From a bacterium (GTDB taxonomy: Bacteria; UBA8248; JACPRG01; G963555815): 64,000 nucleotides of DNA. Below are positions 1 through 64,000 of this stretch, in pieces. The stretch covers positions 960,001-1,024,000 of the forward strand of contig OZ244653.1 of assembly GCA_965218795.1 (NCBI GenBank), read 5' to 3'. The first letter of the stretch is position 1; every line of letters begins with the position of its first letter. Made by a program: the position numbers and the translations under genes. The notes beneath the pieces are model-generated. The model saw only the letters and a list, made by a program, of their open reading frames with translations, ran no database searches and was not told where the DNA came from.

Positions 1-1157
1 CTCATTCTCGTGAGACACCTGCATCCTTCGTCCGTCAAGAGCACGGTGTCCTCCACCTGAAAACCCCCCAGACCCAACTCGTAATAGGGCGCCTCGACGG
101 CAAGGACCATATTCGGCTCGAGAGGGGTATGGTCGCCCGGAGCGAGGCGCGGCGCGTCGTATCCGCCCAGGGCGAGACCCATTCCGTGGCCGATATGCTG
201 GCGGTTGTAATGTGGGATACCCCGCCTTCTGACCTCCTCCACCGCAGCATGGAATATCTCATCGCCCGTAGCCCCCGGCCTGACGAGACCGATCGCCAGT
301 TCCTGGCCGGCCAGGAGGGCGTCGTAATAGGCCCGGGACTTGACCGATGGAGAACCGAACGAGAACGTCCGGGCCGTGTCGGAGAGATATCCCTCGTACA
401 TACAACCCACGTCGAAGCGTATCAGATCCCCGCGTTGAAGCCTGTCATCGGGAAAGTTGTACATACCCAACGCCCCGCTGCGTCCGAAGCCGACGTGATT
501 CATGTTGGGCCGCGCGCCGCGCTTGACCTGTCCCATATCGAACGCCAGGGCCATCTCCCCCTCCGGAATGCCCTCCCGCGCGAGCGCGACGGCTTCTCCG
601 ATCGCTTCTTCCGTGATGGTCACGGCCGCCAGAAGCCGCTCGATCTCGATTTCAGTCTTGACCTTCCGAACCTCGCGGAAGACGGCCAACGCCGGGCGGA
701 ACTCCAGGCCGGGCAGCTTTTCGGTGATTTTTGAAACCAGGGCCGGGTCCAGTCCACGCTCGTCGTATCCCACAACCCCCCGTCCGAGGCCCGCGGATGA
801 CAAGATGGACACAATACCCTCCAAGAACGAGCCCACGGGCTCCAGGTCAATCCCCACGGCCTTGATCCGCCCCTCGCGCTCCGTGAGAGAAACCGACGGA
901 TCATGCTCCCGATAGAACGTTCCATAGGTGACGACACCGGCTGGTGAAACGGGCGAGCCTTCCAGATAATCCACCTCGCTGCGGGGAATGGCCAGCCATG
1001 GAGAATCCGGCCGGTCTGCGTGGACGGCCGCGGCGAGGTCGCCCTGCCGCCATACGCCGGAGAGATAGAAGACGTTGGGGATGTTCGTCGCCGCCAGAAG
1101 CCCGTCCAGGCCCCATTCTCCGAGGACCCTTCGCGCCCTTGGAACATTGATGATCAC
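1..1157 (-). CDS. Xaa-Pro peptidase family (M24) protein, two apparent frameshifts, 3' end beyond window
   Basis: Manual translation of the minus strand from GTG at 1157: VIINVPRARRVLGEWGLDGLLA...VRKVKTEIEIERL...GDLIRFDVGCMYEGYLSDTARTF / ...HIGHGMG...MVLAVEAPYY...FQVEDTVL, which contains the D-D-H-E-E pita-bread metal ligands. Frame breaks at ~360 and ~62. Missing from the ORF track. Confidence 0.8.
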   Translation of the reverse strand, partial: MIINVPRARRVLGEWGLDGLLAATNIPNVFYLSGVWRQGDLAAAVHADRPDSPWLAIPRSEVDYLEGSPVSPAGVVTYGTFYREHDPSVSLTEREGRIKAVGIDLEPVGSFLEGIVSILSSAGLGRGVVGYDERGLDPALVSKITEKLPGLEFRPALAVFREVRKVKTEIEIERLLAAVTITEEAIGEAVALAREGIPEGEMALAFDMGQVKRGARPNMNHVGFGRSGALGMYNFPDDRLQRGDLIRFDVGCMYEGYLSDTARTFSFGSPSVKSRAYYDALLAGQELAIGLVRPGATGDEIFHAAVEEVRRRGIPHYNRQHIGHGMGLALGGYDAPRLAPGDHTPLEPNMVLAVEAPYYELGLGGFQVEDTVLLTDEGCRCLTRM

Positions 1158-1452
1158 GCAGACTTCTCCCCTTGAATCAAGCACCGGATCCGTTCGTTCG
1201 CGGGGATTATAGTGGATTTGGAGGAGCGCGAAATTTCGTCTGCCATCCGGGACCGGCAGATTCAGGAACCCGCCCGGTCAATCCTTCACATCATCCGGGG
1301 AGAGTGCCCGTCCGTTCCACTTCATGTCAAGGGGTTGAGGCGGCTTGTATTCTTGACATAGAAGGCCCGCACATCGAGCTGGGGCGCGTCGGAAAGAAAT
1401 CCGCGAAGTGAAGCCACGCTCGAAGAAATTCATCGGGATTGCGCTGTTGCAG

Positions 1453-1505
1453 TGGATTCCCGCCGCAGCCTGTCCCCGAAGGCTTTAGTCGGGGGCGGGA
1501 ATCCA
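1453..1505. repeat. REP-like palindrome (type A) with a second palindrome (type B) nested in its loop
   Basis: TGGATTCCCGCC-[GCAGCCTGTCCCCGAAGGCTTTAGTCGGG]-GGCGGGAATCCA. Confidence 0.8.
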
Positions 1506-1664
1506 GGGGGTGAGGGACAAGGGGAGGACCGGATCGCTCAGTCCGGCGATATCGTGCGCGTCCGCCTTCATGTATGATGCTTGTCCTTGGGATTTCAGGC
1601 TGGGGGCCGGGTTTTCCCGGAAGCTTTTCGCATCCGCGGACTGTAGCGCAAGATGGGGTAGAAA

Positions 1665-2459
1665 ATGATGTTACTTGTCAGGCCGTTCTTCATGGGGTTC
1701 TGCCTGTGGCTCGCCGCGTGGATGAGCGCAGCCCCGGCGTTGGCGGCGGGGGTTTCATGCGAGGACTTGAACACGGAGGTGTTCTTCCAGCGCGCCGGCG
1801 TGGCGGACATCTCCCGCTGCCTGAAGGCCGGGGCCGATGTGAACGCGCGGGATGAAGACGGATGGACACCCCTGCACCGGGCGGCGATGTACAGCAAAAT
1901 CCCTGGGGTCGTGACGGCCCTGCTGAAGGCCGGGGCCGATGTGAACGCGCGGGATGAAAACGGACAGACACCCCTGCACCGGGCGGCGATGTACAGCAAA
2001 ATCCCTGGGGTCGTGACGGCCCTGGTGAAGGCCGGGACCGATGTGAACGCGCGGAATGAACACGGAATGACACCCCTGCACCGGGCGGCGCTCAGCAAAA
2101 CCCCGGCAATCGTGACGGCCCTGGTGAAGGCCGGGGCCGATGTGAACGCGCGGAATGAAAACGGAGGATGGACACCCCTGCACGTGGCGGCGGGAAACAG
2201 CACAACCCCGGCGGCCGTGACGGTCCTGGTGAAGGCCGGGGCCGAAGTGAACGCGCGGGATGAAAACGGAGCGACACCCCTGCACTTGGCGGCGGGGAAC
2301 AGCACAACCCCGGCAATCGTGACGGCCCTGGTGAAGGCCGGGGCCGACCCGGCGGCAAGAGACAAACGGGGCAAAACACCGTGGGACTATATCAAAGCGG
2401 ATTCCCCGCTCAAGGGGACGGATGTCTACTGGCGGCTGAACGATGGGCGGTTCAGATAG
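1665..2459 (+). CDS. Secreted ankyrin-repeat protein
   Basis: N-terminal signal peptide (ends ALA), then about five ankyrin repeats GADVNARDxxGxTPLHxAA. Confidence 0.93.
   Translation: MMLLVRPFFMGFCLWLAAWMSAAPALAAGVSCEDLNTEVFFQRAGVADISRCLKAGADVNARDEDGWTPLHRAAMYSKIPGVVTALLKAGADVNARDENGQTPLHRAAMYSKIPGVVTALVKAGTDVNARNEHGMTPLHRAALSKTPAIVTALVKAGADVNARNENGGWTPLHVAAGNSTTPAAVTVLVKAGAEVNARDENGATPLHLAAGNSTTPAIVTALVKAGADPAARDKRGKTPWDYIKADSPLKGTDVYWRLNDGRFR
1821..2330 (+). repeat. Five near-identical ~102-bp tandem DNA repeats encoding the ankyrin units
   Basis: Unit (c/g)tgaaggccggggccgatgtgaacgcgcgggatgaa...gtgacggccctg recurs at ~1821, 1923, 2025, 2124 and 2229. Confidence 0.9.
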
Positions 2460-2460
2460 C

Positions 2461-2940
2461 CCCCCGACGAAGACATTCGGGGGCAGGCCCCTGCATCCTG
2501 GATTCCCGCTTCCGCGGGAATGACAAGTGGCAGGCAGGCCCGATTTCCTCCCAAAACGCACCCTGAAAGCGCCTGGAAATTACGGTTTCCGGGCCGTTTC
2601 CCCTGTTTTCCCGAAAACTTCACAATGATTTCTTTTTCGGCTCGGACGCCCGAATGCCTCCTGACCTCTTGATTCTACGTATCCCGCCCCGCCCGGTCCC
2701 GCCTGATCCCATTCACGATTATTTTTGTCTCTCCACAGACATTCGGGGGCAGGCCCCCTGCTCCTGGATTCCCGCCGTAGCCTGTCCCCGAAGACTTCAG
2801 TCGGGGGGGATGACGGGCTGGGGAGTTGTGTGACTCTGTTTGGTCATTCCTGCCCATGCCTGTCCTCGAGTGCTTTTTTCGGGGCAGGAACCCATTCGGC
2901 AGACTCTTTGTCTGTCATTCCTGCGAAAGCAGGAATCCAG
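2461..2940. repeat. Cluster of REP-like palindromes (BIME-like)
   Basis: CTGGATTCCCGCTTCCGCGGGAATGAC (~2498), GTCATTCCTGCGAAAGCAGGAATCCAG (~2913), and GACATTCGGGGGCAGGC units at ~2472 and ~2738. Confidence 0.8.
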
Positions 2941-3219
2941 AGCGTTCGAGTAGAGGGGCTGCGAGGGAAGGACGAAGCAAAAGGGCGGCGGGGACCCTCT
3001 GAAAAGTTGGCTGAGCCGGAGGGGGCGCGATGGAGACGCGTTTTCAGCGCCAATCCGATGGCCTCGATCTGCCCCTCATCTGTGAGTTCCATATCCCTCG
3101 CGGACGGACCGAACCTCTATCCTCCCATCTTCTTGCGGTAAGATGAGAGACAGGATTGGAAACGCCCGGCCCATACACAACCGGGGTGTCAACGCCCCAT
3201 TGAATCAACAGGCGATGAT

Positions 3220-5520
3220 ATGAGTTCCGGTTTTCTCCTGAATCCAAGGTTTTTCGGTGCGAGCGTCCCCCGTGTGGAAGACGATCGTCTTCTGAGGGGC
3301 GCCGGCAACTTTGTCGATGACATCGCCGCGCCGGACGCGCTTCACACCGCATTCCTCCGCTCCCCCTACGCCCATGCCCGGATTGAGTCCATCGACGTTT
3401 TGGGCGCTCTGGAGTGCGGAGCCGTCGCCGCCTGGTCGGCGGGGGATTTGGGCCCCTTCTGGAAGGAATACCCCTCCCCGTCCCGCCCGATCCATTTCTT
3501 CGGCCCCGCAACACCGTGCCGCTGGCCAAGGAAAGGACTCGATACGTCGGAGAGCCGGTGGCCGTGGCTTTGGCCGAGAGCCGGGCCGCGGCGGAAGACG
3601 CGCTGGAAGGGGCGCCGCTCGTCCATGAGGATCTCGGGGACAACCTGGCGGCGCGGCTGGAAATCAACGTGGGAGACGCCGAGGCGGAATTGGATCGCGC
3701 CCCGCGCCGGGAGCGGATGCGGCTCGTTGTCCAGCGGGCGGGCGGCGGCGCGATGGAAGGCCGCGCCCTGTTGGCTCAATACGACCCCCGTCTCCGGCGC
3801 CTGACGGTCCACGCCTCCACCCAGACGCCCCACCTCCTGCGCCGCGACCTCGCGCTGATCCTCGATCTTCCCGAAAGCTCGGTGGACGTAATCGCCCCGG
3901 ACGTAGGCGGCGGGTTCGGCCCGAAAGCCTATACCTATCCCGAGGACGGGGTGGTGGCCTGGGCTTCCGTGCAGACGGGCAGACCCGGTGAAATGGATCG
4001 AGGATCGGCTCGAATACATCCAGGCCGACGTTCAAGAACGCGAGCAGGTCCACGATATCGAGTTCGGCTTTGACGACCAGGGCCGCGTCCTCGTGTTGAA
4101 GGACCGTTTTCTCAGCGACACCGGCGCGTTCGTCCCGTGGACGGTGATCGTCGCCATCCTGACGATCACGGGCATCCAGGGACCCTACCGAATCCGCCAC
4201 TTCAAGGGGGTCATGGAAGTCGCGCCTATACCCATCGCGTGCCCATCGCGCCGGTGCGCGGCGCGGGCCGCCCCCAGGTGCCCTTCGTGATGGAGCGCGT
4301 GATGGACCCCGTGTGGCCGCGGCACTGAATCTGGACCCGGCCGAGGTGCGCCGGCGAAACCTCATCCAGCCCGAGGAGTTCCCCTACGACGTGGGCCTTG
4401 TCAGCCAGGATGGAAATTCTTTGACGTATGACAGCGGCGATTACCCCGCCCTTCTCGGCAAGGCCCTGGAGGCAATAGGTTACCAGGAGTACCGGAAGAC
4501 CTCGGAAGCCGATCCGAAGGACAACCTGGAGAGACGCTATGTGGGCATCGGGGTCAGTTTCAACAACGAGCCCACGGGCCTGGGTCCTTTCGAAGGGGCC
4601 GTGGTCCGCCTGGAACCCGGCGGCGGGATTATCGTCCTGACCGGAACATCCCCCAACGGCCAGGGCCACGAGACCGTACTGGCCCAGTCATCGCCGATAT
4701 TCTCCGGGTCGCACCGGAGCGGGTGAAGGTGGAAACGGGTGACACCCGCAACATCCCCTACGGTATCGGCACCTTTGCCAGCCGCACGGCCGTGACCGCG
4801 GCCAACTCGGTCATGCTGGCGGGCGAAGCCCTTCGTGAAAAGGTCCTGAGCTTCGCGTCAACCTGTCTGGAAACCTCGGTCGAGGATCTGGAGATGGAGA
4901 ACGGGCAGGTCTTCGCCCGGGGGACGCCGGACCGATTCCTCTCCCTGGGGGAACTCGCAACGAGATCCATCGGGATGCCGGGCGTCACCCTGCGCGACCG
5001 GAAACCCGGCCTTGAAGCGTCGGAATACTACACGCCCGCCGACCCCGCGACCGCGGCCGCGTGCCAAGCCTGCGTCGTCGAGGTGGACGCACGGACGGGC
5101 CAGGTCAGGATTCTCCGCCACGTGATCGCCCACGATTGCGGGCGGATCATGAACCCGCAGACCGTGGAGGGGCAGACTCACGGCAGCCTGGTCCACGGAA
5201 TCGGCAATGCGTTGATTGAGGAAGTGGTCTTCGACGAGAACGGGACGCCGCTGGCCTCCACCTTTCTCGACTATCTCCTGCCGCTGGCAACGGACGTGCC
5301 CGACATCGAGATCATCCACCAGGAAAGCCCCTCGCCTTTTAATCCTCTCGGTGTCAAGGGAGCCGGCGAGGGCGGGATGATCGGCTCGTGCGCGGTCGTG
5401 GCTTCCGCCGTGGAGGATGCCCTTCGGCCTTTGGGTGCAGAAATCAGGGAAATCCCCCTCACGCCCTATCGTCTCTGGCACCTCATTCACCAGGGCAAGA
5501 TCTCGGTTCGATATCTCTAA
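3220..5520 (+). pseudogene. Xanthine dehydrogenase/CoxL-family molybdopterin-binding subunit, broken
   Basis: RVEDDRLLRG, RSPYAHARI, VGGGFGPK, APVRGAGRP, GQGHET, GTFASR and GVKGAGEGG are spread over several frames; segments also appear to be deleted. Confidence 0.85.
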
Positions 5521-5918
5521 AAACCTGCCTTATTTTCCTGGTGGAGACCCCAGCGTTGGAAGATAAGGGTCTCTTGATCCTGGAGACCGCCTGATGGAAC
5601 CTTCCGTTGCGGGGCGGCCTCCGGCGCCTGAGTACATCACGGGGGTCATTCACAACATCAGCGGCACGAGCGTCCGCTTCTGCACCGTCTGTCGGATGGA
5701 GTCCGGGACTCCGATCGGGTTCCGTCTTCCGCCGGAAGAGCGCGCCCCCCCGATGGTCAGGGGGATGGCGGAAGTCATTCGGAGCCAGCTTTACGTCGTC
5801 GGGTCCGTCAAGCGGCTTGTCCATTCGACCAACGTCACCCCCTCCAACCGCGCGACCGCATCGTTTCCTGCGTCCTGCAGAAACAGCGGTCCTCGATGGG
5901 TCCGAGGCGATCCAAAAT

Positions 5919-6827
5919 CTAAAACCCGTGAATCCGGTCGACCATCTCCTGCGGGAGGGGTTCGCTGGAAGCGGCGTTCTGCGTGGACTGCCCGGGCGTG
6001 CGGATGCCCGGGATGACCGTGGAGACGTTGGGATTCGATACGCAGAACCGGATCGCCACCTCGGCCGCGGGCCGGCCCAGCTCGGTCGCCACTTCCTGCA
6101 GCCTGGCCAGCCTGGCCTGAAACTTCGCCACGTTCTCGGGGCTCAGAATCCGGCTCCGCCGATCGCCTTCGGCGAACTCGTGGCCCGCCTCGAAGCGACC
6201 GGACAGAAATCCCCGCTTGAGCGGCACACGCGAAATCACACCCACGCCCGCGGCCTTCGCCTGGGCGAACGCTTCCTCCGGCTCCTGTTGAAGGACATTG
6301 TACTCCATCTGCATGACGGAGGGACGGCCGCATGAAACCGCCTGCTCGCACTCCTCCACGGTGTTCACCGATACGCCCCAGTTCTTGAGCTTGCCCTGGG
6401 TCTTGAAGTCGTCCAGCAAATCGAAGCTTGCCCCGGCGTTCATGTCGTCCGCCGTCGGGTTGTGAAGAAGGTAGAGGTCGATGGCCTCGAGCCCCAGCCG
6501 CTTCAGGCTCCCCTCGACGCAGCCCTGAATGTACTCGGGCGTGAAGTTGTACTGTCCCGTCATCATGTTGTTCCCGCCCTTGGAGCCGATGATGATCCCG
6601 TCCCGGTCCGGCCGCTCTTTCAGGAATTTGCCGATGACTTCCTCGCTGTGGCCCGTGCCGTAGGCGTCAGAGGTGTCGATGAAGTTCATCCCGGCGTCAA
6701 TGGCCGCGTGCAGGGCCTTGTTGCTGACATCGTCGTCCACGGGGCCGAAAATCCCCCCAATCGTCATGGCGCCGAAACCGATGACCGTCACTTCCAGTCC
6801 GGTTTTTCCGAAAGCGCGTTTCTCCAT
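5919..6827 (-). CDS. Aldo/keto reductase
   Basis: MEKRAFGKTGLEVTVIGFG, FIDTSDAYG, SLKRLGLEAIDLYLLHNP. Confidence 0.93.
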   Translation of the reverse strand: MEKRAFGKTGLEVTVIGFGAMTIGGIFGPVDDDVSNKALHAAIDAGMNFIDTSDAYGTGHSEEVIGKFLKERPDRDGIIIGSKGGNNMMTGQYNFTPEYIQGCVEGSLKRLGLEAIDLYLLHNPTADDMNAGASFDLLDDFKTQGKLKNWGVSVNTVEECEQAVSCGRPSVMQMEYNVLQQEPEEAFAQAKAAGVGVISRVPLKRGFLSGRFEAGHEFAEGDRRSRILSPENVAKFQARLARLQEVATELGRPAAEVAIRFCVSNPNVSTVIPGIRTPGQSTQNAASSEPLPQEMVDRIHGF

Positions 6828-6925
6828 TTTCGTCAAATCTCCAATGGTTCTGAATTGATACATGGAGGAGAAATCCGGGAAGCCGTCCTTCGTCGGGCTC
6901 CCCAAGCTTCATCCCATTCGAATCC

Positions 6926-8377
6926 TCACACCGCAATCGGGGGCCGGCGGTCCTTCCACGGCCTGGCCGCTTCAAGCTGCGCGGCGAGGCGGAACAGCAT
7001 GGCTTCCTCTCCGAACCGGGCGGCAAAGTGGACGCCGACCGGCAGATTCTCGCCATTCCAAAATAGCGGCACGGACATCGAGGGCTGTCCCGTGCCGTTG
7101 GAAATGTAGGTGAACGGCGAGAATGCCGCCGTCTTTTTGCGGACTTCCAGGGCCTCTTCGGGCTTGGCTCCATCCCGAATGGAAAACATCCCCAGCGGGA
7201 CAGGAGGCTGGCCCAGCGTCGGCGTCAGCCAGAGATCGTAATCCTCGAAGAACCGCGCGATGTTTCTCGATTCCCGCTGAACGTCCTGAACAGCGAGCAT
7301 ATACTCCGGCGCGGAGATATCCCTGCCACGCGCGCTGAAGGCCCAGACGAAGGGCTCGAAGGATTCCGAGGAGAGAGAGCGCCCGGTTCTTCGGGACCAG
7401 TCCTCCAGTCCCCAAGCCGTCCCCACCGCAAAGATGGACGTCATCGCCTGCCAGAACCCCTCCGCATCGTAGGACGGCTTCGCCTCCGTGACCTCGTGGC
7501 CCAATTCCTCACAGAGCTTGGCCGCATCTTCCACGGCGGCGACGCAATCGGAATGCAGCTCCGTGCCCAGCGGGGTTTGAGCCGCGTACGCGATACGCAA
7601 ACGGCCGGGGTCCGATCCGGCCTCTGCAAGAAACGGCCGGGCCGGAGGCGGCGGGCCATACGGATCGCCCGGGTCGGGGCCGGATACGGCGTCGAGAAAC
7701 GCCGCGCTGTCCCGGACGGACCGGGTCAGGACATGCTCGGCCACGACGCCGCTGAACAGGTCTCCGTAGTGCGGGCCCAGCGGATTTCGCCCGCGTGTGG
7801 GCTTCAGGCCGAACAGACCGCAGCAGGAGGCCGGAATGCGAATCGACCCTCCAGCGTCGTTGCCGTGCGCGATGGCGACCATCCCCGAAGTGATTGCCGC
7901 CGCGGAACCTCCGCTCGATCCGCCCGCGGTCCGTTCCGGGTTCCAGGGGTTTCGCGTGGGTCCGAACAGACGCGGCTCCGTTGACGCGCCGATGGCGAAT
8001 TCCGGAAGGTTCGTCTTTCCGATGACGATACAACCCGCGCGCTTCAGCCGCCTGACAAACTCGCTGTCCTCATCGGGCACATAATCCTTCAGGAAGGCCG
8101 ACCCTTCCGTGAAGCGAACGCCCGCGTATTCCGCGATGAAATCCTTGAGCAGGAAAGGAACGCCCCTGAAAGGGCCGGACGGGATTTCCCCCTTTGCCGC
8201 CGCGCGAGCCAGATCGTACATCGGGGTGATGACCGCGTTGAGCTGGGGGTTCAGGCGTTCCACGCGATCAATGGCCGCATCCACGAGGTCGCCGGGTTTG
8301 ATCTCTTGATTGCGAACCAACTCGGCCTGCGCCGTCGCATCCAGAAAGGCGAGCTCATTCATCGGAGTGTCCGTCAT
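6926..8377 (-). CDS. Amidase signature family enzyme
   Basis: [39 protein letters not shown]; RBS AGGAG upstream of ATG at 8377. Confidence 0.93.
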
Positions 8378-8584
8378 ATCAACTCCTGTACGGGAATGTT
8401 CGTCGAATTGGAAACCGGGCCAATTATAACCCCCGATTTCGGAACGTGTACGCGAAACAGGGTCAACCAGGGCTGCAAGCGATGGGAAGCGCACTGCGTC
8501 GAGCCAGCTTGCCGAGCATCGACTGAGCGTTCTGGAGTTGGCGCGGGAACCGGACAACGTATCGGAGGCCTGCCCCTGCACGTA

Positions 8585-8795
8585 TCCGGCGGGGAGCCTG
8601 CCCTCGGCTTCCTGTTACAACCTGCCGGCTTCCCCCCCCTGGATTCCTGCCTGCGCAGGAATGACGGCCAGGGGCCTGTCCTCGAATGTTTTAGTCGAGA
8701 GCAGAAATGATAGAACAGGACCATGCGGTCCCCCCGTCTTGTCACTCCCGTCTCCGACTAAAGCCTTCGGGGACAGACTGCGGCGGGAATCCACA
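8585..8795. repeat. REP-like palindrome cluster
   Basis: GGATTCCTGCCTGCGCAGGAATGAC at ~8641, GCCTGTCCTCGAATGTTTTAGTCGAG at ~8674, nested A/B unit at ~8741-8792. Confidence 0.75.
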
Positions 8796-9302
8796 CCGAA
8801 CGACCCAATTCGGGGTATCGAAACCAGGGCCGAAGGCCCATCGAAACCATCAACCTGATCGTTAACCAAGATGCTTAAGAGGAAACCTTCAAGAGTGAAT
8901 CGCGTCCAAATTCTAATAATCTACATCATCTATATGAATATAACTCATTGTAATTAAATAACTTATAATGTAACAATTTAGGGTAATCTTGTCGGTATGG
9001 AACCAGGAATTTCGAGAGATCGAATGTGATTTCTCAAGGAATTCCCTTCTCCTCATCCATCACGTGCAATCGACCTTTGCGTAGAGACCGTTCGAAGGAA
9101 TCCCGATTTCATTGACTCATCAAGGCAAATCGGGGCATGATTCTGAAGACTTTTCCGGATTTGCCCAAGAACAATGTCTCCAGTTTTGATTCCGTATGTT
9201 TATATCCGCAATAAAGCCAGCCCATATTTTCGCGATTGGGTCGAAATTCAGGGGCGAAGAAATCGACCGCCGCGGACGCCTCTCCTTCAACAGGGGTGTC
9301 AA

Positions 9303-10256
9303 ATGATCCCTTCATACGGATCCCTCCGTAAGGCCATCGAGAAAAAAGACCGCGGGCTGCGGGAAAAGGTCTGCACCCTCACGGAGGCCGTCCGGCTCAT
9401 CCCCGACGGCGCCCACGTTGCCGTCGGCGGTTGCCACTACTCGCGGACTCCCATGGCCCTGCTTTGGGAGATCATTCGGCAAAAACGCAAGAACCTGACG
9501 GTTTCCCGAAGCATTACCAGCACCGAAGGGGACCTCCTCCTTGCAGGGGACGTCACCCGGCACATCCTCACCAGCTGGTTCAGCGCGGGCGTCACATGGG
9601 GCGTGTCCCGCGTCATGCGCGAATACGTCCAGTCCGGGAAGGCCCGATATGAAGAATGGAGTCACCTCAGCATCGGCCTCGGCTACCGGGCGGGCGGCAT
9701 GGGGGTTCCGTTCCTCCCCTCCCGTTCTGTCATGGGAAGCGGCATCGCGGATCGGCTCCCGGGCCTCAAGACGATGAATTGCCCTTATACCGGCGAGCCG
9801 CTGGCCCTCATCCCCGCCCTGAACCCCGATGTCGCCATTATCCACGTTCACCGCGCCGATCCTTACGGCAACGCGCAGATTGACGGGCTTCCCTTCATGG
9901 ACGCCGACATCGCGCTCGCCGCCGAGAGGGTCATCCTTTCCGCGGAACGCATCGTCTCCACCGAACAGATCCGCCGGGAGGCCGACCGGACCCTGATCTC
10001 CTTCTTGTGCGTGGAGGCCGTCGTCGAAACGCCTTACGGAAGCATGCCGCACGAATGCTACGGCCTCTATGAGCCCGCATTCGGTCACATTGACCAGTAC
10101 TGCAAGAGCATCGCCGCCGATGGAACCGCGGCCGCGAAGAAATACATCAGAGAGTGCGCCTACCAGCCCGGCTGTTGGGACGAATTTCTGCAAAGGCTGG
10201 GAACACAGACCCTGGTGGCCGCCTCCAGGGCGGGTGCGGAGGTTCACGGTGCCTGA
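9303..10256 (+). CDS. Family I CoA-transferase alpha subunit (GctA/PcaI-like)
   Basis: LTEAVRLIPDGAHVAVGG, PALNPDVAIIHVHRADPYGN. Confidence 0.85.
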   Translation: MIPSYGSLRKAIEKKDRGLREKVCTLTEAVRLIPDGAHVAVGGCHYSRTPMALLWEIIRQKRKNLTVSRSITSTEGDLLLAGDVTRHILTSWFSAGVTWGVSRVMREYVQSGKARYEEWSHLSIGLGYRAGGMGVPFLPSRSVMGSGIADRLPGLKTMNCPYTGEPLALIPALNPDVAIIHVHRADPYGNAQIDGLPFMDADIALAAERVILSAERIVSTEQIRREADRTLISFLCVEAVVETPYGSMPHECYGLYEPAFGHIDQYCKSIAADGTAAAKKYIRECAYQPGCWDEFLQRLGTQTLVAASRAGAEVHGA

Positions 10257-11025
10257 GCCGAGCGGTTATAACCCTCAGGAAATGATCTGCGTGATGAGCG
10301 CCCGGGCGCTCCGGAACGGCAACGTCGTATTCGGCGGCGCCGGGCTCCCTCTCGTCTCGGCCATCCTGGCCCAGAACACCCATGCGCCCCATCTCACCAT
10401 TCTCTTCGAAGGCGGCGTTATCGGCCCAAGGGTGATACCGGGCAGGCTCCCGCCCTCGACCAATGAAGCCCGCTGCGCCTGGGGGGCCAGCAAGGTGCTC
10501 TCCATCACGGACGTTCTTCTTCTGATGCAGCGGGGCTACGTGGATTACGGGTTCCTCGGAGGGGCGCAGATCGATCAATTCGGAAATCTGAACAGCTCCT
10601 TCATCGGGGATCCCGATGAGCCGAAGGTCCGCCTGCCGGGGACCGGCGGGGCCAATGACATCGCCAGCATGACCAAGGTGATCGTCGCCATGCGGCACGA
10701 GAAACGCCGGTTTGTGGAACGGGTGGATTTCATCACCAGCCCGGGTTTTTTGTCCGGCGGTCGGTCCCGAAAGCAGGCGGGACTTATCTCCGGGGGAGCG
10801 CACCTGGTCGTCACGGACCTGGGGGTGATGGATTTCGATTTGAAGGACGGAAGGATGAGGCTGAAATCGTTGCACCCCGGCGTAGCCGTCAAGACGGTCC
10901 GGGAGAGCACGGGATTCGAGTTGAAGATCCCGGACAGGATCCGCCGCACCAAGCCTCCCACGGCCAAAGAACTGTCCAGGCTTCGCGCATTGGACCCGGA
11001 CGGACGATATACCCGAAGGAATTGA
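10249..11025 (+). CDS. Family I CoA-transferase beta subunit (GctB/PcaJ-like)
   Basis: Catalytic-Glu region ILFEGG, FLGGAQIDQFGNLNS, RLPGTGGAND, VVTDLGVM; GTG start overlaps the alpha-subunit stop. Confidence 0.88.
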   Translation: MPEPSGYNPQEMICVMSARALRNGNVVFGGAGLPLVSAILAQNTHAPHLTILFEGGVIGPRVIPGRLPPSTNEARCAWGASKVLSITDVLLLMQRGYVDYGFLGGAQIDQFGNLNSSFIGDPDEPKVRLPGTGGANDIASMTKVIVAMRHEKRRFVERVDFITSPGFLSGGRSRKQAGLISGGAHLVVTDLGVMDFDLKDGRMRLKSLHPGVAVKTVRESTGFELKIPDRIRRTKPPTAKELSRLRALDPDGRYTRRN

Positions 11026-11499
11026 TCCAAACCCCGCCTATCTCGGCCATTTCTCCTGCCGCCCCACCCGTTCAAGGCAGATCGCAGGGCCTTAAGCTGA
11101 ACAAGATCAACTCCATGCCCGGCAAACCCTCCTTCGCCGAATTTGTCCTTTCGACCGGATCTTTACTTCATTCCGTCCCAAGCTACCGATACGGAGTAAG
11201 AGCCCAGCGGAGTCGGGAGAGCGGGTTTGAAATTGGAAACAATTGCAGGTGAGTGGGCGTCCCGTTCGAATGTTCGGCCCTTAGCGAAGGGCGGGACGTC
11301 GTCCCGTTATTTTCGGATGGAACGGGCATGCCGACCCGGATTCCTGAATTACGGTCATACGTCTCGGATGAGTCACCTTCCGGGGAGCCGAACCAATGAA
11401 AAACGGTCCCGACCCCTCGCGCGGCTTCCGAACGTCATTATAGGAAACGCGGGGAACAACGCAATGCCGCGGGGTTACCGGTCACCCCCGCAGGCAACA

Positions 11500-11605
11500 G
11501 GCGGGGAGCCTGCCCCCGCGGTATTAGGCGGAGGCCTATGGATTCCCGCTTCCGCGGGAATGACGGGCCACGTCGGAACCTGTCCCCGAATGATCCTGTC
11601 GGGGG
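11500..11605. repeat. REP-like palindrome cluster
   Basis: TGGATTCCCGCTTCCGCGGGAATGAC at ~11539, CCTGTCCCCGAATGATCCTGTCGGGG at ~11579. Confidence 0.75.
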
Positions 11606-11916
11606 CAGAAATGGCAAGCCAAGGGGGGCCAAAGGAAAGGCGGCCGGCGACGCATCGCACACAACGCGCAGCGCTGGACCGCCGGCAGCGACGGTTCGTT
11701 CATCCGTTACCCGTCCACATTCGCATGTCGTTCACTTGCTACCTGCCCGCATCGAAGGATATTCTCCTATGTGGAACGGTTTCTGATCCGTCGTGCGGCT
11801 CCCGGACGTCTGCAAGAAGCATATAGAACAACGCAACGGCGCGGGGGCAGACGGCCGGCAACGAACCGCACACGACGCAGGTAATAGCGCGGCCAAAACG
11901 GGCCGGCTAGTAGCGA

Positions 11917-12282
11917 TCAAGTCTTTCTATACACGCCACGCTCATCATATTTGGCGTCTCCGAGAAGCTCGAAGATACCACCGATGGTAGTGAAGTTGCA
12001 GCTGTCCTCGTTGTCGCAGTCAGCCATGGCCGTTTGGAACCACGAGCGGCTAAACTCACCTGTCTTCGTGAGCTGGTCGAACGCCTTCATCCACTCCGAT
12101 TCATTTATGCCTTTCCCATAGGGACGCACCGGATCACGATGGTTTGGTATCGTGTAGATAAGGGCGTGCGCTCCTCGCCGTCTCCCCCACCCCTTCACCA
12201 TGAAGTCCCCGCGTGCTGCCGGCTTGGGAATTACCGTCCCCGGCGTGGTCTTCTCTTCGATTCTGTCGAGGATATTCTGCAT
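11917..12282 (-). CDS. Hypothetical protein in integrase-associated islet
   Basis: Protein-like 121-aa ORF (MQNILDRIEEK...SCNFTTIGGIFELLG) with a GGAGG RBS; no family recognised. Confidence 0.55.
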   Translation of the reverse strand: MQNILDRIEEKTTPGTVIPKPAARGDFMVKGWGRRRGAHALIYTIPNHRDPVRPYGKGINESEWMKAFDQLTKTGEFSRSWFQTAMADCDNEDSCNFTTIGGIFELLGDAKYDERGVYRKT

Positions 12283-12615
12283 CCGAAACCTCCAGGTTGT
12301 ATAGGAACGGGCCCTGCCGTGGCCGTTTACGATGGCCATTCATCTAATGGTATCCAATCGTGCTGAGGGCCGATGTGAGACGCCGGTACAGGTGGCCAAT
12401 GCCCGCGCGGGCCTTTCCGTCCGGTCTCGGTCGACTGGCGCGTTCGTCACACGGAATATCCAATGGATCGAGAATGTCTCGGCGCGACACCCGGACCAAA
12501 GGTGTTCCGCATCGACATGCTTGCTGAACAGGGCGTGAACCGCGGAAATTGTAGCGACCCGGGAGCTGCCGACAATAGCGCCGCCAGCGGCTCCTTGCTC
12601 CCGGCCTTGTCCCGA

Positions 12616-13340
12616 TCAAGCGTTCGCCTTGTAGTACTTGCACTCTTTGCGGAGGGGACAGTCGTACAATCCGGATTCGTTGGCCTGCAGGTGGATTTGC
12701 CCAAGAGATACAGGGGCGCGTCAATCATCCATGATTTACCGGGAATCATTATATTCGCGATGCGATGCGCATCATCCGCAGAGATCTCGCCGCCAGCGAA
12801 GACGCGGCCCAGCACTCTCCGGACATGGATGTCCGCTTTGAGTTCGCCGACTCCGGATATCTGTTTCGTGTCATACGGTGCGCCGACGATCATCCGGGAG
12901 ATCTGCGGGCCGACCCGCATCCCAATCAGGCGGTTCATGATCTCGTCCGGGGCCTGGTTCTCCCAGATATTGCGGGCGTCGCCTTGGTAGTGCTCGACGA
13001 TCTCCTTGCCGATTCGCCGGACGCGTTTGTGCCCCGCAGGGAAGCGGTGCAGACTGTAACGGCGCCAGGCGGCATCGGAATCCCACCTGCGAATGGCGAT
13101 GATGTCACCTCAGAGATTGATAGGGTCACCACGTTCGTCTTCCGCGAACCGCTCGGCGTTATCCCACGCCTGCTCCGCCTTCATCTGGAAATCGAGGATG
13201 CAGCCGAGCATGAATTTGTTGGCGGACTTCTTGTCTGCTCGCTTGACATTAAGGTCGGACAGCCACGGCCAGGAGAGGTCTCCCGGTCGCCGGTGGTCAA
13301 GAAGCAATTTGCGAACGCGTTGATGTTTATTGCGGCTCAT
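12616..13340 (-). pseudogene. HhH-GPD / endonuclease III-like DNA glycosylase with FeS loop, disrupted
   Basis: ORFs 13110-13340 and 12447-12938 are in frame across a TGA at 13110. Motif ADIHVRRV present. A 1-nt frameshift near 12665 hides C-x6-C-x2-C-x5-C (CRPTNPDC-xD-CPLRKEC). Confidence 0.7.
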
Positions 13341-13570
13341 GGGCGTACTCCTCGGTGGCCTGAGCAGGATTCATCGCCTTCACAATGATACTCCCGATCT
13401 TTTCGGCGGCCTCGACGAGGTGGCCGTCGGAGACGTGCGCGTAGCGGACGGTGGTCCGATGCCGCCGATGCCCGAGCAGGCGGTCGACCAGGGGCAGGTT
13501 CTCGCCCGACATGACGGCATGGCTGGCATAGGTTAGGTGTGGCGAAGATCGTGAATCCGCAACGCGCCGG
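13327..13570 (-). pseudogene. Tyrosine recombinase (phage integrase) C-terminal remnant
   Basis: RIHDLRHT/YASHAVMSGENLPLVDRLLGHRRHRTTVRYAH, with an ACCTA duplication breaking the frame. Confidence 0.8.
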
Positions 13571-13653
13571 AGTCCGGCATCCTCTCACACAGCGCACCAG
13601 TACGTCGTGAGGGTGTATGCGCGCCATTGCGAGCATACCTTGGGCCGAAGCCC

Positions 13654-14681
<1,028 letters not shown>

Positions 14682-14682
14682 C

Positions 14683-15801
14683 TCAATCCGTCTCCAATGA
14701 TGCGGCGATTCGCTCGCTGATCGCCCGTGTCCCGAGAACTTCCTGACCCTCCGAGGCAATATCGACCGTCCGGACGCCGGATTCCAGCACGGCCGCCACG
14801 GCCGATTCAACGGCGCGGCCCGCGGCCTTCTCGCCCAGACCATACTCCAACATCATGCCCGCGGAAAGGATCATCGCAATCGGGTTGGCCATATCCTGAC
14901 CCGCGATCTCCGGAGCCGTGCCGTGCACCGGCTCGAACAGGCCCAGCGGACCTCTTCCAGCGGGTCCGCCTTTCGACGGATCCCCCAGGCTGGCTGAAGG
15001 GAGCATTCCGATGGAACCCGTCAGCATGGCCGCTTCGTCGCTCAGAATATCCCCGAACAGGTTCCCCGTCACAATCACGTCAAACTGCTTGGGCCAGCGC
15101 ACAAGCTGCATCGCGCAGTTGTCCACCAGCATGTGCTCCAATTCGACATCGGGGTAGTCCGGGGCGACCTGATCGACGACCTCCCGCCAGAGGCGGCTGA
15201 CTGCAAGCACGTTGAACTTGTCCACGGAGGTCAGCTTTTTTCTCCGGCTGCGGGCCAAATCGAACCCCAGCCGCGTGATCCGCTCAATCTCAGGGGTGGA
15301 GTAGATCATCGTATTCGTGCCGACCTTCATATTTCCGTCTTCGGAAACTCCCTGCGGCCGGCCGAAATAGATACCGCCTGTCAGCTCCCGCAACACGAGA
15401 AGATCCAGATCGGCTACAACTTCCCGCCGGAGCGTGGACGCCTCCGCCAGCGCGCCATGGAGGCGGGCCGGCCGCAGATTGGCGAACAGCTCCAGCTCCT
15501 TCCTCAGCGGGAGAAGCGCCCCTCTTTCCGGACGCTGTTCCGGGGGGAGCGAATCCCACTTCGGTCCTCCCACGGCTCCAAGCAATATGGCGTCCGATTT
15601 CTTGCATAATTCCAAAGTTTCGGACGGCAGGGGGTGACCGGTCGCGTCGATGGCGCATCCGCCGAGAAGAGATTCATCGAGCGCAAGGGTCAGGCCGAAT
15701 CTTTTTTCAACCGCTTCCAGAACGATACGGGCCCCCGCCATGACCTCAGGGCCGATCCCGTCTCCGGGAAGCAGAGCGACCTTCAAGGTTTCAGTCATCA
15801 A
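14683..15801 (-). CDS. leuB: 3-isopropylmalate dehydrogenase
   Basis: [41 protein letters not shown]; classic leuB-asd order. Confidence 0.95.
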
Positions 15802-15926
15802 TTTCCGCTTCCATTCGGGAAAAAGTAAAATGAGCGGACCATCTCCTGCTCATTCCGCCGCCTGCGCAAAAACCGCAATATAGGCAAGAATCGGCCGGCT
15901 TTCAAGGCGAAGAAAATCCGCTCGAC

Positions 15927-17867
15927 TCATGGGCCGGCCGCCCCTTTCCCATCCTCCTCCGGTCCAACCCGGTAGAGGACGGTTCCCCCCGTCGATTCGG
16001 GAAGCCGCTCAAAGAGCCGATCGAGCAGCCCTTCCACTGCTCTCAATTTTTTCTTTCCTCTGACGCTATCGGGCTTGACCCAGAACAGGGCGTTCCGGTG
16101 GAGGATGACGTACCTGATTCCCGCCTGGGAAACGCCCTGCGTCTCCGGATCCGGCGCATCGACAATTCGCTCGGGCCGGGTCAGCAGGCGCATGAAGGGG
16201 TCGTTTCGAATGAATCGAAGGGCGGCGCGATTGAGATGCGACACGGTTCCCGAGGTGATGGGACGGCCGTGAAAGGTTTGAGCGAACATGTAGGAGTTCC
16301 CCGCCAAGTATCCCCGCACCGGCACTTCGAGAACCCCGAACCTTCCCTCATCCTGAGCGATGGTCTTGTACGGAGGCGCGGCGTGCGACTCCCACACGGA
16401 CACCACGGGCAGCGGTGCCGACCAGTATTCGAACAGGATCAGGCAACCGGCGAGGGCCGCCGCCCCCCATCGGGCCGCCCCGTTTCGATGTTTAAGCAAA
16501 ACGGACAGGCCGAATCCTGCGAGAACGCCGAGACAAACCGTCGCGACGGACACGAATCGCCCCGGATTCCGGGCCGCATTCAAGAGTGGGAATTTCTGCA
16601 CAAACCAATTGTAAGGGAGGCGGGTGAACCCCAACCACTCTTCTCCCCCGACCTGCAGATCCGGGCCCAGCGCCAATAGGCAAAAGGCCATGAAAGCGGC
16701 CGCCCAAAACATCGCACCCCCGCTCCGCGCACGGACGGCTCCGATCACCGCCAAGAGCAGGGCGACATAGCCGAGGAAAACGGTCCCTTCCTCCCGGCTG
16801 GCGGAGAAGGCGGCGTAGACGGATTGGAGAGAGCTCCAGCCCCGCGTCCATGGATGAAAGGGAGAAGGCAGAAAGAAAGCCAGCAGGTCCGCGGACGTCC
16901 CCCGGGCTCCGTCGCTCAGCCTTTCGAACTCTCCGCCGATGAAGCCTTGGATCATAGGAACGACAACAGGCGACAGCAGGATGGCAGCGGTGACCCCCGC
17001 GATGATCAGGGATCGGATCTGCGGCGATTTCCTCGTCTGACGATTCTTATCGAAGAAAAACCAGATCCAGAAGAACAGGGTGAAATAGAAGGCGAACAAC
17101 CCGTAGTGGTAGGAGCAGAGGAAAAGCAGACTGAAGATCACCCCGGTCGAGATCCCCCTCGCGGCGCCGGGCCGGTCCCGCAAGGCAACCAGCGAGAGGA
17201 TGTAGAGGGGCATGAATTGCAGGGAGATGAGATTCAGGTGCTGCACATGGGCGAAATGATAAGGCGAGAAGGCGGTAATCAGGCCTCCAACGAAGCTTGA
17301 AACGGGATCATTCGTAACCCGTAAAATCAGCCGGAAGGTCCAATAGCCGGTCAGGGCGAATGCGGAAAGAAAGGCAAGGTTGAAGGTTCCCGTTATTCCC
17401 ATCCACCATTGAAACGGGATTCCCAGGATTAATGTGTTGTACAGCGATAGGGTGTGGAATACGAGGCTCGCCCCTTCCGGGTGAAAAAGCATTTTTGTAA
17501 ATAACGGATGGGTCCCTTCTTCGAAGATCGCTCGTTGGACCCACCAGAAGTTCCAATAGAACTGAAAATCGTCCTGCCCGTACCCCGGAATGGTCGAGAA
17601 AAAGCCCCAGGCCGCCGGGTACGTCGCAACAACAGTGATTGCACCGTAGCCCAGAAGAACGGCGAAACCACGGGCCGGACTCTTTTTCAAACCCCAATGT
17701 CCTTCGCCTGAATGGATCGTTTTGCCGGGATGAGGGGCGCCATGTCGGGGAATGGCCGGACACAAAAAGCCCGAGCGTCCGGGATTTCTGCAAGTTCGCC
17801 CGGGTCCATCGATCCGTCTCAGGGCCGCCGCATCAAAGCCCGGCAGCCCGCCATCACTTTTCGTCAT
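15927..17867 (-). CDS. Polytopic membrane protein, GT-C/YfhO-like glycosyltransferase (start uncertain)
   Basis: Many TM helices, D..QFYWNFWW, AFSPYH, ARNPGRF, QTFHGRP and YVILH motifs. Confidence 0.6.
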   Translation of the reverse strand: MTKSDGGLPGFDAAALRRIDGPGRTCRNPGRSGFLCPAIPRHGAPHPGKTIHSGEGHWGLKKSPARGFAVLLGYGAITVVATYPAAWGFFSTIPGYGQDDFQFYWNFWWVQRAIFEEGTHPLFTKMLFHPEGASLVFHTLSLYNTLILGIPFQWWMGITGTFNLAFLSAFALTGYWTFRLILRVTNDPVSSFVGGLITAFSPYHFAHVQHLNLISLQFMPLYILSLVALRDRPGAARGISTGVIFSLLFLCSYHYGLFAFYFTLFFWIWFFFDKNRQTRKSPQIRSLIIAGVTAAILLSPVVVPMIQGFIGGEFERLSDGARGTSADLLAFFLPSPFHPWTRGWSSLQSVYAAFSASREEGTVFLGYVALLLAVIGAVRARSGGAMFWAAAFMAFCLLALGPDLQVGGEEWLGFTRLPYNWFVQKFPLLNAARNPGRFVSVATVCLGVLAGFGLSVLLKHRNGAARWGAAALAGCLILFEYWSAPLPVVSVWESHAAPPYKTIAQDEGRFGVLEVPVRGYLAGNSYMFAQTFHGRPITSGTVSHLNRAALRFIRNDPFMRLLTRPERIVDAPDPETQGVSQAGIRYVILHRNALFWVKPDSVRGKKKLRAVEGLLDRLFERLPESTGGTVLYRVGPEEDGKGAAGP

Positions 17868-17948
17868 TCCGGTTTGTGACTGTTCAGTCTGTGACTGTTC
17901 GGTTTGCGGCCCTTTGGGCAGAGGACATGATCTTCCCGGTCTTCTCCC

Positions 17949-19379
17949 TCACTCCTCGCGGCCTCCGGCTTTGACCTCGGCGGGCGTCAGGTAATCGTCG
18001 ATATCGATTTCCTCGGCTCCCGGTACAATGAGCCGGTCGGGATATTCGTAGGGCAGGCCCATCGGGATCGTCGCGTCGATCCCCATTTTGGTCACCATGC
18101 CGTCCCGGGCCAGCCGCGTAATCGTGTAAGTTGTCGGATCCAGACGATTGCCGCGCGCGCCCGGGACCATCACAATATCCCGGTCGGCCACGACCCTGGT
18201 CGCAATGGCCCAGTTCACGTCGCTCTCGTTCTGGATATCGATATCCGGATCGACTACAACGACAAACTTCAAATAAGGACTCATGGACAGGGCGGCCAGG
18301 ATAACGTTCTTGGCATCCCCCTCGTTCACCTTTTCCAGAGCGACGTACGCCACGTACCGGACACCGGAATTCGGCAACGACACTCCGCGCACGGTCGGCA
18401 CAACCTTTTTCAATTCGGAGAGCAGGAACCCCTCGCTGAGCGGCGTCTGGATGTACAGGTGCTCGATGACGATCCCCACGTTCTGGTACAAGGCGTCACG
18501 CCGACGGGTGATGGCCGTGACCTTGATTTCCGGCGCATCCACGATCTGCCCGTAATACTGATGGAACTCCCCGAAGGGGCCTTCGGTCTGTCTGACCTTT
18601 GGAAGGAGCTCGCCTTCGATTACGATCTCCGCATCCGCAGGCACTTCCAGGGGAACGGTCTTGCAAGGAACCAGCTCCAGCGGCTCTCCCAGCAAGCCCC
18701 CGACGATTGCGTATTCATCTTCGCCCATCGTGTCCGTGAGGGGGCTGACGGCGCCGATGTGCAGGGATGGGTGGGCTCCCAGGACAATCGCAACCGGCAA
18801 GGCCTGGCCTTTGTCTTCGCAATGCTTATGGGCGTATTGAAGGTGTTTCCCCCAGCTGTAATAGATGCCGAGGCGATCCGGCCCCAGGAACTTGTGGCGA
18901 AAGATCCCCAGGTCGCGGTGGCCCGTCTCCGGATCAACGGATACGGTTACGCCAATGGTGATATAGGGCGCGTCATCCTGTTCGCTGTGCGTGATGATGG
19001 GCAGTTTCGTGAGATCGACTTCATCTCCAGTCCACACGATCTCCTGGACCGGGGCCGCCTCGGCTTTCTTTCCTTCGAGAACGACAGGCGGAATCTTTTC
19101 GCCCATGCGTTCCGCGATGGCCTCAGAGAGTCCCGGCTCCGGCAGGTTCAGGGCGAGGGCATACTTCCTTCGATCGGCCAGAACGTTGGTGACCACCGGC
19201 ATCTCGAACCCGCGGACGTTCTCGAACAGGACCGCGTTATATCGCCCGAGCAGGTCCAGTTTTCGCACGAAGGCCGAAATTTCGTAGACGGGTGATACTT
19301 CCCGCTCGATTCGCAACAAATCGCCGGGACAGCATGCTTCCAACTCGGCCAGAAACGATCTGAGATTCTGCGCCATCAT
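17949..19379 (-). CDS. UbiD-family prFMN-dependent (de)carboxylase
   Basis: GIFRH, VPADAEIVIEG, EGPFGEF, VVVVDPDIDI, LDP, KMGIDAT. Confidence 0.92.
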   Translation of the reverse strand: MMAQNLRSFLAELEACCPGDLLRIEREVSPVYEISAFVRKLDLLGRYNAVLFENVRGFEMPVVTNVLADRRKYALALNLPEPGLSEAIAERMGEKIPPVVLEGKKAEAAPVQEIVWTGDEVDLTKLPIITHSEQDDAPYITIGVTVSVDPETGHRDLGIFRHKFLGPDRLGIYYSWGKHLQYAHKHCEDKGQALPVAIVLGAHPSLHIGAVSPLTDTMGEDEYAIVGGLLGEPLELVPCKTVPLEVPADAEIVIEGELLPKVRQTEGPFGEFHQYYGQIVDAPEIKVTAITRRRDALYQNVGIVIEHLYIQTPLSEGFLLSELKKVVPTVRGVSLPNSGVRYVAYVALEKVNEGDAKNVILAALSMSPYLKFVVVVDPDIDIQNESDVNWAIATRVVADRDIVMVPGARGNRLDPTTYTITRLARDGMVTKMGIDATIPMGLPYEYPDRLIVPGAEEIDIDDYLTPAEVKAGGREE

Positions 19380-19430
19380 TCAATCCTTTCTCACTGTCCG
19401 GCCTTCCTTTGCTCTTGGAGGACGGAGCCG

Positions 19431-20828
19431 TCAATCGAGGCTGTCCGTCCACTCTTCCAGGTATTCGTCCAACTTGACGTTTTCAGTTCCCGGGATCTTC
19501 GTCGGTTCGGGGATTGGATACGGCAATCCAATGGGTGTCGTGGCGTCGATGCCCAGACGGGTCACCATCCCTCCTCGCCCGCGCCGGGTGATCTCATACG
19601 AGGTTGGGTCCTCCGGGTCGCCGATCACGCCGGGAACCATGAAGAGGTCTCGATCCGCCACCACCCGCGTGGCCATCACCCACATGACCTCCCGGTCGAC
19701 TTCCAACGCGATGTCCCGGTCCACAGCGAAGACCGTCTTCACCTCCGGGATGCCGCCGAGCGCGGCAAGAATGGCCTTCTTCCCCTCCCCCATCTTTTTC
19801 TGGTCCACCTGGACGTAGGCATGATACCCGTTGGTGATCGCCGGGATCCGGACGTCGATGACCGCGGGGACGGCCGCCTTCACCGCCCTCAAGGCCTCCG
19901 CCTCGCGAATCGGCGTCGGGAGAAACCTTCGCTCGCCGAAAATCCCGGCCGCCTGGAAGATCGCGTCCTTCCGGCGCGTGAGGGCCGTCACCTCCAGCAC
20001 CGGGACCGTCCTCTCCGAACCCTCATATCCGATGGGGGAAGCCGGGGCGGTCAATGTCCGCGTCCTTTCCGGAGATACCGCGCCTTCGATGACGATTTCA
20101 GCGTGAGCCGGGACGGGGAGGTCGCCCGTGACCGTTCGGGTGACGGGACAGGACTCTCCCATCAGCGATCCGATGCGTCCCAAGGATTCGGACCCGTCCG
20201 CCCCCGAGGCGGCGCACAGATAGAATGACGGGTGCATGCCGATCACAAGGGCCACTTCCAGAACCTCTCCTTGATCGCCCGCGGCTTGGAGGCAAGCGGC
20301 CAATGAAGAATCTTCGGCGGCGAGGATCCCCACATGCCGGCCGTCAAGCCGGACGATCCGGGGGAGACTCACCGTCACCGCGCCCGATTGCGGATTTCGG
20401 GCGACAGCAGCGCCCATGAGAAGACTCGGCGCGGAGTCTGATTCGGCATGGGTCAGGATTGGCAGGTCTGCAAGATCGACCTCATCCCCCGTGCGCTTCA
20501 CTTCATGAACGGGTCCGGTCTGCACCTGAACGGGGGGAAGGATCCGGTCCAGCCTGTCCCTCAGGATCTTCCCGTAATCCCTGGATTCCGAAGTGAGGCC
20601 CAATGCGAGACATACCCTGTCGCGATTCGTTATGACGTTTCCGACGACGGGAATGGAGCTTCCCTCGACGAACGGGAAGTGAACGGCTGCGCCCTTCTTC
20701 TCCCTTCTCGTCTTCTCGAGGATCGCGGAAATCCCGTGCTTTGGAGAGACCGCCTTGTCGACCTGAAGGAAGGCCTCGGGCAACTCCGCCTGGAGCGTGC
20801 TCAGATAGGTTCTAAGAGATTGGGGCAT
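19431..20828 (-). CDS. UbiD-family protein lacking the catalytic E-x4-E motif
   Basis: VPAHAEIVIEG, VDRDI and RLGIDAT are retained, but TLTAPASPIG replaces EGPFGE. Confidence 0.85.
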   Translation of the reverse strand: MPQSLRTYLSTLQAELPEAFLQVDKAVSPKHGISAILEKTRREKKGAAVHFPFVEGSSIPVVGNVITNRDRVCLALGLTSESRDYGKILRDRLDRILPPVQVQTGPVHEVKRTGDEVDLADLPILTHAESDSAPSLLMGAAVARNPQSGAVTVSLPRIVRLDGRHVGILAAEDSSLAACLQAAGDQGEVLEVALVIGMHPSFYLCAASGADGSESLGRIGSLMGESCPVTRTVTGDLPVPAHAEIVIEGAVSPERTRTLTAPASPIGYEGSERTVPVLEVTALTRRKDAIFQAAGIFGERRFLPTPIREAEALRAVKAAVPAVIDVRIPAITNGYHAYVQVDQKKMGEGKKAILAALGGIPEVKTVFAVDRDIALEVDREVMWVMATRVVADRDLFMVPGVIGDPEDPTSYEITRRGRGGMVTRLGIDATTPIGLPYPIPEPTKIPGTENVKLDEYLEEWTDSLD

Positions 20829-20851
20829 CGGGACATACCGTTCACACGGAT

Positions 20852-22258
20852 TCAGGAACGCCCGCCGAACCCCTCGGCGGGACGCGTGAAACTCTCCAAT
20901 TCCAGATCCTCGACACCGGGGATCCGCGCCCTTCCGGGAAAGGAATCCTCATATCCCACGGGAACCGTCGCATCGATGCCGATCTTCGTCACCATGCCGT
21001 CCCGTTGGAGGCGCGTGATGGTGTAGGTCATCGGGTCCAGACGATTCCCCCGGGCGCCGGGGATGATCATGATGTCCCGATCCGGCACCACACGGGTCGA
21101 GAGCGCCCAGAGCACTTCGTCCTCGTCGAAAATATCCACGTCGTTGTCGAAGACGAACGCGCCCTTGATGTAGGGCGTGCGGGTCAGTGCGGCCATCAGA
21201 ACGTTCTTGGCATCCCCCTCGTTCAGCTTTTCCATCTGGATGTACGCATGGTAGAGGACGCCCGACAGGGGGGCGTGAACCGCCCGGACGCTCGGCATGA
21301 TCCTGCGAAGCTCGCGCAGCAGGTGTCCCTCGTTCGGAACGAGTGTGGCCGTCACATGCTCGATGTACTGACCGACGTCGTGATAGATGGCGTCCTTCCG
21401 ATGGGTGATGGCCGTGACTTCGATCTCCGGGGCTTCGACGATCTGCCCGTAGTACCGGTGATACTCGCCGAACGGCCCTTCGGTCTGGCGCACGTGCGGC
21501 AGGATCTTTCCTTCGATCACGATCTCGGCGTAGGCCGGGACTTCCAGGTCCACCGTCTCGCACTTGACCAGCTCCAGGGGCTCGCCCAGCAGTCCCCCGG
21601 CCACCTCATACTCATCGGTCCCGCTCTTCCGGGCGACCTGGGTCTGCGAGGCCACGTAAAACGCCGGGTGCATCCCCAGGACGATGGCGCAATCCAGCGG
21701 CTCGTCCCTGGCCTCGGCCTTCCGGTGAATGTACTGGAGCCGTTTTCCCCAGCTGTAATACACGCCCAGCTTGTTGCGGCCGGCCTTCTTGTGGCGATAG
21801 ATCCCCAGATTGGACGATTTCGTATCCGGGTCCTTGGTGACCATAACGCCCATCGTGATGTACGGAGCGTCGTTGTGCTCGTGATGGACCAGGATGGGCA
21901 GGTGATTCAGATCGACCTCGTCTCCCCGGTAGATCACGTCCTTGACGGGCCCCGTCTCAACGAGCCTGGGCGGGACTTGGCGGAGCTCCCGCTCGCCGAT
22001 GACCTCGGCGATCCTGTCCTCGGTCGTATCCAGGGCGATGGCGAACTTCTTGCGGTTGGAGACCACATTGGCGATGACGGGGAACTCGAAGCCTTTGACG
22101 CGGTCGAACAGGACGGCCGGATACATCCCCTCACGATCCATCTTCGTGATGACGGCAATGGGCTCCCACTCGTGCGAGACCTCTCGGCTGACCCGGCGAA
22201 TCTGCTCGGGCGCCACGCGGAAAAGCTCTTTCAAGTAGCTGCGAAGGTCTTTCGGCAT
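20852..22258 (-). CDS. UbiD-family prFMN-dependent (de)carboxylase
   Basis: NLGIYRH, VPAYAEIVIEG, EGPFGEY, KIGIDAT. Confidence 0.92.
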   Translation of the reverse strand: MPKDLRSYLKELFRVAPEQIRRVSREVSHEWEPIAVITKMDREGMYPAVLFDRVKGFEFPVIANVVSNRKKFAIALDTTEDRIAEVIGERELRQVPPRLVETGPVKDVIYRGDEVDLNHLPILVHHEHNDAPYITMGVMVTKDPDTKSSNLGIYRHKKAGRNKLGVYYSWGKRLQYIHRKAEARDEPLDCAIVLGMHPAFYVASQTQVARKSGTDEYEVAGGLLGEPLELVKCETVDLEVPAYAEIVIEGKILPHVRQTEGPFGEYHRYYGQIVEAPEIEVTAITHRKDAIYHDVGQYIEHVTATLVPNEGHLLRELRRIMPSVRAVHAPLSGVLYHAYIQMEKLNEGDAKNVLMAALTRTPYIKGAFVFDNDVDIFDEDEVLWALSTRVVPDRDIMIIPGARGNRLDPMTYTITRLQRDGMVTKIGIDATVPVGYEDSFPGRARIPGVEDLELESFTRPAEGFGGRS

Positions 22259-22597
22259 GACCGAAGACTGCTCCCCTGGTTTCGTCGATCATCCGGTGAA
22301 TGCCGTCCGGAGGCATTATCCGTCATTCGAACATTTGCCGCAATGCGGAAGCCCGCGATCACGGTGTTGGGCGTCCGGCGTGAACTTTCCGCCGGGTTGA
22401 TGAGTTGTATCGAGTTGGAAGGACGGGGGATACCGTCTTCCGGTGGAATCGTCAATGCGGCGGATTTCGACATTGCGGCGATTCACTCCCTCGGGCTAAA
22501 GTAATCGGGAGGAGACTGACCTGAGTTCGACACGCGGTTAGACGGAATGGCGGCTTTTTCGGCGCCTTTTTTCCGCTGGGGAGTTCCGGAGAGGCCG

Positions 22598-22975
22598 ATG
22601 GGAGAAGCCAGGGTGAGAACGATCACGGGGATCCTGTTCAGCGCGATGATTCTCTCGGCTTCCTTGTTCGGGGAGAGCGCGTTTGCCGCGGGGAACGCCA
22701 AGGCCGGCAGGGTCAAATACCGGCAACTGTGCTCCGTCTGCCACGGCCAATCCGGCAAGGGTGACGGCGCCGCCGCCAAGGGATTTCCCGTCAAGCCGGC
22801 GGATCATACGAAGAAGTCGCAGATGAGCAGGCTGACGAACAAATACCTCGAAACCATCATCACCAAAGGTGGCCGAAGCGTAGGCAAGAGCCCCCTCATG
22901 CCGCCCTTCGGCAACCTGCTCAAACCGGCCGACGTGCGGAACTTGATCGCGTATATCCGGTCACTGGCGAGGTAG
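22598..22975 (+). CDS. Periplasmic monoheme class I cytochrome c
   Basis: Signal peptide, CSVCH heme motif, distal Met in SPLMPPFG. Confidence 0.88.
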   Translation: MGEARVRTITGILFSAMILSASLFGESAFAAGNAKAGRVKYRQLCSVCHGQSGKGDGAAAKGFPVKPADHTKKSQMSRLTNKYLETIITKGGRSVGKSPLMPPFGNLLKPADVRNLIAYIRSLAR

Positions 22976-23289
22976 GTTATTCCCGGGAGCGCTATGGGAT
23001 AGCTCACAAAGATGATTGGGAAAGTCGGACCAGAGCAAGCAAACGCCTGGTTGTGAACCTGCCGGACGAATCCACGGGGTTTTTTCTGGAGCCGGACACC
23101 CTAACCTCTATGATTCGATTGACGGGCGGGGATGGATAGTCTCCGACTGAAAACCCGCCCCTACAGCCGGACCATAGTCTTTCAAGTGTAGGGGCGGGTC
23201 TCCGTTTCCGCCACTGGAAAGAACAGGGGCCAAGATTATAGAGGGCTCCATCGAATCGGAACCCTTCTGGAAAACAAAAAGCTTTTTGC

Positions 23290-24183
23290 TCAATCGTTTC
23301 GGCTTCCTCGAGAGCTATGTGAGATTTCCAGGCTAACGCAGCGTTTGTCTTCAATAGGCCTCACGGAATTCAGGCAAAGCCGTTTCCCGTCCTGCCTCTT
23401 GTGGGAATTTTCGCGCAACACCCTGTCCTGCAGGGCCGGGAATTCACTGCGGACTTCGGCGACGCGCGTCAGGTCCACGTCGGCTGTAAGGACCCCCTCC
23501 CGGTCATCCAGCGAGGCCACGGTCTCGCCCCACGGATCGACCGCCATGCTGTGGCCGCAATAACGTACGTCATCCTGCTCGCCGCAACTGTTGCACGAAA
23601 TCAAGAAACAGAGATTCTCAACCGCACGGGCGCGGTTAAACAGCTTCCAGTGCTCGAGCCTCGGATACGGCCATCCGGACGTGATCAGGAAGCATTCGGC
23701 CCCCATATCCAAAAGGACGCGGAAAAGCTCGGGGAACCGCAAATCGTAGCAGGTGGCCAGACCGAACTTCCCCACGGGGGTCTCGACGACGACCGGACCG
23801 TCACCCGCCGTCATCATCTCCTGCTCCTTGGATTGATAACCGAACAGATGGATTTTCCGATACGTGGCGAGGAGCTCCCCGGTCGGCGAGAGAAACACGG
23901 CCGTGTTGTGCAGACCCTGCTCCGAGCGCTCCACCCAGCTTCCCGCGAACAGGTGACATCCACGCTCCCGCGCGACCTCTTTCATCGCGGCCAGCGTGGA
24001 ACCCTGTTCCAGGTCTTCCGCATCCGGCTCCATCCTCCCGTAGGCGAATGCGCCCATTGTCCATAGCTCGGGCAGAAGGATCAGGTCCGCATCCCCTGTT
24101 CCACTGATCAACCCCTGGGCACGCCCGATCTGCTCTTCCTTCGACCGGTTCCCGGCGGCCAGCTGCACAGAAGCGATTTTCAT
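23290..24183 (-). CDS. Carbon-nitrogen hydrolase (nitrilase superfamily)
   Basis: LILLPELW, YRKIHLF, TCYDLRFPE (E-K-C triad). Confidence 0.92.
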   Translation of the reverse strand: MKIASVQLAAGNRSKEEQIGRAQGLISGTGDADLILLPELWTMGAFAYGRMEPDAEDLEQGSTLAAMKEVARERGCHLFAGSWVERSEQGLHNTAVFLSPTGELLATYRKIHLFGYQSKEQEMMTAGDGPVVVETPVGKFGLATCYDLRFPELFRVLLDMGAECFLITSGWPYPRLEHWKLFNRARAVENLCFLISCNSCGEQDDVRYCGHSMAVDPWGETVASLDDREGVLTADVDLTRVAEVRSEFPALQDRVLRENSHKRQDGKRLCLNSVRPIEDKRCVSLEISHSSRGSRND

Positions 24184-24287
24184 GAAATGGGTTCCCGTCC
24201 ACCGGCTCTTGCAGACACCTGAGATTCACTTTTTCAGCCATCATATATCTAATGTATTTATTCAATAAATATTACAGAATTATTTGA

Positions 24288-25130
24288 TTAGTTTGTACTT
24301 GATTCTTCCAAAAATTCCTCCATCTCGTAAGCCTCCTTATCCGGATAAAGCAGGAGGAAGCGGTCCCTGAATTTCTTGGATTGGCTGACCAGGATGTCCG
24401 CATGGGCCAGACAGCAGAGATGGAGCATCTCGTCATCGTCGCTCCGTTTGCGGTCTTCATATCTTATTTTGAACAGATATTGCTTCAAAAGAGGGATCCT
24501 CGCGAAGGTTCCGACCGCCGGACAGCGGACGATCTTGGTGTCCACCCTGCGGGCGATCTCTCCGGGCTTTTCCGCTCTGACGACGTCCCCCACCAACCTG
24601 CGGATGTAATCCCGCCGGTTTCCCTTCTCATAACGAACCAGAAAGGCGGAAAAGTCATCGATCCCCTCGGTATCGAAGGCCGATTCCTTGAACAGATGGT
24701 GCAGGACACGTCCAAACGCCTCCTGGCGGCTCATCCGCTCCCGGATATCCAACTCGCAGGAAACCTCGTACTTCCCTTCGGACAGGTCGGAAACCACCCT
24801 GCGCATCCGGTCCGCGTCCTCGTCCTCATAGTGCCACCAGAACCGGGGGATCATCTCCATCAGGGCCTGAATCTCATCCCGGATGATCCAGCCGAAGTGT
24901 TTCAGGATCCTGTCGGAGATGATCTTTCGGACGAGCTTGAACAGCTCGGCGCCCTCTCCCAAGTCACCGAACCGAAAAGCGCTGGTCAGGTCGATCAGCG
25001 CCGTGTCGTCGAAGGTCACTTCAATGTCGTCGTGCTCTTTGCTGGTCTTGTCTATCGACGTTCCGGCGGGTTCGATGTTTTCTTCCCGCAGATGTCTGTA
25101 TGCGCTGGCATCCAGATAAACAATTGGCAT
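24288..25130 (-). CDS. Hypothetical protein with PIN-like motifs
   Basis: N-terminal IVYLDAS and C-terminal DDEMLHL...ADILVSQ resemble PIN-fold elements. Confidence 0.5.
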   Translation of the reverse strand: MPIVYLDASAYRHLREENIEPAGTSIDKTSKEHDDIEVTFDDTALIDLTSAFRFGDLGEGAELFKLVRKIISDRILKHFGWIIRDEIQALMEMIPRFWWHYEDEDADRMRRVVSDLSEGKYEVSCELDIRERMSRQEAFGRVLHHLFKESAFDTEGIDDFSAFLVRYEKGNRRDYIRRLVGDVVRAEKPGEIARRVDTKIVRCPAVGTFARIPLLKQYLFKIRYEDRKRSDDDEMLHLCCLAHADILVSQSKKFRDRFLLLYPDKEAYEMEEFLEESSTN

Positions 25131-25145
25131 ATTCGGCCCTTTCGC

Positions 25146-25967
25146 TCAGCTTCCAATCTCGATGGTGACATGTTCGTCCACTTTTGCATTCAAGGCATGA
25201 GCGGCATTTCCCGAAGGGACAAAGATCTCCAACAATCCCCATGCATTGAACAAAGCGCCCGGAGAGAAACCGCCGGCTTCCTCATAATACTCCGCCAGAT
25301 CGGCCACCTTGCGGTTCTTCAGGATCACGTGCGTCGATTGGACCTCACGGTTCTCCGAGGCCTTTTCGAAGGAATCCCGATCGACGTTCGTGACCAGATT
25401 TCCGAATCGGTCGACATACAGGATGATTCCATGTATTCGGGCGCGCCTTTCTTGCTCATCGATTTCCAAAAGAGGGACCGGCACGGAATGGGTTACGGCA
25501 TCCATGATTTCCGATCCCGCCTCGGACGGATTCCCGCCGGAGGCCAATCGGGCCGCCACGGGGGCGAAAACGTCCCGCCCGTGAAACGTGGCCGAGGGAT
25601 CATCCAGGCACCACCGGCGGTTTTCCACTTCGAAGACCCGGACATCTTCCTGCTCCAGAACGAACGTGAGGAGACCGTTATCCGGCCCGACGAAAAGGTT
25701 CTTTTCTCCGTCCTCAACGATCATCCACCGCCGGTCTCCACCCACTCCGGGATCGACAACGGCCAAGTGGACCGTCCCCTTTGGAAAATATGGATAGGCC
25801 GCCTTGAGAACCAATCCCCCGGTCCGGACATCTTGGGGCGGGATGTCGTGAGAGATGTCTACCACGCGGGCGTCGGCGCATATCCCGAGGATGACGCCCC
25901 TCATCGTCCCCACAAACCCGTCTGCCAGACCAAAATCCGTGGTGAGGGTGATAATCGGAGGGCTCAT
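25146..25967 (-). CDS. SAM hydroxide adenosyltransferase / chlorinase-fluorinase family (DUF62)
   Basis: IITLTTDFG, VVDPGVG, GPDNG, TFHGRDVFAP, VDRFGNLVTN. Confidence 0.92.
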   Translation of the reverse strand: MSPPIITLTTDFGLADGFVGTMRGVILGICADARVVDISHDIPPQDVRTGGLVLKAAYPYFPKGTVHLAVVDPGVGGDRRWMIVEDGEKNLFVGPDNGLLTFVLEQEDVRVFEVENRRWCLDDPSATFHGRDVFAPVAARLASGGNPSEAGSEIMDAVTHSVPVPLLEIDEQERRARIHGIILYVDRFGNLVTNVDRDSFEKASENREVQSTHVILKNRKVADLAEYYEEAGGFSPGALFNAWGLLEIFVPSGNAAHALNAKVDEHVTIEIGS

Positions 25968-27322
25968 ACCGCCACGGGAAGACGCAAGGGCGTACCGACA
26001 ACGTGATCGGACCGGAGCCGGTCCACGCGCACCGGTATCAGCTCATTCATCCAGGAATCCGGCCCGGAAGTCAGGACGCGGATGTAATTTCCGGTCAACC
26101 CTTGAAGGAGTCCGTCTTTCTTGTCCCTGTGATGTTCAATGAGTACTTCAACCTCCCGCCCCAGGTGCGATTCGAAGAATTCTCTCCGCTTCCTGTGGCC
26201 CAGCTCGCGGAGGATCCTCGCGCGATGCTTCCGGACCTCCGGTGAGACGCTCGAGGGCATCGACGTCGCCCGGGTATTCCTTCGGAGCGAATAGGGAAAA
26301 ACGTGGAGGTAGGTGATTGGAAGCCCCTCGATCAGCTCACAGGTGCGGCGAAAGGCCTCATCGGTTTCGGTCGGGAAGCCGGCGATGACGTCGGCGCCGA
26401 TTCCGGCCGAGGGAAAGGCCCGTTTCAGTGCCCGGATCCGCTCGGCGTAATAAACCGCATTGTAGGGCCGCCTCATTTCTTTCAGAACCGCGTCATCACC
26501 ACTTTGCAGCGGAATATGGAAGTGGGGACTGACGCAGCGGGTATCGAAGAGGGCCTCGACGAGCTCGTCCGGAATTTCCCAGGGATTGAGCGAGCTGATA
26601 CGAAGCCGTTCCAAGCCGCCAATCACTCCGAGCCTCCGAACGAGCTCGGCCAGATCGGTCGGAGATTCGTGGTCCCAACCATAACTCCCTAAATCGACGC
26701 CGGTCAGGACCACTTCCCGAAACCCGTTCGCGACCAAGTCCTCGACTTGGCGAACTGCGCCGTCAAGAGAAAGGCTCCGGCTGGGACCACGGGCCAGCGT
26801 AATGGCGCAGAAAGAGCAGCGGAAGCCGCACCCGTCCTGCACCTTGATGAAGGCGCGGGTATGTCTCGGAAAATTTTGAATCGGGACTTCGTCGAACCCC
26901 TCGACGTGGTCCATCTCATCGATCTCGACGACCGGATTTCCCAAAGGCCGCTTATTGAGCCCGTGAGAATCAAGGAAAGCGCCGATCCGTTCTGTGAGCC
27001 GAAGCTTTTCCCGGTTTCCCAGAACCAGATCCACGCCACGCAGGCCAACCGCCTCATCCGGGCTGGCCTGCGGATAACAGCCCGCAAGGACGACGAGCGC
27101 ATCACGGTTGGCCCGGACCGCTCTTCGGGCCAACTGACGGGAGCGATAATCGCTCTTGCCGGTCACCGTGCACGTATTGATCACGTAGATGTCCGCCGGA
27201 TTCTCGAAGGGGACCACCTCATAGCCTCCCTTCTCCAGGCCCTCGACCATTGACGCCGTCTCGGACTGGTTCATCCGGCAGCCCAGTGTGTCCAGACCCA
27301 CCCGAAGCGCTTCACGACTCAT
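25964..27322 (-). CDS. mtaB: tRNA t6A37 methylthiotransferase
   Basis: TLGCRMNQSE, INTCTVT, KVQDGCGFRCSFC, LHVFPYS, LTGNY. Confidence 0.9.
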   Translation of the reverse strand: MSREALRVGLDTLGCRMNQSETASMVEGLEKGGYEVVPFENPADIYVINTCTVTGKSDYRSRQLARRAVRANRDALVVLAGCYPQASPDEAVGLRGVDLVLGNREKLRLTERIGAFLDSHGLNKRPLGNPVVEIDEMDHVEGFDEVPIQNFPRHTRAFIKVQDGCGFRCSFCAITLARGPSRSLSLDGAVRQVEDLVANGFREVVLTGVDLGSYGWDHESPTDLAELVRRLGVIGGLERLRISSLNPWEIPDELVEALFDTRCVSPHFHIPLQSGDDAVLKEMRRPYNAVYYAERIRALKRAFPSAGIGADVIAGFPTETDEAFRRTCELIEGLPITYLHVFPYSLRRNTRATSMPSSVSPEVRKHRARILRELGHRKRREFFESHLGREVEVLIEHHRDKKDGLLQGLTGNYIRVLTSGPDSWMNELIPVRVDRLRSDHVVGTPLRLPVAV

Positions 27323-27643
27323 TGACGGCCTACCTTATTCCATATCAAAGCCCGGGTCATCCGACTCGCGGGGCTCAATATGACAGAATCCCGCGCGTTC
27401 ACCTAAATTAATGCGAATGAACCGGAGGGACAAGCCCCATTCGCCGGAGGAAGGCCGGGGCGAATCCCGCGGACCTTTGAACTTGACTTCTCACCGCCCC
27501 ATTTGCTACTTTTACTCACTGGATTCACCCGAGGAAAGAGACCTTCGCTCTCCCCTCCTGTTTCGCGCAATCTGCCTTTGTTTGCAGTTGCCACTTTCCA
27601 ATCGGAATGCTCCGTACGCCGGATGGAGGTTACGGATTTGGTG

Positions 27644-28507
27644 ATGAGGCCATTTGAGTACACGTCCCCTGGGAGTTTGGAAGAGGCGCTTTCGGTGTTG
27701 TCGGTGGCGGATTCGGATTGGCACGTTTTGTCTGGTGGAACGAACCTGGTGGTGGAGTTGCGGGACCGTAAGAAGAGTCCTTCGGTGGTGGTGGACATCT
27801 GTTTTTTGGAGGACCTTCGGTACATTCGGGAGGAAGGAGAGAGGATACTCATTGGTGCCCGTGCGAGCGTGGAGGACCTGCTTCGCTCAGAGTTGATCCG
27901 GGAGCGGGCGGGTATTCTTCGGGAGTGCGCGCTGAACTTTGCGGGTCCTCCGATTCGGAACCGGGCGACGGTGGCGGGCAACGTCGTGGACGCCTCTCCG
28001 GCAGCGGACTGCGTGCCTCCTCTTCAGGCGCTGGACGCGGTGGCGGTTTTGCGGAGCGCGGGCGGGGAGCGTCGCGTGGGGCTTCAGGAGTTTGTGACGG
28101 GTGTTCGCGAGACGGTTCGTCGTCCGGACGAGTTGTTGGTGGAGCTTTCGTTTTCGGGTCTGGACGGTGAATCGGGCTACGGGTATTACAAGCTGGGCCG
28201 TCGCAAGGCGATGGCGATTTCCGTGGTGAGCGCGGCGGTGGTACTTCGGATGTCCGGGGGTCGTTGCCGTAGTGCGGGGATATCGCTGGGCGCGGCGTCT
28301 CCGGTCCCGATACGAGTGGGTGCGGCGGAGTCTTTGCTGAGTCAGGGTGGTTTTGTGTCAGATGCGTTGATCGAGGAGTGCGGTCGGTTGGCGGGTTCGG
28401 CCTCTTGTCCGATCGATGACATACGGGCCTCGGGGGAGTATCGCCGTTTGATGTGCGAGGTGCTGACGAAGCGTTTGCTTCGTCGAGCGCTGGGCCGGGA
28501 GGGTTGA
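27644..28507 (+). CDS. Xanthine dehydrogenase family FAD-binding subunit (CoxM-like)
   Basis: PFEYTSP, LSGGTNL, IRNRATVAGN, IDDIRASGEYRR. Confidence 0.9.
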   Translation: MRPFEYTSPGSLEEALSVLSVADSDWHVLSGGTNLVVELRDRKKSPSVVVDICFLEDLRYIREEGERILIGARASVEDLLRSELIRERAGILRECALNFAGPPIRNRATVAGNVVDASPAADCVPPLQALDAVAVLRSAGGERRVGLQEFVTGVRETVRRPDELLVELSFSGLDGESGYGYYKLGRRKAMAISVVSAAVVLRMSGGRCRSAGISLGAASPVPIRVGAAESLLSQGGFVSDALIEECGRLAGSASCPIDDIRASGEYRRLMCEVLTKRLLRRALGREG

Positions 28508-28511
28508 GGGT

Positions 28512-28985
28512 ATGGATCGAGAGCGGACGGTCCGGTTTGAGTTGAACGGTGAGTTGGTGGAGCGGCGTTTTCGGGTGAACGAGTCGCTGTTGAACGCGCT
28601 TCGTTACGAGTTGGGCGCAACGGAGGTGAAGAACGGTTGCGAGAAGGGTGACTGCGGGGCCTGCGTGGTTCTGGTGGACGGTCGCGCGGAGAACACGTGC
28701 TGCATGCTGGCGGTGCAGGCGGCGGGCAAGGTGGTGGAGACGGTGAAGGGGATGGGGAGCGTGGAGTCGCTTCATCCTCTTCAGGAGTCGTTCATCGAGT
28801 TGGGTGCGATCCAGTGCGGTTTTTGTACGCCGGGGATGCTGTGCGCGGCGAAGGGACTGTTGTCGGAGTACCCGGCGGCGAGTCGGGACGAGATCAAGGT
28901 GGGGATATCGGGCAATCTGTGCCGCTGCACGGGGTATGTGAAGATCATCGACGCCATCGAGGCCGTCGTCCAGGGAAAGTATTGA
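28512..28985 (+). CDS. (2Fe-2S)-binding subunit (CoxS-like)
   Basis: GCEKGDCGAC, QCGFCTPG, GNLCRCTGY. Confidence 0.93.
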   Translation: MDRERTVRFELNGELVERRFRVNESLLNALRYELGATEVKNGCEKGDCGACVVLVDGRAENTCCMLAVQAAGKVVETVKGMGSVESLHPLQESFIELGAIQCGFCTPGMLCAAKGLLSEYPAASRDEIKVGISGNLCRCTGYVKIIDAIEAVVQGKY

Positions 28986-29204
28986 CGATGCCACAACGGA
29001 GGGATAATTAAACGAGTGGAATGAAGCTTGAGCGAACGCCCGCGCGCACAGGCGCGCCGGGCGTTTGTTATGAGTTCAACGTCTCGCGGGTCTTTTTCTC
29101 CGGAACCACGCGAAATCCTTCGATTCCGAATCCCAATGGTCCGGCGGACGGGCCTCCGATGGGGCGAATCGCCGACCTATAACTACCAACGAGAGTGCCT
29201 TCGG

Positions 29205-30092
29205 ATGTTCAAGACGATAGAAGACCTTCAGGAGCAGTTGCGAACAAAGAATTATATCGCGGACCGGCAACTCGCCACGACCATGTTCCTTTCCACGGAA
29301 ATGAGGAAGCCCATTTTCCTGGAAGGGGAAGCGGGTGTCGGAAAAACCGACGTGGCGAATGTGCTGGCCGATATCACGGGTTCCCAGCTCATTCGTCTCC
29401 AGTGCTATGAAGGTCTGGACGCCAACACGGCACTGTATGAATGGAACTACGCGAAACAGCTCCTTCGCATCAAGATGGAGGAAGCGACGGGGGGTTCGAG
29501 GCAGGTGCTGGAGGAGACCATCTTCAGCCCGGAATTTCTGGTTTCACGTCCCCTGCTCCAGGCCATCCAGGACAGCAACGACCAATCTCCCGTGCTCCTC
29601 ATTGACGAGGTGGACCGGAGCGACGAGGAGTTCGAGGCGTTCCTCCTGGAGATACTCGCGGATTTCCAGATCTCCATTCCGGAGATTGGCACCATTCGGG
29701 CGAAGCATAAACCTTACGTGATCCTCACATCCAACCGGACCCGCGACGTTCACGACGCCCTGAAGCGCCGTTGCCTGTACCTGTGGATCGATTATCCGAC
29801 GTTCGACAAAGAGCTGGAAATCGTTCAGGTCAAGATGCCCGGCATCGGCGAGTCGCTGGCGCGCCAAATCTGCAACTTCATGCAGGGGTTTCGCGAAGCC
29901 GACTTTTACAAGAAACCCGGAATCGCCGAAACGCTCGATTGGGCTACCGCCTTGGTGACCCTCCACAAAAACGATCTGGACACCGCTGCGGTCAACGACA
30001 CGCTGGGGGCGATCTTCAAGTATCAGGAAGACGTGATTCGCGCGAAGGAAGAAGCCGTCCCCATGCTGATGAGCCGTTACGCGGGGGAGTAA
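29205..30092 (+). CDS. MoxR/CoxD-type AAA+ ATPase
   Basis: EGEAGVGKT, RLQCYEGLD, LLIDEVDRSDEEFEAFLLE, TSNRTRDVHDALKRRC. Confidence 0.92.
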   Translation: MFKTIEDLQEQLRTKNYIADRQLATTMFLSTEMRKPIFLEGEAGVGKTDVANVLADITGSQLIRLQCYEGLDANTALYEWNYAKQLLRIKMEEATGGSRQVLEETIFSPEFLVSRPLLQAIQDSNDQSPVLLIDEVDRSDEEFEAFLLEILADFQISIPEIGTIRAKHKPYVILTSNRTRDVHDALKRRCLYLWIDYPTFDKELEIVQVKMPGIGESLARQICNFMQGFREADFYKKPGIAETLDWATALVTLHKNDLDTAAVNDTLGAIFKYQEDVIRAKEEAVPMLMSRYAGE

Positions 30093-30096
30093 GCCG

Positions 30097-31389
30097 TTGC
30101 TCGAAGGTCAAGCCGCACCGGTCGCCGACGGAAAACGCAAGGTCCCCGTTCCGCGTGGAGCCCAGCACAGGGACTTCACACGGGACATGCTGGGCTTCTG
30201 CCGTGTCCTCCGAGAGAGGCAGGTGAAGGTCACGACAGGCCGGGTGCTGGATCTGTACAAGAGCCTTCAGCTCATCGACATGGCCCAGAAGGATGACTTC
30301 CGGTCGGCCTCCCGGGCCAACCTCGTTTCCAGCTACGACGAGCTGAAGGTATTCGACGAGGTGTTCAATGAGTATTGGGGCATCGAGCACGATGAGGAGT
30401 TCCCCGAAGGATTGGAAGGATGCGGCCCGGAGAGCGAGCCCCCGCCCATGGATATGGACGGATGCGGACCGGAGGGCGAAGACCAGGGTCAGGAAGGCGA
30501 TCAGGAAGGTACCGAGGAAGAAGGAGAAGGCCAGGGCGAAGAGGAAGAGCTTTTCATGCTGGACGACGAGGAGGGCGCGGAAGGGGAAGAGGGCGATGAA
30601 TCCGGAGAAGAGGACAACCTTCCCAGCTACAGCCCCTTTGAAGTGCTTTCCGTCAAGGATTTCGGGAACATCAAGGATGAAGAAGTCGTCGAAATTCGCA
30701 AGCTCATCGCCGAGCTGGCTCCGAAGCTCGCAACGCGGCTCAGCCGGAGAAAAACCGCAACGCCTCAAAAGAAGCTGGTCGATATGCGGCGGACCATTCG
30801 GAAAAATCTCCGGTTCGGCGGCGAAATCGTCAACCTGTTTCACCGCAAGCAGAAGATCAAAAAGAACGACCTGGTCCTGTTATGCGACGTGAGCGGTTCG
30901 ATGGACGCGTACAGCCAGTTCCTGGTCCAGTTCATCTACGGCCTGCAGAGCGAGATCAAGAACATCCAGACGGCGGTCTTCAGCACGCGCCTGACCATCG
31001 CCACCCCGCACCTGAAAGAACGGGATCTCTACAAGGCGCTCGCCCGTCTGGCCGAAAAGGTGCACGACTGGTCGGGCGGCACCAACATCGGCGGATGCCT
31101 GAAGACATTCAACGAGCGCTGGGGGACCATGATGGTCTCCAAGCGGACGATTGTCATCATCATCAGCGACGGGTGGGACCGGGGCGAGATCGATGTCCTG
31201 GAACGCGAGATGCGGCGCCTGAAGAGCCGGGCCCGTCGGGTGATCTGGCTCAACCCCCTGCTGGGCAGTCCCGGGTACAAACCCATTGATCGGGGGATGC
31301 GCACCGCCCTTCCGTATCTGGACCAGTTCCTTCCCGCGCATAATCTGAAGTCCCTGACCGTCCTGGCGGAATCTCTGAGCCTCGAATAA
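30097..31389 (+). CDS. CoxE-type VWA domain protein with long acidic linker
   Basis: LCDVSGSM, WSGGTNIG, IISDGWDRG, IWLNPL. Confidence 0.92.
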   Translation: MLEGQAAPVADGKRKVPVPRGAQHRDFTRDMLGFCRVLRERQVKVTTGRVLDLYKSLQLIDMAQKDDFRSASRANLVSSYDELKVFDEVFNEYWGIEHDEEFPEGLEGCGPESEPPPMDMDGCGPEGEDQGQEGDQEGTEEEGEGQGEEEELFMLDDEEGAEGEEGDESGEEDNLPSYSPFEVLSVKDFGNIKDEEVVEIRKLIAELAPKLATRLSRRKTATPQKKLVDMRRTIRKNLRFGGEIVNLFHRKQKIKKNDLVLLCDVSGSMDAYSQFLVQFIYGLQSEIKNIQTAVFSTRLTIATPHLKERDLYKALARLAEKVHDWSGGTNIGGCLKTFNERWGTMMVSKRTIVIIISDGWDRGEIDVLEREMRRLKSRARRVIWLNPLLGSPGYKPIDRGMRTALPYLDQFLPAHNLKSLTVLAESLSLE

Positions 31390-31643
31390 CCCTCCCGCCG
31401 CTTTCAGGCGATTGGGTAGAAGCGAACTTGACGGCAACTACATTTTCCTCTACCGCTGCGTAGGCGCTGATACAGTATGAATAGAAGGCAACGATAGAGG
31501 ACTCACAACAAGGGGATAGAATAAAGGGTTGTTAGTGGGCGGTGCATGTGTGTACACTGCATCGCCTTTTGGCGATACCTGGAAATCCCTAACTCCAAGA
31601 GTGAGACCATGGTGCAGCATGTGACACGCAAGCAGAAATCAAG

Positions 31644-31820
31644 ATGAAGGTCTTCGGCATGTCCATTTCCCCATTTCGCCTCGTGACGAAATATCTGGAA
31701 GGCGCCTTTCACATCGAGGAAAGCCGCCTCTATGTCAGCCGCGGGCTTGGCACAACGGGAATTCCCGTCCGGATCGGATCGCGCCCCGAACTCACCGCCA
31801 TCCGCCTCATTCGCGCTTGA
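31644..31820 (+). pseudogene. C-terminal remnant of a YkuE/YaeI-type metallophosphoesterase
   Basis: Manual translation MKVFG...LYVSRGLGTTGIPVRIGSRPELTAIRL; no N-terminal part upstream. Confidence 0.6.
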
Positions 31821-31886
31821 ATCGAGAAAAGCCGCCACTCCGACTCGAAGCGACGGTCTCTCTGACCGGTTGCGCTGATTGACGGT

Positions 31887-32555
31887 TCAGACCGGCCAGC
31901 TCTCCAGCCTGTTGGACATATCCCAAAAGAGATACTCATAGCGGCTGCTCGTCAGGAATATCTCGGTCAGCGACTGTTTCCGGTCGTTCGGCAGGTCGCC
32001 GGCCAGATCGTCGAGCAGACCGCAGAGCCAGCGCGCGATCTCCTGGAAATCCTCCGACGAATAGGTCTTGATCCAATCGGCGTAGGGATTGGCCTCGGTG
32101 ACATCGCCCTCGCGCTCCAGCATCGCACCCAATTCGGCGTATCCCCATTGACATGGCATGAGGGCGGCCGCGACCTCCGGCAATCCCCCGGAGTGGGCCG
32201 CCTCCAGCAGATGCCTCGTATAGGCGTACGCCGTGGGGGCAAGTTTCGCCGATTCCAGCTCCTGCGCCGATATTCCGAACCGCTCGGCATAGGATCGGTG
32301 AAGCTCCATCTCCTGATTCAGCGTGGCGTCCAGCAGCCCGGCAAACCTCCCCATCGTCTCCAGGCCGCCCCCTTTTGTCACGGCCAGGGCCAGAACCCGA
32401 GCGTATTCGACCAGGAATACGTAATCCTGGGCCATATAAAAGCGGAACGCCTCAAGCGGAACCGAGCCGTCCCCCAGCCCCTGAATGAAAGGATGCCGCC
32501 GAATCTCATTCCAGACGATCTCGCCCTGTTTTTTCAGCGCCTGGGTAAATCCCAT
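31887..32555 (-). CDS. tenA: Thiaminase II / TenA
   Basis: HPFIQGLGDG, FYMAQDYVFL, AYTRHL, LMPCQWGY, YEYLFWDM. Confidence 0.92.
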   Translation of the reverse strand: MGFTQALKKQGEIVWNEIRRHPFIQGLGDGSVPLEAFRFYMAQDYVFLVEYARVLALAVTKGGGLETMGRFAGLLDATLNQEMELHRSYAERFGISAQELESAKLAPTAYAYTRHLLEAAHSGGLPEVAAALMPCQWGYAELGAMLEREGDVTEANPYADWIKTYSSEDFQEIARWLCGLLDDLAGDLPNDRKQSLTEIFLTSSRYEYLFWDMSNRLESWPV

Positions 32556-32578
32556 CGGAGGGTTCCCCTCTTGAGTCA

Positions 32579-33319
32579 TCAGTAAAACACCTCGACGAGG
32601 AACAGGCCGCAGGCGGGGGCCGTCGGTCCCGCCAGGGTCCGCTCCTTCGATTCCAGAATTTCTTTGACCCATTGCGGTCTTCTTTTCTTTTTCCCCACAT
32701 CGACCAGGGTCCCGGCGATGGTCCTCACCATGTACCGCAGGAATCCGTCGGCGGTCACCCGGATCTCAATGGAGTCGCTCTCTTGGAGGACGCGAGCCTC
32801 CTCGATCGTCCTCACCGAATCGCGCGGCAAATCGGAATCCCCGCCCCAGAAGGCGCGAAAATCATGCGTGCCGACCAGGTATTGGGCCCCCTCGCGCATC
32901 GCGTGGACGTCCAGCGGGGAGATGATATGCCAAGCGTAGTTCCTGAGAATGGCCGAGGGGGATTCCCGGTTGAGGATGACATACTTGTAGGCCTTCCCCC
33001 GGGTGCGATACTGGGCGTGAAAATCCGCTTCCATTTCCTCCACCCGCTTCACGACGACATCTTCCGGCAATCGGGCGTTCAGTGCGCGCCGAAGCTCCTC
33101 GGGCTGAATGGATGTCTCCAGGCTGAAATTGGCCATCTGGGCAAGGGCGTGCACTCCGGCGTCCGTTCGACCCGATGCGTAAACCGTCGGCCTGACGCCG
33201 CAGATCCGCTCAATGGCGTCCAGAAGCGCACCTTGCACCGTCGGAGCGTTTTTCTGTAACTGCCAGCCGTGGTAAGCCGTTCCGTCATATTCCAGCGTCA
33301 GAGCGAAATTTTTCGTCAT
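32579..33319 (-). CDS. truA: tRNA pseudouridine(38-40) synthase
   Basis: LEYDGTAYHGWQ, SGRTDAGVHA, GFLRYMVR, GPTAPACGL. Confidence 0.95.
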   Translation of the reverse strand: MTKNFALTLEYDGTAYHGWQLQKNAPTVQGALLDAIERICGVRPTVYASGRTDAGVHALAQMANFSLETSIQPEELRRALNARLPEDVVVKRVEEMEADFHAQYRTRGKAYKYVILNRESPSAILRNYAWHIISPLDVHAMREGAQYLVGTHDFRAFWGGDSDLPRDSVRTIEEARVLQESDSIEIRVTADGFLRYMVRTIAGTLVDVGKKKRRPQWVKEILESKERTLAGPTAPACGLFLVEVFY

Positions 33320-33678
33320 CGAGGAAATTCCACTATGGGTCGGACGGACGCGCCACTCTGAAGGAGGCTCAGTATTGCAACGCACATTACGATTGTAAAG
33401 GAACCCGGAGGGGTCCGGTTGGAACCGAATCGCGGATAGGGATCACACCCCCTGTTCCGTCGGGCGCATGGACTGAATTCAGTTTTCATAAAGTCTTTGA
33501 CGTAGAAGAAATCTTTTATTAAGATCCTGTCGTTGGATTCGTAGTAGATCTCGGTTGACATTCCACGTGAGATGGCGGCGGTCCGACACGGGGAGACCTG
33601 TCCCGGAGATATGTGCCGGGGTACGGGGGTGTATGGTCATATGGGGCCAGCGAAACGTTTTGGGAGGTGTAAGGTCGT

Positions 33679-33885
33679 ATGCGGATAGGGACAGTGAAGT
33701 GGTTCAATGAATCAAAAGGATATGGGTTCATCAGCCAGGAGGAGGGACCGGACGTCTTCGTCCATTATTCCTCCATCACGATGGACGGGTTCAAAACTCT
33801 TGCAGAAGGGGATATGGTCAATTTCGAGGTAGAGGAAGGCCCGAAAGGCCTGAAGGCCATTAACGTATCGCGCGCACCCGAATGA
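33679..33885 (+). CDS. Cold-shock domain protein
   Basis: [22 protein letters not shown]; strong GGAGG RBS. Confidence 0.95.
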
Positions 33886-33961
33886 GTTCTTCACGGGACG
33901 GGAGAAATCCCCCCCGTACACGGTGACGGCGTCCATTTTTCGAAGGCAGTCCACACCTGAC

Positions 33962-34003
33962 GATCCCTGCGTCAGGCGGGGGGGGGCTCGCCTTCTTTTT
34001 TTT
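33962..34003 (+). terminator. Possible intrinsic terminator after the cold-shock gene
   Basis: Imperfect GC-rich stem (AGGCG...CGCCT) followed by a 9-T run. Confidence 0.4.
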
Positions 34004-34073
34004 TACGGACGTGATCGTCACAAATCAAGACCCTTGGTCCATTTGACAAGCCCACCGAAAAAACTCTGACTCC

Positions 34074-35414
34074 TCAAAGAACGCCTTCCGGCCAACCGCT
34101 TGCAGCAGAATGGTCAGCCGTGTCGGCTCCCTCAACCACCATCCCGGGGGTAATCGTGAATCGCAGGGCCTGATGGGCCAAGCGGAGCGCGCTCTCGGTC
34201 TCCCCGGGTGTGGCGCCCCGGGAGAAGATGAATCCGAGATAACTATCCCCTTCCGGAAGCGGCACGAGGATCTGACGAGGCTTGGCCGTGATGACCACGT
34301 CCTCCACCCCGTTCAACCGGCGCGCCTCATCGACACCCTCGACCCGCTGGAGGATGCCGCCCTGCGGAATCGGGATCATCATGACTCCCGCCGCCGCGTG
34401 CGGCATGGCCTTCCAATCGATGGACCAGCCGAGGGAGTGCCGAAGCACGATTTCCTCCAGAGACATCCCGCAGGCGGTCCGCAGGACCCTGGAACACAGG
34501 CCGCCAATGGGACGGGAGGCGATTTCCAGTACGTACACCCCTCCCTCGTTCACCCGGGCTTCGGCATGGACGGGGCCATGAAATAATCCAAGCGCCCTGC
34601 AGGCCTCCTCAACGGAGCGTTCAACAGCCGCCTGGGCCGACCGCTCAAGACGCGAGGGGGTCACATACAGGGTTTCTTCGAAGAATGGGCCGTCCAGGGG
34701 ATCGGGCTTGTCGAACAACGCCAGCGGCCTCAGTCGCCCGTCATCCATCAATCCCTCAAGGGAGATTTCCGCTCCTTCAATGAAGTCCTCGACGAGGATG
34801 GTTTCGTCCGCCGGATCCCTTCTGGCGCGAATCTCGGGCGCCTCCAGAATCTTTCTGATGCGATGGAACGCCAGCTCGAATGAACGGCAATCGTCCGCCC
34901 GGATGACGCCCCGGCTCGCACCCAGTCCCAAGGGTTTCAGAACGCATGGATAGCTCTGCTTTTTTGAATGCGATTCCGGATCGGTCCAGCCGGGTACCGG
35001 AGTGAACTTCGGGACGGGGAGCCCCGCCTCAAGGAACGCACGCCTCGACAACAGTTTGTTCCTCGCGGCCGCGGCCGCGTTCGGCGGATGGTGTCGGAGC
35101 CCCAACGCTTGGGCGGCCTGAGCGGCAACCACCGTTGGTCTGTCGCCGATGGGTATGACGGCGTCTATCGGTCTGTCGCGGGATGCGCTCAGAATCGCGC
35201 TCACGCATTGGTCCAGCTCTTCGAACCGCAAGGCGAGAGCGCCGTCGAGCCATGGGTCGTTGAGTACGTGACAACGGTCCGTCCCGATCAGGACATCCAG
35301 CCCCAGGGCGCTTGCCGCGTCCAGGAAATCCCGGGCCTGGTAGCCGGTGGTGGCATACAGGAGAAGAACCCGCGGGCGCCGCGAGCCCTCTGAGATGGAT
35401 GGGCGGGGGTTCAT
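34074..35414 (-). CDS. ATP-grasp domain protein (amino-acid ligase-like)
   Basis: RNKLLSR, PCVLKPLGLGASRGV, LVEDFIEG.E, HAEARV, LEIASR; ATG at 35414 lies 1 nt after the extended radical SAM stop. Confidence 0.88.
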   Translation of the reverse strand: MNPRPSISEGSRRPRVLLLYATTGYQARDFLDAASALGLDVLIGTDRCHVLNDPWLDGALALRFEELDQCVSAILSASRDRPIDAVIPIGDRPTVVAAQAAQALGLRHHPPNAAAAARNKLLSRRAFLEAGLPVPKFTPVPGWTDPESHSKKQSYPCVLKPLGLGASRGVIRADDCRSFELAFHRIRKILEAPEIRARRDPADETILVEDFIEGAEISLEGLMDDGRLRPLALFDKPDPLDGPFFEETLYVTPSRLERSAQAAVERSVEEACRALGLFHGPVHAEARVNEGGVYVLEIASRPIGGLCSRVLRTACGMSLEEIVLRHSLGWSIDWKAMPHAAAGVMMIPIPQGGILQRVEGVDEARRLNGVEDVVITAKPRQILVPLPEGDSYLGFIFSRGATPGETESALRLAHQALRFTITPGMVVEGADTADHSAASGWPEGVL

Positions 35415-35415
35415 A

Positions 35416-36816
35416 TCAAATCGGAGCCAACTGCTCCTCCAGAGGCTCCGCTCAGCAGTACCAAGGCTCGGTGAGGAAAGGAATTGCGGCCGGAGAGGGT
35501 AAAAGCGGGAGGTCGGGGAGATACTGAACCTCGATCCCTTCGGCCCGATGAGCCGCTCTCCAGACCCGTGCAAAGACTTCGCGGCGGCTCAGGCCCGCTT
35601 CACCGCCCTTTTGGACAATGTCCAGGACTTCGCGGTGAAGCGCATCCACGCGGGCGTCCTCGTGCCGCCAAGTCCAGCTCAGCAGTGAAGGATCGAATCC
35701 TTCCAGGGCTTCCCTGACCTCACCGAGTTCCAGCAGCCGGGAACCCGCGGGGATCAGGAGCCGAATCGCCAGCTGAACGGGAGAAACATGCCCCACCAGG
35801 TCCAACTCGATCAGCAGAGAGAGAAGGTCTCGATAACCCTTCAACGTGGTCCAGGGAGTGAAAGTCACGAAGGTCGGATTCAGATTCATCCCGATGTCCC
35901 TGAACATCCCGACGGCGCGGACAAAATCGTCGCGTGTGTGCCCCTTGTCGAAAATCTCCAACACCCTGTCGTCAATGGCCTCGACCGCACTGGTCACAAA
36001 GCCGCAGCCGGTATCCCGCAAGACGGTCAACTGATCCGCGTGCTTCAGAAGGTGCTCCACTTTGATCGTGACGTCGTAGGTCAAGTCCGGATGTGCGGCA
36101 TGCAGCTCCCGAACCAGGGAGAGAGCGTGCCGAATCCCATTGAAAAAATCCGGATCTCCGAATGTGATGTGCCGCGCTCCATGGTCCACCTGCCTCCGGA
36201 TGTCTTCCAGAACGATGTCCCGCTGGACCACCCGAAAGGCCCCCTGATACACGGGAACGACCGGGCAGTGCCGGCATAAGTGCTTGCAGCCCCGGCTGGC
36301 CTCCGTGTACCCGACGGTGCGCGTTTGGCCGTTTCCCAAGTCCAGTCCGGCATAGGAGACCAGGTCCGGCAGATCGCTTCGGTCGGGAACCTTGAACTGG
36401 AGACGCTCCATGCCGATCCGGGTATTCCCGGGAGTGTTGCCGCTCTGTCCCGAACCGAGTTGACGGGCGAGCGCGGCGAGGTCCTTCTCGAACTCACCGC
36501 CCAGAAGGGTCTGTACGCCCAGGCCGCGAAGGTAATCGGCATTGACCGTGGCATAGAGACCGTAAAAGCAGATGTGCGCATTCGGGTTCAGCGACTGGAC
36601 ACGCCCCAGCACGCTGACCGCGATCCTCGTGGCCGTGTGCATGGGGACGTAAAAAGCGACCAGATCGGCCGCTCGAACCGGCTCTTCGAGCAACGGGAGA
36701 ACGGACAGATCCTGGCAGGTGACGTCCACGCCCTCCCGCCGGAGCCACCCGGCCGGAGAAGCCAGCCCGAACGGCTGCCTGCCAAGGTCATAGGTGGAGA
36801 TCAATACGACCTTCAT
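35416..36816 (-). CDS. CUAEP-tail radical SAM selenoprotein with N-terminal B12-binding-like domain; UGA at 35452-35454 read as Sec
   Basis: ASRGCKHLCRHC radical SAM motif. The tail reads ...LTEPWYC-TGA-AEPLEEQLAPI-stop(35416), with a hairpin CGGAGCC..GGCTCCG just after the UGA. Confidence 0.88.
35422..35451 (-). promoter_or_regulatory. Putative bacterial SECIS hairpin
   Basis: mRNA UGA-G-CGGAGCC-U-CUG-GAGGAG-CAG-UU-GGCUCCG. Confidence 0.6.
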
Positions 36817-36939
36817 GGTCTTCCTCGATGCGCCCGCTGGCCGGCTCAAGGTTTCGGGCTCCGTGGAATCCCCGGCGGGAAAGTTCTCGAAATCCGGATA
36901 CTCAATCTCGGCATCCGCAGCGAATCGCGATGGGGCGGT

Positions 36940-37221
36940 TCACCCTTTTGACTGGGGGGGGATATACCCCTCAGGCATCGCGGCGCCTTCGCCGAAGAAA
37001 TACTCATCGACCGATTTTTCGAATATTTCATCGGTTGAATCATCCATGAGGTTCAACCGGTATTCGTTCACGACCATCTTGAAATACTCGAGAAACATCT
37101 CCCAGCCTTCCGCGGACACGTTCTCGAAGACCTTTTGTCCCAGCTCTCCGGGAACGGGGGCTTCCGAAAGACCTGGGGCCTCCCGTTCCAACTTAACACA
37201 ATGGACCATCCGTATCGACAT
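36940..37221 (-). CDS. yggX: Fe(II)-trafficking / oxidative damage protection protein
   Basis: RMVHCVKLEREAPGL...PGELGQKVFENVS.EGW...MVVNEYRLN...EGYIPP. Confidence 0.88.
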   Translation of the reverse strand: MSIRMVHCVKLEREAPGLSEAPVPGELGQKVFENVSAEGWEMFLEYFKMVVNEYRLNLMDDSTDEIFEKSVDEYFFGEGAAMPEGYIPPQSKG

Positions 37222-37614
37222 GACGTCGCCTCCTGTCAAAGGACACGAAAACTGTTGCGTCCCCACCCATGATCTATGTATAACGATGTTCCCCGTCGTT
37301 CAAGGAAGCCTCCGGCAGCCTATGCCCCGCGCGGCGCCGGGGCGACGATGGAAAACCATTTTGACCCCGCCCCTTAAAAATTATAACATTTGGCTTGGGT
37401 ATACGTACCGGCGTACTCCCACCCAATAAACGCTCATGCAGGTTTTGTCGCTCGGCCGTGGGTCATGGAAATTCGGGGGAGTCTCGCAGGGCCACCCTGC
37501 CGTACGGCTCTCTTGCGTGACAGACGCGGCCGATATGCATTCGGTTCATTTTCCCAAGTTGCTGCCCGGGGCCTGTCAAGTCAACCGGGCATCGGGGTCT
37601 GGAGGATTCCCGTC

Positions 37615-38613
37615 ATGGCGAAGAAGAACCCCTCCACCATTGGCCGGACCATCCGGATTCGGGGAAATCTGGAGGGGGATGAAGACCTCGAATTCCTAGG
37701 GCGGATTGAAGGTGACCTGGACCTCAACGCCCACCACCTGTTGATAGGCGAAGGGGCCCAGGTGGACGCCAATATCCGGGGACGCGCCATCACAGTGGAG
37801 GGACAGGTCTCCGGGACGATCGAGCTGAGCGAGTTGTTGTGCGTCCAGGCGACCGGCTCCGTTTCAGGCGATGCCCATACCCCGCGGCTCCTGACGGAGG
37901 ACGGAGCCCGTCTTAACGGCCGCTTTGTCGTCGGGGCTTCGATGGACGGCGCGGGCCAGTGGATTCCGGACTTTGACCGCCTTCGCCGGCTCGTGCAATC
38001 TGAACTCCTCGGGGTGACCGATCAACATCTGGATTTTTCATCCAAGAGCCCGGACTGGGCGAGGTGGAGCATTCGGCGACAGGTGAGTCACATGGCCAAC
38101 AGCGTCTACTTTTGGCTCGTTGGCCGGTGGAAGGACGTTCTATGGGACAGAGTGGAGCCCGACCCGGAACTCGTCGAGATTGCCTTGGCCGATCACGGCC
38201 ATGACCGAATGCTCGACCCGTCCAGGTATCGGGACGTCCAGACGCTGCTCACAATGCTCAATCGATCGTACGATTTGATATATGAAGTGGCGGGCCGGGA
38301 AAGCGTCCAGTCCATCAGTGAGAAGAAGCTGACGCTCCATCTCGGCCCGGATGCCAGGGTGGGCGCCTCCGAGGAGAACGCGCATCAACTCTGGGAACGG
38401 TTCGGTCCGCTCCATGAGGGGGGCATCGTTCGGGACCCGCCGGACTCTTTTGCATGGACCTTCACGCTCGAGGCTACGCTTCGGCATCTCTATTACGAAC
38501 AACTCTCACACCTTCGTACCATCCATCGGCTGAAAAAGAAGCAGGGGCTTCCCTCTGTTGCACGGGTCCCCCGGGAGGGCTACCTCCAGTTCGACGGCTT
38601 CTGGAATGACTAG
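37615..38613 (+). CDS. Bactofilin domain fused to a DinB/DUF664-like domain
   Basis: N-terminal STIGRTIRIRGNL...GEGAQVDANI..VEGQVSG..EDGARLNG (bactofilin beta-helix); C-terminal WSIRRQVSH...LRHLYYEQLSH. Confidence 0.75.
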   Translation: MAKKNPSTIGRTIRIRGNLEGDEDLEFLGRIEGDLDLNAHHLLIGEGAQVDANIRGRAITVEGQVSGTIELSELLCVQATGSVSGDAHTPRLLTEDGARLNGRFVVGASMDGAGQWIPDFDRLRRLVQSELLGVTDQHLDFSSKSPDWARWSIRRQVSHMANSVYFWLVGRWKDVLWDRVEPDPELVEIALADHGHDRMLDPSRYRDVQTLLTMLNRSYDLIYEVAGRESVQSISEKKLTLHLGPDARVGASEENAHQLWERFGPLHEGGIVRDPPDSFAWTFTLEATLRHLYYEQLSHLRTIHRLKKKQGLPSVARVPREGYLQFDGFWND

Positions 38614-39109
38614 GGACTGTTAACGCTAGCGCAGGGCATCGACGATGAGCGCGAACGTCAGGGCCGTTCGAGCATCCGCGGCAACCAGATGAATCTTGGT
38701 GGTCCACCCGCCCCGGGACTGGCCGATGGACTGGGGGCCGTTTTTTGCAGCGCGCCCGTTCCGTCGGGATGGACCTTGACGAGGGTGCTGTCCAGCGACA
38801 CCGCCTCGAGCTGGATGCGCATGATCCGTTCCCGCTGCAGCTGCTCGAAGACCCGGTCGAGCACCCCGTTCCTGGACCAGCGGTTCATCCGGGTGTAGAT
38901 GGTGTGCCAGTTGCCGAACCGGGTCGGCAGCCCCCGCCACTTGCAGCCATGCTCGGCGACGTACAGGATGGCGTTGAGCACTTGCAGGTTCGACACGCTG
39001 ACGTTGCCGCGTTGCACCGGCAGGGAGGGCGCAATGCGTTCGTACTGAGCTTGGGTGATCTCCATCCGCAAAGGATAACATAACCCCACCCATTAGTGCT
39101 AACAGGCCC
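38613..39109 (-). mobile_element. IS5-family (IS427-like) element, internally deleted, with terminal inverted repeats and TA target duplication
   Basis: Ends TA-GGGACTGTTAACGCTA and reverse complement TA-GGGCCTGTTAGCACTA. orfA has GCKWRGLP..FGNWHTIY and LDST; an A6 shift site follows; orfB SRGGWTTKIH jumps straight to its C-terminus. Confidence 0.88.
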
Positions 39110-39175
39110 TAAAGCACTCAAGGACAAGCCCCGCAGGAATGACAATCAAAAGGGCTGACAGGGGGAGTTCGACGG

Positions 39176-39662
39176 GAGTGCGGGCCTTCCACGCTGTCTG
39201 AGCCGTTTGTCATTCCTGCGCAAGCAGGAACCCATTCGGCAGGCTCTCGACTGAAGCATTCGCGGGCAGGCCTCGGCCGACAAAGACATTCGAGGAGAGG
39301 CCGCGCGGGTGGCCCCCGCCGCCATGCTTATCTATTTTTTCGGGTGAACAGACACAGCTTTCTCGCGTTGGATACGCAAGGTTCTACGTCGCGAAGATCG
39401 AAGTATTGGGTCATCGACGATAAGAACGTCTCCCAACAATACTCTTCGAATATATCCACACGGTTTCGCAGTAACCGCTGAACCATTGGGTCCGATTTCT
39501 CGACCCATTCGACCACGCCGCCGTTTCCCAATCCGGACAGCGTATCGGCAAAGTACTGTATCGGCACATTGCCGCCGATGCATATGTGGTGAATTACGGC
39601 CAGCGCAAGGAAAGCGTCGGATTTGACGCGTTCGAAAAGACTTTTCCTTTCGGTCAACGCCC
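39176..39662. repeat. Direct repeat copy 1 (3' end of NoeA-like gene plus downstream REP region)
   Basis: Matches 42776-43221; the coding part appears identical. Confidence 0.9.
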
Positions 39663-40725
39663 AGCCGAGGGGCGGGCTGGGGTTGAGCAAATCCGTGACC
39701 AGCGGAACCACGCGGGTGTTGCCGCCGCCGCGGGCCTCCCTGTAGACGGTATCGACGCACGCGGGGTCGCCGTCAAGCGCGATCACGCAATCCGTTCGCT
39801 TGGCCGCGAGGAAGCTATAAGTGCCCGTATTGCATCCGATATCGAGAAGTTTCGTTCCGCCAATTTTCCTGAGATTGTCTTGGACGAGATTCCTTTTTCT
39901 CTGCTCTTCTTCCTCGGAATACGAATGCTCTTCGCTGTAAAGCAGCCACTCCGACTCTCGTCGATCGTATCGGAGAGACCGTATGACATCCCGAAGGTTT
40001 CGTACGTTGTGTTTGAGGGTCTTCCGCGAATATTTTATGCGGCCGAATGACTCGCGAATTGGAATATCCTGCTTACCGAAGGAACGTTCGAAGTGGGCCT
40101 GCAACCCAACATGCTTGAAAACGCCTTTTCTCCGATAATCCCAAATCCCGAAGAGCCGATCCATATCCGTCACACCGATGCCTGTGCCAGACCCCCTGAA
40201 CCAAAACTGGAAATCCACCTTCTTATATGCCGTCAGCATGAGTGGAAAAAGGAACTCTCGGCAAAACTGCCCATAGCCCTCCCACGGTTGATTTTCGTCA
40301 TAGTCGTCGAGCGAAAGTGTGTCGATGAACAAAAAGCGGCCCTCGAAGAAGGCGATATTGTAGGGAGTCGCGTCCTTCAAGGTGAGGTTCCTGTCCAGGC
40401 AGGCCTCCAGCAGGTCCAGCGTGGCCAGGGCGGCATCCCGAAGCATGGTGAACGACCACTCATACGGATAAGTGAGCACATCGATGGGCGCGTGCTCCAT
40501 GACTTCGGCGCCCACTTCGCCTTGCGCGAGCCCGGTTTCACCGGCGGGCGTGAGCCAGCACGGTAGCAACAGACCGGCATCGATCAGCGCCTGCAGATCA
40601 CCGGACTCCGTTAAACGCCGCATTCGCGCGAGCGCCGAAGCCGAAAGCGTTCGGAAGACTCGGCCCTCGGAGTAGAACACCCGCCCTTCGGGGTCCTTGA
40701 ACGAGCCCTTGTCGTAATCGGACAT
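39328..40725 (-). CDS. NoeA-like class I SAM-dependent methyltransferase
   Basis: SFKDPEGRVF, TYPYEWSF, LKDATPYNI, LDIGCNTG, LALAVIHH, DPMVQRLL. Confidence 0.85.
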   Translation of the reverse strand: MSDYDKGSFKDPEGRVFYSEGRVFRTLSASALARMRRLTESGDLQALIDAGLLLPCWLTPAGETGLAQGEVGAEVMEHAPIDVLTYPYEWSFTMLRDAALATLDLLEACLDRNLTLKDATPYNIAFFEGRFLFIDTLSLDDYDENQPWEGYGQFCREFLFPLMLTAYKKVDFQFWFRGSGTGIGVTDMDRLFGIWDYRRKGVFKHVGLQAHFERSFGKQDIPIRESFGRIKYSRKTLKHNVRNLRDVIRSLRYDRRESEWLLYSEEHSYSEEEEQRKRNLVQDNLRKIGGTKLLDIGCNTGTYSFLAAKRTDCVIALDGDPACVDTVYREARGGGNTRVVPLVTDLLNPSPPLGWALTERKSLFERVKSDAFLALAVIHHICIGGNVPIQYFADTLSGLGNGGVVEWVEKSDPMVQRLLRNRVDIFEEYCWETFLSSMTQYFDLRDVEPCVSNARKLCLFTRKNR

Positions 40726-40748
40726 GGCGCTGCGCTGCTCCGTTGGCG

Positions 40749-40970
40749 CTATCGCTTCCGTTTCGAGCCGGGCGGCTTTCGAAAGAAGAGTCTTCCGGCC
40801 GATTTCTTGATACGGTGCCAATACAGCTTGAGAACGACCAACAGCCCCGCGGCGCCGCCCAGAAGAAGCTGCAAAAGCATTCCTCCCGCGCCAGGGTCCA
40901 AATAAGCATGCGCGGCGGACGGATTGCCGAGAATCAACGCGGTCAAAATGACAAAGTAAAGTCGACTCAT
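40749..40970 (-). CDS. Small membrane protein (AHAYLDPG.GG type)
   Basis: ATG overlaps the upstream stop (ATGA); signal-like N-terminus, YLDPGAGGMLLQ, TM helix, basic tail. Confidence 0.7.
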   Translation of the reverse strand: MSRLYFVILTALILGNPSAAHAYLDPGAGGMLLQLLLGGAAGLLVVLKLYWHRIKKSAGRLFFRKPPGSKRKR

Positions 40971-42519
40971 GGTTTTTCCAGCGCCCCATGCTGATGGTAA
41001 CTCACCAAAATGCTCCGGTCCGCCAGCAATTCCGAGGGTCGTCCTTCTAGGCACGAGAAAACGAGCCGAAACGTATTCACCGGCGAGAATGACGGGTAGA
41101 GCCGGTCTCGACATTCGGGTGGAAATCGAACAACGTTGAGGATACCGTAGCGCTCGAGAATCTGCGCCTCGCTCCACTCCGAAATGGGTTTATGGAAATC
41201 GACCGTGAATCCGGTGCCATGGTCGCCCTGAAAAATTACGATCGCGTGGGGATCCTCGGCGAGGATGCGGTCGACAGCCGAGAGCGCCTGTTTGTTTATG
41301 CACCTCAGATTGTCCAGGTAAAGGCTCTTCTCGACGTCGCTTCCCCTCTGCTCGCCTCGCAGCACCATGTCGCGCGCCTCCACGGAGCGTGGCGAACAAT
41401 CTTCGTGATACCGGTAGGGTGGATGCGGGGCGAAAATGTGAGAGAAAAGGAAGAATGGCCGCCGCATTGTCGCCGGAAGCGCGTCCATGACGTCCGTTAT
41501 CCCGACAAGGGGTTGCGTGATTACGTTGCCAATAAGATCCCTGCTCTCCAACCCTTTGATGACAGCCAATATCGGCGTTTGAGCGAGCAGGTAAATTTCT
41601 ATTTCAGACAGGTCTCCAAGACCGCTTCGGTTTATGCAATGGTCCTCGCTGTCGCTGCAATCGAACCCGTGTGCGCCGCCGGGTGGGGCATGGGCGTACG
41701 CATAGCCCAGGGCGCGAAAGCGCCGCACGACGTTGTTATGACCGCGAATCAGATGAATGAAGAAGCGATCCTTGAGAACCGTATCGCCCGGTTGGACGAT
41801 GTAGTCCATGTTGAGGGTGGCCGGGACCGAGAGTTCCGTCATGCCGTAGTTGGCCAGGCTTTCATCGGCGACGAAGAATCCTTTCGTCTCGAGATGGCGC
41901 AGGAACAGCGTGTTGTCGAAGCCGATAACCCTCTGCAACTGATCGTGCCGTCCGTACATGTCGAGGACGAAGAAGTATACGTTGGGTCTTCGCTTCGCGC
42001 GGTGCCTTCAAGCACGGGAACTGGCTCGGACGCGGACCAGCCATGATGGAAAATGAGTTGAACCGTCGGGAGTCCGGTCATGACGGCGGCGGCGACCGTC
42101 AGAACGCGCACCGTTGCCGCGTGGCGGGACAGCCGCCAGGTCAGAAGCAAAGCCAGAACACCCAGGATAAACCAAGTGATGAGCGGATACCTTGGCGCCG
42201 ACGCCCCGAAGTCCAGCCACATGGTATCGAGTACGCCGTATAGGAACAACACGACCGTTCCCACGCCTGCGACGCCCGCGATCTGCCCGAACCGCCGCCG
42301 GTGAAACACCAAACCGACAACAAGAACGAGACACGACACCGCGACGGCATAGACAGTTGCGTCCCCTATCAATCGGATCGCATCGAAGGATTCATCCCTG
42401 TTCCGGTTGGCAAAATGGACGAACGGCCAAACGGAAAACAGCACGATCGGGACGAACCATTTGACTTCGCGGACCGCTTCTCCACGTCGCTTTGCCGCCG
42501 ATGGCGCGGGGTGTTTCAA
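40967..42519 (-). CDS. Membrane-anchored sulfatase/alkaline-phosphatase-fold protein, frameshift at ~41995
   Basis: TM N-terminus, then RPNVYFFVLDMYGR, SLANYGMT, HIFAPHPPY, FQGDHG, SPVNTFR. Confidence 0.75.
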
Positions 42520-42659
42520 CGCTCAAACTCCAGTGCTGTCGGATCAGGTGTTGGTGACAGCCGCGATCTCTCCGGCACGAATACTATACTTCGTCATCCG
42601 CGCCCAGGCCCCATCATATCATCATATATTCCAAACGGTGAAGCCGGACTCGAGGCTCC

Positions 42660-42775
42660 GCCGATGCGGGCGTGCACCAGCGGGCTCCACAAGATCTTGC
42701 CGTGGAGCATCCCCGGCAGCTTGAGGTCGGGGACGTATTTCGCCCGCCCGACTGCCTTCTCCGGCCCGTTGATGA
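42660..42775 (-). pseudogene. Short N-terminal fragment of a xanthine dehydrogenase-family Mo subunit
   Basis: INGPEKAVGRAKYVPDLKLPGMLHGKILWSPLVHARI. Confidence 0.65.
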
Positions 42776-43221
42776 GGAGTGCGGGCCTTCCACGCTGTCT
42801 GAGCCGTTTGCCATTTCTGCGCAAGCAGAAATCCATGCGGCAGGCTCTCGACTGAAGCATTCGAGGGCAGGCCTCCGCCGCCATGCTTATCTATTTTTTC
42901 GGGTGAACAGACACAGCTTTCTCGCGTTGGATACGCAAGGTTCTACGTCGCGAAGATCGAAGTATTGGGTCATCGACGATAAGAACGTCTCCCAACAATA
43001 CTCTTCGAATATATCCACACGGTTTCGCAGTAACCGCTGAACCATTGGGTCCGATTTCTCGACCCATTCGACCACGCCGCCGTTTCCCAATCCGGACAGC
43101 GTATCGGCAAAGTACTGTATCGGCACATTGCCGCCGATGCATATGTGGTGAATTACGGCCAGCGCAAGGAAAGCGTCGGATTTGACGCGTTCGAAAAGAC
43201 TTTTCCTTTCGGTCAACGCCC
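42776..43221. repeat. Direct repeat copy 2 (truncated duplicate of NoeA-like 3' end)
   Basis: WALTERKSLF...LCLFTRKNR is identical to the 39328-39660 translation. Confidence 0.9.
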
Positions 43222-43601
43222 ACACCCCCTGGCAGGCGTTCAAGGACGGCTTGCCAGCCACCGACAAACCGAGCACAATCAAACAGGAGGAGAATCCTGA
43301 AGCCGCTTAATCAAAACCCTCGCCGTACGTGCGGCAAACGGGGCGGCACTGTCAGGTGATTACCCTATCTGTACACTTCATGTGATTACTGCTACCCCTC
43401 CCATACCGATTGGGACGGAAGATCTCTTCAGTACTTTATTCCATTTGTTTTTGTCTTCGCAGCTCATGGAATCCAGTGCTCGTGGGAATGGCTTCGAAAC
43501 CAAACGTTTTCTCAAGAACCGATTGCCCCCTAAACTTGACGAAGACTCGTCAGGGTGAGGAAAATCGCTGGGTTGAAAGCACGTCAAGCGGATGAGGATT
43601 G

Positions 43602-43880
43602 ATGAAAGTATCTATTCTCATTCTCGTCCATAACGAAGCCAGGGCCATCGCCCGCGTAATTCACAAGGCGCTTTGCCTTCCCCTTGAGGAAGAGATTATC
43701 GTGATCGACGATGGGTCCACAGATGAAACTTTGGACATCCTTCTTTTATTGCAGGATCAAGTAGAGACTGTCTACCGCCTGAAGCCCAATCAAGGCAAGG
43801 AGACGGCAATTTGAAAGGGGATTGAGTTGGCAGCCGGAGACGTCATCATCATTCAGGATGCTGACCTGGAGTTGGATCCA
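43602..43880 (+). pseudogene. GT2 (DPM-synthase-like) glycosyltransferase 5' fragment
   Basis: VSILILVHNE, IDDGSTD, NQGKETAI*KGIELAAGDVIIIQDADLELDP, then truncated. Confidence 0.75.
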
Positions 43881-43914
43881 TCGTTTCCCCACCAAAGCCG
43901 AAAAGCTGGGGGGG

Positions 43915-44298
43915 CATTTTGGGTACTTGCGTGCCGGCCATTTCGCGGATGAAGATCCGCGCTTTGATCAGATCCTTCGCAACGCTCGCCTATCCGATGG
44001 CGTGATAACTAGGCATGCGAGTGCTGAGAACTGATACAGTGTGTCCCCCCCCCCAACCCCCCTTGAAAACTTCCGGCGTGCCGAGCTTTCGGCCCGGCCT
44101 GCTCGCGGCGAGGGGAGTCTGGCTGGCTGTGTGCTCTTGCAGCGTGGAACGGGGACTTTTTTGGCCGGATGCCCGCCTTCCTGCGAACGCCTCCGGCATC
44201 CGGCCAAGGTTCCAGTTGTTGCGATGGCGTGCGAAGCACGGCATTGCGAATGAAAAGTTTTGCGGGGGGGCGGGGGGCGCCTTTCAAAAAGCGCCCCA
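43915..44298 (+). repeat. ~400-bp modular dispersed repeat, copy 1
   Basis: Colinear reverse-complement similarity to 51890-52322; modules also at 58686-58822 and 60118-60310. Confidence 0.8.
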
Positions 44299-44368
44299 GG
44301 TTGAGTAGGTACGTTGCCTCCCAAAAAGCCCCTTCAAGAGTTTTTGTCGCTCGGAGGTTTTGAAAGAA

Positions 44369-45328
44369 ATGTACGAAGGGGATCTTTGGCCCGCGTTGCG
44401 GGGGTACTGGCATCCGGTGGCCTTGTCGGAGGAGTTGTCGGACAGGCCCTTGGCCGTCCGGCTGTTGGGGGATCGGCTGGCGGTTTGTCGGCTCAACGGT
44501 GAGGCAGCGGCCTTCCATGATCTCTGTATTCATCGGGGGACCCCCATCTCTTTGGGTTGGGTGGAGGGCGGCCAGCTCGTCTGCGCGTACCACGGATGGT
44601 CGTACGACGGGGCGGGCAGGTGCACGCGGATTCCCTCGGTGCCGGCCGGGCACCCCATTCCGAAGAAGGCCTGTCTGACGGCGTATCCCGCGCAGGAGCG
44701 TCACGGCATGGTTTGGGTCTGCCTGTCGGAAACGCCGAGAGCGGAGGTTCCCGAGTTTCCCATGTTGGAGGACGACAGTTTCACCCAGGTGATTCGGGAC
44801 AAGCGCATCTGGAACTGCACGGCCGCCCGGGCCGTCGAGAACTTCCTCGACATCGCGCATCTGCCCTGGATCCATCACGGCATTCTGGCGGACCGCACAA
44901 AGCCCCGTACTCCGCCCATTCATTTGAAGCGGGAGGGCGACCGGCTCTTTTATGCCGTGGAGAACGTGCCGGACCAGACGCACGCCGTCTCGTACGAGCG
45001 GGTGTATGAGTTCCAGCGGCCGTTTTCCGTGCACCATGCCAAGCGCGAGCCGGACGGCAAGTCCGAGATCATCGTCTTCGTCGTCTCGCCGACCTCGGAG
45101 CGGGCGTGTACCCGGTTCACTTTTATCGGACGGAACTTCGAGGCGCCCGCGGGCGGGTCGAACATCGAGAATTTCGAAGAGGAGATCATCGAGCAGGACC
45201 GGGTGATTGTGGAGAACCAGCGGCCGGAGGAATTGCCGCTGGACCTGACCGAGGAGCTTCACGTCAAAGGGCCGGACGGCCCGGCGCTCGAGTACCGACG
45301 CATGATGCGGGATCTGGGCGTGGAGTGA
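44369..45328 (+). CDS. Rieske non-heme iron oxygenase (VanA-like) alpha subunit
   Basis: YWHPVA, CIHRG, CAYHGW, ENFLDIAHLPWIH, EQDRVIVENQ. Confidence 0.92.
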   Translation: MYEGDLWPALRGYWHPVALSEELSDRPLAVRLLGDRLAVCRLNGEAAAFHDLCIHRGTPISLGWVEGGQLVCAYHGWSYDGAGRCTRIPSVPAGHPIPKKACLTAYPAQERHGMVWVCLSETPRAEVPEFPMLEDDSFTQVIRDKRIWNCTAARAVENFLDIAHLPWIHHGILADRTKPRTPPIHLKREGDRLFYAVENVPDQTHAVSYERVYEFQRPFSVHHAKREPDGKSEIIVFVVSPTSERACTRFTFIGRNFEAPAGGSNIENFEEEIIEQDRVIVENQRPEELPLDLTEELHVKGPDGPALEYRRMMRDLGVE

Positions 45329-45534
45329 GGGGGGTCGAGGAGGCCAGGAGAGGGATCGACTGAAGACCGGCCTATAGGGAAAAATGGGCGGAGCAAGCTC
45401 CGCCCGCGGGGATACAGAGACGCTTCCCTACGAAATGCAAGAACGTCCGCGGATTGCTGGAAGGACAAGGACAAAGAAGGGCGGATTGAGAGCCCCATGC
45501 CGCGCGAAGAGACATCGTTCCAAGCACGACGAAT

Positions 45535-45756
45535 GAACAGGGGCGCATCGATTTGGCGCATTATGATTCCGACAAGTCACCGACAGGACGGGCCTTCGGA
45601 TACGCTCGGATTTGGCGCGCTTTGCGCCCAGGCGGAGTGCTCGTCTCCGATGATGTGCACAACAATCTGGCATTTGCCCGTTTTGCCGAGAAGGTCGGCC
45701 GGACGCCGGTCGTCGTTACATGGAACGGCAAGTATCATGGTATTTTGATAAGATGA
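45535..45756 (+). pseudogene. C-terminal fragment of a class I SAM methyltransferase
   Basis: IDLAHYDSDKS...LRPGGVLVSDDV; stop overlaps the next ATG. Confidence 0.6.
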
Positions 45757-46883
45757 GTGTCTCCCGAACATCTCACTCCATGACGATGTCTCGACGCGTG
45801 CTGTTCCCATTCGTCGGCGACACCGTCGGCGGCAGCCATGTCTCGACGCTGGCTCTGGTCGAAGGGATCGACCGGGCTCGATTCGAACCGGTGGTCGCCG
45901 TGCACGAGAAGGGGCTCTTGCAACCCTACATGGCAAGCCAGGGATACTCCTTCATACAGGCGCCAGCCTTGCCCTCCGAGTCGGTCGGACGAGGCTTGGT
46001 CCGAGAGATGGTCGCCGTACTTTCTGGCCTCCCCCGCCTAGTCCGATTCATACGCTGGTTGCGAATCGACATCGTGCATACGAACGACCATCGGATGCAT
46101 GTCTTCTGGATGCTCGCGGCGAAGCTTGCAGGTGCCAAGCTCGTTTGGCACGTGAGAAGTCCGGGCATATCACGCCGGTTCCGGCTCTATTCCCGGCTGG
46201 CCGACGCGATACTCACGGTCTCGAACCACAGCCGAGACCTGCTCGCACCTAATGTGGCAATCAGGCCGCAAGTAGTGCGGAATCCGTTTCGCGCGCCGCC
46301 CTCGGTAGAGGATAGTGAGAAGTGTAGACAGAAGCTCCCGGCGTTGAGGACGGTCGTCGGATTCGTGGCGAACTTCACACATCAGAAACGGCCGCTTGTG
46401 TTCGTCGAGACGGCAGCCCTGCTGCGCGACCGCTTCGGGGATGGACTCTTGTTCCCGATGTTCGGCGATACGCGTGACATGAAACACAAAGTCGAGGCAA
46501 AAATCGCAGAGCATGACCTGACCTCCCAATGCCTGCTCATGGGGCCGTGTTTTCCTATCGAGCCGTGGCTCATGTGCTGCGACGTGCTGGTAGCTCCGGC
46601 CGTGAACGAAGCCTACGGACGAACGTTGGTCGAGGCGATGCTCTGCGGCACGCCGGTTGTGGCGACCGACGAAGGCGGCCACAGGGAGATCGTTCGCAAC
46701 GGCGAGACCGGACTTCTCGTATCGCCGGACGACCCAGCATCGTTCGCAGATGCTGTCGCCTTGCTTCTTGAACAACCGATCACTGCGCAAGCCATGGCCA
46801 TCAGGGCCAAGACGTCAGCGGCATACCCTATAGACGCCCATGCGCTAGATATCGAACAGATCTATGACGCGCTCTTGCAATGA
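45753..46883 (+). CDS. GT4 family glycosyltransferase
   Basis: DIVHTN, QKRP, EAYGRTLVEAMLCGTPVVA, EIVRNGETGLLV. Confidence 0.9.
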   Translation: MSVSRTSHSMTMSRRVLFPFVGDTVGGSHVSTLALVEGIDRARFEPVVAVHEKGLLQPYMASQGYSFIQAPALPSESVGRGLVREMVAVLSGLPRLVRFIRWLRIDIVHTNDHRMHVFWMLAAKLAGAKLVWHVRSPGISRRFRLYSRLADAILTVSNHSRDLLAPNVAIRPQVVRNPFRAPPSVEDSEKCRQKLPALRTVVGFVANFTHQKRPLVFVETAALLRDRFGDGLLFPMFGDTRDMKHKVEAKIAEHDLTSQCLLMGPCFPIEPWLMCCDVLVAPAVNEAYGRTLVEAMLCGTPVVATDEGGHREIVRNGETGLLVSPDDPASFADAVALLLEQPITAQAMAIRAKTSAAYPIDAHALDIEQIYDALLQ

Positions 46884-47074
46884 ACGGAAGAAACGACAAC
46901 ATTCAAAACGGAGCTTGGATGACACGGGCGGGTTTCAGTCGGTGGCTGTCCGTACCGGTCCTCAGTATCTGATATCAGAAACGGAAATACGGCGATTTTC
47001 CCAAACAGCGATTGAGAAAAAGCGGTTCTGCTCCAAGAGGGCGGCCTGGCAAGCCGCCTTCTTGGAGCGAAACG

Positions 47075-47125
47075 AAAGTTTTTGAGGGGAGTCTGAGGGG
47101 ACAATTTTCAAAATGTCCCCTCAGA
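47075..47125. repeat. Short palindromic module related to the dispersed repeat, between convergent genes
   Basis: CTGAGGGGACAATTTTCAAAATGTCCCCTCAG. Confidence 0.55.
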
Positions 47126-47136
47126 AGTATTCGAAC

Positions 47137-48120
47137 TCACACGGTCACGCCTTCCATCACCTTCTTGACCGCGGCGACGATCTTCTCCTCGTTGGGAAGG
47201 ATGTAATCTTCGAGCGGCGGGCTGAAGGGAATGGGCGCGTCGTGAGCCGCCACCCGGCCGATGGGCGCGTCCAGGTAATCGAACGCCTCCTCGTTGATCA
47301 CCGCGGTGATCTCCGCCCCGACGCCGCCCGTCTTGCAGCCTTCCTCGACGATCACCACCCGGTTGGTTTTCTGAACCGCCTCGGCGATGCCCGCCTTGTC
47401 CAGAGGGACCAGCGTGCGGGGGTCCAGCACCATGGCGTTGATGCCTTCCTGCGCCAGGGTCTCGGCGGCGGCCAGGGCCTTGCTGACCATGAAGGACAGG
47501 GCGATGATGCACACGTCCGTCCCGTCCCGCTTGACGTCGGCCTGACCGAGAGGAATGGCGTACTCTTCCTCCGGCACGGGCCCTTTCACCTTGTAAAGCA
47601 TCTTGTGCTCGAAGAAGGCCACGGGGTTCGGGTCGCGGATGGCGCTCTTGAGCAGCCCCTTGCCGTCCCCGGGATCGGAGGGCATCACCACCTTCAGCCC
47701 CGGAGCGTGGATCAGCAGGGCCTCGAGGCTCTGGCTGTGCGTCGCGCCGAAATTCAGCCCGCCGCCTCCCGGCAGCCGGATGACCATCGGAACGGAAAGC
47801 TGCCCGCCGAACATGTAGCGGGTCTTGGCGGCCTGGTTGAAGATCTGGTCCATGCAGACGAACATGAAGTCGCTGAACTGGAGCTCGGGCACCGGCTTCA
47901 TCCCCATCAGGGCCGCCCCGACGGAAGCCCCGATGATGGCCGCTTCGCTGATCGGCGTGTCCCGGACGCGGTCCGGTCCGAACTCATCCTGCAGCCCTCG
48001 CGTCACCGACCACACGTAAGCCAGCGCGACGTCCTCGCCGAGACAGAAGACCTTATCGTCGCGCTGCATCTCCTCCCGCAAGGCCTCGTTCAGCGCCTCC
48101 CACATCATCATCTCGCGCAT
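47137..48120 (-). CDS. 2-oxoacid/acetoin dehydrogenase E1 beta subunit
   Basis: RVRDTPISE, DQIFNQAAK, ATHSQS, FFEHKMLY. Confidence 0.92.
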   Translation of the reverse strand: MREMMMWEALNEALREEMQRDDKVFCLGEDVALAYVWSVTRGLQDEFGPDRVRDTPISEAAIIGASVGAALMGMKPVPELQFSDFMFVCMDQIFNQAAKTRYMFGGQLSVPMVIRLPGGGGLNFGATHSQSLEALLIHAPGLKVVMPSDPGDGKGLLKSAIRDPNPVAFFEHKMLYKVKGPVPEEEYAIPLGQADVKRDGTDVCIIALSFMVSKALAAAETLAQEGINAMVLDPRTLVPLDKAGIAEAVQKTNRVVIVEEGCKTGGVGAEITAVINEEAFDYLDAPIGRVAAHDAPIPFSPPLEDYILPNEEKIVAAVKKVMEGVTV

Positions 48121-48130
48121 GACGGCTCCT

Positions 48131-49129
48131 TTAGGCGTAAATGTCTTCCAGCGCTTCTTCGGGCGCCGGGAAATCGCTGGCCAGGGCGAAGGCGACGGCC
48201 TCCTGAATGACGGCGCCAGCGTTCGCGTTCGCTTCTTCGACCTGTTTCTTCGTCATTTTCAGATGTTTCTCCAACCGGAGCACCGCGTCTTTCTTCATCC
48301 AGGATTCGAGCTCGTCCTTGCTCCGGTACACGCCCGCGGGGGGATCGCCTCGTGAATGGCCGCGGAACCGGTAGGTCTTCATCTCCAGCAGGGAAGGCCC
48401 TTTCCCCGCGCGGGCCCGGGCCACCGCCTCGCGGACCGCCTCGTTGACGGCCAGGACGTCCATTCCGTCCACGACGACGCCCGGTATGTCGTAGCCCCTC
48501 GCCCGATCGGCGATATCGGCCACGGCCGTGCTGCGCTCCGCCGATAAGCTGACGGCGTACCCGTTGTTCTCGCATGCGTAGATCACCGGAAGCTTCCAGA
48601 TGGCGGACATATTGACGCCCTCGTGGAAGGTGCCCTGGTTGGAGGCGCCGTCCCCAAAGAAGGCCACGCAGACGTTGGGCTTTTTCTGGATGCTGAAGGC
48701 GAGGCCGACGCCCGTTGCGATGACGAGATTGGCCCCCACGATGGGATTGGCGCCGTACAGACCTTTGGGCAGATCGGCGATATGCATGGAGCCGCCCTTG
48801 CCTTTGCAGAGCCCCGTCTTGCGGCCGAGCAGTTCGGCCATCATGGCCTTGGGATCGCTCCCTTTGGCGATGGCCGTACCGTGCCCGCGGTGCGTAGCGA
48901 GGACAACGTCGTCATCGGTCAGGTTGGCGCACACGCCCATGCTCGTGGCCTCCTGCCCGATACTGGTATGAACCGTCCCCCGGACGTGGCCCTCCTGGAA
49001 AAGCTTGTCGGCCATTTCATCAAACTTGCGGATGATGAGCATCGTCTCGTGCCAACGGAGTAACGTGGCCTTATCGACAGCGGACCTCCGCGCTCCATTG
49101 GTCTTCTTCGCTGCGGCTCGTTTTGCCAT
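48131..49129 (-). CDS. TPP-dependent dehydrogenase E1 alpha subunit
   Basis: GQEA, THRGHG, GKGGSMH, FFGDGASNQG..ENNGY, TYRFRGHS. Confidence 0.93.
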   Translation of the reverse strand: MAKRAAAKKTNGARRSAVDKATLLRWHETMLIIRKFDEMADKLFQEGHVRGTVHTSIGQEATSMGVCANLTDDDVVLATHRGHGTAIAKGSDPKAMMAELLGRKTGLCKGKGGSMHIADLPKGLYGANPIVGANLVIATGVGLAFSIQKKPNVCVAFFGDGASNQGTFHEGVNMSAIWKLPVIYACENNGYAVSLSAERSTAVADIADRARGYDIPGVVVDGMDVLAVNEAVREAVARARAGKGPSLLEMKTYRFRGHSRGDPPAGVYRSKDELESWMKKDAVLRLEKHLKMTKKQVEEANANAGAVIQEAVAFALASDFPAPEEALEDIYA

Positions 49130-49184
49130 TTGAACAACGCCCTTTCCTGAACGAGAGAACATCCCGGCGCGGCCGGGAGAGACT

Positions 49185-49690
49185 GATTCGCGTAAGGGTT
49201 CGGCTGCTGCTCCGTCAGGTCCATCCAGACGGTCTTGGTCTGGGTGTACATGTCCCTGACCTCCCGCCCGTTCTCGCGGCCGTATCCACTCATCTTATAT
49301 CCGCCAAAGGGGGCGGCCCTGTGAATCTTCCGGTAGCAGTTGATCCGGACGGTCCCCGCCTTGATGCGGCGCGCTTCAGGTCCCGGGTCCAGACGCCGCC
49401 GGCGAGTCCATACTTGACGGAATGGGCCGGCTCCACCAGATCGTCCGCGGCGGAGAACTTGAACGCGGAGATGACCGGCCCGAAGATCTCCTCCTGCTCG
49501 ATGCGCATGCCGTGCTCCACGCTGGAGAACAACGTCGGCGCAAAGAGAAATCCCTTGGAGAGGCCGGGACCTTCCTGCGAGCCGCCCCCCGTCAGGATCT
49601 CCGCACCCTTTCGCCGCCGATGAACAGCTTGTCAAACGTTTGAACTTCGGCTGCGACCCCTGTCGCGCCGGTCATGCGGGATCTCCTCAT
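49185..49690 (-). pseudogene. Aldehyde dehydrogenase C-terminal remnant
   Basis: MRIEQEEIFGPVI, YGLAGGVWTRD, PFGGYKMSGYGRENG in shifted frames. Confidence 0.8.
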
Positions 49691-49978
49691 GAACTCGCTG
49701 GATCGATTTGGGCGCTCCCATTCTAGCAAAAAATGCGGTCCCGCGAGTCTGGTTCCGTTTCCATCCGAGCCTCATCGTTTCGATCCTCCGGTTGCCGCCC
49801 CTTTCAGGAATCTGTTAGTTTGGAACTGTTCCTCATCTGGAAATTCGAAAAATTTCAAGGCGGCCTGTGGTCCTGAACAGGGTCCACTCCGTTACCGGCG
49901 GAGCGGCGAAGCCCCCGCTTTTGGGCGGACCCGTAAAAGTTTGAGTTCCGTTCACAATGAAAGAAAGGAGAGCGTCCG

Positions 49979-50764
49979 ATGGATTTGGGATTGAAGGGAA
50001 AAAACGCAGCCGTCTCGGGTGCCAGTCAGGGGATCGGCTACTCCATCGCCCTGGCGCTGGCCGATGAGGGATGCAACGTCGCCATTTCCGCCAGAGGGGA
50101 AGAACGGCTGAATCAAGCGGTTCAGGATATCGAAGCCAAGGGCGCCAAAGGCGTCGGCATCCAGTGCGATATGGCCACCGCCGAAGGGGCCGGGAAGTTT
50201 ATCGAGGATGCGGTCGCCCAGCTTGGCGGGCTGGACATTCTGGTCAACAACGTGGGGGGCATGATCCCGGGAACCATCGACACTCTGTCGGATGACCAGT
50301 GGACCGATATCATCAACCGCAACCTGATGGCCTATGTGTGGACGACGCGGGCGGCCATCCCGCACCTGAAGAACGCTTCGGCCGGCCGGATCCTGAACGT
50401 ATCCGGCATGACGGGGAAACAACTCCTTCCCGGCGCCCTGACCACGACCTTGCCGAATACCTCCATCATCGGCTTCACGAAGGTCATGGCCGGCGACCTG
50501 GGCAAGGAGGGAATCACCGTCAACAACATCTGCCCGGGCATCGTGAACACCGAGTCCTGGGGACCGCGGGCCGAGATGATGGCCAAGGTCCGGAACATGA
50601 CCGTCGACCAGGTCCGCCAGATGTTTTCCGACTTCACGCTCCTGGGCCGCTGGGCCGAGCCGGAGGAGATTGGAACGGTGGCGGCCTTCCTGGTCTCCGA
50701 AAAGAACAGCTACATGACGGGTACGACCGTCGAGGTCTGCGGAGGCTGGTCGCGTTACATCTGA
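49979..50764 (+). CDS. SDR family oxidoreductase (atypical: no YxxxK)
   Basis: SGASQGIG, DILVNNVG, VNNICPG, GRWAEPEEIG. Confidence 0.88.
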   Translation: MDLGLKGKNAAVSGASQGIGYSIALALADEGCNVAISARGEERLNQAVQDIEAKGAKGVGIQCDMATAEGAGKFIEDAVAQLGGLDILVNNVGGMIPGTIDTLSDDQWTDIINRNLMAYVWTTRAAIPHLKNASAGRILNVSGMTGKQLLPGALTTTLPNTSIIGFTKVMAGDLGKEGITVNNICPGIVNTESWGPRAEMMAKVRNMTVDQVRQMFSDFTLLGRWAEPEEIGTVAAFLVSEKNSYMTGTTVEVCGGWSRYI

Positions 50765-50846
50765 GAGAACGCCGATCCCGGCTGATCCCGGAGCCTCCCC
50801 GAAGAAACCCCGACGGAGGAGCCGGGCGTCCCCAACCCATGCGAGG

Positions 50847-51830
50847 ATGATGATGAAGATCGATATCCAGTGTCATTACTACCCCGATGAGCTCATCAAG
50901 AAGCTCCTGGAGCGGGACACGCCGCCCCGGGCCTTCAAGAAGAACGGCCAGACGATCCTCATGGCCACCGAGCACACCAAACTCCCGGCCCTCCCCCACT
51001 TCAGCGACCTGGACGACAAGCTCCAGGCCATGGACGAGGCCGGGGTGGATGTCCAGGTTCTGAGCCTCAACGTCCCCGGGCCGGAACTGGCCGGCGGCCA
51101 GGAGGCCGACGACCTGGCCGAACTGGCCCATGACTGCCTGGCGGAGATCACCCGGAAGCGCCCCGACAGGTTTTGGGGGATGGCCACCCTGGGCCTGGGC
51201 GACATGGACCGTTCCCTCAAAGAGCTGGACCGCTGCCTGAACGATCTGGGCTTCAAGGCCGTCCAGGTCTACTCCAACCTGCGGGGCGCCCCTCTGGACG
51301 ACCCCTTCTTCCATCCCCTGTACGAGCGGTGCGCCGAGCTCGATCTGCCCATCTTCCTGCACCCCACGGCTCCGGCCCTGTCCGAGGCCCCCATGGCGGA
51401 TTACGGACTGATTCCCATCGTGGGCTTCTTGTTCGACACCACCCTGGCCGCCCTGCGCCTGATCATGAGCGGGACCTTGAACAAGTATCCCAACGTCCGG
51501 TTCGTCCTTCCCCACGTGGGCAGCACCATTCCGTACCTGATCGGCCGAATCGACTACCTGACCGGCCTCATGCCCGGCGGACGGGAGCACATCGAGGACC
51601 GTCCGCCCAGCGAGTTCTTCAAGCAGCTCTATTTTGACGTCGTATCCTCGTACCAGCCGGCCATCGATTACTTCTACCGGGAGTACGGGGCGGACCACCT
51701 CCTGTTCGGGAGCGACTATCCCTGGGTGCGGATCGATTCCTGCGTGGACCTCGTGGAAAACCTTTCCGCTTCCGGCGAGGAGAAGGAGAATATCTACTCG
51801 AAAACCGCCCTGAATATTTTGAAGGGGTAA
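50847..51830 (+). CDS. Amidohydrolase_2 (ACMSD-like decarboxylase/hydratase)
   Basis: IDIQCH, LPIFLHP, VLPHVG, LLFGSDYP. Confidence 0.88.
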   Translation: MMMKIDIQCHYYPDELIKKLLERDTPPRAFKKNGQTILMATEHTKLPALPHFSDLDDKLQAMDEAGVDVQVLSLNVPGPELAGGQEADDLAELAHDCLAEITRKRPDRFWGMATLGLGDMDRSLKELDRCLNDLGFKAVQVYSNLRGAPLDDPFFHPLYERCAELDLPIFLHPTAPALSEAPMADYGLIPIVGFLFDTTLAALRLIMSGTLNKYPNVRFVLPHVGSTIPYLIGRIDYLTGLMPGGREHIEDRPPSEFFKQLYFDVVSSYQPAIDYFYREYGADHLLFGSDYPWVRIDSCVDLVENLSASGEEKENIYSKTALNILKG

Positions 51831-51889
51831 GGGCGAACGGAATGCAGGAGAACATTTCCGAAAATGCTGGAGGAGGGCATCTTCATTGA

Positions 51890-52322
51890 TTCAACGCTTG
51901 TGCCCGGCGAGAACGATGCAGGCTGAGGAAATTTTTCCGGGGGGCGCTTTTTGAAAAGCGCACCCCCCAGCAAAACTTTTCATTCGCGATGGCGTGCTTC
52001 GCACGCCATCGCAACAACTTCCATTTTCAAGATGCGGGAGCATCCCGCAGGGATGCGCGCATCCGGCACAGAGAAGTCCACGTTCCGCGCTGCAAGAGCA
52101 CACAGTCAGCCGGAATTCCCCTTACCGCGAGCAAGCCGGACCTTGGGCCCGGCCGTCAGAAGTTTTCGAGGGGGCGCTGGGGGAAGACACACTGTGTCAG
52201 TTCTCAGCGTTCGCATGCCTGGCGATGAGGCCATCGTAAGGCAATGCGCCACAAAGATTCTGATTCAGAGACAAATCCTCATCCGCGAAACAGCCGGCGC
52301 GCAAGCGTCCAACCAACCCCAA
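51890..52322 (-). repeat. ~400-bp modular dispersed repeat, copy 2
   Basis: Reverse complement aligns with 43915-44298, e.g. GTTGTTGCGATGGCGTGCGAAGCACG and GAATGAAAAGTTTTGC. Confidence 0.8.
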
Positions 52323-52338
52323 AGAGAATCTTTCTGAA

Positions 52339-54576
52339 TTACCCGCTGTTTCTCAAAACCGACAGTATCCTTTCGGGCATAACGGGGATATCCGTAATAC
52401 GCGCGCCGATGGCGTCGCTGATGGCGTTGGTGATGGCCGCGGGCGAAGCGTTGCAGGGGGGTTCACCGATGCCGCGCGCGCCTTTGGGCCCCATGCCTTC
52501 CCCCGACTCGGTGACGATGGTTCCCCAATCGCCGATATCCAGGGCCGTCGGGATCAGATAATCATGGAGGACCGGGTTGGCCATTCGGCCGTCTTCCATG
52601 ATGACCTCCTCGGTCAGAGCGTAACCGATGCCCATCACCGCGCCGCCTTCGATTTGGCCCTCGACGCTGACCGGATTGATGGCCGTCCCCACGTCGTGCG
52701 AGGCGACGAACTTCAACAGTTCGACCTCGCCGGTCGTCTCATCCACCATCACTTCCGCCGCGTGGACCCCCCAGGTGTAATCCGTCCAGCCCGCGAAGCC
52801 GTTGTACCGGTCGGCGCCCGCGTAGCCCAGGTCGGGGGTCTTGTATGAGCCCGTCGCCGCAATCGGCAGCCCTTTGGCCTGGGCGCGGACCACGGTCTCG
52901 GCGATCGGGACACCCTTGTCCGGCGCGGAGGACACGCGGATCCAGCCGTCCGCCATCGTCAGATCATCCCGGCGGGCCTCCAGCATCTCCGCGGCCGCTT
53001 CCTGAAGCGACCCCCGGACGATCTCCGAAGCGTGCTGCAGCGCCCGGCCTGACATCATCGTCTGCCGGCTGGAGGCCGTGTACCCGACCAGCGGCGTCGT
53101 GGCCGAATCCGAATTCAGGATGGAGACCTTCTCGAGGGGCAGGCCCAGCTCGTCGGCCACCACCTGGCAGGCGGTCGATGTTTGGCCCGCGCCCAGGTCG
53201 GACACACCGACGCGGATGAGGGCCGAGCCGTCCACGTCCATCCCGACAAAGCCCTCGGATGCGCTGAACGGCCGTCCGTAGCCCGTCATGTTCGCGGCGT
53301 ACCCCCGGCCGACGCGCTTCCCCGGCGGGGCCGGCGTATGGGGTCCCAGAACCTTTTCGACCTCATCGGTGAGCCGGGCGAGATCGACGTGACGTTCCAG
53401 CCGTTGCCCGACGGAGAGCCGATCCCCCGTTCTCAGATAGTTTTTCCTTCGCACCGCAAGGGGATCCATCCCCAGGGCCTTGGCGACCTCGTCGATCTGG
53501 CCTTCCACGGCGAAGGTGATCTGGTTGCATCCGACCCCGCGCATGGCGTCGGAAAACGGCCGGTTCGTGACCGCCCCGTGAACGCGGGCGCGGACGTTTT
53601 CAACGTTGTACGACCCTTGCGCCAGGACCATGGCCCCCATCGTAATGATGCCCGTATTCGTTCGGTAAGCGCCGGCGTCGGCCGTCACCTCCACGTCCAT
53701 GGCCGTGAGGGTTCCGTTTTTTTTCGCGCCCGTGCGGTACTTCATGACGAAGGGGTGCTTCTTGGAGCCGCCGAGCAGGGTGTCCTCCCGCGTCAGGACC
53801 AGCCGGACGGGCTTGCCCGTCGCCTGCGCCAGCAAGGCCAGCCACGTCGCGACGAGCGGCTGCTCCTTGCCGCCGAACCCGCCCCCCACCATCGGGCTCT
53901 GGATTCGCACCCTGCCCGCCGGAACGCCAAGCACCTTGGCCACCGACCGATAGTTCTCGAGGAGTTGGGTCGGCCAGCGGACGTTGATCACGCCGGTCGA
54001 ATCGATCCAGGCCACGCCGGCCTCGGGCTCGATGAAGCAGTGGTCCGCCTGCCGGGTCGTATAGGTACGTTCGACGACGATGTCGGCATCGGCCAGGGCC
54101 GCCTCCGGGTCTCCCCGCGTCAGCGAGAACTTGCCGACCTCGGCTTCGGGCTGCCGGGAAATGGCTTCGTCGGGATCGTAGACCCCGGGCTCCGGACGGA
54201 GCCGGGGCGCGAGAGCATCGGCGGCGGCCTGCGCGGCATCCGGGGAATCGGCGGCGAGGAGGGCGATGGCGTCCCCGGCGGACCGGATATACCCGCTGGC
54301 AAGAACGGGAAAATCATCACCGTGGGCTTGATTGGCGCCCGGGACATCCTCGGCGGTCAGGACCGTGCGAACTCCGGGCAGGTTGCGGGCGGATTTAACG
54401 TCCATGGCGTCGAGGACGACCGATGCGACCCCGCTGCGGACAACCCTTCCGTACAGACATCCCGGGATGTCGAAGTCATCCGCGAACAGCGTCCCGCCCA
54501 CGGCCTTTTCAACAGCGTCCGCGCGCGATACCGACTGCCCCACCATCTTCCAGGAGTCTCGCGTTTCAACCGTCAC
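52339..54576 (-). CDS. Xanthine/nicotinate dehydrogenase-family molybdopterin-binding subunit (intact)
   Basis: VGGGFGGK, KKHP, AMRGVG, DLGAG, TASSR, EGQIEGG, ARGIGEPP. Confidence 0.92.
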   Translation of the reverse strand: MTVETRDSWKMVGQSVSRADAVEKAVGGTLFADDFDIPGCLYGRVVRSGVASVVLDAMDVKSARNLPGVRTVLTAEDVPGANQAHGDDFPVLASGYIRSAGDAIALLAADSPDAAQAAADALAPRLRPEPGVYDPDEAISRQPEAEVGKFSLTRGDPEAALADADIVVERTYTTRQADHCFIEPEAGVAWIDSTGVINVRWPTQLLENYRSVAKVLGVPAGRVRIQSPMVGGGFGGKEQPLVATWLALLAQATGKPVRLVLTREDTLLGGSKKHPFVMKYRTGAKKNGTLTAMDVEVTADAGAYRTNTGIITMGAMVLAQGSYNVENVRARVHGAVTNRPFSDAMRGVGCNQITFAVEGQIDEVAKALGMDPLAVRRKNYLRTGDRLSVGQRLERHVDLARLTDEVEKVLGPHTPAPPGKRVGRGYAANMTGYGRPFSASEGFVGMDVDGSALIRVGVSDLGAGQTSTACQVVADELGLPLEKVSILNSDSATTPLVGYTASSRQTMMSGRALQHASEIVRGSLQEAAAEMLEARRDDLTMADGWIRVSSAPDKGVPIAETVVRAQAKGLPIAATGSYKTPDLGYAGADRYNGFAGWTDYTWGVHAAEVMVDETTGEVELLKFVASHDVGTAINPVSVEGQIEGGAVMGIGYALTEEVIMEDGRMANPVLHDYLIPTALDIGDWGTIVTESGEGMGPKGARGIGEPPCNASPAAITNAISDAIGARITDIPVMPERILSVLRNSG

Positions 54577-54809
54577 CGCGGCTTCCTTCCCGGTACGTCA
54601 GGGTGGGCAAAAGCTCCACCCGAGCCCGCCGAGGTCGTTCCCGGCTGCTCACAATCCATTGTCAAACGCAGGAACCATGGCCTTTTCAGTTTACGAAATC
54701 TCCTGATCCAACTCAACAATCCGGGAAGGTTTTCGGGGAGGAGGAGGAATCCATGTGTCAAAGCAGGGGGAGAGCCCATCCCCGGAGCGCACATGCTTGA
54801 TCGCTGGTC

Positions 54810-54950
54810 TCCTGGATTCCTGCCTGCGCAGGAATGACGGGCTGGGGGCGCCGCGGGAATGATGAATTGAGGGATCTGCGTTGCTCTATTCGGTCATTCC
54901 TGCCCCTGTCGGATACATGCAGGGGCGGGCCCTCGACCCGATCAGGCGCG
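54810..54950. repeat. REP-like palindrome cluster
   Basis: CTGGATTCCTGCCTGCGCAGGAATGAC, then GTCATTCCTGCCCC. Confidence 0.7.
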
Positions 54951-55039
54951 TGATTCCGGGATGCGCGGTGTTTGCCAGCTTCTATGGGAACCCGGCCCAC
55001 TCCGAATTAGACCGATTCCCGGCGAAATTGAAAAAAGCG

Positions 55040-56434
55040 TCAGAGGATCGGCCACTTCGGCTTGATCAGATCCCACAATTCGGATTTGCTCGCGATCACC
55101 TCGCCCCGCTTCTGGGCCTCTTCGAGAATCTTGCCTTCATCCAGCGTCAGGACGTTTCCCGCCTCCATGACGACCCGCCCGTTGCAGATGACCGTATCCG
55201 CCCCGCCGCGGGAGCTGTAGACCAGGTTGGCGATGGGGTTGAGGATGGGCCGCCACTCCACGCTCCGGGTTTCGAACGCCGCGATGTCCGCCTTCTTTCC
55301 GGTTTCGATGGACCCGATTTCGTCCTCCCAGAGCGCGGCCTTCGCGCCGTTGAGCGTCCCCATCTCCAGGACCGTCTCCGGCGGCATGATGGTCGGATCC
55401 AGGCGCTGGGCCTTGCACCCGCCCGAGGCCAGGAACATCTCCCGCACGATGTCCAGGTAGTTGCTGGACATGGCCGCGTCCGACCCCAGGGCCACCGTGA
55501 TGCCGAGCTCGATCATTTCGGGGAAACGACCGAACTCCATGCTTCCCATGCCCAGCCGGTAGCCGGTGGAAGGCGTGCAGGAAACCTTCAGGTCGTGCTT
55601 CATGCACAGCACAATCTCTTTCGGGCTCGCCCATCCCATGTGGATCAGGACCATGTTCGGTCCCAGGGCGCCGAGCGCTCCCACGCGCTCCACGTCCGGC
55701 AGGCCGTGCCGCATGCGCGATGCGACGGTCTCGTCGCGGGACTCGGAGGCATGCATCACTACGCCGACCCGATGAGAATCGGCCAGCTTCTTGATTTCCT
55801 GGATGATCCGATCCGAGCAACCGGAGAGGATCCGAAGGGCGAACCAGGCCTTGACCCGGCCATCGTGCGCGCCGTTGTATTTCTCCACAATCTCTTCGCC
55901 CTTCCGGAGGGCGTCGTCCGTCGTTTCGCGGAACATCTTGCCGGGAAGCGAGCCGATGGGGGTGTCGTGAACGTCGAACGCCGTGCGGGCGATGATCCCC
56001 CGCAACCCGCTCTCCCCCACGGCTCTTGCCGTCTCGGACGGGAAATAGCTGCCCGGATCGATATAACAGGTCGTCCCCGCCCGGATCAGTTCGAGCTGAC
56101 AGGCGAGCGCGGCCCAGTAGGCGTCCTCCTCCATCAGCTCCTTTTCATAGCCGTACAGGCGCTCCAGGAGATGAACGGGAATGTCGCATTCGTCCGCCAG
56201 ACCCCGGCCGAGCTGCTGGGTGTTGTGCACGTGCGTATCCACCAGGCCGGGCATGACCAGCTTGCCCCGCGCGTCGATCTCCTGATCGGCCTGGAATCCT
56301 TTGGAAACCTCGTCCGTCTTTCCAACGGCGGTGATCCGGTCATCCTGGATGGCCACCGCCCCATCCTGGAGGATCCGCCGATCAGCGTCCATGGTGACCA
56401 GCCAGTCCGCGTTCTTGATCAAAATCGTGCTCAT
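55040..56434 (-). CDS. TRZ/ATZ-type metal-dependent amidohydrolase/deaminase
   Basis: PGLVDTHVH, MHASE, LIH, ALGSD, GSIETGKKADI. Confidence 0.9.
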   Translation of the reverse strand: MSTILIKNADWLVTMDADRRILQDGAVAIQDDRITAVGKTDEVSKGFQADQEIDARGKLVMPGLVDTHVHNTQQLGRGLADECDIPVHLLERLYGYEKELMEEDAYWAALACQLELIRAGTTCYIDPGSYFPSETARAVGESGLRGIIARTAFDVHDTPIGSLPGKMFRETTDDALRKGEEIVEKYNGAHDGRVKAWFALRILSGCSDRIIQEIKKLADSHRVGVVMHASESRDETVASRMRHGLPDVERVGALGALGPNMVLIHMGWASPKEIVLCMKHDLKVSCTPSTGYRLGMGSMEFGRFPEMIELGITVALGSDAAMSSNYLDIVREMFLASGGCKAQRLDPTIMPPETVLEMGTLNGAKAALWEDEIGSIETGKKADIAAFETRSVEWRPILNPIANLVYSSRGGADTVICNGRVVMEAGNVLTLDEGKILEEAQKRGEVIASKSELWDLIKPKWPIL

Positions 56435-56771
56435 GCCTTCGCCTCCCGTCCCGTTAACGGAATGGACCGATTCAGGTTTCCAGAATCGATGAATGCCCCG
56501 GACCGATTGCGGAGTATACCGATGGTGTAACACAAACGGACGATCAAAGCCAAAGGGACAGAGGGACATTTTGAGACGACGTATCTCCTGCTTTCTTGAC
56601 ACCCCTCCTTTCGATTGGATACGCTCGCTGAATCCAACGGAAGATTGAGACCCGTACGGCCCGGAAAGGCGCTCGCGCCGGTTTCTTGCCCCGGCACTCT
56701 ATCTGGGAGGTGTCGATCCGTGATCAGGCTTCCTCTTCGCCACACCGGCGTCCCGCCATAGGAGAGGCTTC

Positions 56772-57956
56772 ATGCTGGTTGCAACCAAAGAGATCGTACT
56801 GCCCACGACCATCACCGGCTCCCTGCCCAGGCCGCACTGGTACACCGCCGCCCTGGGCGACCGATCCTTCCGGGAGGCCCTGTCCGATGTGAAGTATCGC
56901 GAGCAATACCTCGACGCCGTTTCCTCCTATATCCGGGACCAGGAACGCGCCGGGCTGGACATCGTGACCGACGGCGACTGCCGGTTCGACCCGGACGTCG
57001 GCGGGATGTCCTGGTTCACCTACGCGGCCCGGAGGCTGGGGGGAATGGAGGGATACGACCCCTATCGGGTCCAGAAGGGCTACCAGGGCGCGGGCCGGGG
57101 AGATATCGTCTTCGAGATCATGGAATCCCGCCTGATGCCCCGGGCCGTCGGGGAAATTTCGCGCGGCCATCTGGACTACACGCCCATCTGGAAAACCGCC
57201 CAGCAGATGACCGCCAAGCCAGTCAAGTTCGGAACGATCACCCCGGAGCTGGTCGCCACCTCCGTGGGGAACGATTTCTACAAGAACCGCCGCGAACTGA
57301 TCCTGGCTACGTCGGCCGCCTTCAACGAGGAGCTGAACCAGCTGGCGGACGCGGGCGCCAGCGTCATCCAGATGGAGGAGCCCTCCATCCACCTCATATC
57401 CATCAAGCGGCACCAGGACATGCAAGAGGAAGAGCTGACCGTCGATTTTTACGTGGACGTGTTCAACGGAACAGTGAAGGGCCTGCGCGACAAGACGGAG
57501 GTGTGGTGCCACACCTGTTGGGGTAACCCGGGACAGCAGCGCCTGTTCGCCGAGCCCCAGTCCTACGAGCCCGCGCTGGAAGACCTGAACCGCCTCGACT
57601 GCGACGTTCTCACCTTCGAGACCGCCAGCACGGACGGGATGGACCTGGCGGCCATCGGCCGGGTCATCACCGAGAAAAAGGTCGCCATCGGCGTGGTCGA
57701 CCACCGCAACCTTCAGGTGGAACGGCCGGATGACGTCGCGGGTCTCATTCGAAGGGCGCTGGAACACATCCCCGCAGAGCGGCTGGTCATCTCCACGGAT
57801 TGCGGATTCGGACGCGAAGGGCTCACCCGCCGGGTGTCGTTTTTCAAGATGGCCGCCATCGTCCGGGGGACCAACATCGTGCGCAAGGAGCTGGACCTGC
57901 CGGAAGCGGAGTGCCCCGCGGCGGACCCCGGGTATCAGATCGCCGAAGAAGAATGA
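56772..57956 (+). CDS. Cobalamin-independent methionine synthase II (MetE C-terminal-like) family Zn enzyme
   Basis: TGSLPRP, GLDIVTDG, QMEEP, HTCWGN, STDCGFG. Confidence 0.88.
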   Translation: MLVATKEIVLPTTITGSLPRPHWYTAALGDRSFREALSDVKYREQYLDAVSSYIRDQERAGLDIVTDGDCRFDPDVGGMSWFTYAARRLGGMEGYDPYRVQKGYQGAGRGDIVFEIMESRLMPRAVGEISRGHLDYTPIWKTAQQMTAKPVKFGTITPELVATSVGNDFYKNRRELILATSAAFNEELNQLADAGASVIQMEEPSIHLISIKRHQDMQEEELTVDFYVDVFNGTVKGLRDKTEVWCHTCWGNPGQQRLFAEPQSYEPALEDLNRLDCDVLTFETASTDGMDLAAIGRVITEKKVAIGVVDHRNLQVERPDDVAGLIRRALEHIPAERLVISTDCGFGREGLTRRVSFFKMAAIVRGTNIVRKELDLPEAECPAADPGYQIAEEE

Positions 57957-58041
57957 ATCCCCAGGACCGGATCGCGCGCCATCGCCGGCGATTCAAGGGC
58001 GGAGGTTCGGTTGAAGACGGGGCGCGGAAGGGAGTGCGGAC

Positions 58042-58653
58042 ATGCCCAGAATACCGTACTGCGATGAAGTGGAAACGCCGCCGGAGATGGTCCCGCTTTT
58101 CGAGGAGGCTCAACGGCAATGGGGCAACGAGCGGCCAAGGTACTTCCGGCTCTTCGGCCACGCCCCCGCCTTCGTCGAGGCCTGGCAGCTCATCGACCGG
58201 AAGCTTCGGCTGGACCGCTTGAAAGCGGGCGATTCTGAATTCGTCAAGCTGGAGCAACTGGCCATCCTCAGAACCAGCTATATCAACACCTGCAACAACT
58301 GAATCGGCCACAACGAGGAGCTCGGTCGGGCTCTCGGGTACACCGAAGAACATGTCGCTCTCCTGCAGGGGGACGACTGGCGGGACAGCGACCTCTTCAG
58401 CGAACAGGAAAAAGCGGTCATCGCGTGGTCCGAGGCGATCACGCGTCATACGGCCAAGGAAGACGAAGCCGCATTCCAGGCCATGCGGAAGCACTTCAAC
58501 GACCAGGATCTCGTCACCCTGACGATTTTTGCCGGGCTATGGAACTGCTCCAACCGCATCGCCGAGGCGCTCCACCTGCTGGTCGAGCCGCCCGGCGGCC
58601 GGATCGGGTTTCAGAAGGAAGACCTGAGAGTGTCGAAGGGCGAAACATCGTGA
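58042..58653 (+). CDS. AhpD/carboxymuconolactone decarboxylase-family selenoprotein (CxxU); UGA at 58300-58302 read as Sec
   Basis: ...ILRTSYINTCNN-TGA-IGHNEELGRALG...FSEQEKAVIAWSEAIT...LWNCSNRIAEAL...-stop at 58653; SECIS-like hairpin downstream of the UGA. Confidence 0.87.
58314..58336 (+). promoter_or_regulatory. Putative bacterial SECIS hairpin
   Basis: CGAG-GAGCUC-[GGUC]-GGGCUC-UCG starting 11 nt after the UGA. Confidence 0.65.
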
Positions 58654-58685
58654 GCATTGGAGCACGGACTTATCAAATTTCTCTT

Positions 58686-58822
58686 GGGGGTTTGTTGGGC
58701 GCTTGCGCGCCGGCCATTTCGCGGATGAAAAGTTTTGCTGGGGGGGGCGGGGGGGGGCGTCTTTCAAAAAGCGCCCCCCGAAAAATTTCCCCAGCCTGCA
58801 CCGTTCTCGCCGGATACAAGAA
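58686..58822 (+). repeat. Internally deleted copy of the dispersed repeat
   Basis: Left end CTTGCGCGCCGGCCATTTCGCGGATGAA joined directly to the right module AAGTTTTGC-G-run-CTTTCAAAAAGCGCCCC. Confidence 0.75.
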
Positions 58823-59062
58823 GTGGACAATTTCCGATACCCCTGGCCAGCCCGGCTGCGGCGCTCTTGAGGTGCGGGGAAATCGCGGAGGACCGTTGCC
58901 GACGAAAGGGAGATCCATCGCTTCGCTCGGGACAGGCTCCGCCCCTCCCTTACAGCCGTGCGGAGCACGGCGAAACCGCAGTGGCACGTTGCCACCGAAA
59001 AACGCCCCCCGGAAAAAATCTTCCCGGCCCGCCAGGGATCGTTTTGTTCCCGGTCTTTCCGG

Positions 59063-60082
59063 CTAAATCTTCACCACCGCCCGGCCGGGGATGTTTCCCT
59101 CCCGCAGGACGCGGTGGGCTTTCTCCAGCTCTTCGAAATCGAACGTCCGGCTGACGATCGGCTTCAGAACGCCCCGACCCGCGAGGTCCGCCACCTCGGC
59201 CAGTTCCTGCCTGGTCGTGTTCCGCGAACCGAGAATTTCCCACTCCTTGACGACGATCTCGATTCCCGAGACCGACATCTCGAGACCCGTATGGGTCCCG
59301 ATGATCACCATGCGCCCGCCCACCGCCAGGCACCGGAAGCTGGCTGCGTAGGTTTCCCCGCCCACGAGCTGAATGATCTTGTCCGCGCCCTCCCCGTCCG
59401 TGCGCTCCAGCACCTCCGCCGGCCAATCCGAATCGGCCGGCAACGCCGCGTCGGCCCCCATCTCCCGGACGGCCTCCACTTTGTCTCCCGGAAGATCGAC
59501 GCCGATCACCGTGGCCCCGCAAAGTTTGGCGATCTGGACGGCGTGAACGCCCACGCCTCCGCCCGCGCCCACAATCGCAACGGTCTCGCCGGGTTTCACT
59601 TCGGCCCGGACTTTGACGGCGTGGTAGGGGGTGCCGAGGGCGTTCGCCAATATCGAGGCTTCTTCGAACGATAGTGAGTCCGCAATCGGGACCAGCATGT
59701 CCGCCGGGAGGGTCATGTACTCGGCGAAACCGCCGTCCGCCTCGGCCCCCAAATGACCGCCGAAGCTCAAGCAGAGGGTCTCGCGCCCCGACCGGCAAAA
59801 CCTGCATCGCCCACAGGTCAGGTAAAGGGTGGAGGCCGCCCGGTCGCCGGGCGAGACGTTCTCCACGCCTCCGCCCACGCCTTCGACCTCCCCTGCCACT
59901 TCGTGTCCAAGGATAAGAGGCAGCTTGGCTCCCGGCCACTTGCCGTCCCGGATGGTCAGGTCGAACTGATCCACGGCGCAGGCGCGAACGCGAACCAGGG
60001 CCTCTCCGTGATCGGGTTCGGGGACCGGGAGTTCCTCAATCCGGAGAGGCCCGCCGAACTCGTGAAGGACATGGGCTCGCAT
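59063..60082 (-). CDS. Zn-dependent alcohol dehydrogenase (MDR)
   Basis: ILGHEVAG, CGRCRFCRSGRETLC, GAGGGVG. Confidence 0.92.
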   Translation of the reverse strand: MRAHVLHEFGGPLRIEELPVPEPDHGEALVRVRACAVDQFDLTIRDGKWPGAKLPLILGHEVAGEVEGVGGGVENVSPGDRAASTLYLTCGRCRFCRSGRETLCLSFGGHLGAEADGGFAEYMTLPADMLVPIADSLSFEEASILANALGTPYHAVKVRAEVKPGETVAIVGAGGGVGVHAVQIAKLCGATVIGVDLPGDKVEAVREMGADAALPADSDWPAEVLERTDGEGADKIIQLVGGETYAASFRCLAVGGRMVIIGTHTGLEMSVSGIEIVVKEWEILGSRNTTRQELAEVADLAGRGVLKPIVSRTFDFEELEKAHRVLREGNIPGRAVVKI

Positions 60083-60117
60083 AGTCGATCTCTCTCCCTG
60101 ATTTTTGGGGCCTTTTT

Positions 60118-60310
60118 TGGTGCTTGCGCGCTAGTCAGCCAGACTCGCCTTCGCCGCGAGCAGGCCGAGCTCAATGTAAGCGGGGGCGCTTTTTGAAAGG
60201 CGCCCCCCGCACCCCCCGCAAAACTTTTCATTCACGATGCCGTGCTTCGCGCGCCATCGCAACAACTGGCACCTTGACCGGATGCCGGAGGCTTTTGCAG
60301 GAAGGCGGAC
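60118..60310 (-). repeat. Rearranged partial copy of the dispersed repeat
   Basis: Reverse-complement modules of ~44095-44128 and ~44170-44298 in altered order. Confidence 0.75.
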
Positions 60311-60397
60311 TGAAAGCCCGCCCTACCGGGGTTTGAAGGGGCAGACACGGCCTGCTCCGGTTCGCCGGGCGCAAGCGTTGAATCAATGAAGATATCC

Positions 60398-61225
60398 TCA
60401 TCCAGCCCGGTCGCGGCTGGGGACGCCCGCCTGTTTCAGGGCCTCTTCCACTTCGTCCATCGTCTGGCGGCCCCAAACGAGCTGACCGTCCACGACGAAC
60501 GTCGGCACGCCGAAGACCCCGGCGCAGGCCCCATCGGCCCGGTGCTGATCGATGATGGCCTCGAACGCCCCGGACTCGACCGCCTCATCCATCTCCGCGA
60601 CATTGAGCCCCACGTCCTCGGCGATGCGATCCAGGACCAGCGGGTCTCCGATGTCCACATGCCGCCCGTGCATAGCCTCCAGAAGGGTTTTGATCAGGGC
60701 CATCTCCATGCCCTGTAGCCGGGCATACTCCGTGCACATATGCAGGCGGCGGGTGTTGAATCGAATCGGGGACCGGGTCTTGGCCAGCTCGAGTCCGAGG
60801 ATTTTTCCGACCGCGCGGCTCTGATCCCACCGCCACGCCATCACTTCCTTGGGGGCGGGGGAGCGGTCGAACGGCTTCCATTCCGGCCGTTGCTGGAAGG
60901 CGCGCCAAGAAAACTCGACGGCGTATTTCTGCGACAAAGCCTCGCAAACCGGAACGGCCAGCCAGGAATTCTGGGACTGGTAGTCGAAGTAGACCGGCAC
61001 GGTCAATGGGCCGGGCGAGGCCAGGATTTCAGCCAGGAGGGTTTCGAGCTCCTTTTTTTTCTTTTCGTCGATGAGGAGCCACGTCGACCGGTGAAACGCG
61101 CCGATGGATCGGACGGCCATGCGCGTGCGGAGGCCATGAAGCTGTCGGGGCGTGAGCGCGGGAATCCTGGCGCGGACGATTCGGGGACGGACCTTCTCGT
61201 ACTGTACGATCGGCTTCGTGGCCAT
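60398..61225 (-). CDS. DsbA-like / HCCA isomerase (kappa-GST) fold protein with N-terminal extension
   Basis: VYFDYQSQNSWLA, GVFGVPTFVVDGQLVWG. Confidence 0.75.
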   Translation of the reverse strand: MATKPIVQYEKVRPRIVRARIPALTPRQLHGLRTRMAVRSIGAFHRSTWLLIDEKKKKELETLLAEILASPGPLTVPVYFDYQSQNSWLAVPVCEALSQKYAVEFSWRAFQQRPEWKPFDRSPAPKEVMAWRWDQSRAVGKILGLELAKTRSPIRFNTRRLHMCTEYARLQGMEMALIKTLLEAMHGRHVDIGDPLVLDRIAEDVGLNVAEMDEAVESGAFEAIIDQHRADGACAGVFGVPTFVVDGQLVWGRQTMDEVEEALKQAGVPSRDRAG

Positions 61226-61499
61226 GTCGTAATCTCCCGGTAAAAAATTGAACCACCCGCCTGCGGATCAGTTCGTGGGGTGGCCATTCGCTTGGTCCTG
61301 GCGGCCCTGGCTTCGGGACCAACTCCAGCCCGAAGTATTCAAATGCGGGCAACCCATATCGCTTCGACAAAAACCGCGCATCGGGCGCGGGAAATCCGGC
61401 CGGGTCAAACCGCTGCCGTCGAAGCGTCCAACTGGTACAAACCCTCATGAAACGCCTTCTGCCGATAACGGGGCGCCCGGTCTTTTCCATCAGGGCGTC

Positions 61500-61672
61500 A
61501 ATGGACCCGGCTTCACGTACTTGAGTTGAAAGAAGTAGCGGAGGAACGACCTCAGCCCATCCTCATCCACGTCATAACGGTCTTCCTTGAACGGCGTCAC
61601 CGCCGCGACGAACAGCCGATCAAACCTTCCGTCATGCCAGCGTTCTTCGCCGATGGCCTTTCCCTCCGTCAA
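61500..61672 (-). pseudogene. Dihydrodipicolinate synthase-family N-terminal fragment
   Basis: LFVAAVTPFKEDRYDVDEDGLRSFLRYF, then truncated. Confidence 0.6.
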
Positions 61673-61974
61673 TACTTCCTTCAGCGAATACCCTTCATTC
61701 TACCCGACAAAATCAGGAATCACGCCTTTTGTGAAAGATGGCCTGCCCGAAAGTTTAGGCGACAACCGGCTTTGATCGGAATTTCCCGGATCCCCGATGC
61801 TCATGTATATTAGGAAATCAAAGAACCAAAACGCGCGCCAACGAGGACAAGCACATATCGGTCGGGGGAATCGGAGGATATTCATTCGCCTTGACCGGTT
61901 GACAACGGCTTCGGCAATCAACGCGGGCGGGGAGCCATCCCGCTCCGTTATTCATCTTCCATTGAAGGTTCACC

Positions 61975-62427
61975 ATGACGACGATCTCCCGGGAATTGGC
62001 CGATTGGGTTGTTTCCCTGAAGTACGACGACATCCCGTACAACGTCATTGAGAGCGCAAAGACCGCGTTCCTGGACGTCGTGGGAATCGCTTTGGCCTCT
62101 TCCGGCATGGAGTTCGGGCGGGACGCCGTCGCCTTGGCCCACGATCCGGGAACGGGGGGGAAGGCATCGGTCCTCGGGTTCGACCTCCGCCTGCCTGCCC
62201 CCAACGACGCCCTGGCCCACGGGCTGGATTATGACGACACCCACGCCGAATCCGTCATCCACACAAGCGCGTGCGTCGTGCCGGCCGCCCTCGGCGCCGC
62301 TGAAGCCGACGGGGCCGATGGCCGGGCCCTTTCCGACGACCGGGTGGGTGAGGCCCTCGCCGTTCTCCGCGGGCTGGCATCGGTTCCGGATCTCTCGGGG
62401 TTGATGTCTCTCTGCCGTCCCGCCTGA
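61975..62427 (+). pseudogene. MmgE/PrpD family protein with large in-frame internal deletion
   Basis: TISRELADWVVSLKYDDIP, ALAHGLDYDDTH..SVIHTS; only 150 aa, with the N-terminus joined to a C-terminal-like tail. Confidence 0.75.
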
Positions 62428-62436
62428 GCCCCTCTC

Positions 62437-63633
62437 ATGTCCTACGCGCTTCAAGGTCTGAAGGTCGTATCCCTCGGCACATCCGTGAGCGCGCCCCTGT
62501 GCGCGCGCTATCTCGCGGATCTCGGGGCGGACGTCGTCAAAGTCGAACGGCCGTCGACGGGAGATTTCGCGCGCGGATGGGATGAGGTCCTTCCGGGGGC
62601 GAGCTCGGCCCACCTGTGGTGCAACCCGAACAAGCGCTCCCTCGCCCTCAACCTGAAAGCGGAACAGGGCCGGCAAATCCTGGGACGGCTGGTCAAGGAC
62701 GCCGACGTCTTTATCGAAAATTTCTCCCCGGGCGTCGTCGACAAGCTGGGCATCGGCTACGATTGGGCCCGGTCCGTCAACCCAAATATCCTGTACTGCC
62801 ACATATCGGGCTACGGACAGGACGGCCCCTACCGGGACATGAAGGCGATGGATATGCTGATTCAGGGCGAGGCCGGCGTGATCTCGGTCAACGGCTCGCC
62901 CGAGGAACCCGCCAAGATCGCTTTGTCCATCTCCGACGCCGCCGCCGGGCTGTTTGCCGCGATTTCCATCCTCGCCGCGCTGGAGGAGCGCCGCCGCACC
63001 GGCGAGGGCCAGGAAATCGACGTCTCGATGTTCGACTGCACGGTCTCGCTCCTCGGCTACCTGTCGTATCAATACCTTTACGGCGGGGAGGAGCCGAAGC
63101 GGGTTGGCCTGCGCCATCACCTGATCGCCCCCTACGGCCCGTGGACGGCAAAGGACGGCAAGATGGTGAACGTTTCCGCCGCAACGCCCGCTCTTTGGGA
63201 AGCCTTCTGCGGCGTGATCGGCCGGCCCGGCCTTCTTGACGATCCCAGGTTTCGGAACAACGCAGACCGGGTAAAAAACCTTCCCGCGCTGGACGCGTCG
63301 ATCGCCGAGGCTTTCGCCCGGGAGGATTCCTCGGTCTGGCTGGAGCGGCTGAGGGCCGCGGGGGTGCCGTGCGGGGCGGTGAACCGGATTCCGGAAGTCA
63401 TCGAGCACCCGCAGCTGAATTTCAGGCAGCTGCTCCGCGACGCCGGAGGGGACGTACAAGACGCCTCCGGACGGCAGCTCAGGCTTTTCGACTTTCCCGT
63501 CCGATTTTCCAGGTCGGACACCCGATTGGAAGCCCCTCCCGGATTGGGCGAGCAAACCGACGCCGTGCTCGCCGAGCTCGGTTATTCGAGCGAAGAGGCC
63601 GAAGCCTTCCGGCGCGCAGGCGTGGTGGAATGA
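62437..63633 (+). CDS. CaiB/BaiF family III CoA-transferase
   Basis: LADLGADVVKVE, NKRSLALNLK, ENFSPG, ISGYGQDGP, catalytic Asp in SISD, PPGLGEQT. Confidence 0.93.
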   Translation: MSYALQGLKVVSLGTSVSAPLCARYLADLGADVVKVERPSTGDFARGWDEVLPGASSAHLWCNPNKRSLALNLKAEQGRQILGRLVKDADVFIENFSPGVVDKLGIGYDWARSVNPNILYCHISGYGQDGPYRDMKAMDMLIQGEAGVISVNGSPEEPAKIALSISDAAAGLFAAISILAALEERRRTGEGQEIDVSMFDCTVSLLGYLSYQYLYGGEEPKRVGLRHHLIAPYGPWTAKDGKMVNVSAATPALWEAFCGVIGRPGLLDDPRFRNNADRVKNLPALDASIAEAFAREDSSVWLERLRAAGVPCGAVNRIPEVIEHPQLNFRQLLRDAGGDVQDASGRQLRLFDFPVRFSRSDTRLEAPPGLGEQTDAVLAELGYSSEEAEAFRRAGVVE

Positions 63634-63661
63634 ATGAATACGCGAACAGGAGCCGGACCTG

Positions 63662-64000
63662 ATGGATTTTGAACTCAATGAGGTGCAGCGACAGGTTCAG
63701 CGGACCATCCGCGAATTTGTAGACAAAGAGGTCATCCCCGTCGCCAGCGACTACGAGCACAAGGACGAATATCCTCACCCGCTGGTCGACCGGATCAAGG
63801 AGCTGGGGCTGTTCGGGTTTCTCATCGGCGAGGGATACGGCGGTTCCGGGATGGATTACGTCAGCTACGCCGTCATGATGGAGGAGCTCTCCCGCGGCTG
63901 GATGAGCCTCGGCGGCGTGATCGGCAGCCATGGCATGACGGCCTGGATCATCGAGACCTATGGAACCGAGGAGCAAAAGCTCAAGTTCCTCCCTGACCTG
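63662..64000 (+). CDS. Acyl-CoA dehydrogenase, partial (continues beyond window)
   Basis: MDFELNEVQRQVQRTIREFVDKEVIP...LGLFG...YGGSG...EELSRG...YGTEEQK. Confidence 0.88.
   Translation, partial: MDFELNEVQRQVQRTIREFVDKEVIPVASDYEHKDEYPHPLVDRIKELGLFGFLIGEGYGGSGMDYVSYAVMMEELSRGWMSLGGVIGSHGMTAWIIETYGTEEQKLKFLPDL

Follow-up and report, generated by a model that had tools for sequence, protein, structure and literature searches.

A radical SAM protein with a probable C-terminal cysteine-selenocysteine pair, its L-amino-acid-ligase-type neighbour and its relation to ArsL

Gene arrangement at the locus

The locus was analysed within a continuous stretch of 64,000 nucleotides of bacterial DNA (the window), in which a radical SAM (rSAM) gene, an ATP-grasp gene and yggX lie on the minus strand. 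The rSAM gene occupies positions 35416 to 36816 and encodes 466 residues, including one predicted selenocysteine (Sec). It starts at ATG 36816 (MKVVLISTYDLG), and the open reading frame as called runs from 36816 to 35455, ending in EPWYC. The following codon is a TGA (35454-35452), beyond which the frame continues for 11 codons (GCG GAG CCT…; 35451-35419), translated as AEPLEEQLAPI, before reaching the true stop, TGA 35418-35416. Cys454 (TGC, 35457-35455) and the predicted Sec455 would thereby form a vicinal pair (35452-35457). A single T (35415) separates the stop from the ATP-grasp start codon (ATG 35414), so that the gap between the two genes measures 1 nt with read-through at TGA 35454-35452 and 37 nt without it. 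The continuation of the frame to 35416 and the 1-nt gap had been described in an earlier, sequence-only reading, and both stood when the coordinates were re-read on the minus strand. An open extension of 11 codons, with about 0.6 expected by chance on simple arithmetic, is not significant alone, and the weight for read-through comes from the comparison of loci.

The rSAM cluster motif CxxxCxxC (C177-K-H-L-C181-R-H-C184) is encoded at 36288-36265. Its three cysteines are invariant among 57 rSAM sequences and align with the cluster cysteines of an ArsL-family protein, and the protein matches Pfam Radical_SAM at 47.3 bits. The L-amino-acid-ligase-type ATP-grasp gene (34074-35414, minus strand) encodes 446 amino acids and is followed 3' of its stop by a terminator-like hairpin (34028-34040, minus strand), picked out solely by a consensus scan. 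Upstream of the rSAM gene lies yggX (36940-37209, minus strand), whose product belongs to the Fe(2+)-trafficking and oxidative-damage protection proteins (NF003817, 107.4 bits against a cutoff of 74; Pfam Iron_traffic, 106 bits). The mechanical yggX frame reaches GTG 37266; an alignment with 38 homologues led us to take MVHCVK at 37209 as the likely start.

Selenocysteine and cysteine alternate at the in-frame UGA

For comparison we used the best 80 of at least 588 confirmed loci among GTDB species genomes; because 54 of these 80 belong to Acidobacteriota, counts over the set are not independent events. The pattern C-(TGA|TGY)-AEP occurs in 79 of the best 80 loci, with TGA in 63 and a Cys codon in 16, and in each of these 79 the pair is continued by AEP. 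The motif [ED]PW[YFH]C is found in 78 of the 80, where the next codon is TGA (62), TGC (12) or TGT (4) and the AEP frame continues throughout. Locus L055 carries the variant ELWYC-TGA-AEP, L015 has no match to the tail motif, and the contig of L049 ends after the 'AE' of the tail. The conserved motif around the pair reads (S/T)E(P/x)W(Y/F)C(U/C)AEPTxxQ, and past its Gln the tail varies from 11 to 38 residues across the best 80 loci. On the family tree, Sec and Cys have switched at least 5-7 times.

The presence of Cys codons in the same column, the retention of AEP and a downstream hairpin confined to TGA genes together point to TGA 35454-35452 being read as Sec. The rSAM protein is thus very probably a selenoprotein of the NF040546 family, and the earlier proposal of a UGA Sec codon followed by a conserved AEP tail is borne out by the homologue column. 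That the TGA is instead a true stop, ending the protein at Cys454 and leaving the hairpin as a terminator, attenuator or coupling element, is scarcely credible. ORF callers do end the gene there (W[FYH]C is the end of 107 of the 120 closest database proteins, the other 13 continuing as CCAEP…), a terminator-like scan picks up the hairpin followed by GAUUUGAUAU, and Sec machinery genes are absent from the window, with no selA, selB or selD among its 51 ORFs by NCBIfam. Against a stop, however, stand the in-frame AEP in 79 of the best 80 loci, the Cys codon in place of TGA in 16, the synonymous-site selection on the hairpin only where TGA is present, and a second UGA/Cys-aligned gene in the same window. 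The Cys-form database proteins carry the same AEP tail.

This second gene (58042-58653, plus strand; in-frame TGA 58300-58302) encodes an AhpD-like probable selenoprotein with a CxxU motif. It has a hairpin with a GGUC loop, and the homologue P0275, 48% identical across the TGA, has Cys opposite the predicted U. Its presence supports the decoding of UGA as Sec in this organism. ARAGORN found no tRNA in the window and no tRNA-Sec in loci L001-L060, the range that it covered within L001-L080, and no Rfam family reached its gathering score on the window.

A SECIS-like hairpin is selected in the UGA-containing genes

Two mutually exclusive hairpins with a common 3' arm can form downstream of the UGA on the minus strand. 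The first is a 7-bp stem (35422-35450) in which CGGAGCC (35450-35444) pairs with GGCUCCG (35428-35422); the second is the SECIS-like hairpin GGAGC-AGUUG-GCUCC (35437-35423). The 38 nt after the UGA fold into the 7-bp stem at -17.8 kcal/mol, compared with -10.7 ± 2.25 for shuffled sequences (z = -3.16; 0 of 200 as stable), while a 76-nt frame after the UGA gives z = -0.04. As a conserved SECIS the 7-bp stem was rejected: there is no covariation, and the 68.4% of cells that pair are matched by 448 of 500 shuffles. Its apical loop, 12 nt from the UGA, is also too near for bSECIS spacing. The perfect 7-bp stem of the earlier reading is thus present and is the minimum free energy (MFE) fold here, but the conserved element is the overlapping hairpin.

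In the hairpin at 35437-35423, five base pairs close a 5-nt loop whose second base is G; this apical loop starts 19 nt after the UGA, and the local MFE is -8.3. All of these values fall within the published bSECIS constraints, namely an apical loop of 3-9 nt, a stem of 4-16 bp, a G in the first two loop positions, a distance of 16-37 nt from the UGA and an MFE of at most -7.5 (PMC13188914). Across the family the apical loops read AGUU, AGUUG or AGGUG. A single pairing register for the whole family was rejected, with only 73% of cells paired, since the register differs by one base between two sequence classes; selection was measured by per-sequence folding and synonymous recoding. The local hairpin MFE averages -10.48 in 62 Sec genes versus -3.48 in 16 Cys genes (Mann-Whitney p = 9e-10). 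More than 95% of synonymous recodings are beaten by 46 of the 62 Sec genes and by none of the 16 Cys genes, and the rSAM gene of the window has z = -2.95. On this comparison, the hairpin at 35437-35423 is predicted to help UGA 35454-35452 to be read as Sec.

Family identity, fold and the nearest characterised relative

The rSAM protein matches NF040546, the CUAEP/CCAEP-tail radical SAM (seleno)protein family, at 619 bits (cutoff 500), over query residues 14-475 and profile positions 1-467 of 468, which confirms the named family proposed earlier. As a full member, the selenoprotein is already catalogued, though uncharacterised. Relatives named by NCBI come from Nitrospinota, NC10, Dehalococcoidia and Alphaproteobacteria MAGs and from Thermomicrobium roseum. 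A 2022 preprint places NF040546 among the rare selenoproteins with a CU motif and connects such motifs with the handling of heavy metals. The description 'hidden' selenoprotein therefore holds for the ORF callers only, as NCBI already gives the family the name '(seleno)protein' and the preprint mentions it. What this analysis adds to the NF040546 record is a SECIS element, a census of Sec and Cys forms, and a set of conserved partners; we found none of the three in print, the one relevant sentence that turned up being that of the preprint.

The ArsL model NF040542 follows at 285.8 bits over profile positions 2-411 of 423, short of its cutoff of 450, and the next rSAM family reaches 36 bits. 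A Bacillus protein with an RCCLKC tail is 34.3% identical to the rSAM protein, and its CC aligns with C454/U455. ArsL, to which the sequence-only reading had pointed as a relative, is therefore by far the closest characterised relative. According to two reports, the C-terminal cysteines of ArsL bind As(III), with three As-binding ligands in the tail; SAM is converted to MTA and an ACP radical, a non-canonical chemistry recently shown to form a C-As bond; and ArsL without its tail retains an unchanged Fe/S content (10.1101/2024.02.01.577332, 10.64898/2026.04.29.721666). The genes around the Bacillus and Priestia RCCLKC-tail proteins provide an arsenic context, and in these arsenic islands an ATP-grasp_4 and LAL_C2 protein lies 2-3 kb from the rSAM gene. 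Among the 51 ORFs of the window we found no arsenic gene (arsM, arsN, arsQ, arsR or ACR3), exporter or resistance gene.

The AlphaFold 2 model of the rSAM protein has a pLDDT of 86.1 and a pTM of 0.88. Its C-terminal tail, at pLDDT 56-63, is of low confidence and probably flexible, and the model thus gives no placement of the tail in the active site. The best structural matches are the class-B-like rSAM enzymes AprD4, TsrM, OxsB and MiaB. Pfam B12-binding scores 20.1 bits (cutoff 32.1), and the fold resembles both cobalamin-free AprD4 and cobalamin-bound TsrM and OxsB.

These features bear on the role of the pair. Mammalian thioredoxin reductase ends in a Gly-Cys-Sec-Gly tail, and by analogy the Cys-Sec pair could be a mobile redox or hydrogen-atom-donor centre rather than a substrate holder, the enzyme performing ordinary 5'-deoxyadenosyl radical chemistry on an organic substrate, with the selenol serving to quench or reduce an intermediate. 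The vicinal Cys-Sec on a probably flexible tail, the repeated Sec/Cys interchange as in redox selenoproteins, the restriction to two universal chalcogens and the resemblance to ordinary class-B-like enzymes would all suit such a redox arm. We nevertheless consider it unlikely: the closest characterised full-length homologue is ArsL, whose equivalent tail binds substrate, and the amino-acid-ligase partner is left unexplained. An ArsL-like use of the tail as a substrate holder is the reading that we tentatively prefer and develop below.

The ATP-grasp protein resembles L-amino acid ligases

The ATP-grasp protein contains ATP-grasp_4 (102 bits), LAL_C2 (55.8 bits) and ATPgrasp_N (33.9 bits) domains in Pfam, and no NCBIfam model reaches its cutoff. 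Its best match in the PDB is the L-amino acid ligase BL00235 (3vot, 7e-39), followed by BacD (7e-15). BL00235 makes Met-Gly and Met-Met (PMC6920838). A homologue of the ATP-grasp gene lies near the rSAM gene in 49 of the best 80 loci, and in 35 of the 54 where the flanking sequence reaches 3 kb or more on either side; it is missing from 31 of the 80. The linkage of rSAM and ATP-grasp noticed in the single sequence is thus conserved.

Some ATP-grasp enzymes act on peptides, which raises the option that the tail is itself a substrate, either modified by the rSAM enzyme at its own C-terminal peptide or extended by the ATP-grasp enzyme, in a RiPP-like or RimK-like manner. The strong conservation of the tail motif and the coupling of the rSAM stop to the ATP-grasp start are in keeping with this. 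We regard it as highly improbable, however, as the ligase has the LAL_C2 architecture of a free-amino-acid ligase and resembles BL00235 and BacD, has no counterpart in the 31 loci mentioned above, and would face a tail of variable length past the Gln. The preferred reading remains one in which the tail holds the substrate and the ligase acts on the rSAM product.

YggX and NfuA are mutually exclusive neighbours

The conserved neighbourhood of CUAEP/CCAEP-tail rSAM genes is a new observation of this study. A YggX homologue adjoins the rSAM gene in 39 of the best 80 loci, and NfuA (Fe-S_biosyn plus NifU type) in 8, never together with YggX, so that one or the other is adjacent in 47 of the 80. 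As NfuA takes the place of YggX in these 8 further loci, the linkage is reinforced, and the suspected connection of yggX with the rSAM gene proved to be real. DUF169 is near the rSAM gene in 13 of the best 80 loci; for its function we found nothing in the literature beyond incidental mentions, one as a neighbour of HgcA-like genes in Nitrospina and one in a table of selenium co-occurrence. The trio of rSAM, ligase and YggX recurs in at least five named phyla, although some lineages have NfuA in place of YggX and others have DUF169 in addition. In 19 of the best 80 loci all four partners are absent; six of these loci are on short contigs. In Chloroflexota, Actinomycetota and Bryobacteraceae, other neighbours occur (arginase-family, methyltransferase, GCS2 and Mur-ligase-like proteins). 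Housekeeping genes such as those for aconitase and G6PD surround the family, a setting more typical of core metabolism than of an antibiotic cluster.

An Fe or Fe-S handling gene beside 47 of the best 80 rSAM genes would also be expected if an Fe-S or Se-loaded centre were consumed to insert sulfur or selenium, as in LipA and BioB, yielding a homocysteine- or selenohomocysteine-like product, with NfuA or YggX rebuilding the centre at each turnover. One paper reports that NfuA regenerates the sacrificial cluster of LipA (PMC13692748), the extra cysteines Cys83 and Cys271 are invariant in close relatives (57 sequences), and the nearest solved ligase is Met-specific. An auxiliary cluster built from Cys83 and Cys271 is nonetheless weakened as a candidate: both are absent from the distant CC-AEP members P0205 and P0243 and from the ArsL-like protein, which leaves too few universal ligands. 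The unchanged Fe/S content reported for tail-less ArsL also speaks against this route, and the adjacency of YggX or NfuA may reflect only cluster upkeep in aerobes. We judge sacrificial insertion to be improbable.

A proposed ArsL-like pathway

Returning to the putative substrate-holding tail, we tentatively postulate, by analogy with ArsL, that the rSAM enzyme alkylates a soft atom X on the Cys-Sec tail with the aminocarboxypropyl group of SAM, a reading that is plausible yet far from assured. The flexible C-terminal pair, Cys-Sec or Cys-Cys, would hold X, for which As, Sb, Se, S, Te or a thiophilic metal are candidates. A methionine-like 2-amino-4-X-butanoate would result, which the co-translated ligase may join to a second amino acid, while YggX or NfuA would keep the oxygen-sensitive rSAM cluster supplied. 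Evidence against this mechanism comes from the lack of ars genes near the pair, the two tail ligands instead of three, the NF040542 score below cutoff, the loci without an ATP-grasp gene or with none of the four partners, the housekeeping surroundings of the family and the low-confidence tail of the AlphaFold 2 model.

More speculatively, and in our view doubtful in its full extent, the locus could represent a pathway widespread in soil and groundwater (Acidobacteriota, NC10, Nitrospinota-like bacteria and others), in which a Sec-armed ArsL-like enzyme forges a C-Se, C-As, C-Sb or C-Te bond by aminocarboxypropyl radical transfer onto the Cys-Sec-held atom. Ligation of the product to a dipeptide would then give an unrecognised organo-chalcogen or organo-metalloid metabolite, with a dedicated YggX or NfuA sustaining the cluster. 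Should X turn out to be selenium or a metalloid, organo-element metabolism would gain a new branch, and would do so in soil phyla that are abundant. With a ligase and an Fe or Fe-S handling protein as conserved partners, the identity of the alkylated atom and that of the dipeptide become defined questions.

The family is sizeable, with 582 clusters (50% identity) matching at E <= 1e-30, and gene callers truncate it: the 107 shortened entries among the 120 closest database proteins end at the Sec codon, and so does the protein of the cultured Thermomicrobium roseum in RefSeq. Both the accession and the name of the NF040546 family are missing from a review of prokaryotic selenoproteins that dates from 2026.

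Comparison with known systems

With the NF040546 family, the rSAM protein shares the CxxxCxxC motif, the C-U-A-E-P tail and a full-length match above cutoff, and nothing sets it apart. With ArsL it shares a core that is homologous throughout, comprising an N-terminal Rossmann-like domain and the rSAM barrel, and the C-terminal vicinal chalcogen pair. The two differ in the tail, which is R-C-C-L-K-C in ArsL and C-U/C-A-E-P…Q here, so that only the vicinal pair aligns and two chalcogen ligands stand against ArsL's three. The present protein also has a linker of about 45 residues before the tail, and its partners are YggX, NfuA and DUF169, in contrast to ArsM, ArsQ and ArsN. The ArsL family in Bacillaceae islands nevertheless has an LAL-type ATP-grasp protein nearby, as does the rSAM gene described here.

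MerA and thioredoxin reductase carry vicinal Cys-Cys or Cys-Sec pairs on C-terminal arms. These arms and the CU motifs of HgcA, MerT and SAO resemble the present tail in having a similar vicinal pair that is terminal and probably mobile, while sharing no sequence homology with it. The regeneration of LipA by NfuA and the protection of Fe-S enzymes by YggX find their likeness in the NfuA-type or YggX gene directly beside the rSAM gene, although the present data gave no sign of a sacrificial cluster. Finally, the ATP-grasp protein has the ATP-grasp_4, LAL_C2 and ATPgrasp_N architecture of the L-amino acid ligases BL00235, BacD/YwfE, RizA and TabS; it differs in being paired with a predicted rSAM selenoprotein instead of a classical antimetabolite pathway.

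Conserved UGA codon in the CUAEP radical SAM gene

The radical SAM (rSAM) gene of the window lies on the minus strand, running from an ATG at 36816 (MKVVLISTYDLG…) to …TEPWYC at 35455. Directly after WYC stands an in-frame TGA (35454-35452), followed by eleven open codons for the tail AEPLEEQLAPI and by a second TGA (35418-35416), the true stop. A single T separates this stop from the ATG (35414) of the ATP-grasp ORF, which ends at 34074 on the same strand, and a yggX-type gene (37209-36940, minus strand) is located 123 nt upstream of the rSAM start. The sequence-only reading had placed the frame, TGA, tail, a stem and the ATP-grasp ATG accurately to the base. As an eleven-codon open extension by itself would often occur by chance, the case for selenocysteine (Sec) rests on comparison.

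By profile, the read-through product belongs to NCBIfam NF040546, "CUAEP/CCAEP-tail radical SAM (seleno)protein": it scores 619 bits against a cutoff of 500 and covers positions 1-467 of the 468 in the model. It has at least 8000 relatives in a 90%-clustered protein collection. Among the 120 best database proteins, 107 stop exactly at W[FYH]C, the ending that a true stop at 35454-35452 would produce, and 13 continue as CCAEPT..Q…. In a collection clustered at 50% identity, 582 clusters reach E ≤ 1e-30; the 74 representatives that are 430 residues or longer comprise 35 with CC-AEP, 29 ending at WxC and 10 others, and family members as low as 32% identity retain the tail. A DNA census of species-representative genomes confirmed at least 588 loci, the best 80 of which were kept (L001-L080). 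In 78 of these 80, [ED]PW[YFH]C is followed by TGA (62), TGC (12) or TGT (4), with AEP in frame in all 78, L049 being cut after "AE" by its contig end; L055 (ELWYC-TGA-AEP) brings the total to 79. A natural Cys-Cys form is seen, for example, in Nonomuraea sp. NPDC050783 (L025). No frame of L015 yielded the EPWYC-(TGA/TGY)-AEP motif; its tBLASTn rSAM match (about 9100-9500) does reach the C-terminus, and a frameshift or assembly error may be responsible. A FastTree phylogeny of 79 loci and the window, built with the tail left out, contains at least seven switches between Sec and Cys, five of them forced by well-supported branches. Judged by this comparison, the UGA at 35454-35452 is a selenocysteine codon, as claimed from the sequence alone, and the AEP tail is conserved; a true stop at this position is scarcely credible.

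A SECIS-like hairpin downstream of the UGA

Folding of the 48 nt after the Sec or Cys codon in every locus yielded a recurrent hairpin, whose 5' arm consists of the codons of tail residues 5-7 and whose 3' arm consists of those of residues 9-11. It occurs in two classes, GGAGC-AG(G/U)U(G/K)-GCUCC and GGGACC-AGUU-GGUCCC, with registers differing by one base. The local minimum free energy (columns 13-38) is -10.48 kcal/mol in the 62 TGA genes and -3.48 kcal/mol in the 16 Cys-codon genes (Mann-Whitney p = 9e-10). Under peptide-preserving synonymous recoding, the mean z is -2.38 and +0.16, respectively, and 46/62 TGA genes compared to 0/16 Cys-codon genes outdo 95% of their own recodings. The hairpin of the window, GGAGC-AGUUG-GCUCC (35437-35423, minus strand; z = -2.95 under recoding), was also picked up by a terminator-like scan. 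It has a stem of 5 bp and a 5-nt loop whose second base is G, lies 19 nt from the UGA and has an energy of -8.3 kcal/mol, in agreement with the four bSECIS constraints quoted in a 2026 review (PMC13188914).

The stem noted in the sequence-only reading is a different one. CGGAGCC (35450-35444) / GGCUCCG (35428-35422) is present, and folding of the 38 nt that follow the UGA gives it as the most stable structure (-17.8 kcal/mol, z = -3.16, 0/200 shuffles as good); it has its 3' arm in common with the family hairpin, but builds its 5' arm from the A-E-P codons. As the conserved signal of the family it was rejected: 68.4% of cells are paired across the family, a value reached by 448/500 shuffles (Cys genes, 53.6%), and the apical loop is only 12 nt from the UGA. 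We therefore regard it as an alternative structure that is particular to certain sequences.

A second UGA-containing gene

Scanning the window for other TGA-interrupted frames revealed a second probable selenoprotein gene, AhpD-like or peroxidase-related, at 58042-58653 (plus strand) with an in-frame TGA at 58300-58302 and the motif T-C-N-N-U (CxxU). The 203-residue read-through product matches TIGR01926 "peroxidase-related enzyme" (AhpD-like) across the TGA (profile positions 2-176 of 178, E = 9.4e-12), with 45 bits below the cutoff of 81.8, and also NF053654 "YciW-related (seleno)protein". A GGUC-loop hairpin begins 21 nt after the UGA. The sole database homologue found, P0275, shares 48% identity over 195 residues spanning the site and carries Cys opposite U. 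With an ORF caller, this gene would be split or cut short at 86 residues. Within the 64-kb window, no tRNA, Rfam family or selA, selB or selD was found. Sec decoding in the source organism is likely, given two independent genes with UGA aligned to Cys within 64 kb.

Conserved neighbours of the rSAM gene

Partners were counted in the best 80 of the at least 588 loci by searching with the window proteins (tBLASTn), clustering nearby ORFs and scanning them against Pfam. An ATP-grasp homologue (37-71% identity) is found in 49 of the 80, and in 35/54 of those with at least 3 kb on each side; the linkage to ATP-grasp proposed earlier thus holds for these 49 loci and is absent from the other 31. It lies downstream on the same strand within 1 kb in 36/63 loci with enough sequence, a rule that misses L031 and L036, where it overlaps the rSAM stop. 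The ligase accompanies both the Sec (25/41) and the Cys form (10/13) and occurs in five named phyla and in unassigned MAGs. As Acidobacteriota contribute 54 of the 80 loci, these partner counts overstate independence.

YggX is present in 39 of the 80 loci, upstream on the same strand in window-like and NC10 lineages; in Acidobacteriota it lies immediately behind the ligase, in convergent orientation. Eight loci (L013, L017, L033, L038, L042, L044, L062 and L078, at about 7330-7990), from NC10, Latescibacterota, Calditrichota, Gemmatimonadota and Pseudomonadota, instead carry an NfuA-type gene (Fe-S_biosyn and NifU domains) directly upstream of rSAM; NfuA occurs only in loci without YggX, and the two are mutually exclusive. 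Such a placement would suit a sacrificial S/Se insertion in which NfuA replenishes the centre (PMC13692748); we consider this reading improbable. DUF169 is found in 13 of the 80 loci, usually directly downstream of rSAM, and five of these (L004, L010, L022, L060, L019) also have the ATP-grasp downstream. At least one partner is present in 61 of the 80 loci and none in 19, six of which are on short contigs.

Where the ATP-grasp is absent, arginase-family and SelA-like proteins (Chloroflexia) and, in single loci, GCS2 and Mur-ligase-like proteins are neighbours. Two Bryobacteraceae loci, L028 and L030, have behind the rSAM, in place of the ATP-grasp, a protein of 441 residues with a methyltransferase domain (about 9417-10773), an arrangement that recalls the ArsL-ArsM order. 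Phage-integrase-family genes are located ~150 nt downstream of rSAM in L048 and L065, at the expected ligase site, which suggests synteny broken by insertion. An aconitase gene upstream in 26 Acidobacteriota loci of the 80 we read as lineage synteny. The Sec form also has a cultured, fully sequenced carrier, the Thermomicrobium roseum DSM 5159 megaplasmid (L081, NC_011961.1, 7019-8500); its neighbours differ from those of the window (PLP aminotransferase, MFS transporter, GNAT-ABC fusion), with no ATP-grasp within 7 kb of rSAM.

Elsewhere in the window, two adjacent ORFs on the plus strand, 4313-4726 and 4723-5520, correspond to successive stretches (profile positions 380-500 and 521-785, respectively) of large subunits of the aerobic CO-dehydrogenase / Mo-hydroxylase kind. 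The N-terminal part is missing, and the two are possibly a fragmented or frameshifted gene. Two UbiD-family decarboxylase genes lie in tandem at 17949-20828 (minus strand), and a MadB/MadC-like pair of AAA-ATPase and VWA-domain genes, both below curated cutoffs, at 29028-31389 (plus strand). An IS5-family transposase fragment (38658-39089, minus strand; 109 bits, cutoff 110; first 113 of 258 profile positions) adjoins the far side of a divergent bactofilin-domain gene (37390-38613).

NCBI curation already covers both the family and its status as selenoprotein. A 2022 preprint (10.1101/2022.07.06.499078) mentions the family once, calling it uncharacterised; our literature search found nothing further on it, and its name and accession were not found in the accessible text of the 2026 selenoproteome review (PMC13188914). 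To the extent covered by our searches, what is added here is the description of the SECIS, the census of Sec and Cys forms and the neighbourhood of ligase, YggX or NfuA, and DUF169.

Kinship to ArsL and the proposed reaction

After NF040546, the next-best rSAM model is ArsL (NF040542), with a subthreshold 285.8 bits against a cutoff of 450 (profile positions 2-411 of 423), every other rSAM family scoring at most 36 bits. RCCLKC-tail proteins of Bacillus and Priestia were taken from a plasmid search; the Bacillus cereus protein shares 34.3% identity (141/411 columns) with the window rSAM, and both values bear out the ArsL relationship named in the sequence-only reading. Local alignment with MAFFT places its CC opposite C454/U455, the Cys-Sec pair of the tail; ahead of this tail, CUAEP proteins are longer than the ArsL-like protein by about 45 residues. 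Cys83 and Cys271 are invariant in 57 close relatives and missing from the ArsL-like protein and two distant CC-AEP members, so the universal cysteines are the cluster triad and the vicinal pair.

The AlphaFold2 model (pLDDT 86.1, pTM 0.88) predicts an N-terminal Rossmann-like domain, an rSAM barrel and a helical C-domain; Foldseek matched it to AprD4, TsrM, OxsB, MiaB and MgmA, and sequence search found no closer solved structure. The last ~35 residues are of low confidence (56-63). That this tail is itself the substrate we regard as very improbable.

According to two preprints (10.1101/2024.02.01.577332; 10.64898/2026.04.29.721666), ArsL splits SAM into MTA and a 3-amino-3-carboxypropyl radical, which it joins to As(III) bound by its C-terminal cysteines; when the tail is removed or mutated, the product is lost and SAM cleavage retained. 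Based on the homology to ArsL and the tail position, we tentatively postulate ArsL-like chemistry with ligation of the product as the most likely mode of action. The CUAEP enzyme would perform the ArsL-like reaction on an atom X held by Cys-Sec, giving a 2-amino-4-X-butanoate, which the translationally coupled ligase would join to another amino acid, while YggX or NfuA would keep up the rSAM cluster. The data show the identity of the protein, its Sec decoding signal, the homology and the gene linkage; each chemical step, like the nature of X, we infer. Against this stand a Cys-Sec tail that offers only two ligands, the lack of arsenic genes near the rSAM within the window, a housekeeping-like context and the incomplete linkage to partners. 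A pair of ligands would suit a redox arm like that of thioredoxin reductase, which the kinship to ArsL makes an unlikely role.

The ArsL-like reading with ligation also has a parallel in the ligase. The window enzyme comprises ATP-grasp_4, LAL_C2 and ATPgrasp_N domains, and among solved proteins it is closest to two L-amino acid ligases, BL00235 (7e-39) and BacD (7e-15), the former yielding Met-Gly and Met-Met (review table, PMC6920838). The RCCLKC-tail rSAM on plasmids of Bacillus cereus (L082, pBFR_2) and Priestia sp. J2 (L083, pA) lies within arsenic islands, surrounded by ArsR, aquaporin, a CobW-type GTPase and ArsB/ACR3, with ArsN1 in Priestia and a GNAT N-acetyltransferase at that position in Bacillus cereus. 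Also in these islands, a small carboxymuconolactone-decarboxylase-family gene, an LAL-type ATP-grasp and an ArsR stand in operon order. The ATP-grasp_4 and LAL_C2 protein, 2-3 kb from the rSAM, shares 24% identity over 241 residues (E = 6e-18) with the window ligase. The islands hint at a possible ligation of arsinothricin-like products into peptides in Bacillaceae, and both sister rSAM families are thus associated with the same kind of ligase.
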